Source of the DNA: a virus
Taxonomy: Duplodnaviria > Heunggongvirae > Uroviricota > Caudoviricetes
Reading direction: 5' to 3' (one strand)
IMG/VR virus record: IMGVR_UViG_3300037312_000757
Length of the DNA: 64,000 nucleotides
Shown: one piece after another, positions 1 to 64,000 of the stretch
How the letters are laid out: every line of letters begins with the position of its first letter
Position numbering within the stretch: position 1 is the first letter of the stretch
Translations under genes and position numbers: made by a program
Notes under the pieces: model-generated
Told to the model about the DNA's origin: nothing
Databases searched by the model: none
The model's input: only the letters and a program-made list of their open reading frames with translations

Positions 1-1980
1 AACAGCATCCAGACGATTGCGGAATTCAGGCGAGAACGTCTTTTCAACCGCCTTGTCGACTTCACCAGAACGCGTTTCTGTAGCGAAGCCAACTGCCTTG
101 CCTGCTGCCATCGTTGCGCCCGCGTTCGACGTCATGATAACATAGACGTTGTTGAAATACACGGTCTTGCCATTGCTGTTGGTAATCTTGCCGTCATCAA
201 ACACCTGGAGCAGAATGTTGTAGATGTTCGGGTGCGCCTTCTCGAACTCGTCGAGCAGCAACACGCAACTTGGCGACTGTTCGATCGCGTTCGTCAGCAA
301 GCCGCTACCAGCACCACCTTCACCGTGGCCAACATAACCAGGAGGTGAACCGATCAGCTTCGACACCGAGTGTTGTTCCATGTACTCAGACATGTCAAAC
401 TTCACCAGCGGAATGCCCATTGTGTCAGCCAGGGTACGCGCCATTTCCGTCTTACCGACGCCGGTCGGACCAACGAACAAGAACACACCAGCAGGCTTGT
501 TATCTTCACGCAGACCAGCACGCGACAGATACACAGCGTTCGTCAGCGATTCGATCGCTTGATCTTGACCGAACACATTCTTACGCATGTTGGGATCCAG
601 CATACGCAGCTTCGAGACTTCATCTTCTGCCACGTCAGTCGACGGAATGTTACCCAGCTTCGCTACTTCGAACATGATCTGTTCGACGTCGATCACACGG
701 AGACGGTTTTCTTCACCTCGAGCACGGTCACGCGCGCCAGCTTGGTCGATTGCGTCGAATGCCTTGTCCGGCAGGAATTGGTTCGGGATGTATTGTGCAG
801 TCAGTTCAACTGCCTTGTCGATCGCTGCTTCAGTGTACGTGACACCATGGTGCTTTTCGAAACGTTCCTTCACACCACGCAGAATCAGCTTTGCTTCTGC
901 GATCGTCGGTTCGTTCACCATGATCTTCTTGAAGCGACGGAGCAGTGCGCGATCCTTCTCGAACTTTGCACGGAACTCGTCATACGTAGTGCTACCGATC
1001 ACACGCAGTTGTCCGCGCGCCAATGCCGGTTTCAGCAAGTTCGACACGTCCATCGAACCCTGCGAGCCACCACCTGCACCCATGATCATGTGGATTTCGT
1101 CGATGAAGAGAATCGGCTCTTCGATCAGTTCAAGCGCTTTCAGGATGTTCTTCATGCGCTCTTCGAAGTCGCCACGGAACTTCGTACCAGCGACCAGTGC
1201 GCCAACGTCGAGGCTGTAAACCGTCGAATTATGCAGCACTTCCGGCACCTCCTTGTTCACGATCTTCAGCGCAAGACCTTCGGCGATTGCCGTTTTACCG
1301 ACACCAGGTTCACCAACCAGCACAGCGTTGTTCTTCGTGCGACGCGCAGTGATCACAACCAACTGATCAACTTCTTCCTCGCGGCCGATCATCGGATCAA
1401 GCTTGTCTTCTGCTGCCAACTCGTTGAGGTTCTTCGCATATTGCGCGAGATACGCAATCGCGTCTTCCTTCGTCTTGATCTGAACTTGCTGACCACCTTC
1501 GCCACCCATGCCTGCAGGTGCGCGACCTTGAGATGCACCAGTCGAACCAGTGCCATGCGACAGGTAGCTCTTGACTGCTTCCAGCGTGATACCTTCTTCG
1601 AGAAGGAAGACCGCAGCGTGGCTGTTGTCTTGTTGCAGAATCGTCACGATCAGGTCAGTAGCGCGTACTTCTTTGCGGCTGCTGAAAATCACTTGCGCGA
1701 CAGCGGTTTGCACAACACGTTTCAACGCGTCAGTGTCGATGGGTTCTTGACCAGCCGAAACCGTCGGGACCATGCCGTGATCGAAGAACTGGGTGAGACG
1801 AGCGTTGATTTCGCCTTCATCGCCATTCAGCTCCTTGATCAGCTTCTGGACGTCTGGTTCCACCATCAGCGCCTGAAGCAAGTGTTCCAGGGTGACGTAT
1901 TCGTGCTTGAGCGTAGCTGCGAGATCGTATGCGACCTTGAGAACTCGCGAGATGTCGCTCATATTGATATCATTACTCAT
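1..1980 (-). CDS. clpA: ATP-dependent Clp protease ATP-binding subunit ClpA (3' end runs off the window)
   Basis: Not in the ORF track; manual minus-strand translation from ATG at 1980 gives [35 protein letters not shown], Walker [16 protein letters not shown], Walker B FIDEIHMI, second Walker [20 protein letters not shown] and [11 protein letters not shown]. Start overlaps the upstream stop (ATGA). Confidence 0.95.
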
Positions 1981-2484
1981 GTGCGCATGTTCCTCTTCAA
2001 TTTGCTTTGGCGCTGTCTTGCAATCTGGAGCGATGCTCCTCCGACCTTAGATGTGAATACGATGCCATCTAAATGTTCAAGTTCGTGCAAAAAAACATCT
2101 TGCATCGATACCTTGCAACGATTCTACAACAAAATTGCCAGTTGTGTTTTGATATTTGCCAGTTATTTTTTCTGGCCGTTTCACACCCAGGTAAAGAAGT
2201 GGGAAACTTAGACATCCTTCCGTCCCAGATTGGGCTTCCTCTGAGACTTCCAGAATTTCTGGGTTGTAGCAAGTGATGAACGTGCCATCTTGCTTCTGCA
2301 TGACGAAGAAGCGCTCGCTAATACCAACTTGGGGAGCGGCGAGACCAATGCCACTACTTGCTTGCATCGCCTCTACCATTTGACCTTCGAGAGTAGATCG
2401 TTCTTCTTCAGTCGACTGGCTGAAATCATACTCAGTCGTTTTCTGCTTCAAAACAGGGTTATTCTCGTCTACTAATTTGAGCAT
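1977..2484 (-). pseudogene. def: Peptide deformylase, frameshifted in a T7 run (or sequencing error)
   Basis: GIGLAAPQVG and EGCLS motifs lie in ORF 2077..2484. The HELEH metal motif and C-terminus (CFLHELEHLDGIVFTSKV...NMRT*) are in the next frame after the A7 run at 2089-2095, ending at a TGA that overlaps the clpA ATG. Confidence 0.9.
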
Positions 2485-2839
2485 TCGATAAGTTGCTATC
2501 TAAAATGGCGCGCACTTTATTGATTGCGCTTTCAGCTATTCTAGCACAATTTGGCACATTGCCTAGATGCGTGATGTGCCGTATGTCAAATCTTTCTTGC
2601 AAAGTGGCTTGCCAAATCTTCTGGCGTATGTTTGCCACTTCTTCAAAAGTCATCGTGTTTTCTTTTCTAACGCCAACCTCCTGATCATGCAGGTAGTATT
2701 CGGCGTTCATGATCTCAGTATCGATCTGTTGGGTATAGCCGGCGCAGTCAAGAATGTCTCTCGACTGCGCATGGACTGAAAAGCTGATGAAACACAATAG
2801 AACGGCAAAAATTCGCACGGTTCCCTCCGGTGTAATCAT
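2459..2839 (-). CDS. Hypothetical secreted/periplasmic protein
   Basis: 126 aa with a signal peptide-like N-terminus (FAVLLCFISFSVHA) and two Cys; in operon context. Confidence 0.65.
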   Translation of the reverse strand: MITPEGTVRIFAVLLCFISFSVHAQSRDILDCAGYTQQIDTEIMNAEYYLHDQEVGVRKENTMTFEEVANIRQKIWQATLQERFDIRHITHLGNVPNCARIAESAINKVRAILDSNLSNAQISRRE

Positions 2840-2874
2840 TCACTCACCAGATGATTACACCGTTGGAAATAAAG

Positions 2875-3789
2875 TCAATAGTCGAGGTTTTGGATTTCAG
2901 CTGCGAGTGCTGAATTGACAGAATCAGGCCAATGCATGTTCAGCTCAACGAAAAGGTCCCCACGGACCTTCGTGTTCATTACTGACATGCCGTGCCCTGG
3001 GATACGAATGCGCGTGCCTGGCTTTGTTCCAGGACGAATGGTGATGTCGAATTCGGTGTCATCGATCGTACCAATTCGAACTTGCGATCCGCCGAGAAGA
3101 TCCAGCACGTGAATGTCTTTCTTCAGAACCAAGTTCTGAGCTTCACGTATGAATTCTTTGTGTTCGGTGACTGTAATGTGAACGTAAAGGTCGCCAGCAG
3201 GACGGCGAGTGTTTCGACGTGAACCAGCTGCCGCACAGCGAATCTTCTTACCAGTGTCGATACCAGCAGGAATGTTCAACAACACTGAGCGACGTTCACC
3301 GTCGATGGTGTAGGTGACAGTGGTCTGTTTACCCTTGAACGCTTCTTCTAGGGTGATTTGCATGTCGAAGTATGCGTGCTCGTTTGCTCGTTCGTATTCG
3401 TAATCATAGTAGCTTTGCCTACCTTGATTCGTCTTACGCATCCATTCATCTGCATCATAGGACCAGTTGGCGTTTCGGTCAGCTTCCTTGAAGTCTTTGA
3501 AGATGTCGTCCCAGTTATAGCGCCGTCCCGTCGAGTATTGGGAGTCGTTGTCATTGAACTTAGTGCTGTACTTGGAACGACGCTTACGGTCATAGACCGC
3601 GCGCTTTTCTGTCGTTTCGACAGTCTCGAACGCTTCTTTCACACGTTTGAAATTCTTCTCAGCTTCCTCGATGTTATCGGGGTTCCGATCCGGGTGCCAT
3701 TTCATGGCAAGCTTGCGATACGCCTTCTTGATCTCGTCGTCGTTCGCAGTCTCGGCTACTCCTAGAATTTCATACGCACTTTCGTTCAT
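2875..3789 (-). CDS. dnaJ: DnaJ-class co-chaperone (J domain + DnaJ C-terminal domain, no zinc finger; CbpA-like)
   Basis: YEILGV...IKKAYRKLAMKWHPDRNP J domain; ITLEEAF, IPAG, GDLYV and GDLFV C-terminal motifs. Confidence 0.92.
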   Translation of the reverse strand: MNESAYEILGVAETANDDEIKKAYRKLAMKWHPDRNPDNIEEAEKNFKRVKEAFETVETTEKRAVYDRKRRSKYSTKFNDNDSQYSTGRRYNWDDIFKDFKEADRNANWSYDADEWMRKTNQGRQSYYDYEYERANEHAYFDMQITLEEAFKGKQTTVTYTIDGERRSVLLNIPAGIDTGKKIRCAAAGSRRNTRRPAGDLYVHITVTEHKEFIREAQNLVLKKDIHVLDLLGGSQVRIGTIDDTEFDITIRPGTKPGTRIRIPGHGMSVMNTKVRGDLFVELNMHWPDSVNSALAAEIQNLDY

Positions 3790-4190
3790 TTGGCTTTTTT
3801 GTCAGTAGTCGCTGGGGTTGCCACCGCTTGCGGGGTGCCACTTTGTTGCGACTTTAACACATCTGCCAAATAATCAATAGTCTTCTTTTGTTCGAGAATG
3901 TATCGACGAAGTTCCTGCACGTTTGAGATCATGATCTCCATATTGGAACGATCAAGTACGTAGAACTGGGCCGTAGGGTTGGCCTGAAGTTGTGACTGGA
4001 AAGTACCAAATGTTTGCGCAGTAACCAACTGATACTTCATGTTTTGCAAGTTAGTTGGTGTAGGAACAGGGATTGAAACTGGTGGACGATCAGCAATCGT
4101 AGTCACTGCGACTGGTTGCTGTGTTGCACAACCAGCCATAACGGCAACTGCGCCAATTACTGCCAGCCATTTACTGACGTGACGCATCAT
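3786..4190 (-). CDS. o-spanin (Rz1-like outer-membrane lipoprotein)
   Basis: Lipobox VMAGC, Pro-rich linker, overlaps the upstream TM/coiled-coil gene. Confidence 0.75.
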   Translation of the reverse strand: MMRHVSKWLAVIGAVAVMAGCATQQPVAVTTIADRPPVSIPVPTPTNLQNMKYQLVTAQTFGTFQSQLQANPTAQFYVLDRSNMEIMISNVQELRRYILEQKKTIDYLADVLKSQQSGTPQAVATPATTDKKAK

Positions 4191-4614
4191 TTACATCCTG
4201 AAAAAGTTGATTGATGTTTGTATTGATCTGGCTTTCTGCCTCAGTTGGCTTTGACTTAACCAGATTCTGATACTGTTGACTGTTGAAAGTAGTCGAAACC
4301 TTGTTGGAATTCATACGGATTTCAGCAATCTGCTTGTTATAGCTGTCAGTCAAGATCTTCAGGTTAGCCAGATCACTCTTCATCAAAGCCTGAGCCGCAT
4401 TGGCTTGGTTGATGGCGATCTGTTGTGCTTCAATCTGCTTTGTCAGAGTGTCAATCTTGTTCTGCTCATAGCTGAGGTACCATCGAACGCCGAAGAATCC
4501 AGCAACAATGGCTCCCAGGAAAAACAGCGTCAGGTATAGCTTGGCACTGGTGAAGATAGCTCCGATCGGGGTTGCCTTTGCAGCAACTTCTACGGCTTCT
4601 GTAGTTACGCTCAT
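4171..4614 (-). CDS. i-spanin (Rz-like inner-membrane protein)
   Basis: Single N-terminal TM followed by coiled coil; overlaps the lipoprotein gene. Start MSVTTE follows a GGAG RBS. Confidence 0.75.
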   Translation of the reverse strand: MSVTTEAVEVAAKATPIGAIFTSAKLYLTLFFLGAIVAGFFGVRWYLSYEQNKIDTLTKQIEAQQIAINQANAAQALMKSDLANLKILTDSYNKQIAEIRMNSNKVSTTFNSQQYQNLVKSKPTEAESQINTNINQLFQDVNDASRQ

Positions 4615-4632
4615 AATTTGCTCCAAAAATAT

Positions 4633-4656
4633 GGTCCCGGTATTTATGCCGGGACC
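4633..4656 (-). promoter_or_regulatory. Terminator-like hairpin whose loop is a late-promoter motif (CATAAATA)
   Basis: Minus strand reads GGTCCCGG-CATAAATA-CCGGGACC-ATATTTTT, directly upstream of the spanin RBS. Confidence 0.65.
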
Positions 4657-4724
4657 CTTACGTACAGCTTACATTTTGTTACGATTGCGGAAGCTTAGAA
4701 GATCAAAGCTCTTTGATGGTTACA

Positions 4725-6668
4725 TTATGACGCCAAACCCAAGAGTGTTACTGATACTGATGCAATAGTCGCATCGGCTGATGCTGGTGCGGTAACCGTC
4801 AGCACTTGACCAGGACTCAACGAGAACGATGAACTTGCAGTAAATGTTGCAGTATTCGATCCAGCGGCAAATACCATTGTGCCAACGTCTGTGCCATTTG
4901 CATTAATCGTGAACGTAGTTGATGCGGTTGGAACAACGGCTGCATAACCTTGAGAGTTGGTCAATCCAGCAGGGAATGTTACGGTGCGTCCACTAACAAA
5001 CTGAACAATCAGTTGATTTGCAGCAATTGCACCAAAAGCGCGATCTTTCACGTCATAGTATTTCTGTGCCTGAACAAACGCTGTTGTGGCCAGTGTGGTT
5101 GAGCTATCAGTCAGACGTGGCGTTGGAGCAGTTGGAGAACCGCTGAATGCAGGGCTTGCCAATAGAGCACCACCAGCATTTGCAATATCTGCTTGTTGAA
5201 GAGACACGGCCCCGGCACGTCCATTAAAAGATGTCACAGCGCTACTGGAAATAGCAGTCGCAACGAATGCAGTTGTTGCCAGATTTGCTGAATTATCCCC
5301 TGCCGCTGGTGTAGGTGCTGTTGGTGTGCCACTAAAAGCTGGACTCACAATATTCGCTGGTGTGAAGCCAATAGCGGTAGTCACGTCATCCGACGTCAAC
5401 GTAACAGGACCCAATCGAGTATTGAACGAGGTCACTGAGTTGTTCGCAATTGCAGACTTAACGAACTGAGTATTCGCCAAGACATGTGAATTATCAGCAG
5501 CTGACGCCGTTGGTGCAGTTGGTGTACCACTGAATGCTGGCGAAGCCAACAATGCACCACCCGCTGAAGTAATGTCGTTACCATTGAACGTAACTGCACC
5601 AGTACGGGTATTGAATGATGTTACTGCACCAGATACAGCAGTTGATACAGCTGATGTAACGAATTCTGTTGTTGCAATCTGAGTTGTGTTTGTGCCTGCC
5701 GTCGCAGTTGGAGCCGCTGGAGCTCCAGTAAATGTTGGTGATTCAATCAAAGCACCACCAGCATTAGTCAAGTCAGCAGAAGTAAGCGTAACGTTACCGC
5801 TTCGTGTGTTAAACGAAACCACACCCGTCGCCGCCGGCTTGTTGATCAGATCATTGTAGTCACCTGAGTAAGCCGCATTTGCAAGGAACAGACCAACCCA
5901 CTTGCTTGAATTCTTGTCAAACGCCAAAACCTTCTTGTCATCGGCGGCTGTTTCTGTGACATTTACGTCGGTCAAACCTGAAAGAGCACTAACGGTTGGC
6001 ACAGTCAAAGTTCCATCTGCGGTAATGTTTACACCATTACCAGCCTTGACGCCACCAAGGATAGTGTTCGTAGCAACAGGAAGAGAATATGGCGCTGGGG
6101 TGTTTGCAAGGTCAGTGTATGATCCTGATGTTGCCACCGCAGACAATGATGGCAAATTCTGCAAATCTGAGTAAGAACCAGTCTTTGCCACCGCAGCCAG
6201 TTGTTGAGCCACCCATTTTGTTTGGCTATTGCTGAATGCTAGGAAATATCCGTCAATACTTGCACCTTCCGTCACTAGAACGTCAGTCAATTGCTCAAGT
6301 TGCTGCGCCCCCGAATCGATATGCAAGTTTGCAATAGCGCTTGTAACAAATGCGGTGGTAGCAATCTGTGTTGAGTTAGCACCAGGTGTTGCAGTGGGTG
6401 CTGTTGGAGTACCAGTAAAGGCTGGCGAATTGGTTCCAATCGGAGTATAACCAAGTGCGAGGGTCACGTCTGAGGATGTCAGAGTAATATCACCCCTACG
6501 TTGGTTGAAAGAAGTAATACCACCAACCTGTACCATTTGGCCAGTAGTTCCATTCTTCTTGACGATATAAAGCGCACCATCAGCATTGTTGATAGCAATG
6601 TCAGTGAGTGCCATCTGGCTTGGTGCTGGAACTTCACCAGACACCAATGAATTTCTAATAATACCCAT
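4725..6668 (-). CDS. Tail fibre-like protein with tandem shaft repeats
   Basis: 647 aa; five copies of TSFNxRxGxVTL...SPAFxGxPTAPT...ATTxFV plus SYxDL motifs. Confidence 0.85.
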   Translation of the reverse strand: MGIIRNSLVSGEVPAPSQMALTDIAINNADGALYIVKKNGTTGQMVQVGGITSFNQRRGDITLTSSDVTLALGYTPIGTNSPAFTGTPTAPTATPGANSTQIATTAFVTSAIANLHIDSGAQQLEQLTDVLVTEGASIDGYFLAFSNSQTKWVAQQLAAVAKTGSYSDLQNLPSLSAVATSGSYTDLANTPAPYSLPVATNTILGGVKAGNGVNITADGTLTVPTVSALSGLTDVNVTETAADDKKVLAFDKNSSKWVGLFLANAAYSGDYNDLINKPAATGVVSFNTRSGNVTLTSADLTNAGGALIESPTFTGAPAAPTATAGTNTTQIATTEFVTSAVSTAVSGAVTSFNTRTGAVTFNGNDITSAGGALLASPAFSGTPTAPTASAADNSHVLANTQFVKSAIANNSVTSFNTRLGPVTLTSDDVTTAIGFTPANIVSPAFSGTPTAPTPAAGDNSANLATTAFVATAISSSAVTSFNGRAGAVSLQQADIANAGGALLASPAFSGSPTAPTPRLTDSSTTLATTAFVQAQKYYDVKDRAFGAIAANQLIVQFVSGRTVTFPAGLTNSQGYAAVVPTASTTFTINANGTDVGTMVFAAGSNTATFTASSSFSLSPGQVLTVTAPASADATIASVSVTLLGLAS

Positions 6669-6677
6669 TTGCTATCC

Positions 6678-7844
6678 TTATGCGAATGTTGAGTTCATTG
6701 AGAACCAAGTTGCACCGTCAGAACAGAATACCAACTGTGATTGGTTAGGCATCGAGAGACCCACGTTCACAGCTTGGTAATTCACGTAATTACCAGATGG
6801 TGGGTAAACAATGATTGTCTGGCCAGAATTGTTCACAACAAAGCACGTCGCACCAGCAACGGCTGATGGCATAATCACACCAGCATTTGCAGCACTTGCG
6901 CTAGTCACAAAACAGCATTCTGTTGTCATAGCTGTGGCGGTGCCTTGAGTTGTGCCCGCTGCCGCATACGTACTGTTTGAACGAATTGTGCGGGCGGCGA
7001 ATGTTGTCGTAGTTTGGAAAGTGGTACCGGCCGTGTTAGAAAACGTAACTTGTGGCACTGTATTACATGTGATACCAAACACACCATCTGAAATATGGTA
7101 CAAACCCGTATCGATCGCACCATCATTCACGAACGACAGACCAGGAGCACTAGCTGAGCCTTCAGGGATATACACACGACCTGTGAAAGTTGGATTGGCC
7201 AGTGTCGCGTAATTGCTTGGTGTGAAGTTACCAGCATCCCACGCCAGATTGCCATTGAATGTAGGACGTACTGATGTGTTGATTGCGGTAACCGCATTAC
7301 CAGAACGAGTTGCAGACAACCAAGGTACACCAGTTGTCCAAGCATCGTCAATCGTACGGAAAGACAATACGGTGGGACTAGTGTTGATATCCCATTTCTT
7401 GGAATCGGTGGCGCCAGAGCCATTAATTAGTAGGACTGAACCGCCGCCGTTAACACCAATTGACGTAGCTGAAGCACTCTGGGTGGTATAAAGACCACCC
7501 GTGAAATTGGTAAGACCAGTAAATGTGCCAGTAGTACCAGAAATAGTGCCACCGGCAATATTTGCAGTTATGGTACCAGCTGAGAAGTTACCAGACGCAT
7601 CTCTTGAAACAATCGTATTTGATGTTAGGTTAGGAGTCGCGTTTGTGCTCACTTGGATAGTACCAGCACCGTTTGTCAGTGAGATACCATTTGCCCCTGT
7701 TAGCGAACCAACGGACCAACGATTATTTGTGGCGTCACCGATCATCAACTGACCGTTATTTGGGGTAGAGCCACCAACACTTGTAATGTAGCCTGAAATT
7801 TGCAGGCCATTGTTTACGACAAAATCTTTTGTATAGACTGTCAT
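6678..7844 (-). CDS. Tail fibre/virion protein
   Basis: 388 aa, G/T/N rich; KDFVVNNGL N-terminus paralogous to 7947..9554; PGLSF..DTGLY fibre motif. Confidence 0.75.
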   Translation of the reverse strand: MTVYTKDFVVNNGLQISGYITSVGGSTPNNGQLMIGDATNNRWSVGSLTGANGISLTNGAGTIQVSTNATPNLTSNTIVSRDASGNFSAGTITANIAGGTISGTTGTFTGLTNFTGGLYTTQSASATSIGVNGGGSVLLINGSGATDSKKWDINTSPTVLSFRTIDDAWTTGVPWLSATRSGNAVTAINTSVRPTFNGNLAWDAGNFTPSNYATLANPTFTGRVYIPEGSASAPGLSFVNDGAIDTGLYHISDGVFGITCNTVPQVTFSNTAGTTFQTTTTFAARTIRSNSTYAAAGTTQGTATAMTTECCFVTSASAANAGVIMPSAVAGATCFVVNNSGQTIIVYPPSGNYVNYQAVNVGLSMPNQSQLVFCSDGATWFSMNSTFA

Positions 7845-7913
7845 TTGATTTCCCTTTCCATCAAATGTTTAAGTCAGTTATTTATTAACTACCACGTTAT
7901 AGTCAGACGTAGA

Positions 7914-7939
7914 AAGAGCGAGTATTCCTACTCGCTCTT
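7914..7939. terminator. Intrinsic terminator
   Basis: AAGAGCGAGTA-ttcc-TACTCGCTCTT. Confidence 0.8.
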
Positions 7940-7946
7940 CATTTGA

Positions 7947-9554
7947 TTACGCTACTAGCAATGTGGCTACTACAGTTACCGTCATAGCAGTGGATGATGC
8001 AGGAGTGAACATCAATGACCAGGTGCCTGTTACGATCTGTGCAGAGAATGAACCAAGCGTACCATTTGATGCAATGATGTCATACGTTGTCAACCAGATG
8101 TTTGTCGCATCAGTAATCATCATGACCTCGCAGGACTGGATATTGTTTGATGCATCCACCACCTGAACCATAAACTTGGCAGTGCTTGAAGTCGTAACCG
8201 CGGTAGAATACACTGCTGTTGGTGTGGTTGATGAAGTAGAAGTAGTTGCTGTATCTAGTGTCGCCTTCTCGATCTTCACTGGGCCGTTGAAAGTAGCGCC
8301 GCCACCGCCTGGTGTTACACCAGCGTTGGTCAGAGCAGTTGTCACAAACGCTGTTGTGGCGATTGATGTGTCGTTATCACCAGCTGCTGGAGTCGGAGCA
8401 GTTGGGTTACCAGTCAATGCTGGGCTTGCCAGAGGAGCAGCACCTGATACGTCTGCCACTGCAAGAACAACGTTACCAGTACGACCTGCCACCGTGACCA
8501 CGTTTGCAGTCAATACACCAGAGCCGTTTACCGTCAGACCAGTGCTGACTGATACTGCACCAACAGCTGACGATGTTGCCAGAGGCATATCAGCAGAAAC
8601 CAATGTGCGGTATGCCACCGCACCATTTGCTGATGAAGGAGCAGCCAGGAATGTGTTCTTTGTTTGGTTACCCCAAGCAGTGATCATATCGGTGGACAAT
8701 AGAATCACGTCTCCGGTACGATCAAACACTGATGTCACTTCTGATGCTACACCATCAATCTTGTCCCATGTGGAACCATTAAACGCGATAATATCGCCAA
8801 TATTCCACTGGGAGATACCGTCGATCGGCGTGGTGCCAGCCACTGAAACTTTGTACATCCAACCCTTTGTACCAACACCACTAGCCAATGATGGTGAGTT
8901 GGTTGACGCGTTCCAAGTACCCTGATAATTCAGACCGCCAACCACGGCTGGAGGCATCTGGCCCATAGGCACGTAGCCGCTTGAATCCAAGCTCGCCACC
9001 CCTCCGGCTACCGCGATGACGTTCGGGTTGACTGGTGTGTAACCAAGCGCACCAGTGACGTCTGATGACTGCAGAACGACTGTTCCTGTGCGACCAAAGA
9101 CTGTTTGGATTGGCGCTGCGGCAGAAGCACGAGCGTTAGTAAAGTACAGGTTTGTACCTTCTGCCACGGCAGAAGTTGTAAAGCTGATGTTTGCTGTACC
9201 GTCGAATGACACACCATTGATAGTACGCGCGGTTTGGAGCTTTGCTGCAGATGTTGCATTGCCTGACAGTGCAGCGGTGATTGTACCAGCTGTGAAGTTA
9301 CCAGACGCATCACGTGAAACAATTGTCGAAGCAGTATTGTTTGATGTTGCGTTTGAAGTCAGAGAGATGGTACCTGGGCCAGGCGTAAAAGTCAGACCGT
9401 TAGTTGCGGTCAGGCTACCAACCGAGAAGCGACCGTTTATTGCATCGCCGATCATGAGCTGGCCGTTTGTTGGAACGACACCGCCTACGGATGTGACATA
9501 TCCACCAAGCTGCAAACCATTTAGGAGAACAAAATCTCTATTGTTCGTTGACAT
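7947..9554 (-). CDS. Tail fibre protein
   Basis: 535 aa; KLQTARTINGVSFDGTANI fibre motif, YQGTWNAS..P.L domain, PTAPT shaft repeat. Confidence 0.85.
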   Translation of the reverse strand: MSTNNRDFVLLNGLQLGGYVTSVGGVVPTNGQLMIGDAINGRFSVGSLTATNGLTFTPGPGTISLTSNATSNNTASTIVSRDASGNFTAGTITAALSGNATSAAKLQTARTINGVSFDGTANISFTTSAVAEGTNLYFTNARASAAAPIQTVFGRTGTVVLQSSDVTGALGYTPVNPNVIAVAGGVASLDSSGYVPMGQMPPAVVGGLNYQGTWNASTNSPSLASGVGTKGWMYKVSVAGTTPIDGISQWNIGDIIAFNGSTWDKIDGVASEVTSVFDRTGDVILLSTDMITAWGNQTKNTFLAAPSSANGAVAYRTLVSADMPLATSSAVGAVSVSTGLTVNGSGVLTANVVTVAGRTGNVVLAVADVSGAAPLASPALTGNPTAPTPAAGDNDTSIATTAFVTTALTNAGVTPGGGGATFNGPVKIEKATLDTATTSTSSTTPTAVYSTAVTTSSTAKFMVQVVDASNNIQSCEVMMITDATNIWLTTYDIIASNGTLGSFSAQIVTGTWSLMFTPASSTAMTVTVVATLLVA

Positions 9555-9568
9555 GAATTAATCCTCAA

Positions 9569-10222
9569 TTAAGTCGTGACATAGGTCGCCACAATGGTTA
9601 CCTTCTTTGTGGACGCCGCTGTTGCTTGGAAAGTCAGAATCACATTACTACCTGACATGGATACGTCGAATGATCCAAGAGGGTTTTGGGTAGTCACCAC
9701 CGCAAAACCTGTCATATCCAATGTTGAACCGTCCGTCACAACCAAAAGCTCCTCTGAGTGGAAAGCATTGGTTGAGGTATCTTGAACCTGGCACATGAAC
9801 TTAACCGTACCACCGGTTGTCGTGTTGAATGTATAGACGGTTGTTACTGCTGTATCGGTAACTGAAGTTTGTTGAGTATCAATGGTTGCATTCTTGACGC
9901 TCAAAGCACTACTAAATGAACCACTTGAGGAGTTAGCGGGGACATAGCCAAGAATGGTACTGATATCACCTGCCGTGATAGCATGCCATTCGAGTGTATT
10001 GGCTGTTGTACTAACTCTGAGGAAGGATCCAGTGGTTGCACCCGTGGCTGGCCAAATCTGGCCATTCAATGCCACTGCACTTGTTGAGAGTTGCAGAGGA
10101 GCTTGCAAACCAGTTCCGTCCTCGACCAGACGTAGGATACCATCTAAGCCACCATTAGTGTTGTTGAGTGTCAACAACGACTTAAAGGTGGAAGCAGGCG
10201 TCTTACCTGAAAGATTTGGCAT
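9569..10222 (-). CDS. Virion protein with conserved N-terminal adapter domain (copy 1 of 4)
   Basis: N-terminus FKSLLTLNNTNGGLDGILRLVEDGTG matches three other genes; C-terminal domain resembles that of 7947..9554. Confidence 0.75.
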   Translation of the reverse strand: MPNLSGKTPASTFKSLLTLNNTNGGLDGILRLVEDGTGLQAPLQLSTSAVALNGQIWPATGATTGSFLRVSTTANTLEWHAITAGDISTILGYVPANSSSGSFSSALSVKNATIDTQQTSVTDTAVTTVYTFNTTTGGTVKFMCQVQDTSTNAFHSEELLVVTDGSTLDMTGFAVVTTQNPLGSFDVSMSGSNVILTFQATAASTKKVTIVATYVTT

Positions 10223-10324
10223 TTCTTATCTCCTCGAACGATTAGTGATATTTATGCCAAGTTTAAGGAGTTCTGCCTGGGTTTGATAGACTCAGACTAT
10301 TATCAGTGAGTAATTGATAGTCTT

Positions 10325-10560
10325 ATAACCTCCATGAATATTCCTGGAAGGATGACAATATCTTGGTATCTTCCTCAGAGATGGTTGATAGGAGGAAGTT
10401 ATTGAGTATAACCACTATGGGGAATTTGTGGAGTTCTCTCTGGGTTTCGTAATCATCTAGAGTGTTGATTGATTAACCTCCATGAATTGTCCTATGAACA
10501 ATTGATCTCATAGATGGTTATATCTGAGTTGTTTGTGGGGAAGGAACCACTAATGGGGAT
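10325..10560 (+). repeat. Degenerate ~140-150 bp tandem duplication in a non-coding spacer
   Basis: TAACCTCCATGAAT at 10326 and 10474, each followed by GATGGTT and AACCACTA(A)TGGGG. Confidence 0.6.
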
Positions 10561-10610
10561 ATGGTTATGTGGGAAAGCCACCAGTGGATAGTGGCTTTGT
10601 TGTGTGGGGA

Positions 10611-11051
10611 TTACAGTTTTGTTTTGAGTAATGGACTCAGATATAGGTCACGTGGAGTGACTCTGTTCAGTTGTTGTGCGTTCAGCAGTGGGGTGTTGAT
10701 GTATTCGAAGCCGGCGGCGATGAGTTCTGAGCAGAACCATCGTTTGTCGTTATTCCAATCTGATCTAAATGGCATTCCTGCGATAGCCATGAAGTCATAT
10801 GGTTTGCCGATTTGGTTGTAGAACCAGGCCATCAGGGATTGTTCTAGTTCTAGTGGGAGTTCGATGTATCGGATTTCTTCTTTGATGACTGGGGTGTAGT
10901 TCCAGGGGCGGATTTGGACGCCGCCATTAGCTCGTGCTCCTAGCCATCCTTCTAATGTTTTGACGTCGACGTGAGACCAGTCGCCCCAAGTCCAGAATTT
11001 GATGAATTCTGATACTGGGCCTGTGCCGTCTACGAAGCGGATTTCGATCAT
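10611..11051 (-). CDS. Permuted papain-like (YiiX/YebB, NlpC/P60 superfamily) amidase
   Basis: WSHVD, GKPYDF, WFCSELIA and VTPRDL motifs; start MIEIRF after GGGGAG RBS. Confidence 0.8.
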   Translation of the reverse strand: MIEIRFVDGTGPVSEFIKFWTWGDWSHVDVKTLEGWLGARANGGVQIRPWNYTPVIKEEIRYIELPLELEQSLMAWFYNQIGKPYDFMAIAGMPFRSDWNNDKRWFCSELIAAGFEYINTPLLNAQQLNRVTPRDLYLSPLLKTKL

Positions 11052-11137
11052 AGTTGATCTCCCCAAGTTGTTTTTCCTTAAAAATATTTATGGGGAATTC
11101 GGTCGAAATGAAGTACTCAGATAATGCGTGGATGGTC

Positions 11138-11166
11138 GAAGAGCCACTCATAATGAGTGGCTCTTC
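11138..11166. terminator. Intrinsic terminator
   Basis: GAAGAGCCACTCA-taa-TGAGTGGCTCTTC. Confidence 0.75.
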
Positions 11167-11183
11167 GAGAATAGTTGGTAGAC

Positions 11184-11783
11184 TTAGATCTGGATAGTTT
11201 GTGTGATGCCAACTGCTTGTTGGTTAACCACCAGAGTGTAGTTAGGAATCACATCTTTGATCATGTTTGTTGGGCTGTCGATAGCTACACCATTTACGGT
11301 AAGAGCTGCATCGCAAGCTGCGAAAGTTTGAGTCCAAGATGTTGGAGTGTAAATTGACGACATTGTGCTAGTTGTCGATGTGACGGACAAGCTGGAAATA
11401 CCATTATCGTTTGAGACATTAGATACAGTAATATTGATTACATTTGACACGCCGGTAGTCAAGCAAGCCAGAATTAAATGTGTGCCATCTGTACCTGGCA
11501 GCGCATATGCGATCAAATGTTGACTGAGTGGTGACGCATTGATTGCTTGGATGATGCCAGCAATGGTATCGTTTGTTGAATCAATAGTTATCTCAACGCT
11601 TTGTGAATTCACGGAGATATTAAGTGTGCCATTGCCCAATTGTGCTTCTGAACTAAAAGCAGCAGATGTCAGGGTTTGAGCTTGCGCCACTTGTGTTACT
11701 TCGACGTTATATGATGTTGTTGGAATTTCAGCAGCAGGGATCAGTTGAATTCCGGTGCCATTAATAATTGAATACGTGCTCAT
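11184..11783 (-). CDS. FliD (flagellar cap, HAP2)-like central domain protein lacking the terminal helices
   Basis: SYNVEVTQVAQAQTLTSAAF, GTLNISV, IDSTNDTIAGIIQAIN, GTDGTHLIL, VSNVSNDNGISSLSVTS and DAALTVNG recall the central head region of Burkholderia-type FliD. Confidence 0.75.
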   Translation of the reverse strand: MSTYSIINGTGIQLIPAAEIPTTSYNVEVTQVAQAQTLTSAAFSSEAQLGNGTLNISVNSQSVEITIDSTNDTIAGIIQAINASPLSQHLIAYALPGTDGTHLILACLTTGVSNVINITVSNVSNDNGISSLSVTSTTSTMSSIYTPTSWTQTFAACDAALTVNGVAIDSPTNMIKDVIPNYTLVVNQQAVGITQTIQI

Positions 11784-11822
11784 TTTAAACCTCTAGTTAG
11801 TAGGGAATATTTATCCAAAAGA

Positions 11823-11849
11823 AAAGAGCCATCCTTAGGATGGCTCTTT
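11823..11849. terminator. Intrinsic terminator
   Basis: AAAGAGCCATCC-tta-GGATGGCTCTTT. Confidence 0.8.
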
Positions 11850-11864
11850 ATACCTCATATCTGT

Positions 11865-14033
11865 TTATGTTGCTTTGATTACGAACTTTGTGAATGGCAA
11901 AGCAGAAGGAATCAAAGGAGTGCGATATGATGTGGTGTCTGGTACCAGGAAGTTGGTGATGTTATTATTACCACCAGCGATTGATAGCATACCGTTATTA
12001 CCCATAAGCGTCCAAGATTGGATCATGTCAGAGGTGGTACCAGTAACACCTTGGCTCCAGTTAATGCCGTCATTGCCATACCAATAGCTACCGCCACCGC
12101 CGTAAATCACGAAGTAACCGTTGATATAAGCGACGCCCTTCGCGTTAGTTGAAATTGGTGCTGGGAAAGTACGTTGAACCCAAGTATTACCACCGTCAGA
12201 TGAGTAAACGTAAGTTGAGTTGCCTGATGAGTTGATTGTCAGCAGAGCTTTGCCGTTACCATAAGCTACGCCGGTGATAATGGCACTTGTAATTGAAGTG
12301 ATACTACCGGAAATCCAAGTTACACCGAGGTCGTTTGACACTGAAACACCACCACCAATAACGGTAATGTCTACCAGTGTATTTCCAAGACTGAACATCG
12401 TAATACCAGTAGTGGAACCAACAGAGTTGTTGTTTGGCCAAGGCATTGAAGTTTTTGCTACTGTGGTGACACCGTAGTCGGCAGTCATTACGAAGTTAGC
12501 CCCGATTTGACCACCAATAAAAATGTTTTCGCCAACATTACATACGGATGATGGGACCCAAGTTAGTGTAGGTGAGTTTATTGTCCAGTTTACGCCATCT
12601 GATGACGAAGCAATAAACACACCATTACCAGTAACTGGTGTACCCCACAAAATAAATTTTGTTGGGGTCACGAATGCTTGGCGCCAGTAAATAGGCACAG
12701 TTTGGCTTGTGATAGCTGAATATGTCCATGAAGCACCGCCATTAGTGGTGATAGCTACTGGAACGGAAACAGAAATTTGGTTAAATTGTGTGTTTTCGAA
12801 TGTGATCCATGTATTACCAACACTCATCATTGGATAGAACACTGGTAATGCCGTTGTCATAGTCAGAGGAACAATACCACCCAATGTTGACATGTCATTT
12901 GTCCAGTTTACCACAATTTGAGCACCGCTGGCATAATAACCTACGTTTACAAGTTGATTGCCGTAAACATGAGGGCTACCAAATGCTGTTGTGAAGAACG
13001 GGCCGCCGGAGGTATACAACGAAGCTTTAGATGTCCAAGTAATACCATCTGTTGAATACTGTGTGTTAGTCGTAGTGGCGTTAACAATAGTAACAATCAT
13101 CGCACCATTTGTCATAACTTCTACGTTGGCAAACGTGTTGCTGATTGCACCAGTGCGAGCAGTCCAGGTAACACCATCTGGTGAAGTATTGATGGTTGTA
13201 GATGCCGTGCCTGATGGGCCAACAAAGATAGAGAGTACTGAATTCCAACGGAGTGATGAAAAGCCTACTGTTGGACCACTGCGAACAGTCCAAGTTGTAC
13301 CATCTGGTGAAGTAGCGGTGTTATTAGTGCTAGTACCAGAAGTAACATAAACCCATGATGAACCGTTCCAATCCAAGCCTTTTGGGGTATATGTGGAAGT
13401 TGTACCAACAGTAACTGATGCAAATGTTACACCATCTGTACTTTTATAGACAACGTTATTGGTACCGTTTGTGTACTGAGCCAAATAAACGCCATTACCG
13501 TAACGAACAATACCAACAAAGTTGCTAAGTGGAAATGTAATTGAGGTTGCTGAAGACAGATTTAAATCTGAGTACATGTACCAAGTTGTGGAACTCAGGA
13601 ATGCAACATAGATATTGCCATTCGCCACGTTGATACTGTTAATCGTTGTTACGCCTGATGGGAATGTCAAAGTTTTCAGATAGGCGAGAGATGACAAATT
13701 ACCACCAGTTGTTCTGAACACTACACCAGTTAGACCAATAACAAAATATTCGCCACCGTAAGAGAAACCGATTGGGTTAGAACCCATATTATTGGTCGTG
13801 GCCTGTTTTGGCAAAGCTGATGGAATGCTTGTCTTTGTCCAATAGTCACCCATAAATGTTGGGGGAGTAATGGCAGCCAGAGCAGGATATGTAGAGGCGC
13901 TAAACTTAGCGCCGCTATCCACATAATTTGAATTTGAAAAGCCTGTTGGTACTTGCAATAGTTGGCCTGTTACAAGTGTTGAAGCACTAGTGGAAGCATT
14001 GCTTACTGAACCACCAAATGTAGAAATACCCAT
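11865..14033 (-). CDS. Asp-box (BNR) beta-propeller virion/receptor-binding protein
   Basis: 722 aa with many S-x-D-G-x-x-W repeats (SPDGTTW, SPDGVTW, STDGITW, SSDGVNW, SSDGGNTW). Confidence 0.8.
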   Translation of the reverse strand: MGISTFGGSVSNASTSASTLVTGQLLQVPTGFSNSNYVDSGAKFSASTYPALAAITPPTFMGDYWTKTSIPSALPKQATTNNMGSNPIGFSYGGEYFVIGLTGVVFRTTGGNLSSLAYLKTLTFPSGVTTINSINVANGNIYVAFLSSTTWYMYSDLNLSSATSITFPLSNFVGIVRYGNGVYLAQYTNGTNNVVYKSTDGVTFASVTVGTTSTYTPKGLDWNGSSWVYVTSGTSTNNTATSPDGTTWTVRSGPTVGFSSLRWNSVLSIFVGPSGTASTTINTSPDGVTWTARTGAISNTFANVEVMTNGAMIVTIVNATTTNTQYSTDGITWTSKASLYTSGGPFFTTAFGSPHVYGNQLVNVGYYASGAQIVVNWTNDMSTLGGIVPLTMTTALPVFYPMMSVGNTWITFENTQFNQISVSVPVAITTNGGASWTYSAITSQTVPIYWRQAFVTPTKFILWGTPVTGNGVFIASSSDGVNWTINSPTLTWVPSSVCNVGENIFIGGQIGANFVMTADYGVTTVAKTSMPWPNNNSVGSTTGITMFSLGNTLVDITVIGGGVSVSNDLGVTWISGSITSITSAIITGVAYGNGKALLTINSSGNSTYVYSSDGGNTWVQRTFPAPISTNAKGVAYINGYFVIYGGGGSYWYGNDGINWSQGVTGTTSDMIQSWTLMGNNGMLSIAGGNNNITNFLVPDTTSYRTPLIPSALPFTKFVIKAT

Positions 14034-14044
14034 GATTTAATCCT

Positions 14045-14917
14045 TTAGAAACCAGTTACCATAATCGACATATTGGCACTGGAACCAATAACTGTCACTG
14101 TCCAGCCCGCCGGCAGAACTGTAGAAAGATCACACAGAAGTGTTGTATTCGCCGAAACGGTCACATTGTTCAGATACGCATTCGCTGCACTAGCTGCACC
14201 ACCATTTGTGAAGTTCACAGAAATAGTCTGATCAGAACCAGATGAGTTACAAATGATCAATGAATTGACAGTTTCAGTCTTACCTGTTGGGACTGTATAT
14301 ACGACTGTAGAAGAGGTCGGCATCGCACCAAAGTACAGGCGTTGAATGTTTGAGGAGCCATTGCCAGAAACGTTAATAGTGACGCCAGTAGCACTTGCCG
14401 AACCCACTAAGCTACCACCATTGAGAATAACCATCTCAGTTGAAATCACCACAGTCTGGCCAGCAGCCACAGAACCATTTGAGAAAATAGCATTTGCAGC
14501 ACTAGCAGAACCACTCTGAGGAACAATATTTAGATTAACTGTAATGGCTGAACTAGTAGTATTCACCAATGTGATCTGAGTGAGCAACGTATCCTGACTA
14601 GCAGTTGCCAATGTAGCAGATGAAGTACCCAATACACCCTGATATGTCAGAACTGGAACTACTGATGACCCATTGGCGTTTGACCATGTCAATTGATTAC
14701 CAGTGCTTACTGACAATACTTGACCAACACCAGGTGTGACTGTAGGCCAAATCAGACCATTCAGAGCAATCTGAGTGGATGAAAGACTGAGAGGAGCAAC
14801 AGTACCATTGCCATCCTCCACAGTACGAAGCGTTGAGTCAAGTCCTGCACCCGTATTAGTGAGCTTCAACAACTCCTTATACGAATCCATCACTCGACGA
14901 TTGAATAATGATGGCAT
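14045..14917 (-). CDS. Virion protein with conserved N-terminal adapter domain (copy 2 of 4) and two internal repeats
   Basis: Start MPSLFNRRVMDSYKELLKLTNTGAGLDSTLRTVEDG after GGAGG RBS; duplicated ASAANA...V.A..T domain. Confidence 0.8.
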   Translation of the reverse strand: MPSLFNRRVMDSYKELLKLTNTGAGLDSTLRTVEDGNGTVAPLSLSSTQIALNGLIWPTVTPGVGQVLSVSTGNQLTWSNANGSSVVPVLTYQGVLGTSSATLATASQDTLLTQITLVNTTSSAITVNLNIVPQSGSASAANAIFSNGSVAAGQTVVISTEMVILNGGSLVGSASATGVTINVSGNGSSNIQRLYFGAMPTSSTVVYTVPTGKTETVNSLIICNSSGSDQTISVNFTNGGAASAANAYLNNVTVSANTTLLCDLSTVLPAGWTVTVIGSSANMSIMVTGF

Positions 14918-14959
14918 TCTTTCCCTCCTAATGAGATATAATACCATCAATATTTATGG

Positions 14960-16930
14960 TGAACCTTACAGGATATTACAACCACTATTGCTCAGAAGAA
15001 CTATATACCATCTTCCTCCTCAGAGGAAAGAACTCTCCATCCTCAGAGGAAAGAAACATGGCACCCGAGATTCTTTTAGAAAACTCGAAATTCTTTTAGA
15101 AATCCCCCTATAACGACCTTCCACCCGAGATTCTTCAATTCTCCCTCAGAGGAACCAACTACCATCCTCAGAAGAAAATACTAACCACCTCCACCCCTCG
15201 AGGAATCCTCAGAGGAAAGAACTCCAATAACCATCTTCCCTCAGAAGAACATAACCACAATTTCTTATACCCTCAGAGGAAAACCACAAAAAACATTTAC
15301 CAGCCACTAAAATCAATTACAAATCACACTTATGGCTTAAAATCAATTACCACCCTCAGAGGAAAGAACCGGTCATATACCATCCTCAGAGGAAGATAGT
15401 TTGTTGAATACATTTCCTCAGAGGAACTATCTTTCCTCCTCAGAGGAAGAAACCTGGTTTACAACTTGAATGCCACTTTTCCCCGAAAGAGTCCTACCAA
15501 GTTCACAAAAATATTGACGACACAGACAAAGAACACTATGGTGACGTGATTTTCGTTAATATGATGTACACACGGCGTCATCCTTTTACCATCTTTGATT
15601 CATCCTCAGAGGAAAAGATGAACTTCATCCTAGTTTCACCATTTCACCTACTGTTTCGTTATCGTGAATGACAGTTGGTGACGGTTCGCCTAACCGTTCA
15701 AATACTGTTCCATTACGAAAAAACGCGTCATCGCGGTATCGTTAACATGGCATTGAATAAGCATTGCTAAATATCATCACGAATATTTCATTCATGCTTC
15801 AAAATGTGTTCTAAACGATGCACCATGTTCATATTCCTTTCATCCTCTGAGGTTTCCTCAGAGTCGCTATCTGAGTTGTTCCTCTTCCTCCTCTAGTCTT
15901 TTCATTCACTCATTCTGTCCTCTGAGTAATTTTCATTACCACAGTTTCTAATCCTCTTTGATCTCTGAGGATTATCACTACTGTCGCTCTCATTGCTTTT
16001 ATTATCTGAGTTGGTATTGCTGTTCTCTTAGGAAAAAGTCTGTATTTAATTTTGCGTCTTTTAGTGACGTATAACAGTGAGTGTTATCTGAGATGTGGTT
16101 ATCTGAGAAATGGTCGGGGCCATTATTCTTGATATTGGTGATTTTCAAGTCTGAGGTGGTATTATCATTTAAGCTCTGAGGGATTTTCGCGGTGAAGTTT
16201 TTCTCAGAATTGCGGTAATCATCTGAGTGGGTGTTAAGTTCTTGGTGATGTTTGCGCGGGAAATTTATTTGGTAGCTCCTTCAGATTGGCTTTTCTTTTC
16301 GCGCGTGGTATTTGAATTTTGCGGAGAATTATTTCCAGAATGGTGCGGAGAATCGAACTGTGATTATGATGAAAACCTTTGAAAACCGTAGAAGAGCCTT
16401 GGTGGGGAAGCAGTGTGGGATCTGAGTGCAGAGCTGAGCGTGGTAGCGGAGAAGCGTGGTGAGCCTTGTGCGCGTGATGGTGCGGGAAATGATGTGAGGA
16501 GAATGACCCATAGAATGGGGAAGAGAATGGGGAAGGGAATTGGCTCTTGCGCGTGGGGAGCATTTTCCAGAATGAAGTCTAGAATGGGAGGGTGAAAAGA
16601 ATCATTTTGCCACTGAAATTGGGGAATGGCTGTATAAAAATTTCGCCAGCTTTACGCCAAATTTCGGGATTTAGGGTTTTGGCCCGAAAGACTTCCTGGA
16701 AAAAGCCAAAATTCTGGTCGCCGTGAAATCGTGAATTCCAGAAAATGACATGTCAAGAAATCGCCTATGGAGCGATTTTCACGTTTTCCAGAATGAGTCT
16801 AGAATTGAGTCAGAATATCATCTAGAATGAAACCAGAATAGAAACAGAAACCGCCATACCAGCCATCTACCACTCTTTCACCAGAATATCTTCTATGGCG
16901 AATTTTTCTTTGAAATTTTCTTTTGAAAGA
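14960..16930. repeat. 2 kb non-coding region with oppositely oriented CCTCAGAGG/TCTGAG repeats; candidate replication origin or protein-binding array
   Basis: Ten exact CCTCAGAGG at 15018-15612, about ten reverse TCTGAG at 15844-16430, AGAAT cluster at 16500-16890, visible A/C- to G/T-rich strand switch. Confidence 0.8.
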
Positions 16931-16953
16931 ATGGGCCATTATTAATGGCCCAT
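16931..16953. terminator. Intrinsic terminator
   Basis: ATGGGCCATT-att-AATGGCCCAT. Confidence 0.7.
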
Positions 16954-16985
16954 TTATGCAGCAAGATAGTTAGTATTACAAACTA

Positions 16986-17555
16986 TCAAGTGGTTGGTAG
17001 ATTATATCCATTAGCGTCTGGTTGATTGGAACCTACTGGTGATATCCATGTTACGTTTGTGATTTGATCGTAATCGGTCATAGCATTTATTTGAGTAGCC
17101 AGAGTTGCCTTTTGTTGTAGGCAGGCCAGTATTTGTGCTTTACCGTCTCTGCCTACTTGTTGGATCTGGGTGGTGTTGTGACTAAGATATGACCAGGTAT
17201 TGGTTGAGTTAGCGCACCAGAATGGGGTTGACCAGGATGTTTCGTTTGCTTGGACTGCCAGTACTGAGTCGAGGACTGAGGCTGAGAGGTTCTGTTGGTC
17301 CAGGTCTTCAGCGGGATAATGTAGCCAGGTTCCTGTAGCGTTTGAGTTGAAGCCCAGATAGATTTCGCTCTTGCAGGCGTCGTTCATCTGTTGGATCTTC
17401 CATGCTTTGTGATCGTCTAGTGAGTAGATTGGATCTGGTGTATTGCCATCGGATAGCCATGTTTCGTAATCATCCCAGTGACGAGAGCCTTGCGGGATGA
17501 TTTCATTTGTATCCTCGTTGATAACGATAGTTGGATCTGCTGTTAGTTTGTACAT
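16986..17555 (-). CDS. Tail fibre assembly chaperone (DUF4376-like)
   Basis: DYETWLSDGNTP, GFNSNATG..HYP..DQQNL, FWCA..W; follows a fibre gene. Confidence 0.75.
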   Translation of the reverse strand: MYKLTADPTIVINEDTNEIIPQGSRHWDDYETWLSDGNTPDPIYSLDDHKAWKIQQMNDACKSEIYLGFNSNATGTWLHYPAEDLDQQNLSASVLDSVLAVQANETSWSTPFWCANSTNTWSYLSHNTTQIQQVGRDGKAQILACLQQKATLATQINAMTDYDQITNVTWISPVGSNQPDANGYNLPTT

Positions 17556-17567
17556 AGTTAGGAGTCC

Positions 17568-19832
17568 TTATAGATCAGCGTCAGCGGTGGCGTGGATCAC
17601 ATAGGTATTATTAGCCGCGATTGTGGTTGGTGTGCCTACTGTTACGCCTGCTGCTGATATCTTTGAAACTGGTAGAGTTTGCGCCTGTACTGCGCCTGAA
17701 AGATTTGTCCAATATGGGGTCGAGTTATTACCGACTGTGTAGAGCGTTACGGTTGGTAGTCCTCGCATTGGTACATCAAATGACCAGTTAGCCCATTGTG
17801 AGAAGCCGGTTGAACCTTGGCTGATTGTTAGAGGTGTAGAGTAGATACCAGTGTTTGCTGCTGGTGTGGTAGCAGTTGGGAATGTTTTGCGGTAGAAGCG
17901 CAGACACTGCATGATTTCTTGATGTGTAGTTTGCACCATGTATGGTGTTGCTGCTGGTCCTGCTTCCAGTTGAACCTGTACCAGGTAGAATGAGAATGCT
18001 TGGCTTGTTGGTAGAACGAATTGGAGTGCCAGATAATCGTTACCGTTTGTACCGAGCGTGCCTGTTGTGGTTGGTAGGTTGAATGTGGCGGTTAGACGTG
18101 TGAAAGTTGAGCTGTTAACGGTAAAGTATTGAGTTGGTGTAGTAACGGTTGGTGATGGAGAACCGCCTGTTCCGAAGCATTGTGCTAAGTTTACACCAAG
18201 CTGGAATGAGCTTTGGGAACCAGCACCAAGAGCGACGCTGAATGAAACCGTACAAGTTTGACCGTTCAGAACGTAAATGCCTTCACAGCGGTGACTCAAC
18301 ATCAAAGATGTGAGGTTTGGGGCCACTGTTTGATTCCAAGAATACACACCGTATGGTCCAAGAGATGCGGTGAGACCAGCTGGTTGTGTTCCGGCCAGTG
18401 CTTGGCCGATCGTGAACGTGCCTGGTGATGTGCCCGCGTAATCAATGCGCCATTTGTCTGCCGTGTATGTACCTGACGCTGGAGTTGTCCAAGAGTTACC
18501 ACGCTGCCAGACGTCAAATTGGCCATTCAGAATACGATTTCTGCGGTACGGGACTGACTGAACAAATGCGGTTGAAGCAATTGAGTTATCGTTCTTCCCT
18601 AGTGGGACCACATTTGTCATTGTGTTGGTGATGTTCACACCTGAAGAATTCGAAATCACTTCTGACGAATCACCTGGTGTGATCAATGTGGTATTCGCAT
18701 TACCATTTGAAAGAACCAGTGAAAAACCGCCTGTGGTATTGTTGACGACTATCCACCATCCTTGTGATGGGAGAGTGACAGTTGCATTAGCGGTAAGTGT
18801 TCCTGAAATCTGCAGACAGGCATAATTGTATTGATTTGCAGCCAATATCGTATCGCCTGAAATTGTTATTGCAGTGGTACTGTTGCTCACTATCTGAACG
18901 AATTGTGTGGTTGCAATTTTGTGGCTGCTATCACCAGCTGGTGGTGTTGGTGCTACTTGGCTTGAAAGGAAAATACCGTAAGTATTGTGTAGGATTGCGA
19001 AACAAGACTCACCAGGTTGCAAGGTTAATGGTGAACCTGCTCCATTCGACATGACGAAAGTAATAGGTTGTGAACCACCATTCCAGAGAGTTGCCGAATC
19101 TGATTGACCAATACTTGGTGGTACTGATGGAAGCGTAATCGTTGCTGCGGTTGAACCCTGGAAATACAGAACTGAATACGCACATTCGTCTGGGGTCAAT
19201 GTCAGGTCACCAGTAACCGTAAAGGTATTCACCCCAGTTAATACTTGGGCAAGCCATCCCATGCTAACTGGTGCGAGACTAGGACTTAGCAGTGTGGTGG
19301 CGGGAACAACTGAGTTTGAGAAAGCCAATCCGGTACTCAAACCAATAACAGGTGCAACTGATGATTGCGGAATTACGATCGAACCGCCATTTGCAGTCGT
19401 TAGGGTAATAGAAAAAGCACCTGATGTTTCATTAACAACTAACCATTGACCTGCATTTGGTAGCGTAACAGTCACATTAGTGGTAAGAGTTCCGTTCAAA
19501 ACGATAGTGCTAGAACCAGCTTGGGCGGTAGACAGAATCACATTAGCGTTTGATAGCGTAATGTTTGATACACCTTTGGCTATGTTTTGAACGAACGCCG
19601 TGGTAGCGTAAAGAGTAGAACTGTCACCAGAAGTAGCTGTAACGCCGGTTGGTGAATTCATACCACCATAGGCGAGTGAATTCCAGGCTGTTGTGCCGTC
19701 TCCGATTTTGAAGTATTTGGTGTCAAGCTCAAGACCCAGTTCGCCTACTGCTAGAATCGGATTTGATGCTGTCCATTGTGCCGCATTTTGTCTGCGGAAT
19801 TGAATAGTGCCTTGATATGTGAATGCTGCCAT
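17568..19832 (-). CDS. Tail fibre with Mtd_N/hyaluronidase-type N-terminus and carbohydrate-binding-like C-terminal domain
   Basis: IQFRRQNAAQWTASNPILAVGELGLELDTKYFKIGDGTTAWNSLAY; RNRILNGQFDVWQRG...YTADKW...VQLEAG...CLRF. Confidence 0.85.
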   Translation of the reverse strand: MAAFTYQGTIQFRRQNAAQWTASNPILAVGELGLELDTKYFKIGDGTTAWNSLAYGGMNSPTGVTATSGDSSTLYATTAFVQNIAKGVSNITLSNANVILSTAQAGSSTIVLNGTLTTNVTVTLPNAGQWLVVNETSGAFSITLTTANGGSIVIPQSSVAPVIGLSTGLAFSNSVVPATTLLSPSLAPVSMGWLAQVLTGVNTFTVTGDLTLTPDECAYSVLYFQGSTAATITLPSVPPSIGQSDSATLWNGGSQPITFVMSNGAGSPLTLQPGESCFAILHNTYGIFLSSQVAPTPPAGDSSHKIATTQFVQIVSNSTTAITISGDTILAANQYNYACLQISGTLTANATVTLPSQGWWIVVNNTTGGFSLVLSNGNANTTLITPGDSSEVISNSSGVNITNTMTNVVPLGKNDNSIASTAFVQSVPYRRNRILNGQFDVWQRGNSWTTPASGTYTADKWRIDYAGTSPGTFTIGQALAGTQPAGLTASLGPYGVYSWNQTVAPNLTSLMLSHRCEGIYVLNGQTCTVSFSVALGAGSQSSFQLGVNLAQCFGTGGSPSPTVTTPTQYFTVNSSTFTRLTATFNLPTTTGTLGTNGNDYLALQFVLPTSQAFSFYLVQVQLEAGPAATPYMVQTTHQEIMQCLRFYRKTFPTATTPAANTGIYSTPLTISQGSTGFSQWANWSFDVPMRGLPTVTLYTVGNNSTPYWTNLSGAVQAQTLPVSKISAAGVTVGTPTTIAANNTYVIHATADADL

Positions 19833-20230
19833 TACGATGTTCCTCCGTCTATGACGACAATTTGGTAGAACAATGCATTGGTACTCGCATCCCCGCCGTC
19901 AAAGTTCAAAATTGGTGTGTTTACCAGATCATTGTAGTCACCACTTGTAGCCACATTTGCCAATCCATTTATGTCATTTGCGATCAAACAATGCCATTCA
20001 AAGGCATTGTTTGCTGGATTGATTCTTAGAACTTTGTTTGCGGCGAAGCCATTTGCCGGTATATGATAACCGTAAAGGCCAATTGCGTTGGTGCCTAGTT
20101 GAAGACCTGAAGGATTTCCTGCGCCATCTTCAACATTTCTGAGCGTTGCATCTAAACCAGTACCAGGATTGGTGACTTTTAGGAGTTCCTGATAAGCAGA
20201 ACTAGGCGAACGCCCTTTGAGAGATGACAT
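19832..20230 (-). CDS. Short virion protein with conserved N-terminal adapter domain (copy 3 of 4)
   Basis: MSSLKGRSPSSAYQELLKVTNPGTGLDATLRNVEDGAG after GGAG RBS; stop overlaps the start of the next fibre gene. Confidence 0.8.
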   Translation of the reverse strand: MSSLKGRSPSSAYQELLKVTNPGTGLDATLRNVEDGAGNPSGLQLGTNAIGLYGYHIPANGFAANKVLRINPANNAFEWHCLIANDINGLANVATSGDYNDLVNTPILNFDGGDASTNALFYQIVVIDGGTS

Positions 20231-20286
20231 TAAAAGCTCCTTTATTTTCACATATTTAGCAACTATTTGTTGTCAAAATTGCAATA

Positions 20287-20314
20287 AAAAGGGCTCCCGT
20301 TTGGGAGCCCTTTT
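20287..20314. terminator. Bidirectional intrinsic terminator
   Basis: AAAAGGGCTCCC-gttt-GGGAGCCCTTTT. Confidence 0.8.
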
Positions 20315-20331
20315 CTAGTTAGGAGAACTTA

Positions 20332-20826
20332 TTACCAGCTGATTGCCATGACCGTTGCTGAGTCAGTAGCGGACATGATCTGATTGATGAGATCTTGCTT
20401 CTTTGTGAGGATGGCATTTACGCCTGTGAAGAGGTCAGCACCTGCTTGTTGAATCTGTGGAATGCCGTGCTGAAGATAAGCCCAGACGCCGCTTGAATTT
20501 TGCACTAGCATTGGCATTGTAGTTTGACCTTGCAATTGTGGCAGCATTGATGCGGCTACGACTGAATTGTAATGTACCATGTCTGAGTCTTCGCCTGAAT
20601 ATGTGTATGTTGAACCCAGTGCATTTGACGTGATACCAGCTGCTTTCGCAGTGTCTGCAGCAGAAACGATGATGCCATATTTGTATTGCTGCGCGTCTGC
20701 CAGAGCGATTGGTTCTGGAGTATTACCATCAGCCAACCAAGCTTGGTAATCACCGTTTGAAACGTCTACGTATGAACCATCGGTCAGATTGATGACGGTA
20801 TTTTGATCGGTCGTAAGTTGGTACAT
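20332..20826 (-). CDS. Tail fibre assembly chaperone (DUF4376-like), paralogue of 16986..17555
   Basis: MYQLTTD, DYQAWLADGNTPEP, GITSNALG, W.YL.H...QIQQ.G.D. Confidence 0.75.
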   Translation of the reverse strand: MYQLTTDQNTVINLTDGSYVDVSNGDYQAWLADGNTPEPIALADAQQYKYGIIVSAADTAKAAGITSNALGSTYTYSGEDSDMVHYNSVVAASMLPQLQGQTTMPMLVQNSSGVWAYLQHGIPQIQQAGADLFTGVNAILTKKQDLINQIMSATDSATVMAISW

Positions 20827-20883
20827 GATATTCCTTAAAAGTTTGTGGCTTCGAGAGCCTCATCTATTTAAACTAATGAATGA

Positions 20884-20909
20884 AAAGAGCGATCATTCGA
20901 TCGCTCTTT
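20884..20909. terminator. Intrinsic terminator
   Basis: AAAGAGCGATC-attc-GATCGCTCTTT; same stem as 25911-25937. Confidence 0.8.
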
Positions 20910-20924
20910 GAAAGTAAGCTCTGT

Positions 20925-23900
20925 TTACTGGTTAGGGAATGCGCTTGATGGAACTGTGAAGTTACTTGTGTATCGAGCGACACCGTTTGTGATACGGAAA
21001 TCATCGATATAGCCATTCCACGGAGAACCACCCGCAGAATAGTTCTGAGACGTACCACCAACAATGAATGGACCTGAGTTGTACAACAGTGATCCACTCA
21101 ATGTACCGGTGGCCACGCTAGTGCCATTCAAATACATTGTGAACGTATTACCGTTTCTAACGACGGCAATATGATACCATGTACCAAGTGTAAGAGTTGG
21201 TGTATTCAACTGCAGAGGCCAAGAACCCGATGCGGTTGTTGCATAGAATGACAGAATATTCGTCGCACTATATTGCATTTCGCATTGAGTATATTCAGTA
21301 GAAGCATTTCGCTTACCAAACAAACCACCAGAAGCCACAGACGCTGACGCATTGAACCAACATTCGACGGTGAAGTTGTTTGAATAGAAGTTCAGATGTG
21401 GTGCATCTGCCAGCCACAAACCACTGTTTGAACCATCGAAATACATAGCAGAACTACCGTATTTTACTTGTGTGGTTGATACCTTAGTATTGCCTACCGT
21501 TGCCACATCGTTTTGCATTGCATTGTCGATCACACCCGTAGCACTTGCTGATTGCGCTTGATACAGAAGAACTGTATTTGGCACGTTTGTTGCTGGTGTT
21601 GTGCTTGGTGTAAAATTAGCAGTGTACAAAGCAGTACCGTTCACAATGCGAACATCCGTCATGTAACCTGCTGTATATTCGTTGATAGAACCAGAAGCGT
21701 TGCTTACGCCGATATACAGAGGGTTTGATGAAGTATTGTTGAGCGTACCACTAATAGAACTAGTTGTTGTATCTTGGACACCATTTACGAAAATACGTGC
21801 TACTGTGCCCTTTCGAGTAATAGCAACGTGATTCCAAGCGCCTGGAATAACCTTAGCAGTTGTACCAGTAAAACCAGTATTTGTTCCCCCAATACCGTAT
21901 GAGAACGCAATGAAACCAGAAGTGGTTACTTCAATACGGAATGCACACGCAGTTGCGGTGCCAGATGTCCAATAGGACATGTGGCTGGTAGTCGCCGCAA
22001 TAGACTTCTGATACACCCAGTATTCGATAGTAAAGTCATCAGTAAACTGATAGCTAGTGCTGTTTGGTGCTGTCAAATAACCCGTTGAACCATCGAGATA
22101 CAGTGAACCTCCATATGCTGTTGCATTATATGGTGTTGCATTATCACCGAATGGATTGAAACGTGTAACTGCCATACTTCCTGATGGGGTAATTGCCCAA
22201 GCATTCGTTGACGTATCAACAAAACTGTTTGATTGGCAAGTCAACAAGTTGGTACCTGTAATCGCAGTAAGTGGTGCTTTAGATGGTGTAAATGCTGATG
22301 TGTAAACTTGAGAACCAAATACCACACGCAAGTTGCTGATGTAACCTTGCCAAGCAGGGTTTGTGCCAGTGTTGTTGTTACCAATAGCAGCTGATCCAGT
22401 TCCAACGAACATGTTCGTAACACCGTGGCTCATAGAGCCACCACTCGTTCCATTGAACCAAAAGTTTGTAACACCAGAGCCACCAACCTGCGTAATTGCA
22501 AAGTGATTCCATGTACCAGCAGTCAGACTAATGTTTGATGAATTCGCAGTTGCAATAGTTGTGCCATTACTTGAAACTTGGCAAAGAATTTGATATGCGC
22601 TGCCAGTATATTGAACACCCCAAGCTAATTCAAAATTGCTGGTGCCAGTTCTTCCTTTTTGCCAAATAACAAATTCACCATTTGAACCTGTCGTTGTTGG
22701 TAATGTGGTAAAGTTAACCCAGCATTCTATCGCGAACGTCTGGTTTGCCATACCAGCAGATGTGGAAGCTCCATATGTCAAATACGACACAGGAGATGAA
22801 GCCAAAGAGGTTGACCAGTTTGTACCATAAGGAGTGAATGTTCCTTCAGCTGTTGGTGTACCAGTCTTTGTCAATGCAGTAGATGTGATAGCTGATGAAG
22901 AAAACGTAGCTGATAACCCCGTATTTGCGGCACCGTTTGAACCATCACCATGAATCAACATTGAAACGTAGTTGAAGTATGGATCGGTTGCCATACTGTT
23001 GCCAAAGGCAGTTGATGATGGTGTAAAGTTGGCCGTGTAACGTGCGATGCCATTTGTGACGCGTACTTCATCAATATAGCCGTTGAAGGTCCACAATGCA
23101 CCGCCAGAGGTACCAGTTACACCAATAACCGTTGGTGCAACCTGAGTCATCAAATTGCCACTATATGAAGCAGAACCGATGGAAACACCATCAAGGTAGA
23201 GCGTGACTGTTCTGTTGTTGCTGACCGCAGCTACGTGGTGCCATGCATTCGCGCTAGGAGCAGTTGAACCACTTAGCTGGAAAGCCCAGCTACCACCTGT
23301 AGAACACCAAACTTGCAAACTACCACCATTTAGAGTAAACAGAACAGGGGCATAGTCGGTACTGGTATTTGCTCGTGTTGACAGAATACCACCACTAATG
23401 TTTGCTGCTGCTGGATAGATCCAAGCTTCTACTGTCCAGTTCGGTCCGAATGGCACCGCTTCAGAAACTGGCATCTGGAGGAAGTTCGTTGATGTACCGT
23501 TGAATGACAGACTACCACCGCCAAACTTGGATTGTGCTGTGCTAATTTGCGCAATGCCTTGTGTTACGACGTTCTGTTGTACTGCTGAATCGTAAATGCC
23601 TGACGTACGAGCAGTTGAACCGTTATACAAGAAAACTGTGTTTGTGGTTGCGGTTAATGGTGCTGTATTCGGTGTAAATGCTGCGGTGTACAGAGCGGTG
23701 CCGTTCACAATACGAACGTCAGTCATATAACCGTTGAAATAATTGAATGGTGATGCATAGCGAGCACCAATAGTTGTTGTTGTTCCAACCGTATATACCG
23801 TTGAATCTGTTGCAGACGCTACCAGCTTTCCATTGATGAACATGCGATTGGTCGCCCCTTGACGTGAATATGCAACATGGTTCCACGTATATTTTGGCAA

Positions 23901-25688
23901 ATCGGTCGATGATACATCCGTTAGAACAGCCGTAGAACCATAGCCCCAGCTCAACGTTCCTGATGTTGCATTAAGGCCAATACCAAAATACCAGCCATTT
24001 GTAGCAGAGGCAGAGCGAGAATCAATTATAAACGTGGTCAATCCAGATTGTGGAACATTCAGATAAATCCATGCCTCAACCGTAAAATCACCAGAAAAAG
24101 CCACGTTGCTTCCTGCCGATGAAGTCAAATAACCAGTAGAGCCATCAAACCATGCTGAATTGCCGGTTGATGCAACCGGAGCAGAACCAGCAACCGTACT
24201 GAAAGGGTTGAAACGTAATACTGGAACCGAACCCGTTGTGGTAAAGGAAAATGCGTTTGAACTGTTATCAACCACACTTCCATTCTGCAGTGTCAACAGT
24301 GATGTACCACTTACGGCTGTCAATGGACCTGTTGGTGGTGTGAATGCCGATGTGTAAAGAGCGGTACCTTTCACAACACGGAAGTTTGACATATAACCCA
24401 TGATACCATATTGAGTTCCCAATACGGCTTGACCGATCATACATGGCTGATTTGAGCCCAAATCATCTTGGTTAGAGCTTGTGCCTACTTGAGTACCATT
24501 TTTGAACAGACGCCAAACACCTGAAGCATCACGCGTCAGGGCTACGTGATACCATACACCAATAGTCATTGCTGTAGCATCAGAGACCACATTGTTTGCT
24601 GGGCCATCGAAATATGAAAGATGTCCAGTTCCATCAACACGGAATGTCAGTGCTGTACTTGTGCCACCAGTGCGAAGATCACAAATATCACCAATATTTG
24701 AATTGAACGCGGTGTTATTGATCCAACATTCAATCGTAAATGCACCAGTACCGAAACCAAATGCGGTGCTTGATGCTACAGTCAAATTGGTACCACCACC
24801 TGCAAAATATGCGGACCAATCGTTACCACCAGTGAGGTTGTCTGCAAATGGCCCTGGACGCATAGTTTGTGGCGAACCACTAACGGTCAACGTGGCGGCA
24901 TTGGTACTATTGTCAACGAAATAGCTGTTCTGGCACGTCAGAAGACTCGTGCCACTTACGGCTGTCAATGGACCAGTAGGAGGTGTAAATGCAGCGGTGT
25001 AAAGCGCTGTTCCCTTTACCACTCGAACGTTGGAAATATTACCAGCAACCCAGGTTGACGTATTATCAATCGTTTGTCCGATGCGAACTGTTTGTGTTGA
25101 GCCTAAATCGTCTACCGCAGTAGTTGTTGCTACTTGAGCCCCGTTTTTGAACAGACGCCATACTCCGCTTGCATCTCTAGTCAAAGCGATATGATACCAT
25201 TGACCAAGAGCTAATGCTGTTGTGTCTGTTACAGTTGCATTATTTGGACCGTCATAGAAATATAGTTGGTTGCTGGTGTTAATGGCGATTGCTGTACCTT
25301 GATGTGCGCTTGGGGTTGTTCGCACGTCAATAATACCGCCATAGGTTGATGTGTTTGTGGCAGTTTGCAAAAACCAACATTCAATTGTAAACGCACCTGT
25401 ACCAAAACCAAATGCAGTAGATGCGGCTAGAGAAAGATAATTTGTACCACTACTTGAAAAAAATGTGGACCAATTTGAACCGTAAGGTGAGAATGAACCT
25501 TCGGTCATTGTGCCATTTTTGGTAACATATGGTGAGCTTGATGCAACAAATGTATTGTTCGCAGCGTTGTTTGTGCCATCACCGTGCAAAAGTGCTGCCA
25601 CATTGCTGAAGTTGGCATCTGTTGGAGTGGTTCCGCCACCGCCACCAAGAGTGCCTTTGACCGCAGCCATGAGTAGTTGATTGCTCAT
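20925..25688 (-). CDS. Giant LamG/concanavalin A-like lectin repeat virion protein (7 LamG modules)
   Basis: 1587 aa; repeated FTIE[AC]W...W.H.A..R...F.NG...GY..D.R...G.ALY motifs. Confidence 0.9.
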   Translation of the reverse strand: MSNQLLMAAVKGTLGGGGGTTPTDANFSNVAALLHGDGTNNAANNTFVASSSPYVTKNGTMTEGSFSPYGSNWSTFFSSSGTNYLSLAASTAFGFGTGAFTIECWFLQTATNTSTYGGIIDVRTTPSAHQGTAIAINTSNQLYFYDGPNNATVTDTTALALGQWYHIALTRDASGVWRLFKNGAQVATTTAVDDLGSTQTVRIGQTIDNTSTWVAGNISNVRVVKGTALYTAAFTPPTGPLTAVSGTSLLTCQNSYFVDNSTNAATLTVSGSPQTMRPGPFADNLTGGNDWSAYFAGGGTNLTVASSTAFGFGTGAFTIECWINNTAFNSNIGDICDLRTGGTSTALTFRVDGTGHLSYFDGPANNVVSDATAMTIGVWYHVALTRDASGVWRLFKNGTQVGTSSNQDDLGSNQPCMIGQAVLGTQYGIMGYMSNFRVVKGTALYTSAFTPPTGPLTAVSGTSLLTLQNGSVVDNSSNAFSFTTTGSVPVLRFNPFSTVAGSAPVASTGNSAWFDGSTGYLTSSAGSNVAFSGDFTVEAWIYLNVPQSGLTTFIIDSRSASATNGWYFGIGLNATSGTLSWGYGSTAVLTDVSSTDLPKYTWNHVAYSRQGATNRMFINGKLVASATDSTVYTVGTTTTIGARYASPFNYFNGYMTDVRIVNGTALYTAAFTPNTAPLTATTNTVFLYNGSTARTSGIYDSAVQQNVVTQGIAQISTAQSKFGGGSLSFNGTSTNFLQMPVSEAVPFGPNWTVEAWIYPAAANISGGILSTRANTSTDYAPVLFTLNGGSLQVWCSTGGSWAFQLSGSTAPSANAWHHVAAVSNNRTVTLYLDGVSIGSASYSGNLMTQVAPTVIGVTGTSGGALWTFNGYIDEVRVTNGIARYTANFTPSSTAFGNSMATDPYFNYVSMLIHGDGSNGAANTGLSATFSSSAITSTALTKTGTPTAEGTFTPYGTNWSTSLASSPVSYLTYGASTSAGMANQTFAIECWVNFTTLPTTTGSNGEFVIWQKGRTGTSNFELAWGVQYTGSAYQILCQVSSNGTTIATANSSNISLTAGTWNHFAITQVGGSGVTNFWFNGTSGGSMSHGVTNMFVGTGSAAIGNNNTGTNPAWQGYISNLRVVFGSQVYTSAFTPSKAPLTAITGTNLLTCQSNSFVDTSTNAWAITPSGSMAVTRFNPFGDNATPYNATAYGGSLYLDGSTGYLTAPNSTSYQFTDDFTIEYWVYQKSIAATTSHMSYWTSGTATACAFRIEVTTSGFIAFSYGIGGTNTGFTGTTAKVIPGAWNHVAITRKGTVARIFVNGVQDTTTSSISGTLNNTSSNPLYIGVSNASGSINEYTAGYMTDVRIVNGTALYTANFTPSTTPATNVPNTVLLYQAQSASATGVIDNAMQNDVATVGNTKVSTTQVKYGSSAMYFDGSNSGLWLADAPHLNFYSNNFTVECWFNASASVASGGLFGKRNASTEYTQCEMQYSATNILSFYATTASGSWPLQLNTPTLTLGTWYHIAVVRNGNTFTMYLNGTSVATGTLSGSLLYNSGPFIVGGTSQNYSAGGSPWNGYIDDFRITNGVARYTSNFTVPSSAFPNQ

Positions 25689-25910
25689 TTGAAATTCCTT
25701 CCTAGATATGAAATGGGCCCGTAGAAGAACTACGAGCCCTCTTTCATGGATTTATTACCAACCCTGTGTCAACGTTAAGGACGGTATTCTATTCCGTAGT
25801 GAGTTGGTACATCGTAATTCATTTAAATCACTGCCCTTTTGAGCTACTACTATTTACACTACAAAAGCATGCGTCTAAAAAGTATGTATTACATAATGAT
25901 TACCAAATAA

Positions 25911-25937
25911 AAAGAGCGATCTTTTCGATCGCTCTTT
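25911..25937. terminator. Intrinsic terminator
   Basis: AAAGAGCGATC-ttttc-GATCGCTCTTT. Confidence 0.8.
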
Positions 25938-25954
25938 TTGATAGTAAGGGAAAC

Positions 25955-28900
25955 TTACTGGTTAGGGAATGCTGTTGTTGGAGGAGTAAAGTTGGCTGTA
26001 TATCGGGCTAGACCGTATGTAATACGGAAATCTTGTCCAAAACCATTTAGAACATAATCAGTACCTGTTGTGAACGTGGTACTACTAGCTCCTACAACTA
26101 ATGGCGCAACTGGATTCATAAGAGCCGCACTTGTTGTGAGGGTTGCAATCGAAGTACCGTTTAGATAAAGTGTGATTGTAGAACCATTTCGAACTACGGC
26201 AACATGGAACCATGAACTCAAAGGGATACTAGCAGTAGATACAACGTCTAAGTCCCAAGAGCTTCCTGTCGTAGATCCAGCCATTTCGAATTGACCTTGG
26301 TTTGTTCCCAAATATATAGGTGAATATTGAGCGACTGCACTACGATAGGCAAAAAAACCATCATGGTTTGGGTTGGTTGAACTAACACCATTCACATAAA
26401 ACCATCCTTCAATAGTAAAGTTTCTTGAACCGAGTGGCATATTTTCTGTTCCTTTAAGCGCCACCATTCCTGTATGAGTTCCGGTCGATGTCGCAAACTG
26501 AATGGAACTACCACCAAATTTGTACTTTGATGTACTAATTTGGGCACCTAGTGTTTCAACAAGCTGTTGCATGGCATTGTCATATATACCAGCATTTTGT
26601 GCCTTGTATAAGAAGTTAGTACCAATGTTTGCAGTCAATGGCGTAGTTGGCGGTGTAAATGTTGCGGTATACAACGCGCGCCCATTCGTAATTCTCAAAT
26701 CTGAAATATAACCATTGAAATAAGTGGATGTACCATTAATTGATTGACCAATCAAAAGTGGCTGGCTAGAACCCACGTTGTCTGCTGCTGTACTTGTTTG
26801 AACCTGGCTACCATTTTTGAATAATCGCCATATACCGAATGCATCTCTTGTTAATGCGACATGGTACCAAGTATTTAACGATAGTGCCGTTGTATCGCTA
26901 TATGTTGTATTGTTAGGACCATCATAATAATACAAATGACCAGTGCTATCGATTGAAACTGATAATGCTGTTGAACTTACCGATGCTCTTAAATCGACAA
27001 TCGCACCATTATTAGGACAAAATGCATTTACATATACCCAGGCTTCAATTGTAAATGCACCAGTACCAAATCCAAATTGAGCTGATGACGCATAACTCAA
27101 ATTGCTACCTGAACCAGCAAACCAACATGAACCGCCATATGTTGTGGTTGAATATGGGGTTGCATTATCACCGAATGGATTAAAACGAGTTTTAATCATT
27201 GGACCATTTGCAGTAATTGCCCAAGCATTAGGTGAATTATCAATATAGGTGCTTGATTGGCAAGTAAGAACATTTGTACCAGTAATGGCTGTTAGCGGCG
27301 CCGAAGATGGTGTGAAGGTGGATGTATACACTTGGGAACCAAACACAACACGAATATTGCTAATATAACCCTGCCATGTTGGGTTAGTACCTGTGCTGTT
27401 ATTGCCAATTGCGGCTAATCCTGTCCCCACAAACATATTGGCAATGCCGTGGCTCATAGAACTAGCACTTTGACCATTAAACCAAAAATTGGTAGTACCT
27501 GAACCACCAACCTGCGTAATTGCAAAATGATTCCATGTTCCGGCTGTTAGGCTGATGTTAGAAGAATTGGCACTAGCAACGGTTGTGCCATTACCAGATA
27601 CTTGGCATAGTATTTGATATCCACTACCTGTATTTTGAACACCCCAGGCCAATTCAAAATTCGATGTTCCTGTTCTACCTTTTTGCCAAATTACAAATTC
27701 ACCATTTGACCCTGTAGTTGTTGGTAATGAATCAAACATCACCCAAGCTTCCATGGTAAATGTTTGATTTGCTGGGCCGGCCGATGTTGATGCTCCATAT
27801 GTCAAATATGATGAAGTGGAGGTCGATGACAAGAAATCCGACCAATTAGATCCATATGGAGTAAATGAGCCTTCTGTCAACGTACCAGCTCTGGTTAGAG
27901 ACAACGAACTTTGTGGCATAGTTGCCACAGCAACACTATTGTTATATGCATTTTGGCCAGTACCATGAATTAATAATGCTACATAATTGAAATATGGATC
28001 ACTAGAAATACTATTTGGAAATGCACTGGTTGGCGCAGTAAAGGTGGCCGTGTAACGTGCAACCCCAATAGTGATGCGTGCTTCTGTTATATAACCAGTA
28101 AACGGTAAACCGGTTGATAGTGAATCAGCACCAATCGTGAAGTTGTCGCCCGTTCCGACACCAATCGAACCAGTTAGAGTTGTTGACCCAGCCAAGGTAC
28201 CATTTACAAACAAATATAGAGTAGATCCTGAACGTGTAGCTGCAACGTGTGACCAAGCATTAACTGTTGGTGACGTAGATGATGTAAAATCAGATGAGTT
28301 ATTCCAATGGAATCCCAATTTACCAGCATTTAGATAAAAGAGCCAATCGGTGTTCACTCCGTTCTTTTGAATACCTAAAATCTGGCCGGACTGACTAGAA
28401 GCAGTTGGGTAAATCCAAGCTTCTACCGTGAAGTTGGATGAATTCAACTGCAATGCTGACCCAGGTGTTCTCAAACTAGGATATACACTATTTGTAAGTG
28501 TACCATTGAAATACATTGATGAGCTGCTGAATTTGGCTTGGGCATTGCTTATTTGAGCAGTACCAATTGTTTGGATATCTTGTTGCATGGCATTATCGTA
28601 AATGCCAATAGAGCCACCACTTTGTGCATTATACAATAATGTTGTATTTGTGACTGATGATAATGGGGCGGTATTTACTGTAAAATTACCTGTATACAAA
28701 GCCGTACCATTTACAATTCGCACATCAGACATATAGCCAGAAAAATATTTCTGAGCGGTGAAACTAGAATTATTATTGTCTGCCCCAATAAACAAAGGTT
28801 GTGGCGAATTATTGAACGAACCAGAAGCTGTTGCGGTAGTCGCATCTTGTATACCATTAACGAACAAACGAATAGTGGATCCTTGACGAGTTACAGCAAT

Positions 28901-30043
28901 ATGGTTCCAAGCATTAAAGGACATTTTGGCTGTTGTGCCGGTCACACCAGAATTGGAAGATCCAATTCCATATGAAAGGCTAAGGAAATTACCAGAATTA
29001 CCAAAAAGGAAGGCACAAGAGGAGGCTACACCAAAATCCCAATAACTTACAAAGGAAACTGATGACGACGATGTTGGATATATCCATGCCTCTATAGTGA
29101 AATCACCAGTAAATTGATAATTGGTGCTTGAAGGAGCAGTCAAATATCCGGATGATCCATCAAACCATGCTGATCCACCATATGTTGATATGCCATAAGA
29201 TGTTCCATTGTCACCGAAAGGATTAAAGCGTTGAGCCTTAACAGTGCCATTTGCCGTTACTGAATATGAATTTGAGCTTTTATCAAGTATAGCGTTTGAC
29301 TGGCATGTCAAAAGAACAGTATTTGTGACAGCAGTTAATGGTGAAGTTGAAGGTGTAAAAGCTGCGGTATACAGAGCTGTGCCATTCACAACACGCAAGT
29401 TACTTATAAATCCATTCCAAAAGTTGGCGACGCTATATCTAGCACCAATAGTGGTAGTAATTCCGGCCACATAATTGGTTGAATCAGTAACGGTTGAAAC
29501 TACAGAGCCGTTAACAAACAGTTTACCAGTGGTACCATGGCGTGAATATGCCACATGCGTCCATGTTCCAACTGGAATATCGGTAGACGACGGATCTGAA
29601 GTAATATTTCCAGCATTATTACCCCAGCTCAAACCCGTAGCGCTATTTAACGCTGTACCAAAGTACCAACTAGTAGTTTGTGCTGAAGTACGAGAATCGA
29701 TAATGAACATAGGCGTTGTCTGCGCAGTCAGCAAAAATACCCAACATTCAACTGTGAAATCGTTAGTACCAAATGCTAATGAACTTCCAGTTGGCGCAGT
29801 CAAATAACCAGTTGAACCGTCAAATTGATTGCTCCAATTTGAGCCGTATGGTGTAAATGTACCCTCTGTTGTACCATTTCTTGATAAAACAGAGACGCTG
29901 GTGGCCACTGATGTGTTATTGGCTGCCGTATTCGAGCCATTTCCATGTATCAACGCCGATACATAATTGAAATTGGCGTCTGTTGGGGCAGAATTTCCAC
30001 TACCTTTTTGTCCAGATGCCATCAAAAGTTTTAAATTACTCAT
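25955..30043 (-). CDS. Giant LamG/concanavalin A-like lectin repeat virion protein (6 LamG modules), paralogue
   Basis: 1362 aa; similar N-terminus (PTDANFNYVSALIHG) and C-terminus (ARYTANFTPPTTAFPNQ) to 20925..25688. Confidence 0.9.
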   Translation of the reverse strand: MSNLKLLMASGQKGSGNSAPTDANFNYVSALIHGNGSNTAANNTSVATSVSVLSRNGTTEGTFTPYGSNWSNQFDGSTGYLTAPTGSSLAFGTNDFTVECWVFLLTAQTTPMFIIDSRTSAQTTSWYFGTALNSATGLSWGNNAGNITSDPSSTDIPVGTWTHVAYSRHGTTGKLFVNGSVVSTVTDSTNYVAGITTTIGARYSVANFWNGFISNLRVVNGTALYTAAFTPSTSPLTAVTNTVLLTCQSNAILDKSSNSYSVTANGTVKAQRFNPFGDNGTSYGISTYGGSAWFDGSSGYLTAPSSTNYQFTGDFTIEAWIYPTSSSSVSFVSYWDFGVASSCAFLFGNSGNFLSLSYGIGSSNSGVTGTTAKMSFNAWNHIAVTRQGSTIRLFVNGIQDATTATASGSFNNSPQPLFIGADNNNSSFTAQKYFSGYMSDVRIVNGTALYTGNFTVNTAPLSSVTNTTLLYNAQSGGSIGIYDNAMQQDIQTIGTAQISNAQAKFSSSSMYFNGTLTNSVYPSLRTPGSALQLNSSNFTVEAWIYPTASSQSGQILGIQKNGVNTDWLFYLNAGKLGFHWNNSSDFTSSTSPTVNAWSHVAATRSGSTLYLFVNGTLAGSTTLTGSIGVGTGDNFTIGADSLSTGLPFTGYITEARITIGVARYTATFTAPTSAFPNSISSDPYFNYVALLIHGTGQNAYNNSVAVATMPQSSLSLTRAGTLTEGSFTPYGSNWSDFLSSTSTSSYLTYGASTSAGPANQTFTMEAWVMFDSLPTTTGSNGEFVIWQKGRTGTSNFELAWGVQNTGSGYQILCQVSGNGTTVASANSSNISLTAGTWNHFAITQVGGSGTTNFWFNGQSASSMSHGIANMFVGTGLAAIGNNSTGTNPTWQGYISNIRVVFGSQVYTSTFTPSSAPLTAITGTNVLTCQSSTYIDNSPNAWAITANGPMIKTRFNPFGDNATPYSTTTYGGSCWFAGSGSNLSYASSAQFGFGTGAFTIEAWVYVNAFCPNNGAIVDLRASVSSTALSVSIDSTGHLYYYDGPNNTTYSDTTALSLNTWYHVALTRDAFGIWRLFKNGSQVQTSTAADNVGSSQPLLIGQSINGTSTYFNGYISDLRITNGRALYTATFTPPTTPLTANIGTNFLYKAQNAGIYDNAMQQLVETLGAQISTSKYKFGGSSIQFATSTGTHTGMVALKGTENMPLGSRNFTIEGWFYVNGVSSTNPNHDGFFAYRSAVAQYSPIYLGTNQGQFEMAGSTTGSSWDLDVVSTASIPLSSWFHVAVVRNGSTITLYLNGTSIATLTTSAALMNPVAPLVVGASSTTFTTGTDYVLNGFGQDFRITYGLARYTANFTPPTTAFPNQ

Positions 30044-30098
30044 TGTTTCTCTCTAAAACCCATTGTGATGATAATTAGTTTGGTATTTATTGAATAGT

Positions 30099-30124
30099 AA
30101 AAGAGCCCCATTTGGGGCTCTTTA
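30099..30124. terminator. Bidirectional intrinsic terminator
   Basis: AAAAGAGCCCC-attt-GGGGCTCTTTT. Confidence 0.8.
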
Positions 30125-30140
30125 TTACTCAAAGAATGAT

Positions 30141-30710
30141 TTACCAGCCAGTTGAATAATCATAAGATGCAACAGCAGCTACAGTAGTTAAAGCCATAAT
30201 ATTGTCATGATGTGCTTTTTCATTTGTGAATGCACCTTGCACTTGCGTCTGGATTTGATCAATCAAAGCTTTTGCATCGCTAGGAGCCATACTCAACCAA
30301 CCATTAATACCTTTGAAGTCGATTGTGGCTGTACCATTTGAAACCACATTAAGAATTGACATAACATCAGAGTCAACTGGAATCGAAACACTATTGTAGA
30401 CAACAGGTTTATATGCAACTCCATATCGATAAGCCGCAACCTTATTCAACAAGATTTGTTGAGCTTGATCTAGTGGTAAATCTGTTTGAATCCAAGTTAT
30501 TGAATAGGTACCATCGGGATTCTGTGTTGGTGTACCTTGCGAGAATGATGAAAATTCAGACGTTGGGCAAGGAGTGAATAGTAATTCTGCTACCCCAAAG
30601 CCAGCAATATCTGCAGGTGAAAGAACTGCTGGGAATGAAACCAATGGATTGCGAGCACGGAATTCTTGCTCTGAAATTGGTTGCATCGTTGTTAAATCGA
30701 GTAAGTTCAT
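30141..30710 (-). CDS. Tail fibre assembly protein (DUF4376-like)
   Basis: FRARNPLVSFP, AAYRY, FKGINGW, QVQGAFTNE...W; follows a fibre gene. Confidence 0.7.
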   Translation of the reverse strand: MNLLDLTTMQPISEQEFRARNPLVSFPAVLSPADIAGFGVAELLFTPCPTSEFSSFSQGTPTQNPDGTYSITWIQTDLPLDQAQQILLNKVAAYRYGVAYKPVVYNSVSIPVDSDVMSILNVVSNGTATIDFKGINGWLSMAPSDAKALIDQIQTQVQGAFTNEKAHHDNIMALTTVAAVASYDYSTGW

Positions 30711-30720
30711 TTAGAAATCC

Positions 30721-32322
30721 TTATTGAATATTCAGGCCGATCACGAAGACCATGTAAGTTGAAGTTGTGACGTCATACTTCACACCCAACATGTCAACGC
30801 CTGCTGATGTGAGAGTTGGAGCAGTACCTGCAGCAAACTTTGTGGAAGCTGGCCATGTGATTGCGGCTGAACCACCGTTTGTCACACGCAGATAAACCAC
30901 TTCGCCACGGTTAGCGGCCAATGTGTTTGTGAATGCGAATGTTGTCGCACCAGTAATTGTCATTGTCCACTCTGTAGCTGCTGACAGATCAAGTGTTTGA
31001 GTGCCTGAAACGTTACCCAAAGCTGAAACCGTGTAGCTGTATGAATCACTCTGTGTACGACCAGTTATTACTGGTGATGATGCTGATGCTCGAGAAGTAT
31101 CAGTTGGGTGAACGTGATCCGCACGAGCAAATGTCGTACCGGTACCAACTGCTGCCGTACCAGCTTGCAATGGTGTGGTTGATGATGCTTGACCCAACAC
31201 GAATGCAGTTGTTGCCAACTGTGTGGTATTGGTATTGACTGCTGCGGTTGGTGCGGTGGGTGTCCCAGTCAGAGCAGCTGAAGCCGGATTTACTGGTGTG
31301 TAAGTCAACGCTGTGGTTACGTCTGAACTTTGCAGTGTGACGGCACCAGTACGCGTATTGAATGACGAAACACCTGAGGCATTCACAGCACTTGTTACGA
31401 ATGCTGTAGTCGCAATCTGCGTTGTATTCGTGCCTGCCGTTGCTGTGGGCGCTGTTGGCGTACCTGTTAGAGCGGCTGAGGCTGGGTTTACTGGTGTGTA
31501 TGTCAAAGCTGTGGTGATGTCTGAGCTTTGAAGTACGATTGCACCAGTACGACCGAATACTGATGTGACTGGGGCGGAACCAGCACCAGCAATATTACGC
31601 CAAGCTGTGCCATCGAAGAATACGTAATCGCCGACGTTGAATGTTGTGATGCCATCCAAATAACTTGTGAACGAGAACGGACCACCAGTAATTACACTGA
31701 CTGTTCGATCAACTGTAATACCCACGCCAGGGTTAATATTTATGATGATACCCAAGAATGTACTTGAGCTGCTGTCTGTAACACCCATACCAAGTGAAAG
31801 ACCGGTTGTGCTATTCAATTGATATGAATTGAACGAACCGCTAATACCATGTGGAATACCGATCGACAATGATGCGCCAGCTGTTGAAACCTTGTACAGT
31901 TTACCAGCTGTGCCGGCACTAGACATCAACTGTGGTGTGTTCGTAGTCGCATTCCATGTACCAGTATAGTTCAGCATGCCTGAGTCATTTGACAGCTGAC
32001 TTACTTTTGTAGGAACGGCTGAAGAGGTAATAAAACCACTATCATTTGTAAGTTGGCTAACGGCTGTTGGAACTGAAACTGTAGCCCATGACAGGTTACC
32101 GCTTGCATCGGTCTTCAAATACTGACCGTTTGAGCCCAGTGATGTTGGCCAAAGAGCGCCGTTCAGAGCGATTGCTGTTGATGACAGCTTGAATGGTGAA
32201 GAATTGCCAGCACCATCAACGACACTGCGCAATGTTGAGTCAAGTCCTGCACCAGTATTATCAAGCTTCAACAATTCCTGGTAAGAATCTTTTGGAGCAC
32301 GATTAAAAAGTGATGAAGCCAT
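30721..32322 (-). CDS. Tail fibre with conserved N-terminal adapter domain (copy 4 of 4)
   Basis: MASSLFNRAPKDSYQELLKLDNTGAGLDSTLRSVVDGAG; VSQLxNDSG x2, PTAPT shaft x2, FARADHVHP, C-terminal ITWP...APTLT tip. Confidence 0.85.
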   Translation of the reverse strand: MASSLFNRAPKDSYQELLKLDNTGAGLDSTLRSVVDGAGNSSPFKLSSTAIALNGALWPTSLGSNGQYLKTDASGNLSWATVSVPTAVSQLTNDSGFITSSAVPTKVSQLSNDSGMLNYTGTWNATTNTPQLMSSAGTAGKLYKVSTAGASLSIGIPHGISGSFNSYQLNSTTGLSLGMGVTDSSSSTFLGIIININPGVGITVDRTVSVITGGPFSFTSYLDGITTFNVGDYVFFDGTAWRNIAGAGSAPVTSVFGRTGAIVLQSSDITTALTYTPVNPASAALTGTPTAPTATAGTNTTQIATTAFVTSAVNASGVSSFNTRTGAVTLQSSDVTTALTYTPVNPASAALTGTPTAPTAAVNTNTTQLATTAFVLGQASSTTPLQAGTAAVGTGTTFARADHVHPTDTSRASASSPVITGRTQSDSYSYTVSALGNVSGTQTLDLSAATEWTMTITGATTFAFTNTLAANRGEVVYLRVTNGGSAAITWPASTKFAAGTAPTLTSAGVDMLGVKYDVTTSTYMVFVIGLNIQ

Positions 32323-32407
32323 TTTCTCTCCTTAAAGAATGGTTCACTGATATTTATTGAAGTTGGAGAGGGAGAAAAAGCGCTCCAATTGAGCAGCCAG
32401 ATGGTCG

Positions 32408-32430
32408 AAAGGGGAACAGTGTTCCCCTTT
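32408..32430. terminator. Intrinsic terminator
   Basis: AAAGGGGAACA-g-TGTTCCCCTTT. Confidence 0.75.
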
Positions 32431-32433
32431 GTT

Positions 32434-32553
32434 TTACAGCTTGTCCCAAGTTGTGGTAGCTGAATTCCAAGTTGTAGAAATCTTGTTCCACATAGACTGG
32501 ATCACGTAACCAAAGACCTTACCGAGGTTTGGTGCCAAGTGTGAAATCTTCAT
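32434..32553 (-). CDS. Small 39-aa protein with Trp heptad repeats (below ORF-track cutoff)
   Basis: MKISHLAPNLGKVFGYVIQSMWNKISTTWNSATTTWDKL*; GGGAGA RBS, TAAATA at 32588-32593, terminator right after the stop. Confidence 0.7.
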   Translation of the reverse strand: MKISHLAPNLGKVFGYVIQSMWNKISTTWNSATTTWDKL

Positions 32554-32598
32554 GCTCTTATCTCCCTGTATGCCACAGCGGCTCCGATATTTATCGTG

Positions 32599-33012
32599 TC
32601 ACAGGCGAGAATAACTCGATGCAGAATCCGTATAAATGACTTTCTTGATATCGAATGCAGCGATTGCCATCTTACAACCGTCACAGGGGCAGCTGAAACC
32701 CCAGCTACCATCTTTCATTACGCGCGCGACGTAAAGTGATGATTTCTTCAACTCGTCAGTTGAAAGGTGGTTAAGCGATTTCCGGATAGCACTTACCTCA
32801 GCGTGAAGGAAGTATTTCTCTTCTTCCCGACTGAACTGTACCTGGAATGGATGGCTTTTGTATTCATTCCAGCCAATCGAAATGATTTCGTTCTTGTAGA
32901 CGATCGCTGCTGCGTGTTTCGAGCCTTCATCTGGTGCGTTGTCCAGTGCTGCTCTTACCAATAATTGCATGATGCGGTCGTGCCTCTTCTGACTGGGCAC
33001 TTGTTCTGCCAT
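32599..33012 (-). CDS. Zinc-dependent cytidine/dCMP deaminase family protein
   Basis: HAE...CPCDGC motif. Confidence 0.85.
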   Translation of the reverse strand: MAEQVPSQKRHDRIMQLLVRAALDNAPDEGSKHAAAIVYKNEIISIGWNEYKSHPFQVQFSREEEKYFLHAEVSAIRKSLNHLSTDELKKSSLYVARVMKDGSWGFSCPCDGCKMAIAAFDIKKVIYTDSASSYSRL

Positions 33013-33078
33013 TCGTAGCTCCTTGTGCGCAGAAGTCTACGATTTGCCAGTTTGGAAAGCAAAATGCGCCACCTTATG

Positions 33079-33106
33079 TTGACAAGCTGCCAGACGCTAA
33101 TAGAAT
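33079..33106 (+). promoter_or_regulatory. sigma70-like early promoter
   Basis: TTGACA-16 nt (contains TGCCA)-TAGAAT. Confidence 0.7.
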
Positions 33107-33139
33107 GCAAACAGTTTTACCTTTTATAAGAAGAACAAT

Positions 33140-33457
33140 ATGCCAATTTGTCTTTACCTTCCTGCGTTCGTTATTTCCTTCTATTCGATTCTGGCTTTTG
33201 CAACTGGTATCGACGGCTTCTCGACTCCACTCGAAACGTATTCACCTAAGAATATTGTCGAGCACCTCAAGTTCAGTCATCTGCTGATAGCGTTTGTGCT
33301 CAGCGCATTACCCTACTTGAATGTAGTGTTTGCTTTGATGGGGAGCGTCATCCTAGTTGCTGGTGCAGTCGTCGAAGCGTCCTTCTGGTTGTTCTCAACA
33401 AAGTTCATGTCACGCAAGGTCTTTCAGCCCAAGCGCAAGACCAGCAGGGGCGAATAA
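33140..33457 (+). CDS. Small membrane protein (LPYLN motif family)
   Basis: 105 aa, hydrophobic segments, downstream of promoter. Confidence 0.7.
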   Translation: MPICLYLPAFVISFYSILAFATGIDGFSTPLETYSPKNIVEHLKFSHLLIAFVLSALPYLNVVFALMGSVILVAGAVVEASFWLFSTKFMSRKVFQPKRKTSRGE

Positions 33458-33756
33458 TGAATCAGCTTCTCTATGTCGCCTACATGGTGGTAGTTTGATA
33501 CGTTGCCGTAAACTGGGCAACGTCATGGACAGATCATTATCAACAAGAAACAGGCGATGATCGTATGCGGTTGTGGCTGACGATTCCCGAGTTTCAGCAA
33601 TTTGCCTCAGGTGGGTCGATCTTGTATGCAACGATCGTTTGTTTGATCCCTGGTATCAACATTCTATTCATGGCTGCTATGCTGATTACCTGGTTATTCA
33701 TGGGCAAACTCACTCACCGCTTTATATCTTGGCGACCATTCAAGAAAAAGCAGTGA
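33457..33756 (+). pseudogene. Small membrane protein interrupted by an in-frame TGA (33496-33498)
   Basis: ATG overlapping the upstream TAA reads MNQLLYVAYMVVV*YVAVNWATSWTDHYQQETGDDRMRLWLT..., in frame with ORF 33565..33756. Confidence 0.6.
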
Positions 33757-33802
33757 TTGTATGGCACTTGCTCATCTGAACCGTTTATGTTAGAATGAAG
33801 AC

Positions 33803-34561
33803 ATGAAACTACATATCATGTCCGATCTGCACCTCGAACGCTGGAAGTTTGGTGACTACGAGCAGCCTGACTGCGATGCAATCGCTTTGGTTGGTGATAT
33901 CGGTCCCGGTTTCATGGGACTTGAGTGGATCAACCAAACGTTTGGTGGTGGCATCCCAGTGTTTTATGTGCCAGGTAATCACGAGTTCTATGGTGAACCG
34001 TTCAATCTGCACAGTGATCGGCTCGAGTTTCGTGCCAAAGAATATGGCGTGGAATTGCTGCAAAACCGTGCAGTTGAGCATAACGGCGTTCGTTTCATCG
34101 GCGCAACGTTGTGGACTGACTACAACTTGTACAACACCCGCGACCAAAGTATGATTGCTGCATCGCAAGTCATGAGTGACTACAAGGTGATTGATGTCGA
34201 CGACGAATGGTTTAACGGTCAGATCAAGCCGTACATGGTTCTGTCGGAACACGAATATTCGCGGAAGTTCATCATTGATGAATTGAATGCACCGTTTGAG
34301 GGGAAAACCGTCATATTGACGCACCATGCCCCTAGCGAACTGAGTGTCGGAGCAGAATACAAGGGTTCGAATCATTCACCCTATTACGCTTCTCGTCTCG
34401 AGAACTTGATGCTCGATCACAATATCGAGCTGTGGTGTCACGGTCATATCCATTCATCCAGTGACTACATGGTCGGCGATACGCGCGTTATAGCCAATCC
34501 TCGCGGTTCAGAACGTTCACCCAACCCGAATTTTGATTCCAAACTGGTAATTGAAATCTGA
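33803..34561 (+). CDS. Calcineurin-like metallophosphoesterase
   Basis: SDLH, GDI, GNHE, THHAP and HGHIH motifs; promoter TTGCTC-17-TAGAAT at 33768-33796. Confidence 0.9.
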   Translation: MKLHIMSDLHLERWKFGDYEQPDCDAIALVGDIGPGFMGLEWINQTFGGGIPVFYVPGNHEFYGEPFNLHSDRLEFRAKEYGVELLQNRAVEHNGVRFIGATLWTDYNLYNTRDQSMIAASQVMSDYKVIDVDDEWFNGQIKPYMVLSEHEYSRKFIIDELNAPFEGKTVILTHHAPSELSVGAEYKGSNHSPYYASRLENLMLDHNIELWCHGHIHSSSDYMVGDTRVIANPRGSERSPNPNFDSKLVIEI

Positions 34562-34627
34562 TTACTGCTTGATTGCCATATCGTTCTCCGCAACAATATG
34601 GCAATCTTTCATTAGTCAGGTCAAATC

Positions 34628-34882
34628 ATGAATTGGGATTGGGTCGGGGTAGTTCTTGCCGTTTTCATGGTGCTAGTCATCATCATTGCTGTGCCGATGT
34701 CAATCGCATATACGGTCGAACTTGTCGGCAACATCGTTCACAAAGAGCCCTGGCGTCCTACATTCACCAAGCTAGGTGGGACGCTGCTGGTCATCGTCAA
34801 ATTCTGTTTCATCCTGCACAAAATCGTCGGCGTGATCTGGCACGTTTCGCCTTTGCTCGGTATCACGCTGTATATCAAGTAA
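34628..34882 (+). CDS. Small membrane protein
   Basis: 84 aa, hydrophobic. Confidence 0.6.
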   Translation: MNWDWVGVVLAVFMVLVIIIAVPMSIAYTVELVGNIVHKEPWRPTFTKLGGTLLVIVKFCFILHKIVGVIWHVSPLLGITLYIK

Positions 34883-34938
34883 CGCTTGCTGCCAGTTGTA
34901 GATGAATGTATCATCTGGCTAGTTAAAAATGCAAGGGA

Positions 34939-35343
34939 GTGTCAGTGGAAACGCCAACAGAAATCTTTCCGTTTGACTTGAGCAATGCTGTTGCTGAGCA
35001 TCTGTTCACGCAATTCATGCTCAACAACAAACGAATGACAGACCAGATTGAGCATCTCACCTGGTCGGAAGCCCGAGCCGTGGTCATCGATCATCAACAA
35101 GTACAGTTCGAAACGTTCACCGTCAACGTCAATTACGATTCGTACGACTTCGACAGGCGCGATAACGAACGTAGTTGGACCATGTTTTACTACAATGGCG
35201 AGCTCGACAAGTATATCAAAGAGCACAAGGTGCGGTTGGCTCTGCATGAGTTTGAGCGCCGCGAAGAAGAGCGCTTAAAAGCTGAGTTGCATGCTAAAGT
35301 TGCTCAAGTTTACCGCGAAATGTTTGGGGAGGACATAGCATGA
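34939..35343 (+). CDS. Hypothetical protein
   Basis: 134 aa; promoter at 34886-34914; ATGA overlap with the next gene. Confidence 0.65.
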   Translation: MSVETPTEIFPFDLSNAVAEHLFTQFMLNNKRMTDQIEHLTWSEARAVVIDHQQVQFETFTVNVNYDSYDFDRRDNERSWTMFYYNGELDKYIKEHKVRLALHEFERREEERLKAELHAKVAQVYREMFGEDIA

Positions 35344-35681
35344 CGCTTGATGAATTGATTGAAGGAATGACCCCCAAGTTCGCATTCCTGCTTGGTGGGC
35401 TGACAATTGCACACGGTGAACGCAAGCGTGCCCGCCAGATCGAAAAGGAACGCAAAGCAGAACGCGATAAGGCAAAGGAAGCACGAAGCAGACTGTTTGG
35501 CTTCTATGGTTCTGATGGTGAAATATCGCATTTGGATGATTGCGAGCAAAGACTCCGAGCTGCGGTTTCTGAGCGGGTAAGCAAAGAAAAGCACTTCAAG
35601 AAGCTCAGTCACGAATTCCAAGAAGCTGGTGGTGACCCTACTCTGATCGAAAAGTTGCAGGAAATTCTGAACAAGGCTTGA
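35340..35681 (+). CDS. Hypothetical coiled-coil protein
   Basis: 113 aa, GGAGGA RBS, translationally coupled. Confidence 0.7.
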   Translation: MTLDELIEGMTPKFAFLLGGLTIAHGERKRARQIEKERKAERDKAKEARSRLFGFYGSDGEISHLDDCEQRLRAAVSERVSKEKHFKKLSHEFQEAGGDPTLIEKLQEILNKA

Positions 35682-35737
35682 TCGGTTGCCAAATGGTTGT
35701 ATCATTTGGTACATGGTAAACAACAAGAGGGGTTTAA

Positions 35738-36094
35738 ATGTTCACACTTATTCTCGTTCTGACCGCAATGTACTTTCTGCTTACCGTCATCTGGGAGTCG
35801 AAAGATGCAAACATCGTGATCAAAGTTGGTCTCGGTATGCTCACTGCAATGGGAGCGGTGCTGATCGCAGCACACGAGTGCATCACAATCAACAACTTTC
35901 AGATGGCTGGGCTCTACAACAGGCAGTTGCTGCTCGGATACTTCGCAATGACCACGATCAACTTGCTGTGGTTTGCGATCATCTGGACACGTAAGAACTG
36001 GCTTAACCTTGGTATCAAAACCGGTTTTTTCTTCCTTGCATTCAGCACGATCTTTCAAATGGCCGTGATCACTAAGATTGTAACTATCGGCTAA
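35738..36094 (+). CDS. Multi-pass membrane protein
   Basis: 118 aa, four hydrophobic segments, GAGGGG RBS. Confidence 0.7.
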   Translation: MFTLILVLTAMYFLLTVIWESKDANIVIKVGLGMLTAMGAVLIAAHECITINNFQMAGLYNRQLLLGYFAMTTINLLWFAIIWTRKNWLNLGIKTGFFFLAFSTIFQMAVITKIVTIG

Positions 36095-36103
36095 GGAGCG
36101 AAA

Positions 36104-36430
36104 ATGACACCGCTGATGATGATTTGCTTGCTGACAGTTGCATGTTTGCTCACGATGGTGTACACGACGCCAGGTTTTATTCTCGTGGGGTTCAAGCTGC
36201 CAGCAGCTATGGCTCTGGGTTTCGTGGGTGCGACCATCGTGATGTGCATTCACATGTTCGACTCGTACGGTGAGGCTCTGATCTGGTCGAGAGTGAACGC
36301 TACATTGATGTGGTGGCTGATCCCTAGTTGGCTTGTTTTGCTGACACCGTACAGCAAAAAGGTACGAGCCGCTCGCGCAGAGATCACGAAATCGGTCAAA
36401 GCCTACAAAGAGCAGAGACGACAGCGCTAA
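36104..36430 (+). CDS. Membrane protein
   Basis: 108 aa, three TM-like segments, basic tail, AAGGAG RBS. Confidence 0.7.
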   Translation: MTPLMMICLLTVACLLTMVYTTPGFILVGFKLPAAMALGFVGATIVMCIHMFDSYGEALIWSRVNATLMWWLIPSWLVLLTPYSKKVRAARAEITKSVKAYKEQRRQR

Positions 36431-36531
36431 ACTGGCGAGAAGTTGAGTACAAAGATGGCACGCAACCAGCGTGCCATTCTGTTTTTCGTGTATCATACGT
36501 GCTCCCAACATAACAATAAAAAGAAAGGGCT

Positions 36532-38706
36532 ATGTTCGTACAAGGCAGCAATGTCGAGATCCAACGAAACGATCTCCTTCAAGAAAACGCGTTCAAGATC
36601 AAAGCAACCGGCAAGGCATTCAAAATCCTTTCGGATGGCTTGTATGCTGATAAGATCAAGGCAGTCATTCGTGAACTGAGCTGCAACGCGTTCGACGCTC
36701 ATGTGGCAGCGAAAACGACTGGTGTTCCTTTCGAGGTTCATTTGCCAAACCTGGTCGAACCGCACTTCACCGTGCGTGACTATGGTATCGGCCTGAGCAA
36801 GGAAGCGTGTCAGGAACTGTTCACGACATACTTTGAAAGTACGAAGACCACCAGCAACGATTTTATCGGGGCACTGGGGCTTGGTAGCAAGTCGCCTTTC
36901 AGCTATGTTGACGCATTCACTGTAATCAGCCGCTTCAATGGTATCAAGTACACGTTCAGCGCTTTCATCGGCGAAGATGAAATGCCGAAAATCGCGTTGA
37001 TGGGTGAAGAAACTACAACTGAAGGAAATGGTCTGGAAGTGTCGATGCCAGTTCGTCGCAATGATTTCAGTGTGTTTTCTGATCGCGCAATGACCGTGCT
37101 GAAGCGTTTCGACCCGATGCCAACAATCACTGGCAATGTGATCAATCTTCAGGTCGAAGAGCCGGTGATGCAAGGCTCGTGCTGGCAATTGATGAAGGGC
37201 ATGAACCATTATGGTTATTCGAACAAGGGTGCCGTCGCAATCCAGGGCAAGATCGAATACCCGTTGAACGTTGATGCGCTGCACGATTCGTTGACGCGTG
37301 CGCAGTTGACACTACTGCGTTATCCATTCGAACTTGATTTCGACATTGGTGATCTGGAAATTGCAGCCAGCCGTGAAGCGCTTGGCTACAAGCAACCAAC
37401 AATCAATGCGATTGCGAATAAGCTGGATGTGTTGATCGCAGAACTTCCAAAGGAATTCCAGACCAAGTTTGACAACGTCAGGACGATCTGGGAGGCACAT
37501 ATTGAATTCGCCAGCCTGTTCAACGGCAATACAAGTATGTCCTACATGCTGCGCGAGTTGAATTCGAGCAAAGCTCTGACGTTCACTGCACTTGGCAAGC
37601 AGATCGATTCGTCGAAGGTGAAGGTCAAGTACGCTGATTATCCTAGCATTGTGGTGCAAGAGTTTCATTCGTACGGACGCCCATCGACCACCACGTTCAA
37701 AGCTGCGGGCGAGGCAGCGAAGAACAATAGCCGCCATAATTCAGAATATTTCTCGATTGAAGCTGGCAATCATTGCTTGTTCTTCACGAACGATCTGAAG
37801 GTAGGTGCTGCTACTCGCGTTAGTCGCTTTACCAAGCAACGAAACAGCACGACAAGCTTCTTGGTGAGTGGTGATGAGGCAGACATCGAAAAGTTCTTCA
37901 AGGACCTTGGTGAGCCTCCTGTGCATGCCACGAGCGAGCTGCCAAAGCCAGTCAAATCGCAATCAACAAAGGTGAAGGCGCGTTCGTATTCATTGAAAGA
38001 TCGCCGCTGGTCAGTTGATAATGACATCGATCTGAACGACGATGAACCTGGTTTGTTCCTGTACTACGCTCGATGGACGTCGCACGTTGATATCAAGTCG
38101 ACTTGTGGCACGCTTACTGAACGTGTCCGCAGCTTGGGTGATTACGAGTTTGGGAACTTCGTTCAGATGCTGGTCGATTACAATGTAATCGACAAGGACA
38201 CGCGCATTGTTGGCTTGAACAAGATTACGTTCGACAAGCTTACTAAGAACGAAGATACGGAATGGGAAAACTTTGGCCACGCAGTCTCTGACGCATTTGT
38301 CAAGACTTGCCTTAGCAACCAGACCTATATGGATGAAGTGGCGGACATGAGCGCTGCTGACCAAGTTCGTGCTGATTATTACGTGACTCAGATGGTTGAT
38401 CGCTTCAAGGAACAACGTGGCAAGCTTGATGTGGCAAGCCCTATTCACGCGTTCATTGACAAGATCGAAACAGTGAAGAAGGTTGATTCATCGAAGGTCC
38501 GCCGCTTCCTGCAACTGGTTGATAACATGGGCCACACGCTGCAATCGTCGAATAAAGAATTCAACTACACGGACGATCTTGAAGCTCTCAAGTCACGTTA
38601 TGAAATGGTCACCGTGTGCGAGCCATATTACTGGGCTCGCCACATGGACAAGATTGTCAACTACGTGAACCAGATCGAAATGCTGCATCGTGCGCAGAAG
38701 GGTTAA
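36532..38706 (+). CDS. rIIA: RIIA-like protein (GHKL ATPase domain)
   Basis: KAFKILSDGLY..KIKAVIRELSCNAFDAH, VRDYGIG, IGALGLGSKSPFSY; followed by rIIB. Confidence 0.9.
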   Translation: MFVQGSNVEIQRNDLLQENAFKIKATGKAFKILSDGLYADKIKAVIRELSCNAFDAHVAAKTTGVPFEVHLPNLVEPHFTVRDYGIGLSKEACQELFTTYFESTKTTSNDFIGALGLGSKSPFSYVDAFTVISRFNGIKYTFSAFIGEDEMPKIALMGEETTTEGNGLEVSMPVRRNDFSVFSDRAMTVLKRFDPMPTITGNVINLQVEEPVMQGSCWQLMKGMNHYGYSNKGAVAIQGKIEYPLNVDALHDSLTRAQLTLLRYPFELDFDIGDLEIAASREALGYKQPTINAIANKLDVLIAELPKEFQTKFDNVRTIWEAHIEFASLFNGNTSMSYMLRELNSSKALTFTALGKQIDSSKVKVKYADYPSIVVQEFHSYGRPSTTTFKAAGEAAKNNSRHNSEYFSIEAGNHCLFFTNDLKVGAATRVSRFTKQRNSTTSFLVSGDEADIEKFFKDLGEPPVHATSELPKPVKSQSTKVKARSYSLKDRRWSVDNDIDLNDDEPGLFLYYARWTSHVDIKSTCGTLTERVRSLGDYEFGNFVQMLVDYNVIDKDTRIVGLNKITFDKLTKNEDTEWENFGHAVSDAFVKTCLSNQTYMDEVADMSAADQVRADYYVTQMVDRFKEQRGKLDVASPIHAFIDKIETVKKVDSSKVRRFLQLVDNMGHTLQSSNKEFNYTDDLEALKSRYEMVTVCEPYYWARHMDKIVNYVNQIEMLHRAQKG

Positions 38707-38797
38707 TGAGTAAATAGATGGCAACTCGTAACAGCGGGTTGCCATCTAGATGCTTTAATTGGCAAAGTAGTAGAACACTCATAATAACAAGAATAAA

Positions 38798-39976
38798 ATG
38801 GCAAACGAACGTATCCCTTTCAGTGTCACGCCTACATCAGTCATCATCATGATGAATGGAAAGACGTACACACTAACCGAAGATTCACATATCAACTACG
38901 CCAAGATCCGCGAAGCTTTGAAAACCAAAGACTTCGACACGGTGCGCGAATTGATTGACGTTGCACAGTCGATCAATGTATTCGGCAACGGTAAGATCAA
39001 GGTAGTCAATGGCACTGTCATGTACGGTGACGTTGAGCTGCACAATGCTTTGACTGAGCGTTTGGTTCAGCAAATGGAAGAAGGCTTTGACGTCGATCCG
39101 ATGGTCAAGTTCCTTGAGAACCTCATGCAGAACCCGTCCAAGCGTGCGGTCGATGAGCTTTATCGCTTCCTTGAACACAACTCGCTGCCGATCACGGAAG
39201 ATGGACACTTTGTCGCATACAAGCGTGTGAAGTCCGACTACACGGACTTCTACACCGGCAAGATGGACAACTCGATCGGTTCAACACCAGAAATGCCGCG
39301 CAACATGGTTGATGACGACAAGGATCGAACCTGTTCGCAAGGTTTGCACTTCTGCTCGCTCGAATATTTGCCGCATTATCACAGCGGCCAGGGTCGCATC
39401 GTGATCCTCAAGATCAACCCAGCAGACGTGGTTAGCATCCCGACGGATTACAACAATGCGAAGGGCCGCGCTTGCAAGTATCTGGTGCTGGAAGATTACG
39501 AAGGCGACGAAACGACTGAGAAGTTCACATCTAGCGTTTACGAAACTGGTGATGATGCCAACACATCGAGCGAATGGGACAGCGAGTGGTATGCTGACCT
39601 CTACGCTAGTTCGTCGAGTGAAATGTTCGATGGTGACTACGTGGTTTGCTGGAGCTGCAACCATGAACTCACAGAAGACCAGCTGGCTGAGAACGATGGT
39701 TTGTGCCCTGCTTGTCACGCAGAAATCGAAGATGACGAAGACAAGGCAACGGTAAACGTCCAGGCTCCAGTAAGCACCACAGCGCAGTCTGGCACGCCGG
39801 CAGCCCAAGCTCAACACGCGGCTCAGAACACGCCCCCGCAGGGGATTCTGTACACCAAGGAACAAGCGGCAAAGCTGCTGAATATTAGCGCTGATGCCTT
39901 GCGCAAGCGTCTTGCTCGCGGTGTGTCAGTACAGCTCGTGGTTGTGAACGGTGCTGAACTTGTTCGCATTCTGTAA
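38798..39976 (+). CDS. rIIB: RIIB-like protein with C-terminal zinc ribbon and HTH
   Basis: LPITEDGHFVAYKRV, TCSQGLHFC, INPADVVSIPTDYNNAKGRACKY; tail CWSC..CPAC and YTKEQAAKLLNISADALRKR. Confidence 0.9.
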   Translation: MANERIPFSVTPTSVIIMMNGKTYTLTEDSHINYAKIREALKTKDFDTVRELIDVAQSINVFGNGKIKVVNGTVMYGDVELHNALTERLVQQMEEGFDVDPMVKFLENLMQNPSKRAVDELYRFLEHNSLPITEDGHFVAYKRVKSDYTDFYTGKMDNSIGSTPEMPRNMVDDDKDRTCSQGLHFCSLEYLPHYHSGQGRIVILKINPADVVSIPTDYNNAKGRACKYLVLEDYEGDETTEKFTSSVYETGDDANTSSEWDSEWYADLYASSSSEMFDGDYVVCWSCNHELTEDQLAENDGLCPACHAEIEDDEDKATVNVQAPVSTTAQSGTPAAQAQHAAQNTPPQGILYTKEQAAKLLNISADALRKRLARGVSVQLVVVNGAELVRIL

Positions 39977-40023
39977 GCTATAACACGCAACAACCTGGCA
40001 GGGGCAACCCTGCCATTTCTATC

Positions 40024-40785
40024 ATGATTTTCAAATTACTCGGAAAACTAGTCGATCGCTTTGAATGCAAACGCCCGCCATATGCTACTGGTGTGGAATG
40101 GGAAGAGTGGCAAAAAACTACAAAGAAGCAACAACCAATTCGTTACTTCCTGTTTGACACCATTCCGACCTTGTGCCGACGTTTGAACATTCGTCGCTTA
40201 CAACCGGTGAAGTATTGGTTCATTCATAGAACAACCAATCGTATGCATGTAGTAAAGCCAAAAACGTTGAAACCGGGCTATACCCATCGTGAAGATCGCA
40301 TGCTTCATACGTGCTTTCACGAGCTAACTACTTATGTTGAAGGTTCATTGGCTGCTCGTAACTTTTCATATTGGGAAGAAGGTCGTCCTGAAGGCAGGTC
40401 GGATCTGCGTTGGAAGTTTAGTTCAAAACGTAGACGGTCTACGCTTGCCAATCGCATTGAAGCTGGTGTACAGTATTTGGATTGGGAGATCAATGAGCCG
40501 ATGTGTGCTGGTTATCAAGCACAAGCCGCTAAAGAATTCAAGGATCTGTATTTGTGGTGGACTGTTCAACGTCCTCAACGTTTGGACGCGTGGAACGATG
40601 AGAAGCTAACCAGTCTCGAATCACCAGAAGATCGTACCCAACATGAAGGCCGGTTGTTCTCTAGTAACATACCGGCCTCTACGCGTTTGTATTGGGACTG
40701 CGCGACAGAACTGAATCAGTTTTATGAAGATCAAGATCAGAAAATGCTTGAAGCTCTGATCAAGGTTAGGCAGCGCCTGGATTAA
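40024..40785 (+). CDS. Hypothetical phage protein
   Basis: 253 aa ORF, Trp-rich, LYLWWT..RP.R motif. Confidence 0.75.
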   Translation: MIFKLLGKLVDRFECKRPPYATGVEWEEWQKTTKKQQPIRYFLFDTIPTLCRRLNIRRLQPVKYWFIHRTTNRMHVVKPKTLKPGYTHREDRMLHTCFHELTTYVEGSLAARNFSYWEEGRPEGRSDLRWKFSSKRRRSTLANRIEAGVQYLDWEINEPMCAGYQAQAAKEFKDLYLWWTVQRPQRLDAWNDEKLTSLESPEDRTQHEGRLFSSNIPASTRLYWDCATELNQFYEDQDQKMLEALIKVRQRLD

Positions 40786-42088
40786 GCAATTCAGACAAGA
40801 TAGCTGTCAAGTCACGACCCAAGGACTGGAATTCCACGAAATTGCCATTCTCATCAAAGATGGCATGCACAATCCAGTCTTGAATCTCTGTTACACCGTT
40901 CATCATCTCGAAGTGCAATTGGAAACGACCAGTTGGGCGGTGTGCATCCAAATTCATCAGCATGTCATGGTAACTTTGACGGTCTGATGCCGGGATACTT
41001 TCCAAAAAGTTCTTGCCAATCACCTCTTGCTCCGATACACCAAAGTGATCCAAGTAGGCTTTATTCACTCGCTTAATGATACCAAGCTTGTCATAGCTTG
41101 CAAACATGTCAACGCTGTTGTTCACGAAAGCATTATTGACACGTGTGGCGTGCCCCAGATCGTTTTCAAGCTTGCGAATCTCTGTGATGTCTTTCAGCGT
41201 GATGAGACTTGCATTGCTTGTTTCCCACTTGATTAGTGTGCTTGAAACCAGCAGCTCAACCGCTTCACCATTAGCTTTGATGCCTGTTACGACATAGTTC
41301 TTAGGAGAGCTATCACCGTTCATGCGAGCGGTGTGGTGGTCGTTCAGTGTCTTGATACTTTGCTTGTGGAAGAAGCCTGTTAGTGGCTTTGCGATGAAGC
41401 TCTCACTTGGATAACCAAGTACGCGAGTGATTGCTGGATTAGCGGCTACAATATGATAGTTCTGCACCACAATGATACCGTCGAAGCTTTGTTCAAATAC
41501 TGAACGGTAACGACTTTCGTTCAACTTCAGTTCACGTTGCATTTCCATAGTAGTGCTAACATCTCGAACCAAAAGCATTGAAATGTTAGAACCGTCCATG
41601 CGTTGCATATGAGTAATTGAACCGTCGATCCAGAACAGATCACCGGTCTTGCGCTTTCCACGCAAAGTCTCAAATGGCGTGTTCATCAACGCATCTGGGT
41701 GATACGCCGAGAACATGTCAAGGATTTCACGTGGTGAAATCGATGGCTCACCAATTTTACGGAACAGCAGATCGATTGAATGGCCTACAACGTCAGTTGA
41801 CTTCCATCCAAAAATCAACTCTGCCGCTGGGTTGAATGACTCAATCTTGCCGCTGTCTGAACAGACGATCAGTGCGTCTGCTAGAAGCTTGGATGTTGTC
41901 TCAATTTGACGCAAGCTGTCATCCAAGCGTTCCTTCAAACGGAAAGTCACGTCGTGTGCGGCATCGGCAGTTGACGTAGCTGCTTCAAGTAGAAGCGCTT
42001 GACTGTCATGAATCTTCGCCATTTGTTCAAGCTCACGATCCTGCTTGGCTTGTTTCTTCTTACGATTCCACATGGTAAAAATCCTCAC
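40766..42088 (-). CDS. Stand-alone triple PAS-domain protein without output domain
   Basis: PAS motifs FNPAAELIFGW...RKTG...VRDVS, ANPAITRVLGY...KANG...KDITE and VNKAYLDHFG...GRDLT; N-terminal coiled coil. Confidence 0.85.
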   Translation of the reverse strand: MRIFTMWNRKKKQAKQDRELEQMAKIHDSQALLLEAATSTADAAHDVTFRLKERLDDSLRQIETTSKLLADALIVCSDSGKIESFNPAAELIFGWKSTDVVGHSIDLLFRKIGEPSISPREILDMFSAYHPDALMNTPFETLRGKRKTGDLFWIDGSITHMQRMDGSNISMLLVRDVSTTMEMQRELKLNESRYRSVFEQSFDGIIVVQNYHIVAANPAITRVLGYPSESFIAKPLTGFFHKQSIKTLNDHHTARMNGDSSPKNYVVTGIKANGEAVELLVSSTLIKWETSNASLITLKDITEIRKLENDLGHATRVNNAFVNNSVDMFASYDKLGIIKRVNKAYLDHFGVSEQEVIGKNFLESIPASDRQSYHDMLMNLDAHRPTGRFQLHFEMMNGVTEIQDWIVHAIFDENGNFVEFQSLGRDLTAILSELLNPGAA

Positions 42089-42342
42089 AGCTTGCCTTTG
42101 ATCTCAAACAGAACGAACTTCAAGCTGTTCAACGCTTCACTTAGCGTTACGTTACCCTTAGTGTAGTCCTCAATGATTTTGTCGATCTTATCATCTTTCT
42201 TTTCGATCTCTTCAAGCAAACGCTTGCGTTCGTACCACAGGAACAAGATGATTATGATGAGAACTGCGATAATAGCAGCTGGTCCGCCTCCCAGAAGTAC
42301 GCCGAAAAGTTTTTCAAATAGTGTGTCCATATTGCCGCCCAT
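42085..42342 (-). CDS. Single-TM coiled-coil protein (holin-like architecture)
   Basis: GGPAAIIAVLIIIILFLWY then charged coiled coil; TAAATA at 42361-42366; stop overlaps the PAS gene start. Confidence 0.7.
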   Translation of the reverse strand: MGGNMDTLFEKLFGVLLGGGPAAIIAVLIIIILFLWYERKRLLEEIEKKDDKIDKIIEDYTKGNVTLSEALNSLKFVLFEIKGKL

Positions 42343-42486
42343 CGCGAAAGGGGTTTATCGTATTTATGGGTCCCACTCGCTCACTTAAATCGCCTGTTTA
42401 ACTTACATAATGTAACACTCCAGATTCTTTAGCCAAAAGAAAAACGGCTAGGTTGCCCTAGCCGTTTAAACGAATCTTGTGTGCGT

Positions 42487-42792
42487 TTACATGAAACGCA
42501 GCTTGAAGAACATGGCCATGTCGCTGTCTACAAACTCGAATGCCAGTCCATGAAAGTACATTTTCTCCTTGCGATCGTCGAACAGCCCAAACATCCTGTA
42601 GTCTTTCGGAGTAAGTTCATTGTCCGAAAACCACTCTTTCAACTCGCTAACGCTGTGATCTTGCGTGATCACTACACGAAACTCCTGCAGATTTTGGTTA
42701 CGGGGGATGCGCGTTGCACACTTCCGAATCTTGTCAGCGTTGAAACGGCTTGCTTTTGCTTGATTCCAGTTGTAGTTAGTCTGTACGATCAT
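42487..42792 (-). CDS. Hypothetical protein, W..DN / A..FKL family
   Basis: KEWFSDN and FEFVDSDMAMFFKLRF. Confidence 0.7.
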   Translation of the reverse strand: MIVQTNYNWNQAKASRFNADKIRKCATRIPRNQNLQEFRVVITQDHSVSELKEWFSDNELTPKDYRMFGLFDDRKEKMYFHGLAFEFVDSDMAMFFKLRFM

Positions 42793-42797
42793 TTCCC

Positions 42798-42983
42798 TTA
42801 TTGGCTCCGAAAGGGATTAAACAAAAACTGCGCTTGGGTGAACATCAAGGGTTTTGTGCTGCCGTCCGACTTTTCGATCTTGCCAGTAAGACTTACTGAT
42901 GTAACTTTTACTGGTCTCCCACGCGTCTGTCGTTGTTTTTGTGCATCACAGAAGCAAGTATAGCTGAGCTGTGGCTGCGTCAA
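42798..42983 (-). CDS. Small hypothetical protein
   Basis: Fills the gap between genes; possible TTG start overlapping the upstream TGA. Confidence 0.4.
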   Translation of the reverse strand: MTQPQLSYTCFCDAQKQRQTRGRPVKVTSVSLTGKIEKSDGSTKPLMFTQAQFLFNPFRSQ

Positions 42984-43726
42984 AGCATTTGTAATAGTAT
43001 TATCCGCATCGATTTGCAATTCTGCAACACTACACATTCGCCAAGCGATTCAACATCCCAGTTCCCACCCAGTAAGAGTTGCAGCTTCTTGGCAACGAGC
43101 TTACCACCGTCGTTCATACTGACGGCAGCTTCGTTCAGATGGTACTGATTGAACAGGCGGTCCTTTTGACCGAATGACAAGAACGTGAGGTGTACAGATT
43201 CACCCGCGCCACACAATGACAAAGACGCACCTTCAAGAATAACATCATTAAGATCGCTTGCGTGGAAAAATTCATGTATTTGACTGCCCAATTCAGCAGC
43301 CATGACGCGTGCAACAAGCTTGACGTTAAACGCTTGGGTGCCTTTAACCGTGCGAAGGCGCATGCGCCAATCATTGATGCCGGCGAGGGCACCAACGTCA
43401 CGTAGAATGTTCTGAATGGCTTCTGCAAGCTTGTTATTCAGAGGCAATTCGACGAACACCATATAGTAGCCACGCACGTCGGGTGCGGGTGAAATATCGG
43501 TGTCGAGCAGATCAACATAGCTCTTCTGGATGAAGCGATTCAAGTCTTGTGCTGCGCTGCGGTCTTTCACATAGAACGCGAGCACAATTGCGGACTCGTC
43601 AATCTTGCTGTTGTATTCGTCAATGCTAACCACGTCGCTAACCAAGTTCTTGAGGTCATTGCGACGCAAGCCTTCATTCAGCAAATCGCTCGCAATTGAA
43701 TCGGGGCGTGCTTTACGTTCACTCAT
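42980..43726 (-). CDS. Hypothetical phage protein
   Basis: SIDEYNSKI...VLAFYVKD..AAQDL..FI; start MSERKA overlaps the upstream stop. Confidence 0.75.
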   Translation of the reverse strand: MSERKARPDSIASDLLNEGLRRNDLKNLVSDVVSIDEYNSKIDESAIVLAFYVKDRSAAQDLNRFIQKSYVDLLDTDISPAPDVRGYYMVFVELPLNNKLAEAIQNILRDVGALAGINDWRMRLRTVKGTQAFNVKLVARVMAAELGSQIHEFFHASDLNDVILEGASLSLCGAGESVHLTFLSFGQKDRLFNQYHLNEAAVSMNDGGKLVAKKLQLLLGGNWDVESLGECVVLQNCKSMRIILLQML

Positions 43727-44228
43727 TGCCTTCATCTCCACCAGCTTCTGATGCGTCACTCTGGGTGGCATCAATGCCGTCATCCGCAGTGTGGTATGCA
43801 GTGTCAGCGTTTACACCATCATCGACTGAACTATTCACATCATCAGCGTCAATGCTTTGATCGTAGAAGTCGACGTCAGAATTGTTCATGCCGCCAAGCA
43901 ACTTGCGTGGAATCTCGATATCGAGAACCCAGCACAAGTGTTGATCGTCATTTTTAAGCTTTTCTACGGGGACTTTGTTGTACTTGACGTAGATACCGTG
44001 CTTGAGTAGTCGAAGCGCGGCACGAGGATCAGGCATCCCTTCGTAGTCGTATCTGAGTGATACAGTCACCCAGAACTTACGGATCTTTGGGCCCTGCACT
44101 ACTTCACCGTTGAACCAGTGCTTGAACACGTAGATGTCCAGTGAGTCAAGAATGTCCTCGACTTGGATGAGAATATCCAACAGGTGAGGTGTTTCTTCGA
44201 TTGTTTTGAGGTCTAGTTTGTAGTCCAT
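43719..44228 (-). CDS. Hypothetical phage protein with acidic tail
   Basis: 169 aa; LDIYVFKHW.GEVVQGP...MPDPRAALRL; TAAATA at 44248-44253. Confidence 0.75.
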   Translation of the reverse strand: MDYKLDLKTIEETPHLLDILIQVEDILDSLDIYVFKHWFNGEVVQGPKIRKFWVTVSLRYDYEGMPDPRAALRLLKHGIYVKYNKVPVEKLKNDDQHLCWVLDIEIPRKLLGGMNNSDVDFYDQSIDADDVNSSVDDGVNADTAYHTADDGIDATQSDASEAGGDEGNE

Positions 44229-44328
44229 ATTAATTTCCCGCTTCAGCTATTTATGTATGCCGGAAATGAAAAGGAGGGTTGGCCCCTCCTGTTAAGCCAA
44301 CCCTCGGTCCACCTTAGTGGAGTGAAAC

Positions 44329-45168
44329 TTACTTAGCGAACTTCTCGAATGCTCGTTGGAAACGAGCAGCCTTCTCGTCAACAACTTCTTCGCCTTCGTC
44401 GTATAGCGCCAAGATCTCTTCGATAATTGGGTGACGTTCAACATCACCTGCATCGAACTCGAGAACTGAAATGTGGTCTGACTTCTTGTCAGCAAAGCGA
44501 CCGATGAAGTCCTTGAGACCGTTCTTTTCAAAACCACGATCGTGCTGGTTAACGTCACCAGTAATGATCATCTTGCTGTTTTCACCAATACGGGTAAGAA
44601 CCATCTTCATCTGATTTGGTGTTGAGTTTTGGCACTCGTCGAACAGAACCACAGCGTTTTTCAGTGTACGACCGCGCATGTAAGCCAGAGGAGCGATTTC
44701 GATCATTTCGTCTTCGATCATCTTCTCAATTTGCTGTGGTGTGTAGTATTCCTTGAACACATCCATGATTGGAATCACCCATGGGGCCATCTTTTCAATC
44801 AGTGTGCCTGGAAGGAAACCATGTTCTTCATCAACCGAAACTGCTGGGCGTGTGATGATAATCTTGTCTACTTGCCCTTCCTTCAATGCCTTGATCGCGT
44901 ACATTGTGGCGAGGAGTGTCTTACCAGAACCAGCTGGGCCGGTTGCGAACACGATGTATTGTTGTTCGTCTTCGAGAGCTTTGATGTATTTTTCCTGTGT
45001 GAGGCTTCTTGGGATGAGGTCAACGCGACGTTTGCGTGGGACATAGCGTTCGGTTTCTTGGACATCGTAACCAGGTTTGTACTGTTGGGTGTTACGATTT
45101 GCATTGCGTTCAGCGCGTGGGTTTGGTTTATCAGCGCGTTTAGCTCTTTTGGTCACTCCAGCCTCCAA
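44329..45168 (-). CDS. phoH: PhoH family ATPase
   Basis: GPAGSGKT, ITRPAV, GFLPG, PLAYMRGRT, DECQN, LTRIGE, TGD, RHP. Confidence 0.95.
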   Translation of the reverse strand: MEAGVTKRAKRADKPNPRAERNANRNTQQYKPGYDVQETERYVPRKRRVDLIPRSLTQEKYIKALEDEQQYIVFATGPAGSGKTLLATMYAIKALKEGQVDKIIITRPAVSVDEEHGFLPGTLIEKMAPWVIPIMDVFKEYYTPQQIEKMIEDEMIEIAPLAYMRGRTLKNAVVLFDECQNSTPNQMKMVLTRIGENSKMIITGDVNQHDRGFEKNGLKDFIGRFADKKSDHISVLEFDAGDVERHPIIEEILALYDEGEEVVDEKAARFQRAFEKFAK

Positions 45169-45383
45169 ATGCTTTAGGATGTGAATTTGTTTAAAACTAC
45201 TAACTTAATTGGCTGTTCTTCGTTATTTATGTACGCAGTTAACGACTTTTGTATAGCTTTATCTCAGCCAATTTCGTTATAAATGGAACCCTTGGTGGTT
45301 TCCACTTGGCAAAAAGCCAGCACCAACAGGGTTTCTGTCAGTTGCTGGCTTTTGTTTTACTGCTCGATTCTTCAAAGTATTGC

Positions 45384-45608
45384 TTATGTTACGTCTGCTA
45401 CTGTTTCATGTTCATACTCCCAATCATCACCTAGGAGTACATTTACGGCATCGAAAAAGCCTTCTGCTCTTTGCCTGCCTTTTTCGTGATAATGATCACC
45501 GTATTGTGCGACTAGCTCATCATCTTGAAATATTTCAATGTAACAGTAGTCGCCATTACAATCTGGGTCACTTTCCAGATAATGCACTACTTCTCTGAAT
45601 ACTGTCAT
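45384..45608 (-). CDS. Small acidic hypothetical protein
   Basis: 74 aa, coupled to the upstream stop. Confidence 0.6.
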   Translation of the reverse strand: MTVFREVVHYLESDPDCNGDYCYIEIFQDDELVAQYGDHYHEKGRQRAEGFFDAVNVLLGDDWEYEHETVADVT

Positions 45609-46168
45609 TATTCAGCCTTTGCTTTTGCCTTGCGCTTTGGCTTTGCTTCGGCAATAGGTTCTGCTTCAACTACTTGGGCAACTTCAGCAGTTGTGCCCAG
45701 AGCGCGTTCAACCGTTTCGTCGGTGCCGCCTGTTTGCTTGATTACGGCTGCTACAGACTGCGCCAAATCCTCTGGTGCAATTTCCACAGCAGGGGCGTCA
45801 GACGTGAGATCGAGAGCTGGCAGGCCCTTTCTGGCGCGTTCCTGAGCTTGTTGCTCAACCCAGATACCAACAGCCTCGGTGGTCTCTTTGCGGTACTTTG
45901 ACAGGTAATGCTTCATCAGGTCGTCAGCCTTGATATCTGGGAAACCGTTCTTGACGACCGTTGCTTCCATAACGTCGATAACAACCACTGCGCGGATCAG
46001 GTCCTTTTCCTTTACGCGATCAACGAAGTTGATGCTTTCATAAACTGACCATTGCCCGCCGTTCAGATCGGCCCAACCCGGTTTTGCAGTGTTAGCACCT
46101 TGTGCTGGGCGGTACGAGTTGTACACCAGCATGAAGGGGCGCTTCGAGAGATATTTCTTGTTGTACAT
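45608..46168 (-). CDS. Hypothetical protein
   Basis: 186 aa with Ala/Glu/Lys-rich tail. Confidence 0.7.
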   Translation of the reverse strand: MYNKKYLSKRPFMLVYNSYRPAQGANTAKPGWADLNGGQWSVYESINFVDRVKEKDLIRAVVVIDVMEATVVKNGFPDIKADDLMKHYLSKYRKETTEAVGIWVEQQAQERARKGLPALDLTSDAPAVEIAPEDLAQSVAAVIKQTGGTDETVERALGTTAEVAQVVEAEPIAEAKPKRKAKAKAE

Positions 46169-46181
46169 TGTTCTTTTTCTT

Positions 46182-46577
46182 TTAAAAGTCTTCGGTCACT
46201 TCGGAGAGGTCTTCGATATGAATGTCTTTCTCGAATCCTACCGAGCCGCCATAATAGCCATTGTGCGAGTTGCGGACTTCAATGTCAATATAACCATACG
46301 TCGTCATCAAAGTCCAAAACGCCGCTTCTTCGACTTCTTGGCGAGTTGATTCGCATGGCGTCCAATCTTTCTCTTCGATAAAGAGAACCACACAACCATT
46401 CATCCCATCATTAACAGGCAATGACACATGATTAAACCAAACGTCATTGCAGCAGGAATTCAAGGCCGTGAACACATAGTCGCCATCAGTAGTCGCAAAG
46501 ACTAGGTGATAGTTATTTGGATCAGTGTAGATACCAGTGATAGTACGGCCGATGATGGGATCAAATGCTGTTGCCAT
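46182..46577 (-). CDS. Conserved phage hypothetical protein
   Basis: SCCNDVW and T.YG.I.I..RNSHNGYYG motifs. Confidence 0.7.
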   Translation of the reverse strand: MATAFDPIIGRTITGIYTDPNNYHLVFATTDGDYVFTALNSCCNDVWFNHVSLPVNDGMNGCVVLFIEEKDWTPCESTRQEVEEAAFWTLMTTYGYIDIEVRNSHNGYYGGSVGFEKDIHIEDLSEVTEDF

Positions 46578-47504
46578 TTATTGCTTAGTGATGTTGATCA
46601 ATTCAACAATTGTTGCCGCCAAGTTGATCTCAATGTCTGCAACCAAGCTATGGTTCACCAGACCCTTGCGGATAACCAGCAGTGCATCGTTTTGTTGTTC
46701 TTCCGTGTTGCCCCAGAATTGCAGATTCTGGTACATGAAACGGTAGATATCGTTGTACTCTTCAGGCTGCGCTTGTGCGACTACCAACTTACGTGCTTCA
46801 GTGTATTTGCCTGATGCAAACAAGTTAGCCATTTCCAGCATGTAGTCTTTGCCGCCACTATCAGCTTTCTGCGGCGATTGCAGCTTACCGTCACGCACGT
46901 TTTGCTGAAGCAGGTTGATACACTTGCGCAAATCTGGGTGCGTCATATCAACGTATTCTTCCATCGTTTCGATGTCAAACTCAATATTTTCTGTTGCCAG
47001 AATTGTGCCAATGCGCACCATGAATTCGCTCACATCGAGCGCTTCAAAGTGGAAACCTTGGCAACGGCTATGAATAGCCGGGATGATTTTGTTTGGGTAG
47101 TTGCACGTAAGAATGAAGCGCGCCGTGTCGTGATACTTTTCCATTTCACCACGCAGAATACGTTGCGCAAGTGGTGACATTGAATCAGCTTCGTCAAGCA
47201 ATACATACTTGAAGTCGCCAAGCGGCCATGTGCTAACAAAGTTGACAATCTTGTCTTGCACCACGTCGGCATTACGTTCGCGCGACGCGTTGATCTCAAG
47301 AATGTCACCCTTGTTCACGTTCAACAACTTTAGCATCATCAACGCAAGTGACGTCTTACCGGAGCCTTGGACTCCACTCAGCAGCAAGTGTGGCAGTGCG
47401 CCATTCTTGAGCCATTGTTCAACTTGTTCACGTTGTGCGGGATCACGCCACACATACTCTTCGAGTGTTTGCGGGCGATAGGCCTCAGTCCAAAGCTTTG
47501 TCAT
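46578..47504 (-). CDS. Sliding-clamp loader AAA+ subunit (RFC small subunit / T4 gp44-like)
   Basis: WTEAYRP, GVQGSGKTS, EINAS, LLDEAD, FILTCNY, SRC. Confidence 0.93.
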   Translation of the reverse strand: MTKLWTEAYRPQTLEEYVWRDPAQREQVEQWLKNGALPHLLLSGVQGSGKTSLALMMLKLLNVNKGDILEINASRERNADVVQDKIVNFVSTWPLGDFKYVLLDEADSMSPLAQRILRGEMEKYHDTARFILTCNYPNKIIPAIHSRCQGFHFEALDVSEFMVRIGTILATENIEFDIETMEEYVDMTHPDLRKCINLLQQNVRDGKLQSPQKADSGGKDYMLEMANLFASGKYTEARKLVVAQAQPEEYNDIYRFMYQNLQFWGNTEEQQNDALLVIRKGLVNHSLVADIEINLAATIVELINITKQ

Positions 47505-47517
47505 TTTTTTGTTCTTG

Positions 47518-47874
47518 TTATTTGATCAGTTCAGATGTGTCAAGCGGGCAAGTATCTGTGACAACTTCTACGCTGTCTGGATACTCAACTTGCCATAGTG
47601 TAATGGTTTCCCCTTCCGGAGTCACATATTCAAAACCATTAGTCCAACGGCCATGCTTGACGTAAATCCACTGACCGGCTTGCAGATCGTCAACTTGTGG
47701 TCCAACGAGATAAACTTGGCACCAGCGTGGGCGAATGCCGTGTTCTTTCATATTGTCGTCACGCAGAATAATACCACCTGTTGAAACGCGAGCGCCCTTT
47801 TCCATGTTTGTGACATAGACAACATTGCGAAGGGGACGAAGTGTGCCTGTAACGGCTGATGAATGGGTTGCCAT
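47518..47874 (-). CDS. groES: GroES-like co-chaperonin
   Basis: LRPLRNVVYV, STGGIIL, VGPQ. Confidence 0.8.
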   Translation of the reverse strand: MATHSSAVTGTLRPLRNVVYVTNMEKGARVSTGGIILRDDNMKEHGIRPRWCQVYLVGPQVDDLQAGQWIYVKHGRWTNGFEYVTPEGETITLWQVEYPDSVEVVTDTCPLDTSELIK

Positions 47875-47898
47875 CTTGTTATTTCTCCTAATCCCGCT

Positions 47899-47927
47899 AT
47901 TTTATGCCACATGTAATGGCATGTCAA
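47899..47927 (-). promoter_or_regulatory. sigma70-like promoter with palindromic spacer
   Basis: TTGACA-tgccattacatgtggca-TAAAAT (17-nt spacer = TGCCA-N7-TGGCA). Confidence 0.8.
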
Positions 47928-48002
47928 AATTCGTGCCAGAAAAAGGATGGGTCGGTAATTGCTTACCGACCCCTAGGAGAGAAAGAACAATGGCCTTACT
48001 GC

Positions 48003-48365
48003 TTAATCGTTGAAGTCATCCTTCAAGATCTTCTTGCCGCTCTTCGGTGCAGTATTAACCGGAGCGGCAGTTTGTGACTCAGCTGACTTCTGGGCTAGAG
48101 CCTTAGCTTGGGCCATGACTTCAGCTGGGGTCAAAAAGGTATCGGGTGTAACTTCCTTCAGGCTGACGCGGCGGACAGCCTTCGGGTTCTGATTGTGATA
48201 TTCCTGTGCCACTTCTTCACGACGTTTCAGAATCTTACCACCAGGGCCGAGAATATCGCCACGGGCATTCATATTTGCGTTGCCGATCGCGATTTTTGTC
48301 TCGTTCTTGGTCAAGATTGGTGTGACATCAAGACTCTTACCTTTCATCGTTTTCACGCGGTTCAT
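48003..48365 (-). CDS. Hypothetical phage protein
   Basis: AIGNANMNARGDILGPGGKI; GGAG RBS; TAAATA at 48394-48399. Confidence 0.75.
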   Translation of the reverse strand: MNRVKTMKGKSLDVTPILTKNETKIAIGNANMNARGDILGPGGKILKRREEVAQEYHNQNPKAVRRVSLKEVTPDTFLTPAEVMAQAKALAQKSAESQTAAPVNTAPKSGKKILKDDFND

Positions 48366-48412
48366 AGGAATCTCCTAAAGTAATCTACTGTTTTATTTAT
48401 AAAGGTGATTCT

Positions 48413-48949
48413 TCAGTCTCTGATGAATTCCTTGATATCCAGCTCATACAGGATGGAGTCAACCTTGTGTACACCGATCAAATAAAGAGCATAGCTGGCA
48501 ACTGAGGAGCCACGCCCTACACCCCACCACACGCCTTCCTCACGCAGGGTAGAGGTCATGTAGATCAAGAAGCTTAGAACGTCTTCCATGGCATGCTTGC
48601 GAAACAGGTCCATTTCCTCAGCGATCCTCGCTCGTTCAATGTCAGTTTTGCAGCGTTCCAGCAGCCAGGCTTCTACATCAACAACTTTTTCATCTTCTGG
48701 CATCAGCCAATGCCGTTGCCGTGCTTTGTGAAAGTCCTCGGGTGAGATATCAAGTGGTTGCGCAAAACTCATGCTCTTTTCGGGAGCGTCAAATGTTTTG
48801 CACCACTTGTTATAAGTCTCGATTTTCTCGGACTGTTCAGCTAGGGCGTCTGGTGTTTGGAAATGTCCGTTGTAGAACATTTCCAAAACGCCTTGTTCGT
48901 TTAGAACAACTCTACCCCAGTCATCAATCTTCTGTGTCGCTATTGTCAT
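48413..48949 (-). CDS. Split DNA polymerase III alpha (DnaE) fragment
   Basis: RIAEEM...WGVGRGSSVASYALYLIGVHKVD...L..EF, ending just before the PDID catalytic motif. Confidence 0.8.
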   Translation of the reverse strand: MTIATQKIDDWGRVVLNEQGVLEMFYNGHFQTPDALAEQSEKIETYNKWCKTFDAPEKSMSFAQPLDISPEDFHKARQRHWLMPEDEKVVDVEAWLLERCKTDIERARIAEEMDLFRKHAMEDVLSFLIYMTSTLREEGVWWGVGRGSSVASYALYLIGVHKVDSILYELDIKEFIRD

Positions 48950-49640
48950 CTAGTCCGCCACTAATGATACGTGGTTTAAATTCAGGTCTGATGATAATAG
49001 CAGCTTCTGAGTCTGTCTTCAAAAATTGCTTTTCGATAAAGCTCATATCGTAGCCAAAGCTTGGTGCCTTGGACAAGTCGGCATTCTCGCCAGGAATGAC
49101 GTCAAAGGTGGTACCATCATTGCGTTCCCACCATGGCTGTGGATGGAATGAACGAGGTCCCACCCATTCAACCATAGACGGCAAATACATTGATGCGTGA
49201 CCCGCGAAACCACAGGTCAGATTCTCACGCGAGTCGCTGTTGATTTCGACAAAACTGAACATAACGTAGCCACCACCAAGCGCATTCAGCTTACTTTGGA
49301 AGATCACAGCAAGGAAATCCTCTGTTGGATCTTCAGGCATAACCATTGGGAAATTGCCAGTACGTTGACGACCTTCATCATCGAACATCATGTCGAGTGC
49401 GAACTCGTTGTCACGGCTAAACATGATAGAACTGCTAACAATGTGGTCGAACCAGAAATGGATTTTCTCGAGTGCGACTGATAGTTGCTGCTCATTGCAG
49501 CTTTCTTTGACATGCACTTCGGTTTTGAGTGAGTGCATATGGGCTGACAAAACATTGTCAATTACTCGAAGAGTCTTGAACTTGAATGTCATCCAACTAA
49601 AAGAGTCTGGGAGTAAATCGTCGTCATCAAATCCGCTCAT
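48924..49640 (-). CDS. Hypothetical phage protein
   Basis: 238 aa, overlaps the DnaE fragment start. Confidence 0.7.
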   Translation of the reverse strand: MSGFDDDDLLPDSFSWMTFKFKTLRVIDNVLSAHMHSLKTEVHVKESCNEQQLSVALEKIHFWFDHIVSSSIMFSRDNEFALDMMFDDEGRQRTGNFPMVMPEDPTEDFLAVIFQSKLNALGGGYVMFSFVEINSDSRENLTCGFAGHASMYLPSMVEWVGPRSFHPQPWWERNDGTTFDVIPGENADLSKAPSFGYDMSFIEKQFLKTDSEAAIIIRPEFKPRIISGGLDDNSDTED

Positions 49641-49760
49641 AACATTCCTTTGTGCGGGGCAATCCCCAGATTGAAAGATAAACTTGATGACCGCCGCTGT
49701 GGTTGAACAGCCAATGGGGCAACGGTCATCAAGTTTATTTATTAACTACTCAGTTAAATC

Positions 49761-59610: not shown

Positions 59611-60297
59611 TTACTTTTTAGAACGTGAGTTATAGATGGCAAACTTAGACAGCTTCTGGCGAATCGAGACTTTGTTCTTGTTGGCTTCTTTACGCTCAGC
59701 TTTCACTTCATCTTTAATTGAATCATGAGTGGCGGTGAAGTCAACTGCCATTTGCTTCACGGTTTTCTTGAACTCATCTGTCACAAGATCACCATACGAA
59801 TTGAATGCGTTTTCAAAACGATCAAGTTCGCGTTTCAGAGAAGCAAGACGCTTCAACTTTCGCTTCTGTTCAAGTTTCTCTTTTTCCTTGTCTTCTGACT
59901 TGGACAGGATTTCGAAGATGGCTTGCGTTGACATGCGATCGTAATCAATGTCCTTGAACACATAACGCAATTGTGATTCGTAGCTTGACCAGTAGTATGA
60001 ATAACCACGGGTGGTTTGTTGATTTATCTTGAAATTGCCACCAGCATTTACAATAGCCATCAATGCTTCAGCTTCTTTATCGTCGGAGACTTCAAAGATC
60101 ATCGCATCTTTCATTTCATTTTCGATTGACTCGCACAGCTTGGCAAACTTATGTCGCTGACCATCTTCCCAGATGCAATGATATGTGCTAGTTGGTGCAA
60201 GCTTCTTGAACTTTTCAAAGTCAAAACGCTTTTTCAGCTCAGGGTAATTCCAGTTGGAAAGATCGCCGCGTTCCGGCAGGAAAACAAACAAATGCAT
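59611..60297 (-). CDS. Paralogous family protein (DD.EA + coiled coil)
   Basis: MHLFVF, FEVSDDKEAEALM, C-terminal KLSKF. Confidence 0.75.
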   Translation of the reverse strand: MHLFVFLPERGDLSNWNYPELKKRFDFEKFKKLAPTSTYHCIWEDGQRHKFAKLCESIENEMKDAMIFEVSDDKEAEALMAIVNAGGNFKINQQTTRGYSYYWSSYESQLRYVFKDIDYDRMSTQAIFEILSKSEDKEKEKLEQKRKLKRLASLKRELDRFENAFNSYGDLVTDEFKKTVKQMAVDFTATHDSIKDEVKAERKEANKNKVSIRQKLSKFAIYNSRSKK

Positions 60298-60351
60298 TTT
60301 CTAATTATTATTTTCAGCATGTTATAGCCCAGGTCTTGGCCTGGGCACCCA

Positions 60352-60783
60352 TCAGTTTTGCACTTGAGGGAAGAACTTCGGTACCAACGTGATCGGTACA
60401 AACGGCTCAATCAACTTGAAACCGTGCGCCGCAATGCAGGCGTTACTGTGAAAGGGCTTTGCACCCTTCTCACGATCGATACTCCACGTGATGTGGAAAG
60501 TACCATTATCAGGTCGATACAGCACGCCATCAACACGGACAACCAAGCATTGCACGCGATTATCGTCACAGGACACGCCTACAACTTCACCACGCGTCTC
60601 GGTCGGGAGCGGATAGTCCGCAGTGACGCCCGCTTTGAGCGTCACGTGGTGAGCTATTACGTCAGTATAAACAGGAGGGATGAGTTCCAGCAATTTATCG
60701 CGGTCGTAAGCTGGTAATTCCCATCCAACGTAACCACGTTGGGGTTTATCAGCCGTTACCGTTTGATCCATTGCTTCTCCCAT
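60352..60783 (-). CDS. 2H phosphoesterase-like protein
   Basis: Two HxT motifs: AHHVTL and FHITWS. Confidence 0.7.
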   Translation of the reverse strand: MGEAMDQTVTADKPQRGYVGWELPAYDRDKLLELIPPVYTDVIAHHVTLKAGVTADYPLPTETRGEVVGVSCDDNRVQCLVVRVDGVLYRPDNGTFHITWSIDREKGAKPFHSNACIAAHGFKLIEPFVPITLVPKFFPQVQN

Positions 60784-61369
60784 TCACATTGAAGTCCGCG
60801 TCATACAACCCCATCTCTTGATTGATGGCAGTCATCTCTTTCAGCGGTGTATAGTCTTGCACAGCCAAGTGAGCATTGTCAAGGTCTTCTTGCGAACGGC
60901 AGTACACAACTGGCTGGATCTTATCGCCAGTCACTTCTTCGATGATCTTGGCGATGATACCCCAGTCACCGTTAGCCAAACCTGCACCAATCAAGGGCAG
61001 ACCAACTTCCATTGGTCCCACACTTAGGTATTCATCCAGCGCTTTGATCGTGTTTTCAAAAGCCTCACGAATGCCGAGGTATTTGACGTACACTACGTTC
61101 GGATCACGACCGTAGAACTCTTGCGTGATTGCGTTTAGCACGAGACGATCACCGCCAGAAATTGTATCTTTGCCAAGAGCAGATACAACTTCACCAACTT
61201 TCAGACCATTAAGTTGGTGATATTTGACGTAAGCTTCGTAAGCAAATGGGCAACGAACACGCATAGTTGCCGCAACGCCTGAGCCCATCACACCTTGAGC
61301 ATTACAGCCATGCATGATTGCAAGCCCAGAATGCTCGAACAAGTCTCCGATTCTGTATTCAATTTTCAT
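60749..61369 (-). CDS. Macrodomain (ADP-ribose binding/hydrolase) protein
   Basis: GDLF, HGCNAQGVMGSGVA, NAITQ, PLIGAGLANGDW. Confidence 0.9.
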   Translation of the reverse strand: MKIEYRIGDLFEHSGLAIMHGCNAQGVMGSGVAATMRVRCPFAYEAYVKYHQLNGLKVGEVVSALGKDTISGGDRLVLNAITQEFYGRDPNVVYVKYLGIREAFENTIKALDEYLSVGPMEVGLPLIGAGLANGDWGIIAKIIEEVTGDKIQPVVYCRSQEDLDNAHLAVQDYTPLKEMTAINQEMGLYDADFNVNGRSNGSNGNG

Positions 61370-61608
61370 TTGATGAGTTTCCCAATAGATGGTATCAATG
61401 CGATATAGTCAGCTTCTTCGTAGCATCCCACGGTTTCGACCGCATCCTCATTGACGAATTCGTTGCCGATCATTATAGCACTACTTAGGTTTCGTACACG
61501 AATGAGTCCATGCACAACCCTGCCCGATTTTAGGTAGGCGATTGCAAACTGTTTGTTTGAATACTCCGCAAAATTGCAAGCGGTGACTAAGGCGCTGTCG
61601 CGGGCCAT
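61366..61608 (-). CDS. Small hypothetical protein
   Basis: 80 aa, ATGA overlap with the macrodomain gene. Confidence 0.6.
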   Translation of the reverse strand: MARDSALVTACNFAEYSNKQFAIAYLKSGRVVHGLIRVRNLSSAIMIGNEFVNEDAVETVGCYEEADYIALIPSIGKLIK

Positions 61609-61609
61609 A

Positions 61610-62005
61610 TTATAGGCAGGTTAATTTGAATTGAACTGCTTCTGCATCTGACACGTTTTCAAGTACAGTCAGAAATTCGAAACAATGAGTATCTTCGTAG
61701 AAGATCAAAGCAGATAGAAACCGCCAATCACCACCAGTCGCAACACCCATCTCGCTGTAATATCGACCAGCTTCCATTTCGACAGTGTCAACTGCCAGTA
61801 TTTCTTGCTGCAAAGTAATGAACGTATCGATATACCCAGTTGAGTCTTTCATTAAGACATTGGGTATGTTAATCGTAGAACGAATGGCCTCAGATGTACT
61901 CACGTTTTCTGACAACCAATCAACACAATTCATGAAATATGCATACCAATCCGCCCATGATGCTTCAACACCACAGATCACTTTCAAAGATGCCATTGCA
62001 TTCAC
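61610..62005 (-). CDS. W..EN / A..FKL family protein
   Basis: VDWLSEN; VSDAEAVQFKL. Confidence 0.7.
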   Translation of the reverse strand: MNAMASLKVICGVEASWADWYAYFMNCVDWLSENVSTSEAIRSTINIPNVLMKDSTGYIDTFITLQQEILAVDTVEMEAGRYYSEMGVATGGDWRFLSALIFYEDTHCFEFLTVLENVSDAEAVQFKLTCL

Positions 62006-62049
62006 AACTCTAGTTCAAGAATGCAACATTGTAACATAGAACTGGCAAC

Positions 62050-62427
62050 CTAACTGACACTCAAAACCATTTCAGTTGCCACATAGTCATCAGGCATAAC
62101 TGCCAATACCCACCAATAATGTGCAATCTCAGGGCATAGGCTTTTGTCATCAGGTGCAGTATAAATCTCTGCGCTCTCGGCTAGATATAAATCCATGCCA
62201 GAATTCCGAAATCCCAAATGAAATATCGTTACACCATTCAATGCACTATCTGAAAGATCTACGTGTTCAGATATTGTTTCTGCTATTGTTTGACATTCAT
62301 GCACTGGTTTATTCAGTGTATTTGAATAATACTCATATTCGTAATTGGCATCAATCCATTTGCTATATCCAACAAATGTTTGTCGAGCAACAGTCATGCC
62401 AGTAAACTTTTTCTTTACGATAGCCAT
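62050..62427 (-). CDS. W..EN / A..FKL family protein
   Basis: SKWIDAN; MPDDYVATEMVL. Confidence 0.7.
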   Translation of the reverse strand: MAIVKKKFTGMTVARQTFVGYSKWIDANYEYEYYSNTLNKPVHECQTIAETISEHVDLSDSALNGVTIFHLGFRNSGMDLYLAESAEIYTAPDDKSLCPEIAHYWWVLAVMPDDYVATEMVLSVS

Positions 62428-62428
62428 C

Positions 62429-62782
62429 TTAGTCTTCAGTCAAACGAAATTGCACGGCAGTAGTAGCATCCGGAAAACCGATATACACTTCACGATGCCA
62501 TAAATTGTCTTGAGTGTATGACATGTGAAACACAAACCAATCATCACCACATGCAAAAACAGAAGACCAAAGATCATACCGATTAGTATACAAATCTGGT
62601 AGATGCTTTTGAATCAACGCCTCCAACCTGTCCCATTCATTGCTGCTAAAGGTATGAACTCTACAGTCAAATTCAGCACGTTCACGAACCGAACCAGCAG
62701 TCGCTTCTAACCATTCAATAGCATCTCGAACGTATTGATAACTCTCGTAATGATGGAACTCACGGTGCAGAATTTCGCTCAT
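62429..62782 (-). CDS. W..EN / A..FKL family protein
   Basis: AIEWLEA; FPDATTAVQFRL. Confidence 0.7.
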   Translation of the reverse strand: MSEILHREFHHYESYQYVRDAIEWLEATAGSVRERAEFDCRVHTFSSNEWDRLEALIQKHLPDLYTNRYDLWSSVFACGDDWFVFHMSYTQDNLWHREVYIGFPDATTAVQFRLTED

Positions 62783-63159
62783 ATCGAACTAGCCACCAAT
62801 TTCAACTCAAGAGCAATATACTCATCTGGCACATTCAAGAACATTCGTATCCAAGAACCACCAGTCCATTGTGACGAAGTCAGAACAACCACTGAATAAC
62901 CATGTGTCGAGCAATCAATTGAATGAATGAAGTGAGCTATCTCCCAATCCTTTTTCTTTAGACCAACATTGGTAAGAACCCTAACCAATGACGAATCAAG
63001 ATTTTTCGAGACCAAAACATTATGGTCTTGAATAAAATGGCATCCTTCGTTACCAGTTTGTTCTTTATGTTTATGATATAACCACCCACGAACTCGTTGG
63101 TAATACCCCTTGCCAGATGGATGGTTCTCACCCATAGGATAGTGCAATTCAAATATCAT
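62779..63159 (-). CDS. W..EN / A..FKL family protein
   Basis: RGWLYH; VPDEYIALELKL. Confidence 0.7.
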   Translation of the reverse strand: MIFELHYPMGENHPSGKGYYQRVRGWLYHKHKEQTGNEGCHFIQDHNVLVSKNLDSSLVRVLTNVGLKKKDWEIAHFIHSIDCSTHGYSVVVLTSSQWTGGSWIRMFLNVPDEYIALELKLVASSI

Positions 63160-63258
63160 TTCATCATTTCCATAATCAACGATTATTCATGGAGGTTATT
63201 CACTATGTCGCCCCTTCGTGGGCTCTGATGGATAGCATTGAAACCCAGGTAGAAGGCC

Positions 63259-63651
63259 TCAATAATCGCAGTCGTCATCTGGTTCATAATTTGCAAATGC
63301 TAACTTAGCCTGCACTGCTAACGTATCATCTTCAATGAACACGTAGACGGTACGATTGTGTATCTCGTAGAAATCATATGATTTGGAGGCGTCCTCATCC
63401 GGAATCATAGATCGCACCAGCGCCCATCCATCACCAACTTGTATGCAAAACGACGCGGGTGGTTTACCAGGGCCCATCAAGTGTCCATAGTAGATCAACC
63501 CTTCTTCGCGAGCTCTATTACCATGGTGGCTGTAATCTGACTTCAGAAGCAACTTCTGGGGACTAACATTGTTGCACAGCCATTTATTCACGTCGCTTGC
63601 TGTGAGCATAAGCTTCCACGCAGTTTTGGCTTGAATTTCAAATCTGTTCAT
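63259..63651 (-). CDS. W..EN / A..FKL family protein
   Basis: NKWLCNN; IEDDTLAVQAKL. Confidence 0.7.
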   Translation of the reverse strand: MNRFEIQAKTAWKLMLTASDVNKWLCNNVSPQKLLLKSDYSHHGNRAREEGLIYYGHLMGPGKPPASFCIQVGDGWALVRSMIPDEDASKSYDFYEIHNRTVYVFIEDDTLAVQAKLAFANYEPDDDCDY

Positions 63652-64000
63652 CTATTCTGTCCATCCATACCAATTTGCATTCCACCGCAATCACATCATC
63701 AGGAATATGAATGAAAATCTGATGCAAATGCTTTATTCTGTGACCTTTAGGCAACGTTAGGTCGATATCAAAATGTGAAGTCTCGATAATGTAATAGCCA
63801 AATCTCGTGCTCTTGACCCACTGAAATGTGCTGATGTTCCCAAGATCCAGATTGAACCGATTGATAACTGATTCCATTCGGTCTTTACTGGCAGTATAGA
63901 AAATGTCATATTCCTGGAAGTCAGGAATGTTGCCATATTTTCTCGCTTGTTCCTCAATATCAACTTCCATGAAGTAACGATCACGTAGCCATTCTTTTAT
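63638..64000 (-). CDS. W..EN / A..FKL family protein (5' end outside the window)
   Basis: Frame stays open to the window edge (IKEWLRDRYF-MEVD...); IPDDVIAVECKL. Confidence 0.7.
   Translation of the reverse strand: MKEWLRDRYFMEVDIEEQARKYGNIPDFQEYDIFYTASKDRMESVINRFNLDLGNISTFQWVKSTRFGYYIIETSHFDIDLTLPKGHRIKHLHQIFIHIPDDVIAVECKLVWMDRIDEQI

Follow-up and report, generated by a model that had tools for sequence, protein, structure and literature searches.

The protein P0001, encoded on the minus strand at positions 11184..11783 of a 64,000-nucleotide stretch of DNA from a tailed phage (Caudoviricetes; hereafter, the window), is by sequence and modelled structure clearly a homologue of the D2-D3 head of the bacterial flagellar cap protein FliD, and of nothing else. 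Its gene lies within the tail-fibre cluster of the phage. The FliD domain itself and the capture of modules by phages were already known; the novelty lies in a D2-D3 head that forms a phage gene of its own and can be traced. Phage receptor-binding proteins are often built from borrowed modules whose origin is seldom identifiable. For P0001 the sequence reveals which gene was the source (a Burkholderiaceae-type fliD), where it was cut (exactly at the D2-D3 borders) and how it has since evolved in the phage, as a stand-alone gene that has phage expression signals, diverges fast and carries a polymorphic loop.

Identity of the encoded protein

Profile, sequence and structure searches with P0001 (199 aa) converge on FliD. 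The NCBIfam FliD family PRK08032 aligned with residues 23-191 over profile positions 93-258 of 465 (E 1.5e-15), and NCBIfam scores did not exceed 57 bits, against equivalog cut-offs of 375-580. A sequence search of the PDB returned six FliD sequences (best 5fhy, E 1.3e-9; also 5xlj, 6kty, 5h5w and 5h5v), the sole match outside FliD being an AAA ATPase at chance level (E 0.9). An exhaustive phmmer/HMMER search of 1.84 billion representatives gave 712 matches at E<=1e-3, led by one of 43% identity (E 7e-29). Nearly all of the best 150 of these 712 are 420-690 aa long and aligned at roughly residues 90-300, while the remainder of the 150 are shorter fragments matched on the same head region; among the phmmer matches listed, P0001 is about 40% identical to any known FliD. 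A metagenome scan added relatives of 27-41% identity in full-length matches, mostly on short contigs, and one fragment of 33 residues at 65%.

The AlphaFold model of P0001 (pLDDT 92.3, pTM 0.86) superimposes in Foldseek on the D2-D3 crystal structures of E. coli, P. aeruginosa, Salmonella and Serratia FliD with TM 0.76-0.81 (E ~1e-13), and on the model of a 521-aa FliD cluster with TM 0.91. The earlier note on this DNA had recognised FliD head motifs in the protein and proposed a structural comparison; the motifs are present and align with Burkholderia-type FliDs, and the comparison reached TM 0.81 on the E. coli and P. aeruginosa heads (E 1e-13). Profile and structure searches were both significant, the reverse of the outcome which that note had named as speaking against its assignment. 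A compact protein that is predicted to fold well, P0001 also offers a means of asking what FliD heads bind.

Absence of the filament-insertion parts

The D2-D3 head (plate) domains are present in P0001, and the D0/D1 helices, with their roles in filament insertion, export signalling and FliT binding, are absent. Aligned with the nearest FliDs, the protein starts at the first D2 strand and ends with the last D2 strand, its residue 1 falling near residue 95-104 of the full-length proteins. Pfam FliD_N (PF02465) found no match in P0001 at E<=0.1, and FliD_C (PF07195) aligned residues 156-192 with its positions 1-37 of 236 at a sub-threshold 18 bits (cut-off 25.4), as would follow from the loss of both terminal helices that had been claimed. 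A signal peptide or export signal was likewise sought in P0001, and none was found. The locus is not a flagellar one, the neighbours being fibre, adapter and propeller proteins and not fliC, fliS or fliT. Lacking D0/D1, P0001 could neither sit on a filament nor leave the cell through the flagellar secretion system, and it is, judged from its sequence, unable to cap a flagellum.

These absences bear on the suggestion that the phage protein is an anti-flagellar effector, a dominant-negative head that poisons the host FliD cap or titrates a flagellar partner and so stops motility or flagellotropic superinfection. P0001 is homologous to a host-type cap head, and D2-D3 heads touch each other in the cap plate of solved structures. 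However, a protein that has neither the type III export signal of the N-terminus nor the C-terminal helix for FliT could not reach the filament tip from the cytoplasm, and at the level of identity given above a match to a particular host cap is not evident. Moreover, in P. aeruginosa D1 is the only functionally important domain of FliD and the heads are dispensable or interchangeable for capping, flagella remaining functional when heads are removed, exchanged between species or substituted by a peptide (PMC8533109). A late-type promoter, as described below, would also fit a takeover function poorly. With the export signal and FliT helix missing, and D1 alone functionally important, any action on the flagellum of the host from within the cell is disfavoured; dominant-negative inhibition of the cap is unlikely, and we allow the effector reading only a slim chance.

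Gene structure and expression signals

The reading frame runs from an ATG at 11783-11781 to a TAA at 11186-11184 and occupies exactly the coordinates first proposed for it, but on the minus strand. A ribosome-binding site, AGAGG (11790..11794, minus strand), can be read from the sequence 6 nt 5′ of the ATG, and a candidate phage promoter motif, ATAAATA (11808..11814, minus strand), lies 24 nt 5′ of the same codon, where a TAAATA promoter had been postulated. This motif is enriched: the window holds 17 copies against 6.3 expected, a number reached in 0 of 100 shuffles, and all 17 are on the minus strand with none on the plus strand, mostly 15-45 nt ahead of start codons. It resembles the T4 late promoter TATAAATA. 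From the excess of copies, their restriction to one strand and their placement before start codons, we rank ATAAATA as a candidate promoter-type signal of the phage, of the T4 late type, which may act late. Copies precede fibre genes and also non-structural and replication-region genes at 42-51 kb, so that sharing the motif is no proof of co-regulation with the fibres.

The gene is bracketed by hairpins. The predicted terminator of the upstream propeller gene (11823..11849, minus strand; a 12-bp stem followed by a T-run) appears from its sequence to insulate the FliD-head unit, and 15 nt past the stop codon of P0001 lies a 15-bp hairpin (11136..11168, minus strand; -26.6 kcal/mol, z -8.7) without a T-run. 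Of the terminator previously assigned to this gene, the hairpin with a T-run thus exists upstream, and the structure downstream is a hairpin alone. On these predicted signals the P0001 gene is a separate transcription unit within the fibre cluster.

Its own promoter motif and flanking hairpins look like those of a moron-type insertion rather than of an integral cassette member. The product might then not be part of the virion at all, being released at lysis or acting in the cell away from the flagellum, for example as a surface or matrix decoy or as a blocker directed against later infections or competitors. Besides the autonomy of the unit, the lack of an anchor sequence in P0001 would suit such a role, as would two observations set out below, namely that the head is the least constrained gene of the locus and that it is missing near a marker gene in more distant relatives. 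On the other hand, its position beside the propeller has been kept in two lineages with saturated synonymous sites, the protein lacks a signal peptide or export signal, and we know of no decoy or blocking activity of FliD heads. We regard a non-virion product of this kind as unlikely.

The receptor-binding cassette and its surroundings

Fibre genes take up about 27 kb of the window, which also encodes rIIA/rIIB, a clamp loader and two giant LamG-repeat proteins; tail-fibre and receptor-binding genes flank P0001 on both sides, in agreement with the setting among adhesin genes noted at the outset. Immediately upstream lies P0169 (722 aa; 11865..14033, minus strand), identified as a BNR/Asp-box double beta-propeller from its Asp-box repeats and structural neighbours. 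It contains at least nine S-x-D-G-x-T-W repeats and has no Pfam or PHROG match, and its Atlas model resembles BNR, Sortilin-Vps10 and PSII_BNR double propellers (TM 0.6-0.7). By this modelled fold, P0169 is probably a receptor-binding or glycan-acting tail protein, and we propose that it could be the functional partner of the FliD head. A complex prediction for the two proteins scored 0.00, below the mark, which speaks neither for nor against binding.

The first gene of the cassette, P0170 (290 aa; 14045..14917, minus strand), is preceded by ATAAATA at 14951 and begins with an N-terminal adapter domain of about 80 aa, so that an adapter-headed protein and the propeller come before the FliD head, which takes the last position. 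The same adapter domain is common to four minus-strand genes (9569-10222, 14045-14917, 19832-20230 and 30721-32322, with starts at 10222, 14917, 20230 and 32322); the copies are 34-41% identical to the first and share 21 invariant columns. Each of these genes heads a different receptor-binding cassette, in what looks, at the sequence level, like a plug-in system for multiple fibres. Neighbouring cassettes are closed by DUF4376 genes (16986-17555, 20332-20826 and 30141-30710).

Downstream of the head lies P0171 (146 aa; 10611..11051, minus strand), a permuted papain-like protein (YiiX/YycO, Peptidase_C92-like) with an ATAAATA of its own. P0171 recurs at 56-75% identity on many large contigs of up to 523,572 bp, and the gene would appear to be a handy marker for this megaphage clade, whose other contigs include ones of 310,766, 216,307 and 75,153 bp. 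Three distant relatives were traced through the conserved 145-aa papain-like gene, with flanks of 6 kb on each side. None of the three has the head, the propeller or the adapter protein within 6 kb either side of that gene; from this joint absence, the head tracks its cassette and, as far as such short flanks show, would seem to come and go together with it. In two of the three (L040 and L042) a DUF4376 gene is found directly upstream of the 145-aa gene. A full tellurite-resistance-type cluster (two TerD, TerC, a vWA-TerF-like protein and two TelA) adjoins the 145-aa gene in the same two relatives (L040:6779-12438 and L042:6791-12435).

The place of the head within the cassette raises the possibility that P0001 is an assembly factor, helping to fold or oligomerise the beta-propeller or a fibre without being carried in the particle. 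Full-length FliD is a folding aid for flagellin. The last position in the cassette is the slot of the DUF4376 proteins, both in neighbouring cassettes and in L040 and L042, and the head co-diverges with the propeller. In contrast, the chaperoning function of FliD has been located in D1 and not in the head (PMC8533109), the raised non-synonymous polymorphism in an exposed loop would be unusual for a chaperone, and the separate promoter and terminator uncouple the head from the propeller gene. We assign the assembly role a low but appreciable probability, somewhat above that of a non-virion product.

Some further features of the region are recorded here. Between 14960 and 16430 the window is gene-poor and carries 10 exact plus-strand copies of CCTCAGAGG (15018-15612) and one minus-strand copy (15844), where 0.25 would be expected. 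An Rfam scan over 9-18 kb, which includes this stretch, found no family, and no tRNAs were found in the 64-kb window. Just after the fibre cluster lie proteostasis genes of host type, encoding DnaJ and a peptide deformylase (window 1-3789, minus strand); host-type proteostasis genes, including one for a ClpB-like AAA+ protein, also lie past the fibre cluster of the sister phage described below (L001:18717-20648).

The sister-phage orthologue and the origin of the head

P0001 is recorded on a contig of 523,837 bp. A syntenic orthologue of 187 aa, 41% identical to it, is encoded on a contig of 522,289 bp from a sister phage (L001), and the cluster to which this orthologue belongs (P0005), found on many JGI-metagenome contigs of up to 522,289 bp, contains the only other head-only proteins. 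The sister gene is abundant, occurring in over 100 entries (contigs or index blocks) from JGI metagenomes 3300063237-3300064012. Public gene calls list the orthologue as a 'flagellar hook-associated protein 2' of 215 aa (L001:10001-10648). The start used there is a TTG within the upstream terminator hairpin and was rejected as an artefact, the real start being an ATG at L001:10085. The model of the orthologue (pLDDT 93.2) has the same D2-D3 structure, with TM 0.65-0.69 to FliD heads, and the sister copy is without the last ~10 residues of the head.

Gene order in the sister phage runs from a 290-aa adapter protein through a 765-aa propeller, the head and the 145-aa protein to a 216-aa adapter and a 534-aa fibre. 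A hairpin is present at the matching upstream position (L001:10010-10038) and a canonical terminator follows the head, whereas the promoter motif at the matching place is degenerate, with only TAAATA, located before the hairpin.

Other candidates for independent head-only genes were set aside: P0063 sits in a fragmented bacterial flagellar locus, P0145 is located on a contig of 964 bp, and 34 other short proteins found by profile all carry FliD_N or FliD_C. None of them is evidence of a second head-only family.

The source of the phage gene was examined in a maximum-likelihood tree of 142 head regions, most of them without an organism name, obtained by a quick search without bootstraps. The two phage heads are sisters (SH-aLRT 96) and nest in a clade of 13 rows (SH-aLRT 99), whose four named members come from Paraburkholderia (two), Caballeronia and an uncultured betaproteobacterium. 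Sister copies inside a Burkholderiaceae and betaproteobacterial clade indicate, on this tree, one capture from a Burkholderiaceae-like fliD before the split of the two phage lineages. The phylogeny called for in the earlier note therefore places the phage copies where its reading of a Burkholderia-type FliD would have them, and its picture of a captured and trimmed host flagellar domain agrees with a host-type head cut precisely at the D2-D3 borders. P0001 thereby points to a flagellated betaproteobacterial host for this uncultivated clade of ~520-kb phages.

Comparable genes were sought in other viruses. Neither tblastn of P0001 against 50,697 phage records nor megablast of window 9000-15000 against deposited phages gave a match, and no close relative of the phage was found among the 50,697 deposited phages. 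An IMG/VR scan with a phage-only alignment returned no relative, and in a fold search of BFVD none of the viral proteins showed the two domains arranged in this way (best TM 0.40). Taken together with the searched literature, INPHARED, IMG/VR and BFVD thus yielded no phage-encoded sequence homologue of FliD.

Maintenance, divergence and polymorphism

Between the two phage lineages synonymous divergence is saturated, with dS of 1.2-1.7 or undefined (for the head, dN 0.58 against dS ~1.5), and both head reading frames are nevertheless intact. In the sister phage the head is represented by five alleles on 11 contigs, free of stops and frameshifts, and the invariant or near-invariant columns of FliD heads are largely retained in the phage copies. 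The intact frames at saturated dS, the five clean alleles and the retention of flanking hairpins together lead us to reject neutral decay, which, joined with a lack of expression, had been named at the outset as speaking against a functional reading.

The head has at the same time changed quickly. Between the two phages the head is 41% identical and the propeller P0169, the fastest-diverging protein of the locus, 32%, whereas the other fibre and adapter proteins reach 57-73% and the remaining neighbours 52-66%. The corresponding dN is 0.58 for the head and 0.70 for the propeller, against 0.20-0.41 for other genes of the locus. By these sequence comparisons, no other protein of the locus has diverged as far as the head and the propeller, and the head diverges faster than neighbouring structural genes, as expected of a protein in contact with the host.

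Within the sister population, pN (0.012) and pN/pS (0.55) are higher for the head than for any other of the 17 genes compared. Its polymorphic codons comprise five non-synonymous and three synonymous changes, small counts that nonetheless differ from the other genes pooled (Fisher p 0.013). All but one of the five replacements lie within the segment that corresponds to P0001 135-153, a single loop modelled with low confidence and of variable length among bacterial FliDs. Judged by this polymorphism, the head is the least constrained gene of its neighbourhood, and its high pN/pS would fit relaxed constraint as well as diversifying selection.

The head might accordingly be viewed as a functionless remnant of an accidental capture that is drifting to loss. 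Apart from its pN/pS, this would account for its absence near the marker gene in the three distant relatives and for the shortened end of the sister copy. Such an account is difficult to reconcile with a frame that is open in two lineages at saturated dS, with alleles free of disabling changes, with confident D2-D3 models for both copies and mostly conserved FliD-head columns, or with a cut exactly at domain borders and a retained ribosome-binding site, promoter motif and hairpins. We consider it the least probable of the rival readings, with a chance slimmer still than that of an anti-flagellar effector.

The composition of the locus deserves separate mention. In window 4725-32322 the fibre and receptor-binding proteins have K+R contents of 2.4-4.5% and S+T+N+G contents of 28-48%, in a sharp split from most other window proteins (8-19% and 16-29%). 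P0001, with K+R of 0.5% (1 of 199 residues) and S+T+N+G of 40%, falls into the fibre class and apart from most non-structural proteins (K+R 8-19%), and the sister head contains no K or R in 187 residues. Depletion of K and R as a phage-specific adaptation was considered and dropped, as one or two such residues are all that several bacterial heads in this clade contain; the fibre-like composition of P0001 may have been inherited from the donor.

A proposed role in receptor binding

We favour, tentatively and at a little less than an even chance, the reading in which P0001 is an adhesin or decoration accessory to the receptor-binding apparatus. Its position in the fibre cluster, its promoter motif, its co-divergence with the propeller, the polymorphism of its loop and parallels in the literature all point in this direction. 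Under this proposal, P0001 would be made along with the fibre proteins, under control of the ATAAATA promoter, and would join the cassette that comprises the Asp-box beta-propeller (11865-14033) and the protein headed by the adapter (14045-14917). It would work outside the cell, exposed as an adhesive or decorating module, and its variable loop at ~135-153 would evolve along with the host surface. Such usage would parallel that of the bacterial FliD head, which is exposed, fast-evolving and adhesive, and that of single FliD-D3-like domains on the sheaths, nozzles and capsids of other phages. FliD has been reported as an adhesin in several species, with direct binding often unproven (PMC4009794), and phage sheaths and other virion proteins bear FliD-D3-like folds on their outside (PMC10457771, PMC12846349). 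Association of P0001 with the virion is something that we infer from these lines of evidence, and P0001 consists of D2-D3 alone, with no recognisable anchoring segment, which counts against an adhesin or decoration.

Flagellar involvement from outside the cell would be a further step. P0001 could act as a flagellar-tip mimic on the receptor-binding apparatus that engages the flagellum, or as a free head that disturbs the flagella of neighbours after lysis. As a mimic it could bind head to head to the FliD cap plate, or to related outer domains of flagellin, and so mediate tip-directed flagellotropic adsorption. We judge this to be quite improbable; if true, it would add a novel route by which a phage turns a domain captured from a host organelle to its own use. 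That P0001 serves as a ligand for host FliD, as had also been put forward, is pure speculation. The probability left after an adhesin or decoration and the four rivals belongs to something that we have not listed.

Comparison with known systems

The closest known counterpart of P0001 is the D2-D3 head of bacterial FliD (HAP2), as represented by the structures from E. coli (5h5w), P. aeruginosa (5fhy), Salmonella (5h5t) and Serratia (5xlj). The relationship is one of true homology, with 35-43% identity over 199 aa and the same two-domain fold and inter-domain arrangement (TM 0.8-0.9), and the crystallised D2-D3 constructs, at 189-208 aa, equal P0001 in length. Unlike bacterial FliD, the phage protein lacks the D0/D1 helices and with them filament insertion, the export signal and FliT binding, and its gene lies in a phage tail-fibre cluster behind a phage promoter motif and not in a fliC-fliD-fliS-fliT locus.

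The DUF4376 (PHROG 1348) accessory genes resemble the head in being small genes at the 3′ end of a receptor-binding cassette that are swapped with the cassette between relatives. P0001 differs from them in being unrelated in sequence and fold, and in having its own promoter and terminator.

A prophage-encoded flagellin regulated together with TldR is reported to be complete and exportable and to replace the host filament subunit in lysogens (PMC13418256 / bioRxiv 10.1101/2025.07.22.666180). Like P0001, it is a phage homologue of an extracellular flagellar protein; in contrast to that flagellin, P0001 is an export-incompetent fragment in a structural cluster of lytic type.

Finally, FliD-D3-like insertion or lateral domains in the sheath proteins of Vibrio phage XM1 (InD; PMC10457771) and Pseudomonas phage Adele (PMC12846349) display a FliD-type beta-sandwich on the virion exterior, as is proposed for P0001. 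The model of P0001 gives weak single-domain matches to the sheath chains 7kh1, 8kee and 8env. The sheath domains are single, fused into a structural protein and recognised by fold only, whereas P0001 has both D2 and D3, unambiguous sequence homology, a nameable donor clade and a free-standing gene. The authors of the XM1 study suggested that its sheath domain had been captured from a host flagellar cap (PMC10457771), and P0001 gives sequence-level support to this fold-based idea that phages recruit flagellar-cap domains.

Follow-up and report, generated by a model that had tools for sequence, protein, structure and literature searches.

The locus and its setting

The window analysed in this study is a stretch of 64,000 nucleotides (64 kb) from a soil, T4-like phage genome of about 520 kb; its T4-like traits include rIIA/rIIB, T4-type late-promoter words, and a clamp loader at 46578-47504. 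Within the window, a gap of about 2 kb (14918-16985) contains no genes and is flanked by tail-fibre genes. All six frames of the gap are interrupted by stops, the repeat spacings are not multiples of 3, and the ORFs of its core are all short (41 aa or less), with no Shine-Dalgarno sequence seen. A tRNA search of the gap found none, and an Rfam search matched no family, even at E<10. Coding sequence, tRNA, and known RNA family were dropped on these grounds, as was a CRISPR array, since the repeat core is 9-13 nt with spacings of 22 to 240 nt, against the repeats of 23-50 nt with regular unique spacers used as the criterion. The gap is a cis-acting DNA element rather than a gene. Two DNA runs, both as contigs only, showed no variants, joints, or ends at the locus. 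The features of the locus and its surroundings are as follows.

10255..10610, plus strand: small sister locus, upstream of a paralogous adaptor gene (9569-10222)
14045..14917, minus strand: fibre-adaptor gene, whose synonymous sites share the left-arm skew (minus strand G/T-rich)
14951..14957, minus strand: late-promoter word ATAAATA, belonging to the downstream fibre-adaptor gene 14045-14917
14990..15446, unstranded: dense TTCCTC-W-GAGGA array, with 11 in-phase copies and one out-of-phase weak variant at 14991
15447..15842, unstranded: core of about 400 bp, repeat-poor, with near-neutral skew and one in-phase palindrome (15604-15612)
15767..15774, plus strand: late-promoter-like word CTAAATAT, facing rightward into the second arm, within TGCTAAATAyCATyCACG
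15843..15971, unstranded: four palindrome-like copies beyond the core, at 15844 (exact), 15855, 15919, and 15962
15868..16428, plus strand: second arm, eleven copies of (T)TATCTGAG(TT) and other TCTGAG, on the G/T-rich strand and not helically phased
16325..16840, plus strand: four AGAAT clusters (ATTCT on the minus strand) with 11-12 nt spacing
16930..16954, unstranded: perfect 12+12 palindrome AATGGGCCATTA / TAATGGCCCATT, directly past the stop of fibre gene 16986-17555
16986..18152, minus strand: 189-aa fibre gene and the last 195 or so codons of a 754-aa fibre gene, with the right-arm skew at synonymous sites

On the left, the fibre-adaptor gene has a ribosome-binding site, AGGAGGG, and its ATG at 14917. 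Many structural genes on the minus strand of the window likewise have ATAAATA 25-45 nt ahead of their start codon. On the right, the palindrome at 16930..16954 is likely a terminator hairpin that closes the locus. The comparison throughout rests on one independent relative, which is metagenomic (L039/L038, hereafter the relative). In L039 the flanking protein is 74% identical, the flanking genes overall are 65-76% identical, and a hairpin with a T-run lies at the place equivalent to 16930..16954.

The phased palindrome array

An earlier, sequence-only reading of this DNA had named ten exact copies of CCTCAGAGG on the plus strand. All of them were found, together with the CTCAGA variants at 14991, 15167, and 15240, and the secondary repeats CACCCGAGATTCTT and TAAAATCAATTAC, each present twice (the latter by eye in the sequence). 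With one reverse copy at 15844, CCTCAGAGG occurs 11 times in the 64-kb window, where shuffles predict about 0.2-0.25, and the repeat words are locally enriched (Poisson p 1e-15 to 1e-22). The quasi-palindrome described as CCTC-W-GAGG is confirmed as a palindrome, but it is longer, TTCCTC-W-GAGGA (11-13 bp), and carries an asymmetric flank, which reads rGTTCTTTCCTCTGAGGrTGG on the G/T-rich strand. In the dense array (14990..15446), the flank and the G/T-rich composition are both on the minus strand.

The spacing of the copies had been taken as irregular; it consists of whole helical turns of 10.45 bp. The best period for the palindromes in the window is 10.45 bp (R 0.91, 0/5000 jitter nulls); when the variant at 14991 is included, R is 0.82 and 0-1 of 5000 jitter nulls reach the observed value, and adding every weak palindrome variant leaves the period unchanged. 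The spacings themselves vary from 2 to 23 turns. About a dozen palindromes share one face of the helix across some 830 bp and bracket the 400-bp core: the palindrome centre at 15608 is 15.9 turns from that at 15442 and, across the core, 22.97 turns separate 15608 from the centre at 15848, which is therefore in phase. [quoted passage not shown] Since the spacing is in whole turns, it points to palindromes that would act as double-stranded DNA bound by a protein, not as RNA. Among promoters of the 64 kb, the palindrome is confined to the locus and its sister and is absent from all others, and a role as a general promoter element was therefore dropped.

The core, the second arm, and a third repeat class

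The core had been described as poor in repeats, which is correct for about 400 bp, but it holds the in-phase palindrome at 15604, and motif-like copies continue to 15971. Within the core, a block of roughly 130 nt (about 15690-15800) is some 60% identical to the relative. It is here that CTAAATAT lies; its surrounding TGCTAAATAyCATyCACG is conserved in L039 on the corresponding strand, and a CTAAATA variant stands about 25 nt ahead of the start of the L039 gene 8411-8893. From its sequence, CTAAATAT is a putative promoter.

In the second arm, eleven reverse TCTGAG copies were found (15846-16421), where about ten had been counted. The two arms had been regarded as oppositely oriented arrays of one motif; they consist of two motif families, a phased palindrome on one side and an unphased TATCTGAGTT word on the other. 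The equivalent of the second arm in L039 contains six copies of TATCTGAGTT on the corresponding strand (6782-6911). A third class, missed by the first reading, is formed by the AGAAT clusters (16325-16349, 16500-16536, 16569-16581, and 16790-16835); the 64 kb contain 9 pairs of AGAAT spaced 11-12 nt apart, and all of them fall within 16325-16840. This zone is rich in G (32-35%), with GC skew up to +0.46, and it also carries TGGGGAA words. In L039, ACTCT occurs at 11-14 nt spacing (5925-5986 and 6291-6313). Neither the second nor the third motif class showed phasing near 10.5 bp.

In the relative, the order of the terminator, the 11-12-nt clusters, the TATCTGAGTT array, the core, and the palindrome array is kept, whereas a blastn comparison of the gap with L039/L038 aligned almost nothing. 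Therefore, as judged from this pair of sequences, selection appears to fall on the motifs and the layout rather than on the sequence of the gap.

Strand composition and the mutational footprint

The left arm, reported as A/C-rich, is 59-72% A+C, and the right arm, reported as G/T-rich, is 66-69% G+T from about 16000 onwards, but the stretch 15800-16000 is C/T-rich. The sign of the GC skew flips near 16.0 kb and that of the AT skew near 15.5-15.8 kb. To the left and to the right of the core alike, the G/T-rich strand is the one reading 5' to 3' in the outward direction. All 25 of the most GC-skewed 400-bp windows in the 64 kb lie at the locus and its flanks, at the sister locus (10.2-10.9 kb), or at 61.7-62.9 kb, and the local skew remains once the motifs are masked.

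Third codon positions of the neighbouring genes carry the mirror G/T skew, regardless of gene or orientation. In the fibre-adaptor gene (14045..14917), GC3 skew is +0.22 and TA3 skew is +0.41, where the background values are about -0.15 and +0.2; third positions have a plus-strand keto excess of -0.20 to -0.45, which ends abruptly at 14040. In 16986..18152, the plus strand is G/T-rich, the coding-strand GC3 skew is -0.44/-0.45 and the TA3 skew -0.28/-0.24, and the plus-strand keto excess at third positions is +0.28 to +0.45, against about +0.1 beyond 18152. Genes on the same strand but on opposite sides of the locus thus have third-position skews of opposite sign. In L039 the skew spans a different gene and a reverse-oriented gene by the array, and decays over about 2.5 kb; the adaptor ortholog, whose distance to the nearest palindrome is greater by about 1.1-1.2 kb (some 2 kb to the dense array), has a skew close to background, and on the TATCTGAG side the skew hardly enters genes. 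Since it persists after masking, takes opposite signs across the locus, and follows distance in L039, the skew is a property of DNA strand and position.

When the adaptor gene was compared with its L039 ortholog, C>T changes outnumbered T>C by 23 to 11 and A>G outnumbered G>A by 16 to 2 (p=4e-4); the same substitution test on the 189-aa fibre gene was not significant. An asymmetry of C>T and A>G is of the kind that would be expected from deamination of single-stranded DNA. The left edge of the skew is the gene boundary at 14040 and the right edge lies inside a fibre gene (about 18150); sharp edges of this kind could be produced by recombination junctions.

The sister locus

The palindrome, TATCTGAGTTGTT, and ATCATCTAGAGTG each occur once in the sister locus (10255..10610), which also has two TAACCTCCATGA boxes and, on the right only, a G/T tract. 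The N-termini of the two adaptors, of the main and the sister locus, are 44% identical. The amidase-like gene by the sister locus (10611-11066) has a GC3 skew of -0.50 and a TA3 skew of -0.61.

Comparison with known origins and centromeres

In the iteron origins of plasmids (P1, R6K, and pSC101) and of lambda, sites are spaced in phase with the B-DNA repeat, and the O-protein sites of lambda are inverted repeats that bind dimers (PMC5043065). The locus resembles these origins in having many short, non-coding, helix-phased candidate sites, here 12-14 palindromes at 10.45 bp. However, no rep- or O-like gene adjoins or overlaps the array, and the spacing is 2-23 turns rather than contiguous units of 19-22 bp. 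In addition, unlike iteron origins, the locus has a second arm with other motifs and a strong mirror skew.

The position of the locus between two fibre cassettes had been considered unusual, but T4 oriG lies inside the tail-fibre gene 34 and oriE inside the baseplate gene 5; in T4 records, origins occur in late structural regions, with primer RNA antisense to late genes. A T4 origin needs only a promoter and a downstream unwinding region, one origin may depend on a late promoter, and oriE has evenly spaced direct repeats whose role is unproven (Kreuzer & Brister 2010, PMC3016281). A T4 R-loop origin would require a promoter whose RNA persists as an R-loop over an unwinding element downstream; at the locus, a candidate late-type TAAATA word in the core faces a G-rich tract with GC skew up to +0.46. 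The locus is unlike oriF and oriG, which are about 100 bp long and have neither repeat arrays nor local skew. The repeats of oriE have a 24/48-nt period within the coding sequence of gene 5, whereas AGAAT is non-coding and recurs at 11-12 nt, so that the likeness is one of spacing only. As a positive control, T4 failed: over 100-160 kb, oriF and oriG were without comparable local skew, with nothing at 115321 or 152947, and the largest keto excess was 0.17, against 0.32 at the locus. Therefore, local skew is no known signature of R-loop origins and is not usable for assigning the locus to them.

Escherichia coli oriC contains two helically phased, oppositely oriented arrays of weak DnaA sites (Rozgaja et al. 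2011, reviewed in PMC5043065). As in the locus, phased arrays flank a centre, and in oriC they build a higher-order nucleoprotein complex. The locus differs in its motif, in the absence of DnaA boxes, in its four-fold larger span, and in that only one arm is phased. Among plasmid centromeres, F sopC has 12 repeats, each 43 bp long and containing a palindrome, and in R1 parC 10 iterons flank a promoter core. Centromeres share with the locus ten to twelve sites on the same face, but the locus has no partition genes nearby, and we know of no mirror-image skew at centromeres. In vertebrate mitochondrial DNA, which is replicated by strand displacement, the strand that is left single turns G/T-rich through C>T and A>G deamination. 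The signature is that of the adaptor-gene comparison, but the tracts at the locus are just 1-2.5 kb long and diverge from a point within a phage genome of 520 kb.

Proposed function and alternatives

The original observation holds and is stronger than first reported; the phasing, the third repeat class, and the third-codon skew are new. A bidirectional replication origin had been proposed, with iteron-like repeats. The non-coding, cis-acting repeats and the outward polarity agree with such an origin, but there is no large-scale skew turn at the locus: where a minimum of cumulative GC skew near 15.6 kb had been predicted, the 64 kb show only a local dip at 15-16 kb, before and after which the curve rises, and the window has its sole large-scale turn near 41 kb. 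The repeats are iteron-like in being helically phased and in having their number and order, but not their spacers, conserved in the relative, except that the second arm is unphased. Tentatively, and with somewhat less than even confidence, we regard the locus as a cis-acting nucleoprotein site that serves as the starting point for opening the DNA outward both ways, most likely a local replication-initiation or R-loop zone.

One possible scheme suggests that a dimeric DNA-binding protein of the phage (or the host) would coat the phased palindromes cooperatively, and that the bound protein would wrap or loop the DNA around the core. The DNA would then be opened outward from the core in both directions; the outward strands would often be single-stranded and hence would gather C>T and A>G changes over time. 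The likeliest process may be a local initiation of replication, by way of an R-loop or strand displacement, that a promoter in the core would feed: the late-type TAAATA word faces the G-rich arm, whose transcript would pair stably with the C-rich template. The locus may be one initiation zone among several, not a single origin that shapes genome-wide skew.

Against this reading count the position of the large-scale skew turn, the T4 control, the sharp skew edges, the L039 genes that the skew hardly enters on the TATCTGAG side, the non-significant test on the 189-aa gene, and the outcome of a search of the locus for elements of well-known origins. No DnaA boxes were found, GATC sites are few, and GANTC shows an enrichment of only about 1.8-fold. 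The core has no clear AT-rich unwinding tract; duplex stability at the locus is -76.9 kcal per 60 bp, against a window average of -81.2, with the weakest stretches dispersed and not centred on the core. No initiator-like gene lies beside the locus, as the flanking fibre and adaptor genes have no Rep-like domain, and no MotA-type middle promoter was recognised there. A sigma-54-like word at 15465-15485 (minus strand, by eye) was dropped since it is not conserved in L039, and a G-quadruplex was dropped since there is one long-loop match, which is not conserved.

The outward G/T polarity fits either outward leading-strand synthesis or outward transcription, and a site of transcription control, though unlikely, is the alternative that survives best. 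The palindromes would be operators of a repressor or activator that polymerises on DNA and governs divergent core promoters in addition to the late promoter of the adaptor cassette, and the skew would result from heavy outward transcription, including a long G/U-rich non-coding late RNA antisense to the fibre operon, with replication playing no part. The conserved CTAAATA late-promoter-like word in the core faces the second arm, both the main locus and its sister are directly upstream of paralogous adaptor genes with late promoters, and in L039 palindrome copies stand about 60-95 nt ahead of two inserted genes. Heavy transcription makes the non-template strand G/T-rich through transcription-associated mutation bias, and such a bias agrees with the polarity of the locus. 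However, 12-14 operators far exceed the known phage repressor systems, and the confinement of the motif, which is missing from other promoters in the 64 kb, also argues against this explanation. No sigma-70 type promoters or outward terminators above chance were found in the gap, and the dense array of L039 does not adjoin the adaptor gene. Moreover, the reverse-oriented L039 gene has the same plus-strand bias, so that strong antisense read-through would be needed.

A segregation or packaging site is improbable. Here the phased palindromes would be recognised by an adaptor like ParR, SopB, or TubR, or by the small subunit of a terminase, which would wrap the DNA into a complex for moving or packaging the 520-kb genome. 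In phasing and copy number, the locus matches the sopC/parC pattern of about ten same-face sites, and inside the L039 array lies a small ORF whose look-alikes, all weak, are winged-helix and ScpB-like. That ORF, however, is absent from the 64-kb window, a homologue search yielded none on a contig as long as that of this phage, and among the window proteins scanned there was no ParA, ParB, TubZ, partition adaptor, or terminase gene adjoining the locus. T4-type phages package by the headful mode, which uses no pac site, and neither segregation nor packaging predicts a mirror mutational skew that enters neighbouring genes.

There is also a slight chance that the locus is a recombination hot spot for swaps of tail-fibre cassettes, in which polar, Chi-like G/T words would focus crossovers in the core and the motifs would provide microhomology for gene insertion. 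The locus separates two fibre cassettes, the skew tracts have the sharp, junction-like boundaries described above, and in L039 three extra genes are inserted within or after the array, one with its stop codon inside a palindrome copy. Nevertheless, Chi-type signals are read on single strands, so that helical phasing is not needed, and elsewhere in the window the words show no enrichment. By strand-polarity reasoning, resection starting at a break in the core would also leave the opposite of the outward G/T polarity, since the strands thereby exposed would be those opposite to the G/T-rich ones.

A sponge or other repeat-bearing non-coding RNA (CsrB/RsmZ-like), with each repeat an RNA-binding site, is very improbable, and the CsrB/RsmZ type was dropped: the G/T-rich strands have many GGA-containing repeats and folding energies below those of shuffles (z -3.9 and -4.5), but the low energy arises because the repeats are self-complementary and pair among themselves, the predicted folds have the motifs paired to a greater extent than background and not loop-exposed, a phasing of 10.45 bp belongs to duplex DNA, and Rfam had no match.

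The nearest relatives of this half-megabase phage are all uncultured. With regard to the initiation reading, it is possible, if doubtful, that huge T4-like phages have an undescribed type of initiation zone, in which a phased array loads a dedicated protein by a promoter core, and diverging single-stranded tracts leave a deamination footprint that overrides codon usage within 1-2.5 kb. If so, together with one-sided skew tracts elsewhere in this genome, these phages would replicate from many short-range starts that are readable in sequence, and the mutational footprint would allow start zones in uncultured phages to be mapped from sequence alone. The locus offers a testable handle, with the 13-bp palindrome as bait for the binding protein and a spacing rule that can be broken. 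If it is a regulatory or segregation site instead, no phased binding array yet described in a phage would be as large, and the locus would also show strand-specific mutation locally overriding codon usage.

Searches for related loci

A nucleotide search of 50,697 phage records with the locus gave no match, nor did a search of the same records with the adaptor protein. No similar array came up when IMG/VR and 185,579 genomes of bacteria and archaea were scanned for the paired motifs; the hits were Ser/Glu-rich coding repeats and a single unrelated phage of high GC. In IMG/VR, relatives of the adaptor are limited to its N-terminal domain. Adaptor proteins with 67-83% identity are P0002 and P0005-P0010. 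The adaptor protein has relatives closer than L039, namely P0002, P0006, and P0007.

Organization of the gap

The repeat arrays occupy a gap at 14918-16985 between two minus-strand genes, and all repeat positions listed in the sequence-only reading were found to be correct on recheck. The parts are listed in the reading direction of the flanking genes, right to left.

Features of the gap and of its borders
16986-17555, minus strand: tail-fibre gene, 189 aa, bordering the gap on the right
16930-16954: part 1, perfect 12+12 palindrome
16325-16840: part 2, four clusters of ATTCT (AGAAT on the plus strand) repeated every 11-12 nt, within a plus-strand G-rich tract
15846-16428: part 3 (second arm), TCTGAG in 11 copies, mostly within the word TATCTGAG(TT)
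About 400 bp: part 4, core
15446-14990: part 5, dense array of the palindrome TTCCTC-W-GAGGA
14957-14951: part 6, late-promoter word of the adaptor gene
14045-14917, minus strand: fibre-adaptor gene, 290 aa, bordering the gap on the left

CCTCAGAGG occurs 11 times (0.25 expected), TCTGAG 11 times within 591 bp (0.21 expected), and CTCAGA 13 times within 661 bp (0.11 expected); all nine AGAAT pairs spaced at 11-12 nt in the 64 kb fall at the locus. Within 14918-16985 no open reading frame (ORF) exceeds about 110 aa or starts plausibly, stops are abundant in all six frames, and the distances between repeats do not come in multiples of three.

Helical phasing of the palindromes

The main new result is that the palindromes are helically phased. 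The centres of the 12 palindromes in the window are spaced by 23, 103, 22, 41, 32, 32, 83, 30, 32, 22, and 166 bp, corresponding to 2.2, 9.9, 2.1, 3.9, 3.1, 3.1, 7.9, 2.9, 3.1, 2.1, and 15.9 turns of 10.45 bp. When periods between 5 and 20 bp were scanned, 10.45 bp was the best (R 0.91), and none of 5000 sets in which each spacing was jittered by up to 5 bp matched or exceeded it. The palindrome across the core (15848) lies 22.97 turns further on. When all weak variants were added, including the out-of-phase 14991-14999, the period was kept (R 0.80-0.82, p about 2e-4). In the related metagenomic contig L039 the spacings differ from those of the window (64, 33, 41, 94, 32, 61, 63, 62, 32, 40, 64...), and the peak period is 10.40-10.45 bp (R 0.76-0.83, p about 0.001; with all weak variants, R 0.63, p 0.008).

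A register of 10.45 bp belongs to duplex DNA of the B form. Therefore, the palindromes are best read as putative sites for a dimeric protein that share one face of the helix, an arrangement suited to cooperative binding, wrapping or looping. The TATCTGAG words, in contrast, showed no helical phasing when tested, and the AGAAT clusters run at 11-12 nt. The arms are thus two different devices, not one motif array in two orientations as had been proposed from the sequence alone.

Conservation of the plan in a relative

Comparative evidence on the locus comes from one independent relative, L039, recovered as a single metagenome contig (the contig L038 is 99.7% the same), whose adaptor protein is 74% identical to that of the window. 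In its gap (5673-8400) the parts follow one another as in the window: a terminator hairpin, ACTCT repeated every 11-14 nt, six TATCTGAGTT words, a core, and a palindrome array of 12-14 copies of TTCCTCTGAGG. The flanking genes are 65-76% identical, but inside the gap almost nothing aligns by blastn, the sole exception being a core block of about 130 nt that is roughly 60% identical. A plan kept without alignable sequence argues that selection acts on the short motifs, their copy numbers, and their order. The locus is a conserved, non-coding architecture of three motifs, in which duplex-phased palindromes bracket a core.

At its array end, L039 carries three extra genes, one of them reverse-oriented between palindrome copies. 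A 95-aa ORF (8010-8297, minus strand) faces the opposite way within the array, with palindromes at either end and a further one within it; it has only four close homologues, none of them from a contig as long as that of this phage, and its weak look-alikes by language model and structure are winged-helix DNA-binding proteins (YjcQ, ScpB-like, HTH_5). A 160-aa ORF without assigned function (8411-8896) has its TGA stop within the palindrome copy GCCCTCTGAGGAT and another copy about 60 nt upstream of its start, and so resembles an inserted cassette flanked by repeat copies.

Strand skew around the locus

The strand-composition flip noticed earlier is real: among 400-bp windows of the 64 kb, the 25 with the strongest GC skew all lie at three places, namely the locus with its flanks, a small related site at 10.2-10.9 kb, and 61.7-62.9 kb. 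Masking 25 nt round every palindrome leaves the skew in place (GC skew -0.44 versus -0.36 unmasked). Against background third-position skews of about -0.15 (GC3) and +0.2 (TA3), the adaptor gene favours G and T on the minus strand, which encodes it (GC3 +0.22, TA3 +0.41), whereas the two fibre genes on the right, with the same coding strand, have the opposite bias (GC3 -0.44/-0.45, TA3 -0.28/-0.24). The tracts stop at 14040 on the left and about 18150 on the right.

In L039, a different gene adjoins the palindrome array and has matching values (+0.21, +0.43), the reverse-oriented gene inside the array likewise has the plus-strand bias (+0.35), and the bias decays over about 2.5 kb. The adaptor ortholog, which lies about 1.1-1.2 kb farther than that of the window from the nearest palindrome (about 2 kb from the dense array), is near background. 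The other side is weaker, the upstream genes of L039 being barely affected. At synonymous sites of the adaptor orthologs, the outward strand, which runs 5' to 3' away from the core, shows 23 C>T versus 11 T>C and 16 A>G versus 2 G>A (p = 4e-4); the asymmetry was not significant between the 189-aa gene and its L039 ortholog. C>T together with A>G is the pattern left by deamination of single-stranded DNA. Overall, the skew is positional and strand-specific, a G/T bias of the outward strand with a deamination-type signature, regardless of gene identity and orientation.

Three exact copies of TAACCTCCATGA (10326-10337, plus; 10474-10485, plus; 63187-63198, minus) each border a tract that ranks among the three most skewed in the window. 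At 15820-15838, just ahead of the second arm's first palindrome, lies a degenerate look-alike, CACCATGTTCATATTCC. In an unrelated high-GC phage contig, L068, GATCCTCTGAGGTTCC(Y)GATCTTG occurs twice in tandem (100-180), just upstream of a 480-aa ORF (228-1670) whose coding strand is strongly G/T-rich for more than 1.5 kb. This tandem shows no sign of kinship with the locus and may be a recognition site.

Comparison with known origins

A genome-scale skew minimum had been expected at the locus. Within the 64 kb available, cumulative GC skew climbs from 3 to 41 kb and then drops, and the locus is only a local V on the rising limb. The peak at about 41 kb adjoins rIIA/rIIB. Around it (33000-42000), the skew of minus-strand genes before 33 kb is the reverse of that in minus-strand genes after 42 kb; the turn therefore does not follow gene orientation and may be a true large-scale replication landmark. 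Since two proven R-loop origins of T4 (annotated at 115321 and 152947) had no comparable local skew in a control, local skew is no established mark of T4-type origins. The T4 oriE repeats are a coding 24/48-nt repeat within gene 5, whereas the clusters here are non-coding, and the likeness to oriE iterons is therefore one of spacing only. The position between fibre cassettes, previously called unusual, is not odd for this type of phage, as T4 oriG lies inside gene 34.

The phasing fits the helical-phase rule given for the iterons of plasmids and for E. coli oriC, where two arrays of weak DnaA sites run in opposite orientation (PMC5043065), and the lambda origin has inverted-repeat sites for a dimer. 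By analogy, the locus would work most like an iteron-type origin. Membership is not claimed, since no DnaA boxes and no clear unwinding element were found at the locus and no initiator gene beside it; the survey covered the genes of the window, and the binding protein may be encoded elsewhere in the genome. No counterpart of the mirror skew tracts was found among the known systems compared.

Possible mechanism

The locus is tentatively proposed to be a local zone of replication initiation or R-loop formation. A protein would coat the phased sites and organise the core, and the DNA would be repeatedly opened on both sides, exposing the outward 5' to 3' strands. These could be lagging-strand templates of forks departing from the core, strands displaced through R-loop-primed synthesis, or non-template strands of outward transcription; at T4-type origins, transcription, R-loop-primed synthesis and the fork are steps of one pathway, and for one of the origins in T4 a late promoter may be needed (PMC3016281). 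A late-type TAAATA word with its flanks is kept in both phages, directed from the core into the G-rich arm.

That word and the transcriptional route of exposure would also suit a region that controls transcription alone and yields divergent non-coding RNAs, a reading that is unlikely but the best placed of the alternatives. A centromere or packaging site, to which phased protein sites might also belong, is less probable, and a recombination hot spot slightly less again. A sponge RNA is very improbable: the arms fold better than shuffled sequences (z about -4), but such a value is expected when self-complementary repeats pair among themselves, the predicted folds do not present the motifs in loops, a tRNA search of the locus found none, and Rfam gave no family at gathering score and none at E<10. 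Models that start from a double-strand break within the core are ranked low, since the ensuing 5' resection would expose the opposite strands.

The phage and its abundance

On sequence grounds, the window is evidently part of a very large T4-like phage. It encodes rIIA and rIIB (36532-39976), giant baseplate/fibre proteins and a clamp loader, has the T4-late-promoter-like ATAAATA 25-45 nt upstream of many structural genes, and its adaptor protein beside the locus is also found on a 523,837-bp contig. Two rhizosphere metagenome runs contain DNA of the window. In the second, X2, pieces identical to 13000-19000 have word depths of roughly 6,000-11,000, which would make the phage extremely abundant there, and the assembly fragments into short pieces across the locus. 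Elsewhere in the window, a 440-aa phage protein (40766-42088, minus strand) consists of three to four PAS sensor domains, with no output domain recognised, and a 178-aa fragment-like match to the NTPase domain of DNA polymerase III alpha (DnaE) at 48413-48949 (minus strand) lies near the clamp-loader gene (46578-47504, minus strand).

What the first reader, a model, noticed from the sequence alone, without database searches (positions are those of the whole stretch)
40766..42366. Late two-gene module: holin-like membrane protein coupled to a kinase-less triple-PAS sensor
Seen: TAAATA promoter, then an 85-aa single-TM coiled-coil gene whose stop overlaps a 440-aa gene made of a coiled coil and three PAS domains, with no kinase, GGDEF or HTH. 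Known: PAS domains sense oxygen, redox or ligands and usually feed an output domain. Inference: the PAS protein may act through the membrane partner, for example tuning lysis timing to host state, or may titrate host sensor kinases. No other holin candidate sits with the spanins.
Basis: inference. Interest (0 to 1): 0.7.

Follow-up and report, generated by a model that had tools for sequence, protein, structure and literature searches.

The report
Huge-phage membrane-tethered PAS sensor pair
A late-expressed gene pair, a tiny membrane protein plus a sensor-type protein with three PAS domains and no output domain, is kept together across a clade of very large soil phages including two cultured ones; it looks like a split membrane-anchored sensor, and there is no direct evidence that the small protein is a holin.

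Summary
On the minus strand a terminator hairpin and a CATAAATA late-type promoter precede a small single-TM gene (42085..42342) and a PAS gene (40766..42073, 435 aa: helix 2-65, three PAS domains, no output domain).

The pair is strongly co-conserved. A PAS gene follows the small gene in 20 of 22 informative related loci (240-607 kb phage contigs). In Agrobacterium phage Atu_ph07 (gp48/gp49) and Sinorhizobium phage Phosso only the pair is shared; the flanks differ.

The slowest-evolving parts are the small protein's cytoplasmic helical hairpin (67-79% mean pairwise identity) and the PAS protein's N-terminal helix (61%, against about 40% for the PAS domains). I infer that these two parts dock and form a membrane-tethered sensor.

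The holin reading is not supported:
- no holin family matches;
- no lysis gene is adjacent in any locus;
- the TM segment is the variable part;
- published proteomics found Atu_ph07 gp48, but not gp49, in virion preparations;
- the window holds more classical holin candidates.

What the pair senses and what it controls are unknown. Control of lysis timing is my best guess, held weakly. Closest analogues: NifL/PpsR-type PAS proteins, small membrane connectors of sensor kinases, and VqmA-Phage. I rate it a new variant of a known kind, testable in Atu_ph07 and Phosso.

The parts
42442..42467 (-). Intrinsic-terminator-like hairpin (11 pairs) followed by a T-run. It ends the upstream 101-aa gene and isolates the module.
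   Evidence: sequence
42361..42368 (-). Late-type promoter motif CATAAATA (T4 late-promoter-like)
   Evidence: 8 hits, all on the minus strand, 2.05 expected, 0 of 100 shuffles reach 8. The motif is conserved upstream of the small gene in related loci.
42085..42342 (-). Small bitopic membrane protein gene: 85 aa from ATG 42342, probably 81 aa from ATG 42330. Homologue of Atu_ph07 gp48.
42232..42285 (-). TM segment (aa ~20-37) preceded by a conserved GGP motif. It is variable across the family (46% mean pairwise identity).
42088..42231 (-). Predicted cytoplasmic helical hairpin (aa 38-85), the most conserved part of the module (67-79% mean pairwise identity). The positive-inside rule places it in the cytoplasm: 5.4 K+R after the TM segment against 0.8 before it.
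42082..42086 (-). GAGGA Shine-Dalgarno sequence of the PAS gene, overlapping the stop codon of the small gene
   Evidence: read directly
40766..42073 (-). Output-less triple-PAS protein gene (435 aa, P0001). The alternative GTG start at 42088 gives the 440-aa reading.
41879..42070 (-). N-terminal region: an aromatic residue plus a poly-basic start (MWNRKKK), then a long helix (aa 2-65). One face is conserved with 3-4 spacing and is rich in Ala and Thr. Residues 20-65 show 61% mean pairwise identity, against about 40% for the PAS domains.
41561..41875 (-). PAS domain 1 (aa 67-171). Its closest solved relatives by sequence are the heme-PAS domains of FixL and DosP, but the proximal histidine is not aligned.
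41189..41479 (-). PAS domain 2 (aa 199-295)
40811..41107 (-). PAS domain 3 (aa 323-421). It is absent from the ~300-aa subfamily, so it is dispensable for the core module.
40024..40785 (+). Context only: a convergent 253-aa gene of unknown function that overlaps the 3' end of the PAS gene by 20 nt. It holds the same position in 5 related loci.

Best explanation
The two genes encode a split, membrane-tethered PAS sensor made late in infection.

The small protein inserts with its N-terminus out and its C-terminus in. Its ~48-residue cytoplasmic helix-turn-helix tail sits at the inner face of the membrane. The PAS protein starts with an aromatic residue and a basic cluster that should lie at the membrane interface. 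Its long, highly conserved N-terminal helix docks on the tail, probably as a helical bundle in a 2:2 complex.

The 1-4 PAS domains read a cytoplasmic cue that is still unknown; no FixL/DosP-type heme histidine and no LOV cysteine motif is present. There is no enzymatic or DNA-binding output, so the signal must pass by protein contact, through the conserved helix and tail, to something at the membrane.

My committed guess for that output is control of a late membrane event, most probably the timing of lysis, by acting on the lysis machinery rather than by being the hole-former itself.

Shown: the gene pair, its domain content, the late-type promoter motif, co-conservation, and the conservation pattern. 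Inferred: topology, physical docking, signal path. Speculative: the lysis-timing output.
For: Co-conservation:
- A PAS gene lies directly downstream, on the same strand, in 14 of 16 IMG/VR loci. One of the other two is cut by the contig end. The other keeps only the first 41 codons before an inserted endonuclease-like ORF.
- The pair is also present in the new informative metagenome loci L023, L025, L029 and L030; L024 is the one exception.
- It is present in Phosso and in Atu_ph07 (gp48/gp49), where no flanking gene is shared.

No fusions and no output domain:
- A profile search of 1.84 billion representative proteins finds 164 clusters. The 150 listed are nearly all ~80-105 aa, and none is a fusion to a PAS protein.
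- All five PAS partners tested by Pfam (window, Atu_ph07, Phosso, P0017, P0045) have PAS domains only.

Conservation pattern:
- Mean pairwise identity of the small protein: tail helices 67% and 79%, TM 46%.
- Mean pairwise identity of the PAS protein: N-helix 61%, PAS domains 39-41%.
- Per locus, the tail stays 58-75% identical to the window while the PAS domains fall to 17-51%.
- Tail divergence tracks N-helix divergence (r 0.70; partial r 0.40 after controlling for the PAS domains). This is weak evidence because the pairs are not independent.

Topology and membrane interface:
- 0.8 K+R before the TM segment against 5.4 after it.
- A W/F plus basic cluster stands at the PAS N-terminus in nearly all members.

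Late expression: the promoter motif is shared with spanin and structural genes and is conserved in relatives.

Fold: Foldseek places the PAS protein with multi-PAS proteins, some of which signal by protein contact (PpsR, NifL).
Against: - No interaction has been tested; co-folding was not available here.
- No cofactor or ligand determinant could be identified. The F-alpha region of PAS1 is variable across the family.
- Nothing links the pair to lysis genes by position. The spanins lie 37 kb away in the window, and rIIA/rIIB lie within 8 kb in only 4 of the 16 IMG/VR loci besides the window.
- Atu_ph07 gp48 was found in virion preparations with 3 peptides and 37% coverage, while gp49 was not. 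A stable stoichiometric complex does not predict this.
- L024 has the small gene without a PAS gene within 860 nt.
Confidence: 0.4

Rival explanations
1. Holin and sensory antiholin. The small protein is itself the hole-former. The PAS protein binds its cytoplasmic tail and holds or releases it according to host state, much as T4 RIII acts on holin T.
For: - The small protein is a late-promoter-driven, single-TM protein with a helical cytoplasmic tail.
- No T-type holin is detectable in five relatives, and the Atu_ph07 authors could not find its holin (PMC6102473).
- A language-model search placed a cluster in which 64% of members carry Holin_BhlA at rank 13, score 0.90.
- An abundant late membrane protein could contaminate PEG-purified virions, which would explain the detection of gp48.
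Against: - No holin HMM in Pfam, PHROGs or NCBIfam matches any of 29 members.
- PF10960 finds nothing in Atu_ph07 or Phosso at E <= 10.
- The pair is never adjacent to an endolysin or spanin.
- The TM segment is fully hydrophobic and poorly conserved, while the tail is nearly invariant on all faces. Holins usually show the reverse.
- No dual-start motif is conserved.
- More classical candidates exist in the window.
Confidence: 0.17
2. The small protein is a genuine virion or assembly component, for example a hydrophobic protein ejected into the host membrane at infection or a membrane anchor for particle assembly. The PAS protein is a non-structural partner that handles it before assembly.
For: - Atu_ph07 gp48 (9.11 kDa, exactly the mass of the homologue P0174) was detected with 3 unique peptides and 37% coverage. 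gp49 was not detected. Most neighbours (gp40-44, 46, 47, 50, 53 and onwards) are virion-associated.
- In the environmental clade the pair follows two genes that match PHROG 'virion structural protein' families, in conserved order.
- The pair is expressed from the same late promoter type as structural genes.
Against: - The virions were only PEG-purified, and the same table lists clear non-structural proteins: ribonucleotide reductase, a RecA-like protein, SSB and terminase.
- The synteny with structural genes is lost in Atu_ph07 and Phosso, while the pairing with the PAS gene is kept.
- A multi-PAS protein is an odd chaperone.
Confidence: 0.15
3. Mimic or decoy of host sensor kinases. The membrane-tethered PAS array, with a hairpin shaped like a kinase dimerisation domain, heterodimerises with host PAS histidine kinases and blocks or hijacks their signalling.
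For: - The nearest cellular relatives of the PAS domains are PAS sensor kinases such as FixL and CckA-like proteins, at ~25-30% identity.
- The small-protein model aligns best with DHp hairpins of PhoR, SrrB and EnvZ, at Z 6.7-7.6.
- The pair has the architecture of a sensor kinase without its catalytic parts.
Against: - Z below 8 is what any helical hairpin gives (note).
- The tail and the N-helix carry no conserved histidine.
- Both are conserved across phages whose other proteins are highly diverged and whose hosts are mostly unknown, which points to a phage-internal partner rather than a host-specific target.
- Host-takeover functions are usually early, not late.
Confidence: 0.12
4. The two genes are merely co-transcribed neighbours with independent functions.
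For: - The intergenic gap varies from a 4-nt overlap to 845 nt, with an inserted gene in L007.
- L024 lacks the PAS gene.
- gp48 but not gp49 was seen in virion preparations.
Against: Adjacency survives complete turnover of the flanks and PAS-domain identities as low as 17-20%. Both proteins concentrate their conservation in helices that have no intrinsic catalytic role.
Confidence: 0.05

Closest known systems
Output-less or contact-signalling multi-PAS proteins (NifL PAS1-PAS2, PpsR N-PAS1-PAS2)
   Same: Tandem PAS domains joined by helical linkers, with signalling by protein-protein contact. They are among the top structural matches.
   Different: NifL and PpsR carry further domains (a kinase-like domain or an HTH) and have soluble partners. 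Here there is no other domain, and the dedicated partner is a tiny membrane protein encoded by a phage.
Heme-PAS oxygen sensors FixL and DosP (EcDOS)
   Same: They are the best sequence matches of PAS1 in the PDB (E about 1e-6), with a tandem PAS arrangement.
   Different: The proximal heme histidine (DosP His77) aligns with a serine, and the F-alpha region is not conserved in the family. There is no kinase or phosphodiesterase output.
Small membrane-protein connectors of sensor kinases (MgrB, SafA, MzrA; recalled from the literature, not tested here)
   Same: Very small bitopic proteins that work only by binding a sensor protein at the membrane.
   Different: Those act on the periplasmic side of complete kinases. 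Here the conserved part is cytoplasmic, the partner has no kinase, and there is no sequence relation.
VqmA-Phage of vibriophage VP882
   Same: A phage-encoded PAS sensor that informs a lysis decision (PMC8284805, seen).
   Different: VqmA-Phage is a single PAS domain fused to a DNA-binding domain in a temperate phage. It is soluble and has no membrane partner.
Single-TM holin-like peptides with a C-terminal coiled coil (BhlA/UviB, PF10960) and T4 holin T with its regulators RI and RIII
   Same: A small N-terminal TM segment plus a helical tail, late expression, and the concept of a cytoplasmic regulator bound to a holin tail.
   Different: There is no HMM match and no adjacent lysis gene, and the conservation pattern is the inverse: variable TM, invariant tail.
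Atu_ph07 gp48/gp49 and the Phosso homologues
   Same: True homologues of both genes, in the same order with overlapping stop and start.
   Different: gp49 has an extra inserted region (536 aa) and is mis-annotated as a histidine kinase. Neither gene has been studied functionally.

Membership tests
PAS domain superfamily (Pfam clan PAS_Fold) | Significant match to PAS HMMs above the gathering score | tested here: met
   PAS_9 at 104.9 bits (cut-off 27), PAS at 80.8, PAS_4 at 63.3; three domains.
PAS domain superfamily (Pfam clan PAS_Fold) | Five-stranded antiparallel sheet with flanking helices | tested here: met
   The AF2 model shows three such units with block-mean pLDDT mostly 85-97. Foldseek E = 1e-17 to 1e-12 to DosP, PpsR, FixL and NifL.
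Sensor histidine kinase (the annotation of Atu_ph07 gp49) | HisKA/DHp domain with a phospho-acceptor His, plus an HATPase_c catalytic domain | tested here: not met
   Neither the window protein, Atu_ph07 gp49, the Phosso protein nor two other family members has HisKA or HATPase_c. The His in the N-helix is not conserved.
Heme-binding PAS (FixL/DosP type) | Proximal histidine on the F-alpha helix | tested here: not met
   DosP His77 aligns with Ser in the phmmer alignment, and the region is variable in the family. This rests on alignment only; spectra are needed.
LOV-type flavin PAS | NCRFLQ-type motif with the adduct-forming cysteine | tested here: not met
   The motif is absent from all three PAS domains (sequence; alignment).
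Holin_BhlA / UviB (PF10960) | Match to the family HMM | tested here: not met
   No match in any of 29 family members at E <= 1. No match in the Atu_ph07 or Phosso genomes at E <= 10. The only support is a language-model lead, score 0.90 at rank 13.
T4-type holin T (PF11031) | Match to the family HMM, with one TM segment and a large periplasmic domain | tested here: not met
   No match over the cut-off in five related genomes. The protein has 85 aa and no periplasmic domain.
Holins in general (functional class) | Small membrane protein with at least one TM segment, expressed late | tested here: met
   One TM segment and a late-type promoter motif. Expression itself was not measured.
Holins in general (functional class) | Genetic linkage to an endolysin or spanins | tested here: not met
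   No lysis gene lies next to the pair in the window or in the 16 IMG/VR and 2 cultured-phage loci examined for synteny. The window's spanins lie at 3786..4626.
Holins in general (functional class) | Forms lethal membrane lesions that release endolysin at a programmed time | not testable with these tools
   Needs expression and complementation assays.
FtsL/DivIC-type division proteins (JGI name on one homologue) | Match to the FtsL or DivIC HMMs, with N-in/C-out topology and a periplasmic coiled coil | tested here: not met
   No such Pfam or NCBIfam match in 29 members. The charge distribution predicts the opposite topology.
Atu_ph07 gp48/gp49-like module (the family defined here) | An ~81-aa protein with GGP-TM and the tail motif KKDDKIDKII-DYYKGN-TLSEALNSLK, followed by a PAS protein with the N-helix motif SQ-ALL-AATSTADAA-DVT | tested here: met
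   Alignments A1, A2 and A3 and adjacency.

The most novel reading that the evidence does not exclude
Huge T4-related phages carry a dedicated sensory switch for the end of infection. A membrane-tethered PAS array reads the host's energy, redox or oxygen state and, through its small partner, advances or delays membrane permeabilisation. That would be a sensory holin-antiholin system unrelated to T/RI/RIII.
Probability: 0.2. Interest if true: 0.8.

Novelty: new variant of a known kind. Interest (0 to 1): 0.55.

Why it matters
Phage-encoded sensors that inform infection decisions are few. The known examples, such as VqmA-Phage and arbitrium, are soluble transcription regulators of temperate phages. 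This pair would be a different design: a sensor with no enzymatic or DNA-binding output, tied to the membrane by its own small partner, made late, and conserved in a clade of 240-607 kb soil and rhizosphere phages.

The lysis mechanism of this clade is unknown, as the Atu_ph07 authors state, so the pair is a reasonable place to look. Two cultured members, Atu_ph07 and Phosso, make the question experimentally accessible.

If the small protein turns out to be a genuine virion component instead, that would also be informative about how these very large particles are built or how they inject.

Tried and rejected
Searches that found nothing or added little:
- Megablast of the region against 50,697 phage records: no match.
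- Single-sequence scans of IMG/VR with either protein: nothing. Only the alignment-based scan worked.
- tblastn of the small protein against phages: only Phosso.
- No whole genome is held for the window.
- Sequencing runs: two rhizosphere DNA holders, one of them the likely source. No RNA holder is listed, so there is no evidence on expression either way.
- Literature: no paper found that discusses PAS proteins of jumbo phages or Phosso.

Structure and language-model searches:
- Foldseek of the small-protein model against the PDB and BFVD: nothing at E <= 0.001.
- VIA-align wide: DHp hairpins on top, but Z 6.7-7.6 is the level of any helical hairpin.
- ESM Atlas on the PAS N-helix: only unnamed clusters, plus an ArcB-TM lead at 0.82.
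- Holin_BhlA lead: rejected by the HMM.
- T-type holin: absent in relatives.

Weak family hits judged to be noise or unsupported:
- The FtsL label on one JGI homologue has no HMM support, and the predicted topology is the opposite.
- Sub-threshold CcmD hits are recurrent (16 of 29 and 12 of 29 members) but cover only the TM and juxtamembrane stretch. XLF_CC hits are coiled-coil noise.
- Heme binding by PAS1 is suggested by the best PDB matches, but the proximal His is not aligned.

Other checks:
- Natural fusions of the small protein to PAS proteins: none among the 150 listed of 164 clusters.
- The 76-aa 2-TM candidate holin has no detectable homologue in five relatives. Its SleB-like neighbour does in two, but the flanks there were not informative.
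Full report
**What is there**

The finding lies on the minus strand. Read 5' to 3' on that strand, the elements are:
- A terminator-like hairpin at 42467-42442, with 11 pairs followed by a T-run. It ends the upstream 101-aa gene.
- The octamer CATAAATA at 42368-42361.
- A small ORF at 42342..42085.
- A large ORF ending at 40766.

CATAAATA occurs 8 times in the 64-kb window, always on the minus strand, against 2.05 expected; 0 of 100 shuffles reach 8. Seven of the eight copies sit just upstream of gene starts, including the i-spanin, structural genes and PhoH; the eighth, at 31737-31744, lies inside an ORF. The motif is one base away from the T4 late-promoter consensus TATAAATA (my own knowledge). 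A (C/A)TAAATA motif precedes the small gene in most related loci, including the two cultured phages. Several of those copies lie in the loop of a terminator hairpin. The pair is therefore an autonomous, late-type transcription unit.

**The two proteins**

The small protein:
- It is 85 aa from the first ATG. Most homologues are 81-82 aa and begin at the second Met.
- It has a short acidic N-terminus, a conserved GGP, one fully hydrophobic segment and a basic juxtamembrane stretch (ERKRLL).
- Its ~48-residue tail is modelled by AF2 as a continuation of the TM helix, a KGN turn and a return helix (helices 21-61 and 67-84; mean pLDDT 82).
- Across the family there are 0.8 K+R before the TM segment and 5.4 in the 15 residues after it. 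The positive-inside rule therefore puts the tail in the cytoplasm.

The large protein:
- It is best read from ATG 42073 (435 aa, identical to database protein P0001).
- A GAGGA Shine-Dalgarno sequence overlaps the stop codon of the small gene.
- The 440-aa GTG reading that overlaps the stop has no support from homologues.
- Pfam finds three PAS domains and nothing else.
- AF2 (mean pLDDT 86) gives a helix at 2-65 and PAS folds at 67-171, 199-295 and 323-421, joined by helical linkers.

**Where it comes from**

The window has no near relative among 50,697 phage records, and no host genome is held. Its own proteins occur on a 523,837-bp contig, and the DNA is held by rhizosphere metagenomes.

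Neighbouring genes are rIIA, rIIB, PhoH, PHROG 'virion structural' proteins, Rz-like spanins, a DnaJ and tail-fibre proteins. This is a huge T4-related phage of the Atu_ph07 kind.

**Co-conservation**

- Both proteins have homologues on the same large contigs.
- An alignment-based scan of IMG/VR with the small protein returned 16 loci from contigs of up to 607 kb.
- In 14 of these a PAS homologue lies immediately downstream on the same strand.
- Of the other two, L011 is cut by the contig end. L015 keeps only the first 41 codons of the PAS gene before an endonuclease-like ORF takes over.
- The metagenome scan returned nine loci. Three repeat IMG/VR contigs and one (L027) is cut 81 nt after the small gene. 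Of the five new informative loci, four have the pair and one (L024) has no PAS gene in the 860 nt that remain.
- In Sinorhizobium phage Phosso and in Agrobacterium phage Atu_ph07 (gp48/gp49) the two genes are present with overlapping stop and start. None of the window's flanking genes is found next to them.
- In the environmental clade the pair follows two 'virion structural protein' genes in conserved order.
- The number of PAS domains ranges from one (L025, 187 aa) to about four (Atu_ph07, 536 aa). The N-terminal helix is always kept.
- A profile search of 1.84 billion representative proteins finds 164 clusters of the small protein. The 150 listed are nearly all 80-105 aa, with no fusion to PAS or to anything else.

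**Where selection acts**

Mean pairwise identity by region:

| Protein | Region | Identity |
|---|---|---|
| Small protein | N-terminus | 32% |
| Small protein | TM segment | 46% |
| Small protein | First tail helix | 67% |
| Small protein | Turn and last helix | 79% |
| PAS protein | First 19 residues | 25% |
| PAS protein | Helix 20-65 | 61% |
| PAS protein | PAS domains and linkers | 37-41% |

- The conserved positions of the N-helix follow a 3-4 spacing over ten turns, with Ala and Thr at the centre. That is the signature of tight helix packing.
- The first residues nearly always carry Trp or Phe and a Lys/Arg cluster, which fits a membrane-interface position.
- Across 16 paired sequences, tail divergence correlates best with N-helix divergence: r 0.70, against 0.63 and 0.55 for PAS1 and PAS2, with a partial r of 0.40. 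I treat this as weak support, because the pairs share ancestry.
- From this I infer that tail and N-helix form one helical assembly at the inner face of the membrane. This step is inference. Co-folding was not available.

**What it is not**

- It is not a kinase. The window protein, Atu_ph07 gp49 and three other family members tested all lack HisKA and HATPase_c, and the Atu_ph07 annotation 'histidine kinase' is wrong.
- It is not a FixL/DosP-type heme sensor on present evidence. Those are the best PDB sequence matches of PAS1, but DosP His77 aligns with a serine, and the region varies in the family.
- No LOV motif is present.
- The small protein matches no holin family in Pfam, PHROGs or NCBIfam.
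- A language-model lead to Holin_BhlA (score 0.90, rank 13) failed the HMM test on Atu_ph07 and Phosso.
- The FtsL label on one homologue has no HMM support and the wrong topology.
- Structural searches with the small model give only generic helical hairpins. The top rows are kinase DHp hairpins at Z 6.7-7.6, below the level that carries meaning.

**Evidence that bears on function**

- The Atu_ph07 paper (PMC6102473) states that the lysis mechanism is unknown and that no holin was identified. No T-type holin is detectable in five relatives.
- Against it, no lysis gene is adjacent to the pair anywhere, and the TM segment is the least constrained part.
- The window offers more classical candidates: a 76-aa 2-TM protein directly upstream of a TM-anchored SleB-like hydrolase at 53070..54032, and a 105-aa 3-TM protein at 33140..33457.
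- Supplementary Table S5 of the same paper lists gp48 (9.11 kDa) among proteins found by ESI-MS/MS in virion preparations, with 3 unique peptides and 37% coverage. gp49 is absent from the list.
- The gp numbering maps onto the GenBank CDS order through gene lengths, and the calculated mass of the homologue is 9.11 kDa.
- The virions were only PEG-purified, and the list also holds ribonucleotide reductase, a RecA-like protein, SSB and terminase. Contamination by an abundant late membrane protein is therefore plausible, but a true virion role cannot be dismissed.

**Best reading and rivals**

- My best reading (0.4) is a split, membrane-tethered PAS sensor whose signal leaves through the conserved helix-tail assembly. 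The output is a late membrane event, most probably lysis timing.
- Rival: the small protein is itself the holin and the PAS protein its sensory antiholin (0.17).
- Rival: the small protein is a virion or assembly component (0.15).
- Rival: the pair mimics pieces of host sensor kinases (0.12).
- Rival: the genes are functionally unrelated neighbours (0.05).
- The remainder is something not considered.

**Comparison and novelty**

The module works like contact-signalling PAS proteins (NifL, PpsR), and the small protein like the small membrane connectors of sensor kinases. It is a member of none of these families. It is a member of the PAS superfamily and of a phage-specific family that includes Atu_ph07 gp48/gp49.

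The only well-studied phage PAS sensor I found, VqmA-Phage (PMC8284805), is a soluble PAS-HTH regulator. No paper found here discusses this pair.

I rate it a new variant of a known kind, of moderate interest. Its value lies in being conserved, unexplained, and directly testable in two cultured phages.

Noticed in passing
L015:1174-2154: The ORF after the small gene keeps only the first 41 residues of the PAS protein (the same as the N-terminus of P0012). It then continues as an HNH/homing-endonuclease-like sequence, and a terminase gene follows. This is either a mobile-element insertion into the PAS gene or a chimeric contig.
   Followed up: partly
window 53070-54032 (-): A 76-aa protein with two TM segments (PHROG 18969 'membrane protein') sits directly upstream of a 217-aa protein with an N-terminal TM segment and a SleB-like Hydrolase_2 domain. 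This is a classical pinholin/SAR-endolysin-like arrangement. The hydrolase has homologues in two complete relatives; the small protein has none.
   Followed up: partly
window 33140-33457 (+): A 105-aa ORF with three predicted TM segments and no family match. It has the topology of a class I holin.
   Followed up: no
L003, L004, L005, L014, about 40-75 nt upstream of the small gene's tblastn match start: The late-promoter motif CTAAATA lies in the loop of a G+C-rich hairpin; in L014 the hairpin is followed by a T-run.
   Followed up: partly
L025:2697-3260: Here the PAS partner is only 187 aa: the N-helix plus one PAS domain. Across the family the number of PAS domains ranges from 1 to about 4, while the N-helix is constant.
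   Followed up: partly
L024:2736-3884: The only informative locus in which the small gene is not followed by a PAS gene. The 860 nt downstream have no long plus-strand ORF. The contig is short (3.9 kb).
   Followed up: no
L018:5004-6614 (Atu_ph07 gp49): [quoted passage not shown]
   Followed up: yes
window 40024-40785 (+): A 253-aa gene with no family match that converges on the PAS gene and overlaps it by 20 nt. It holds the same position in 5 related loci (L003, L004, L005, L008, L014).
   Followed up: partly
window 42085-42342 (-), aa 25-49: Recurrent sub-threshold similarity of the TM and juxtamembrane part to the heme exporter protein CcmD (16 of 29 members in Pfam, 12 of 29 in NCBIfam). 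It is probably compositional and remains unexplained.
   Followed up: partly
window 2875-4626 (-): A full-length DnaJ (J domain plus DnaJ_C) is encoded directly downstream of the i-spanin/o-spanin pair. No endolysin or holin lies beside the spanins.
   Followed up: no
window 54029-55354 (-): An M16 (insulinase-type) peptidase homologue is encoded just upstream of the 2-TM/hydrolase pair.
   Followed up: no
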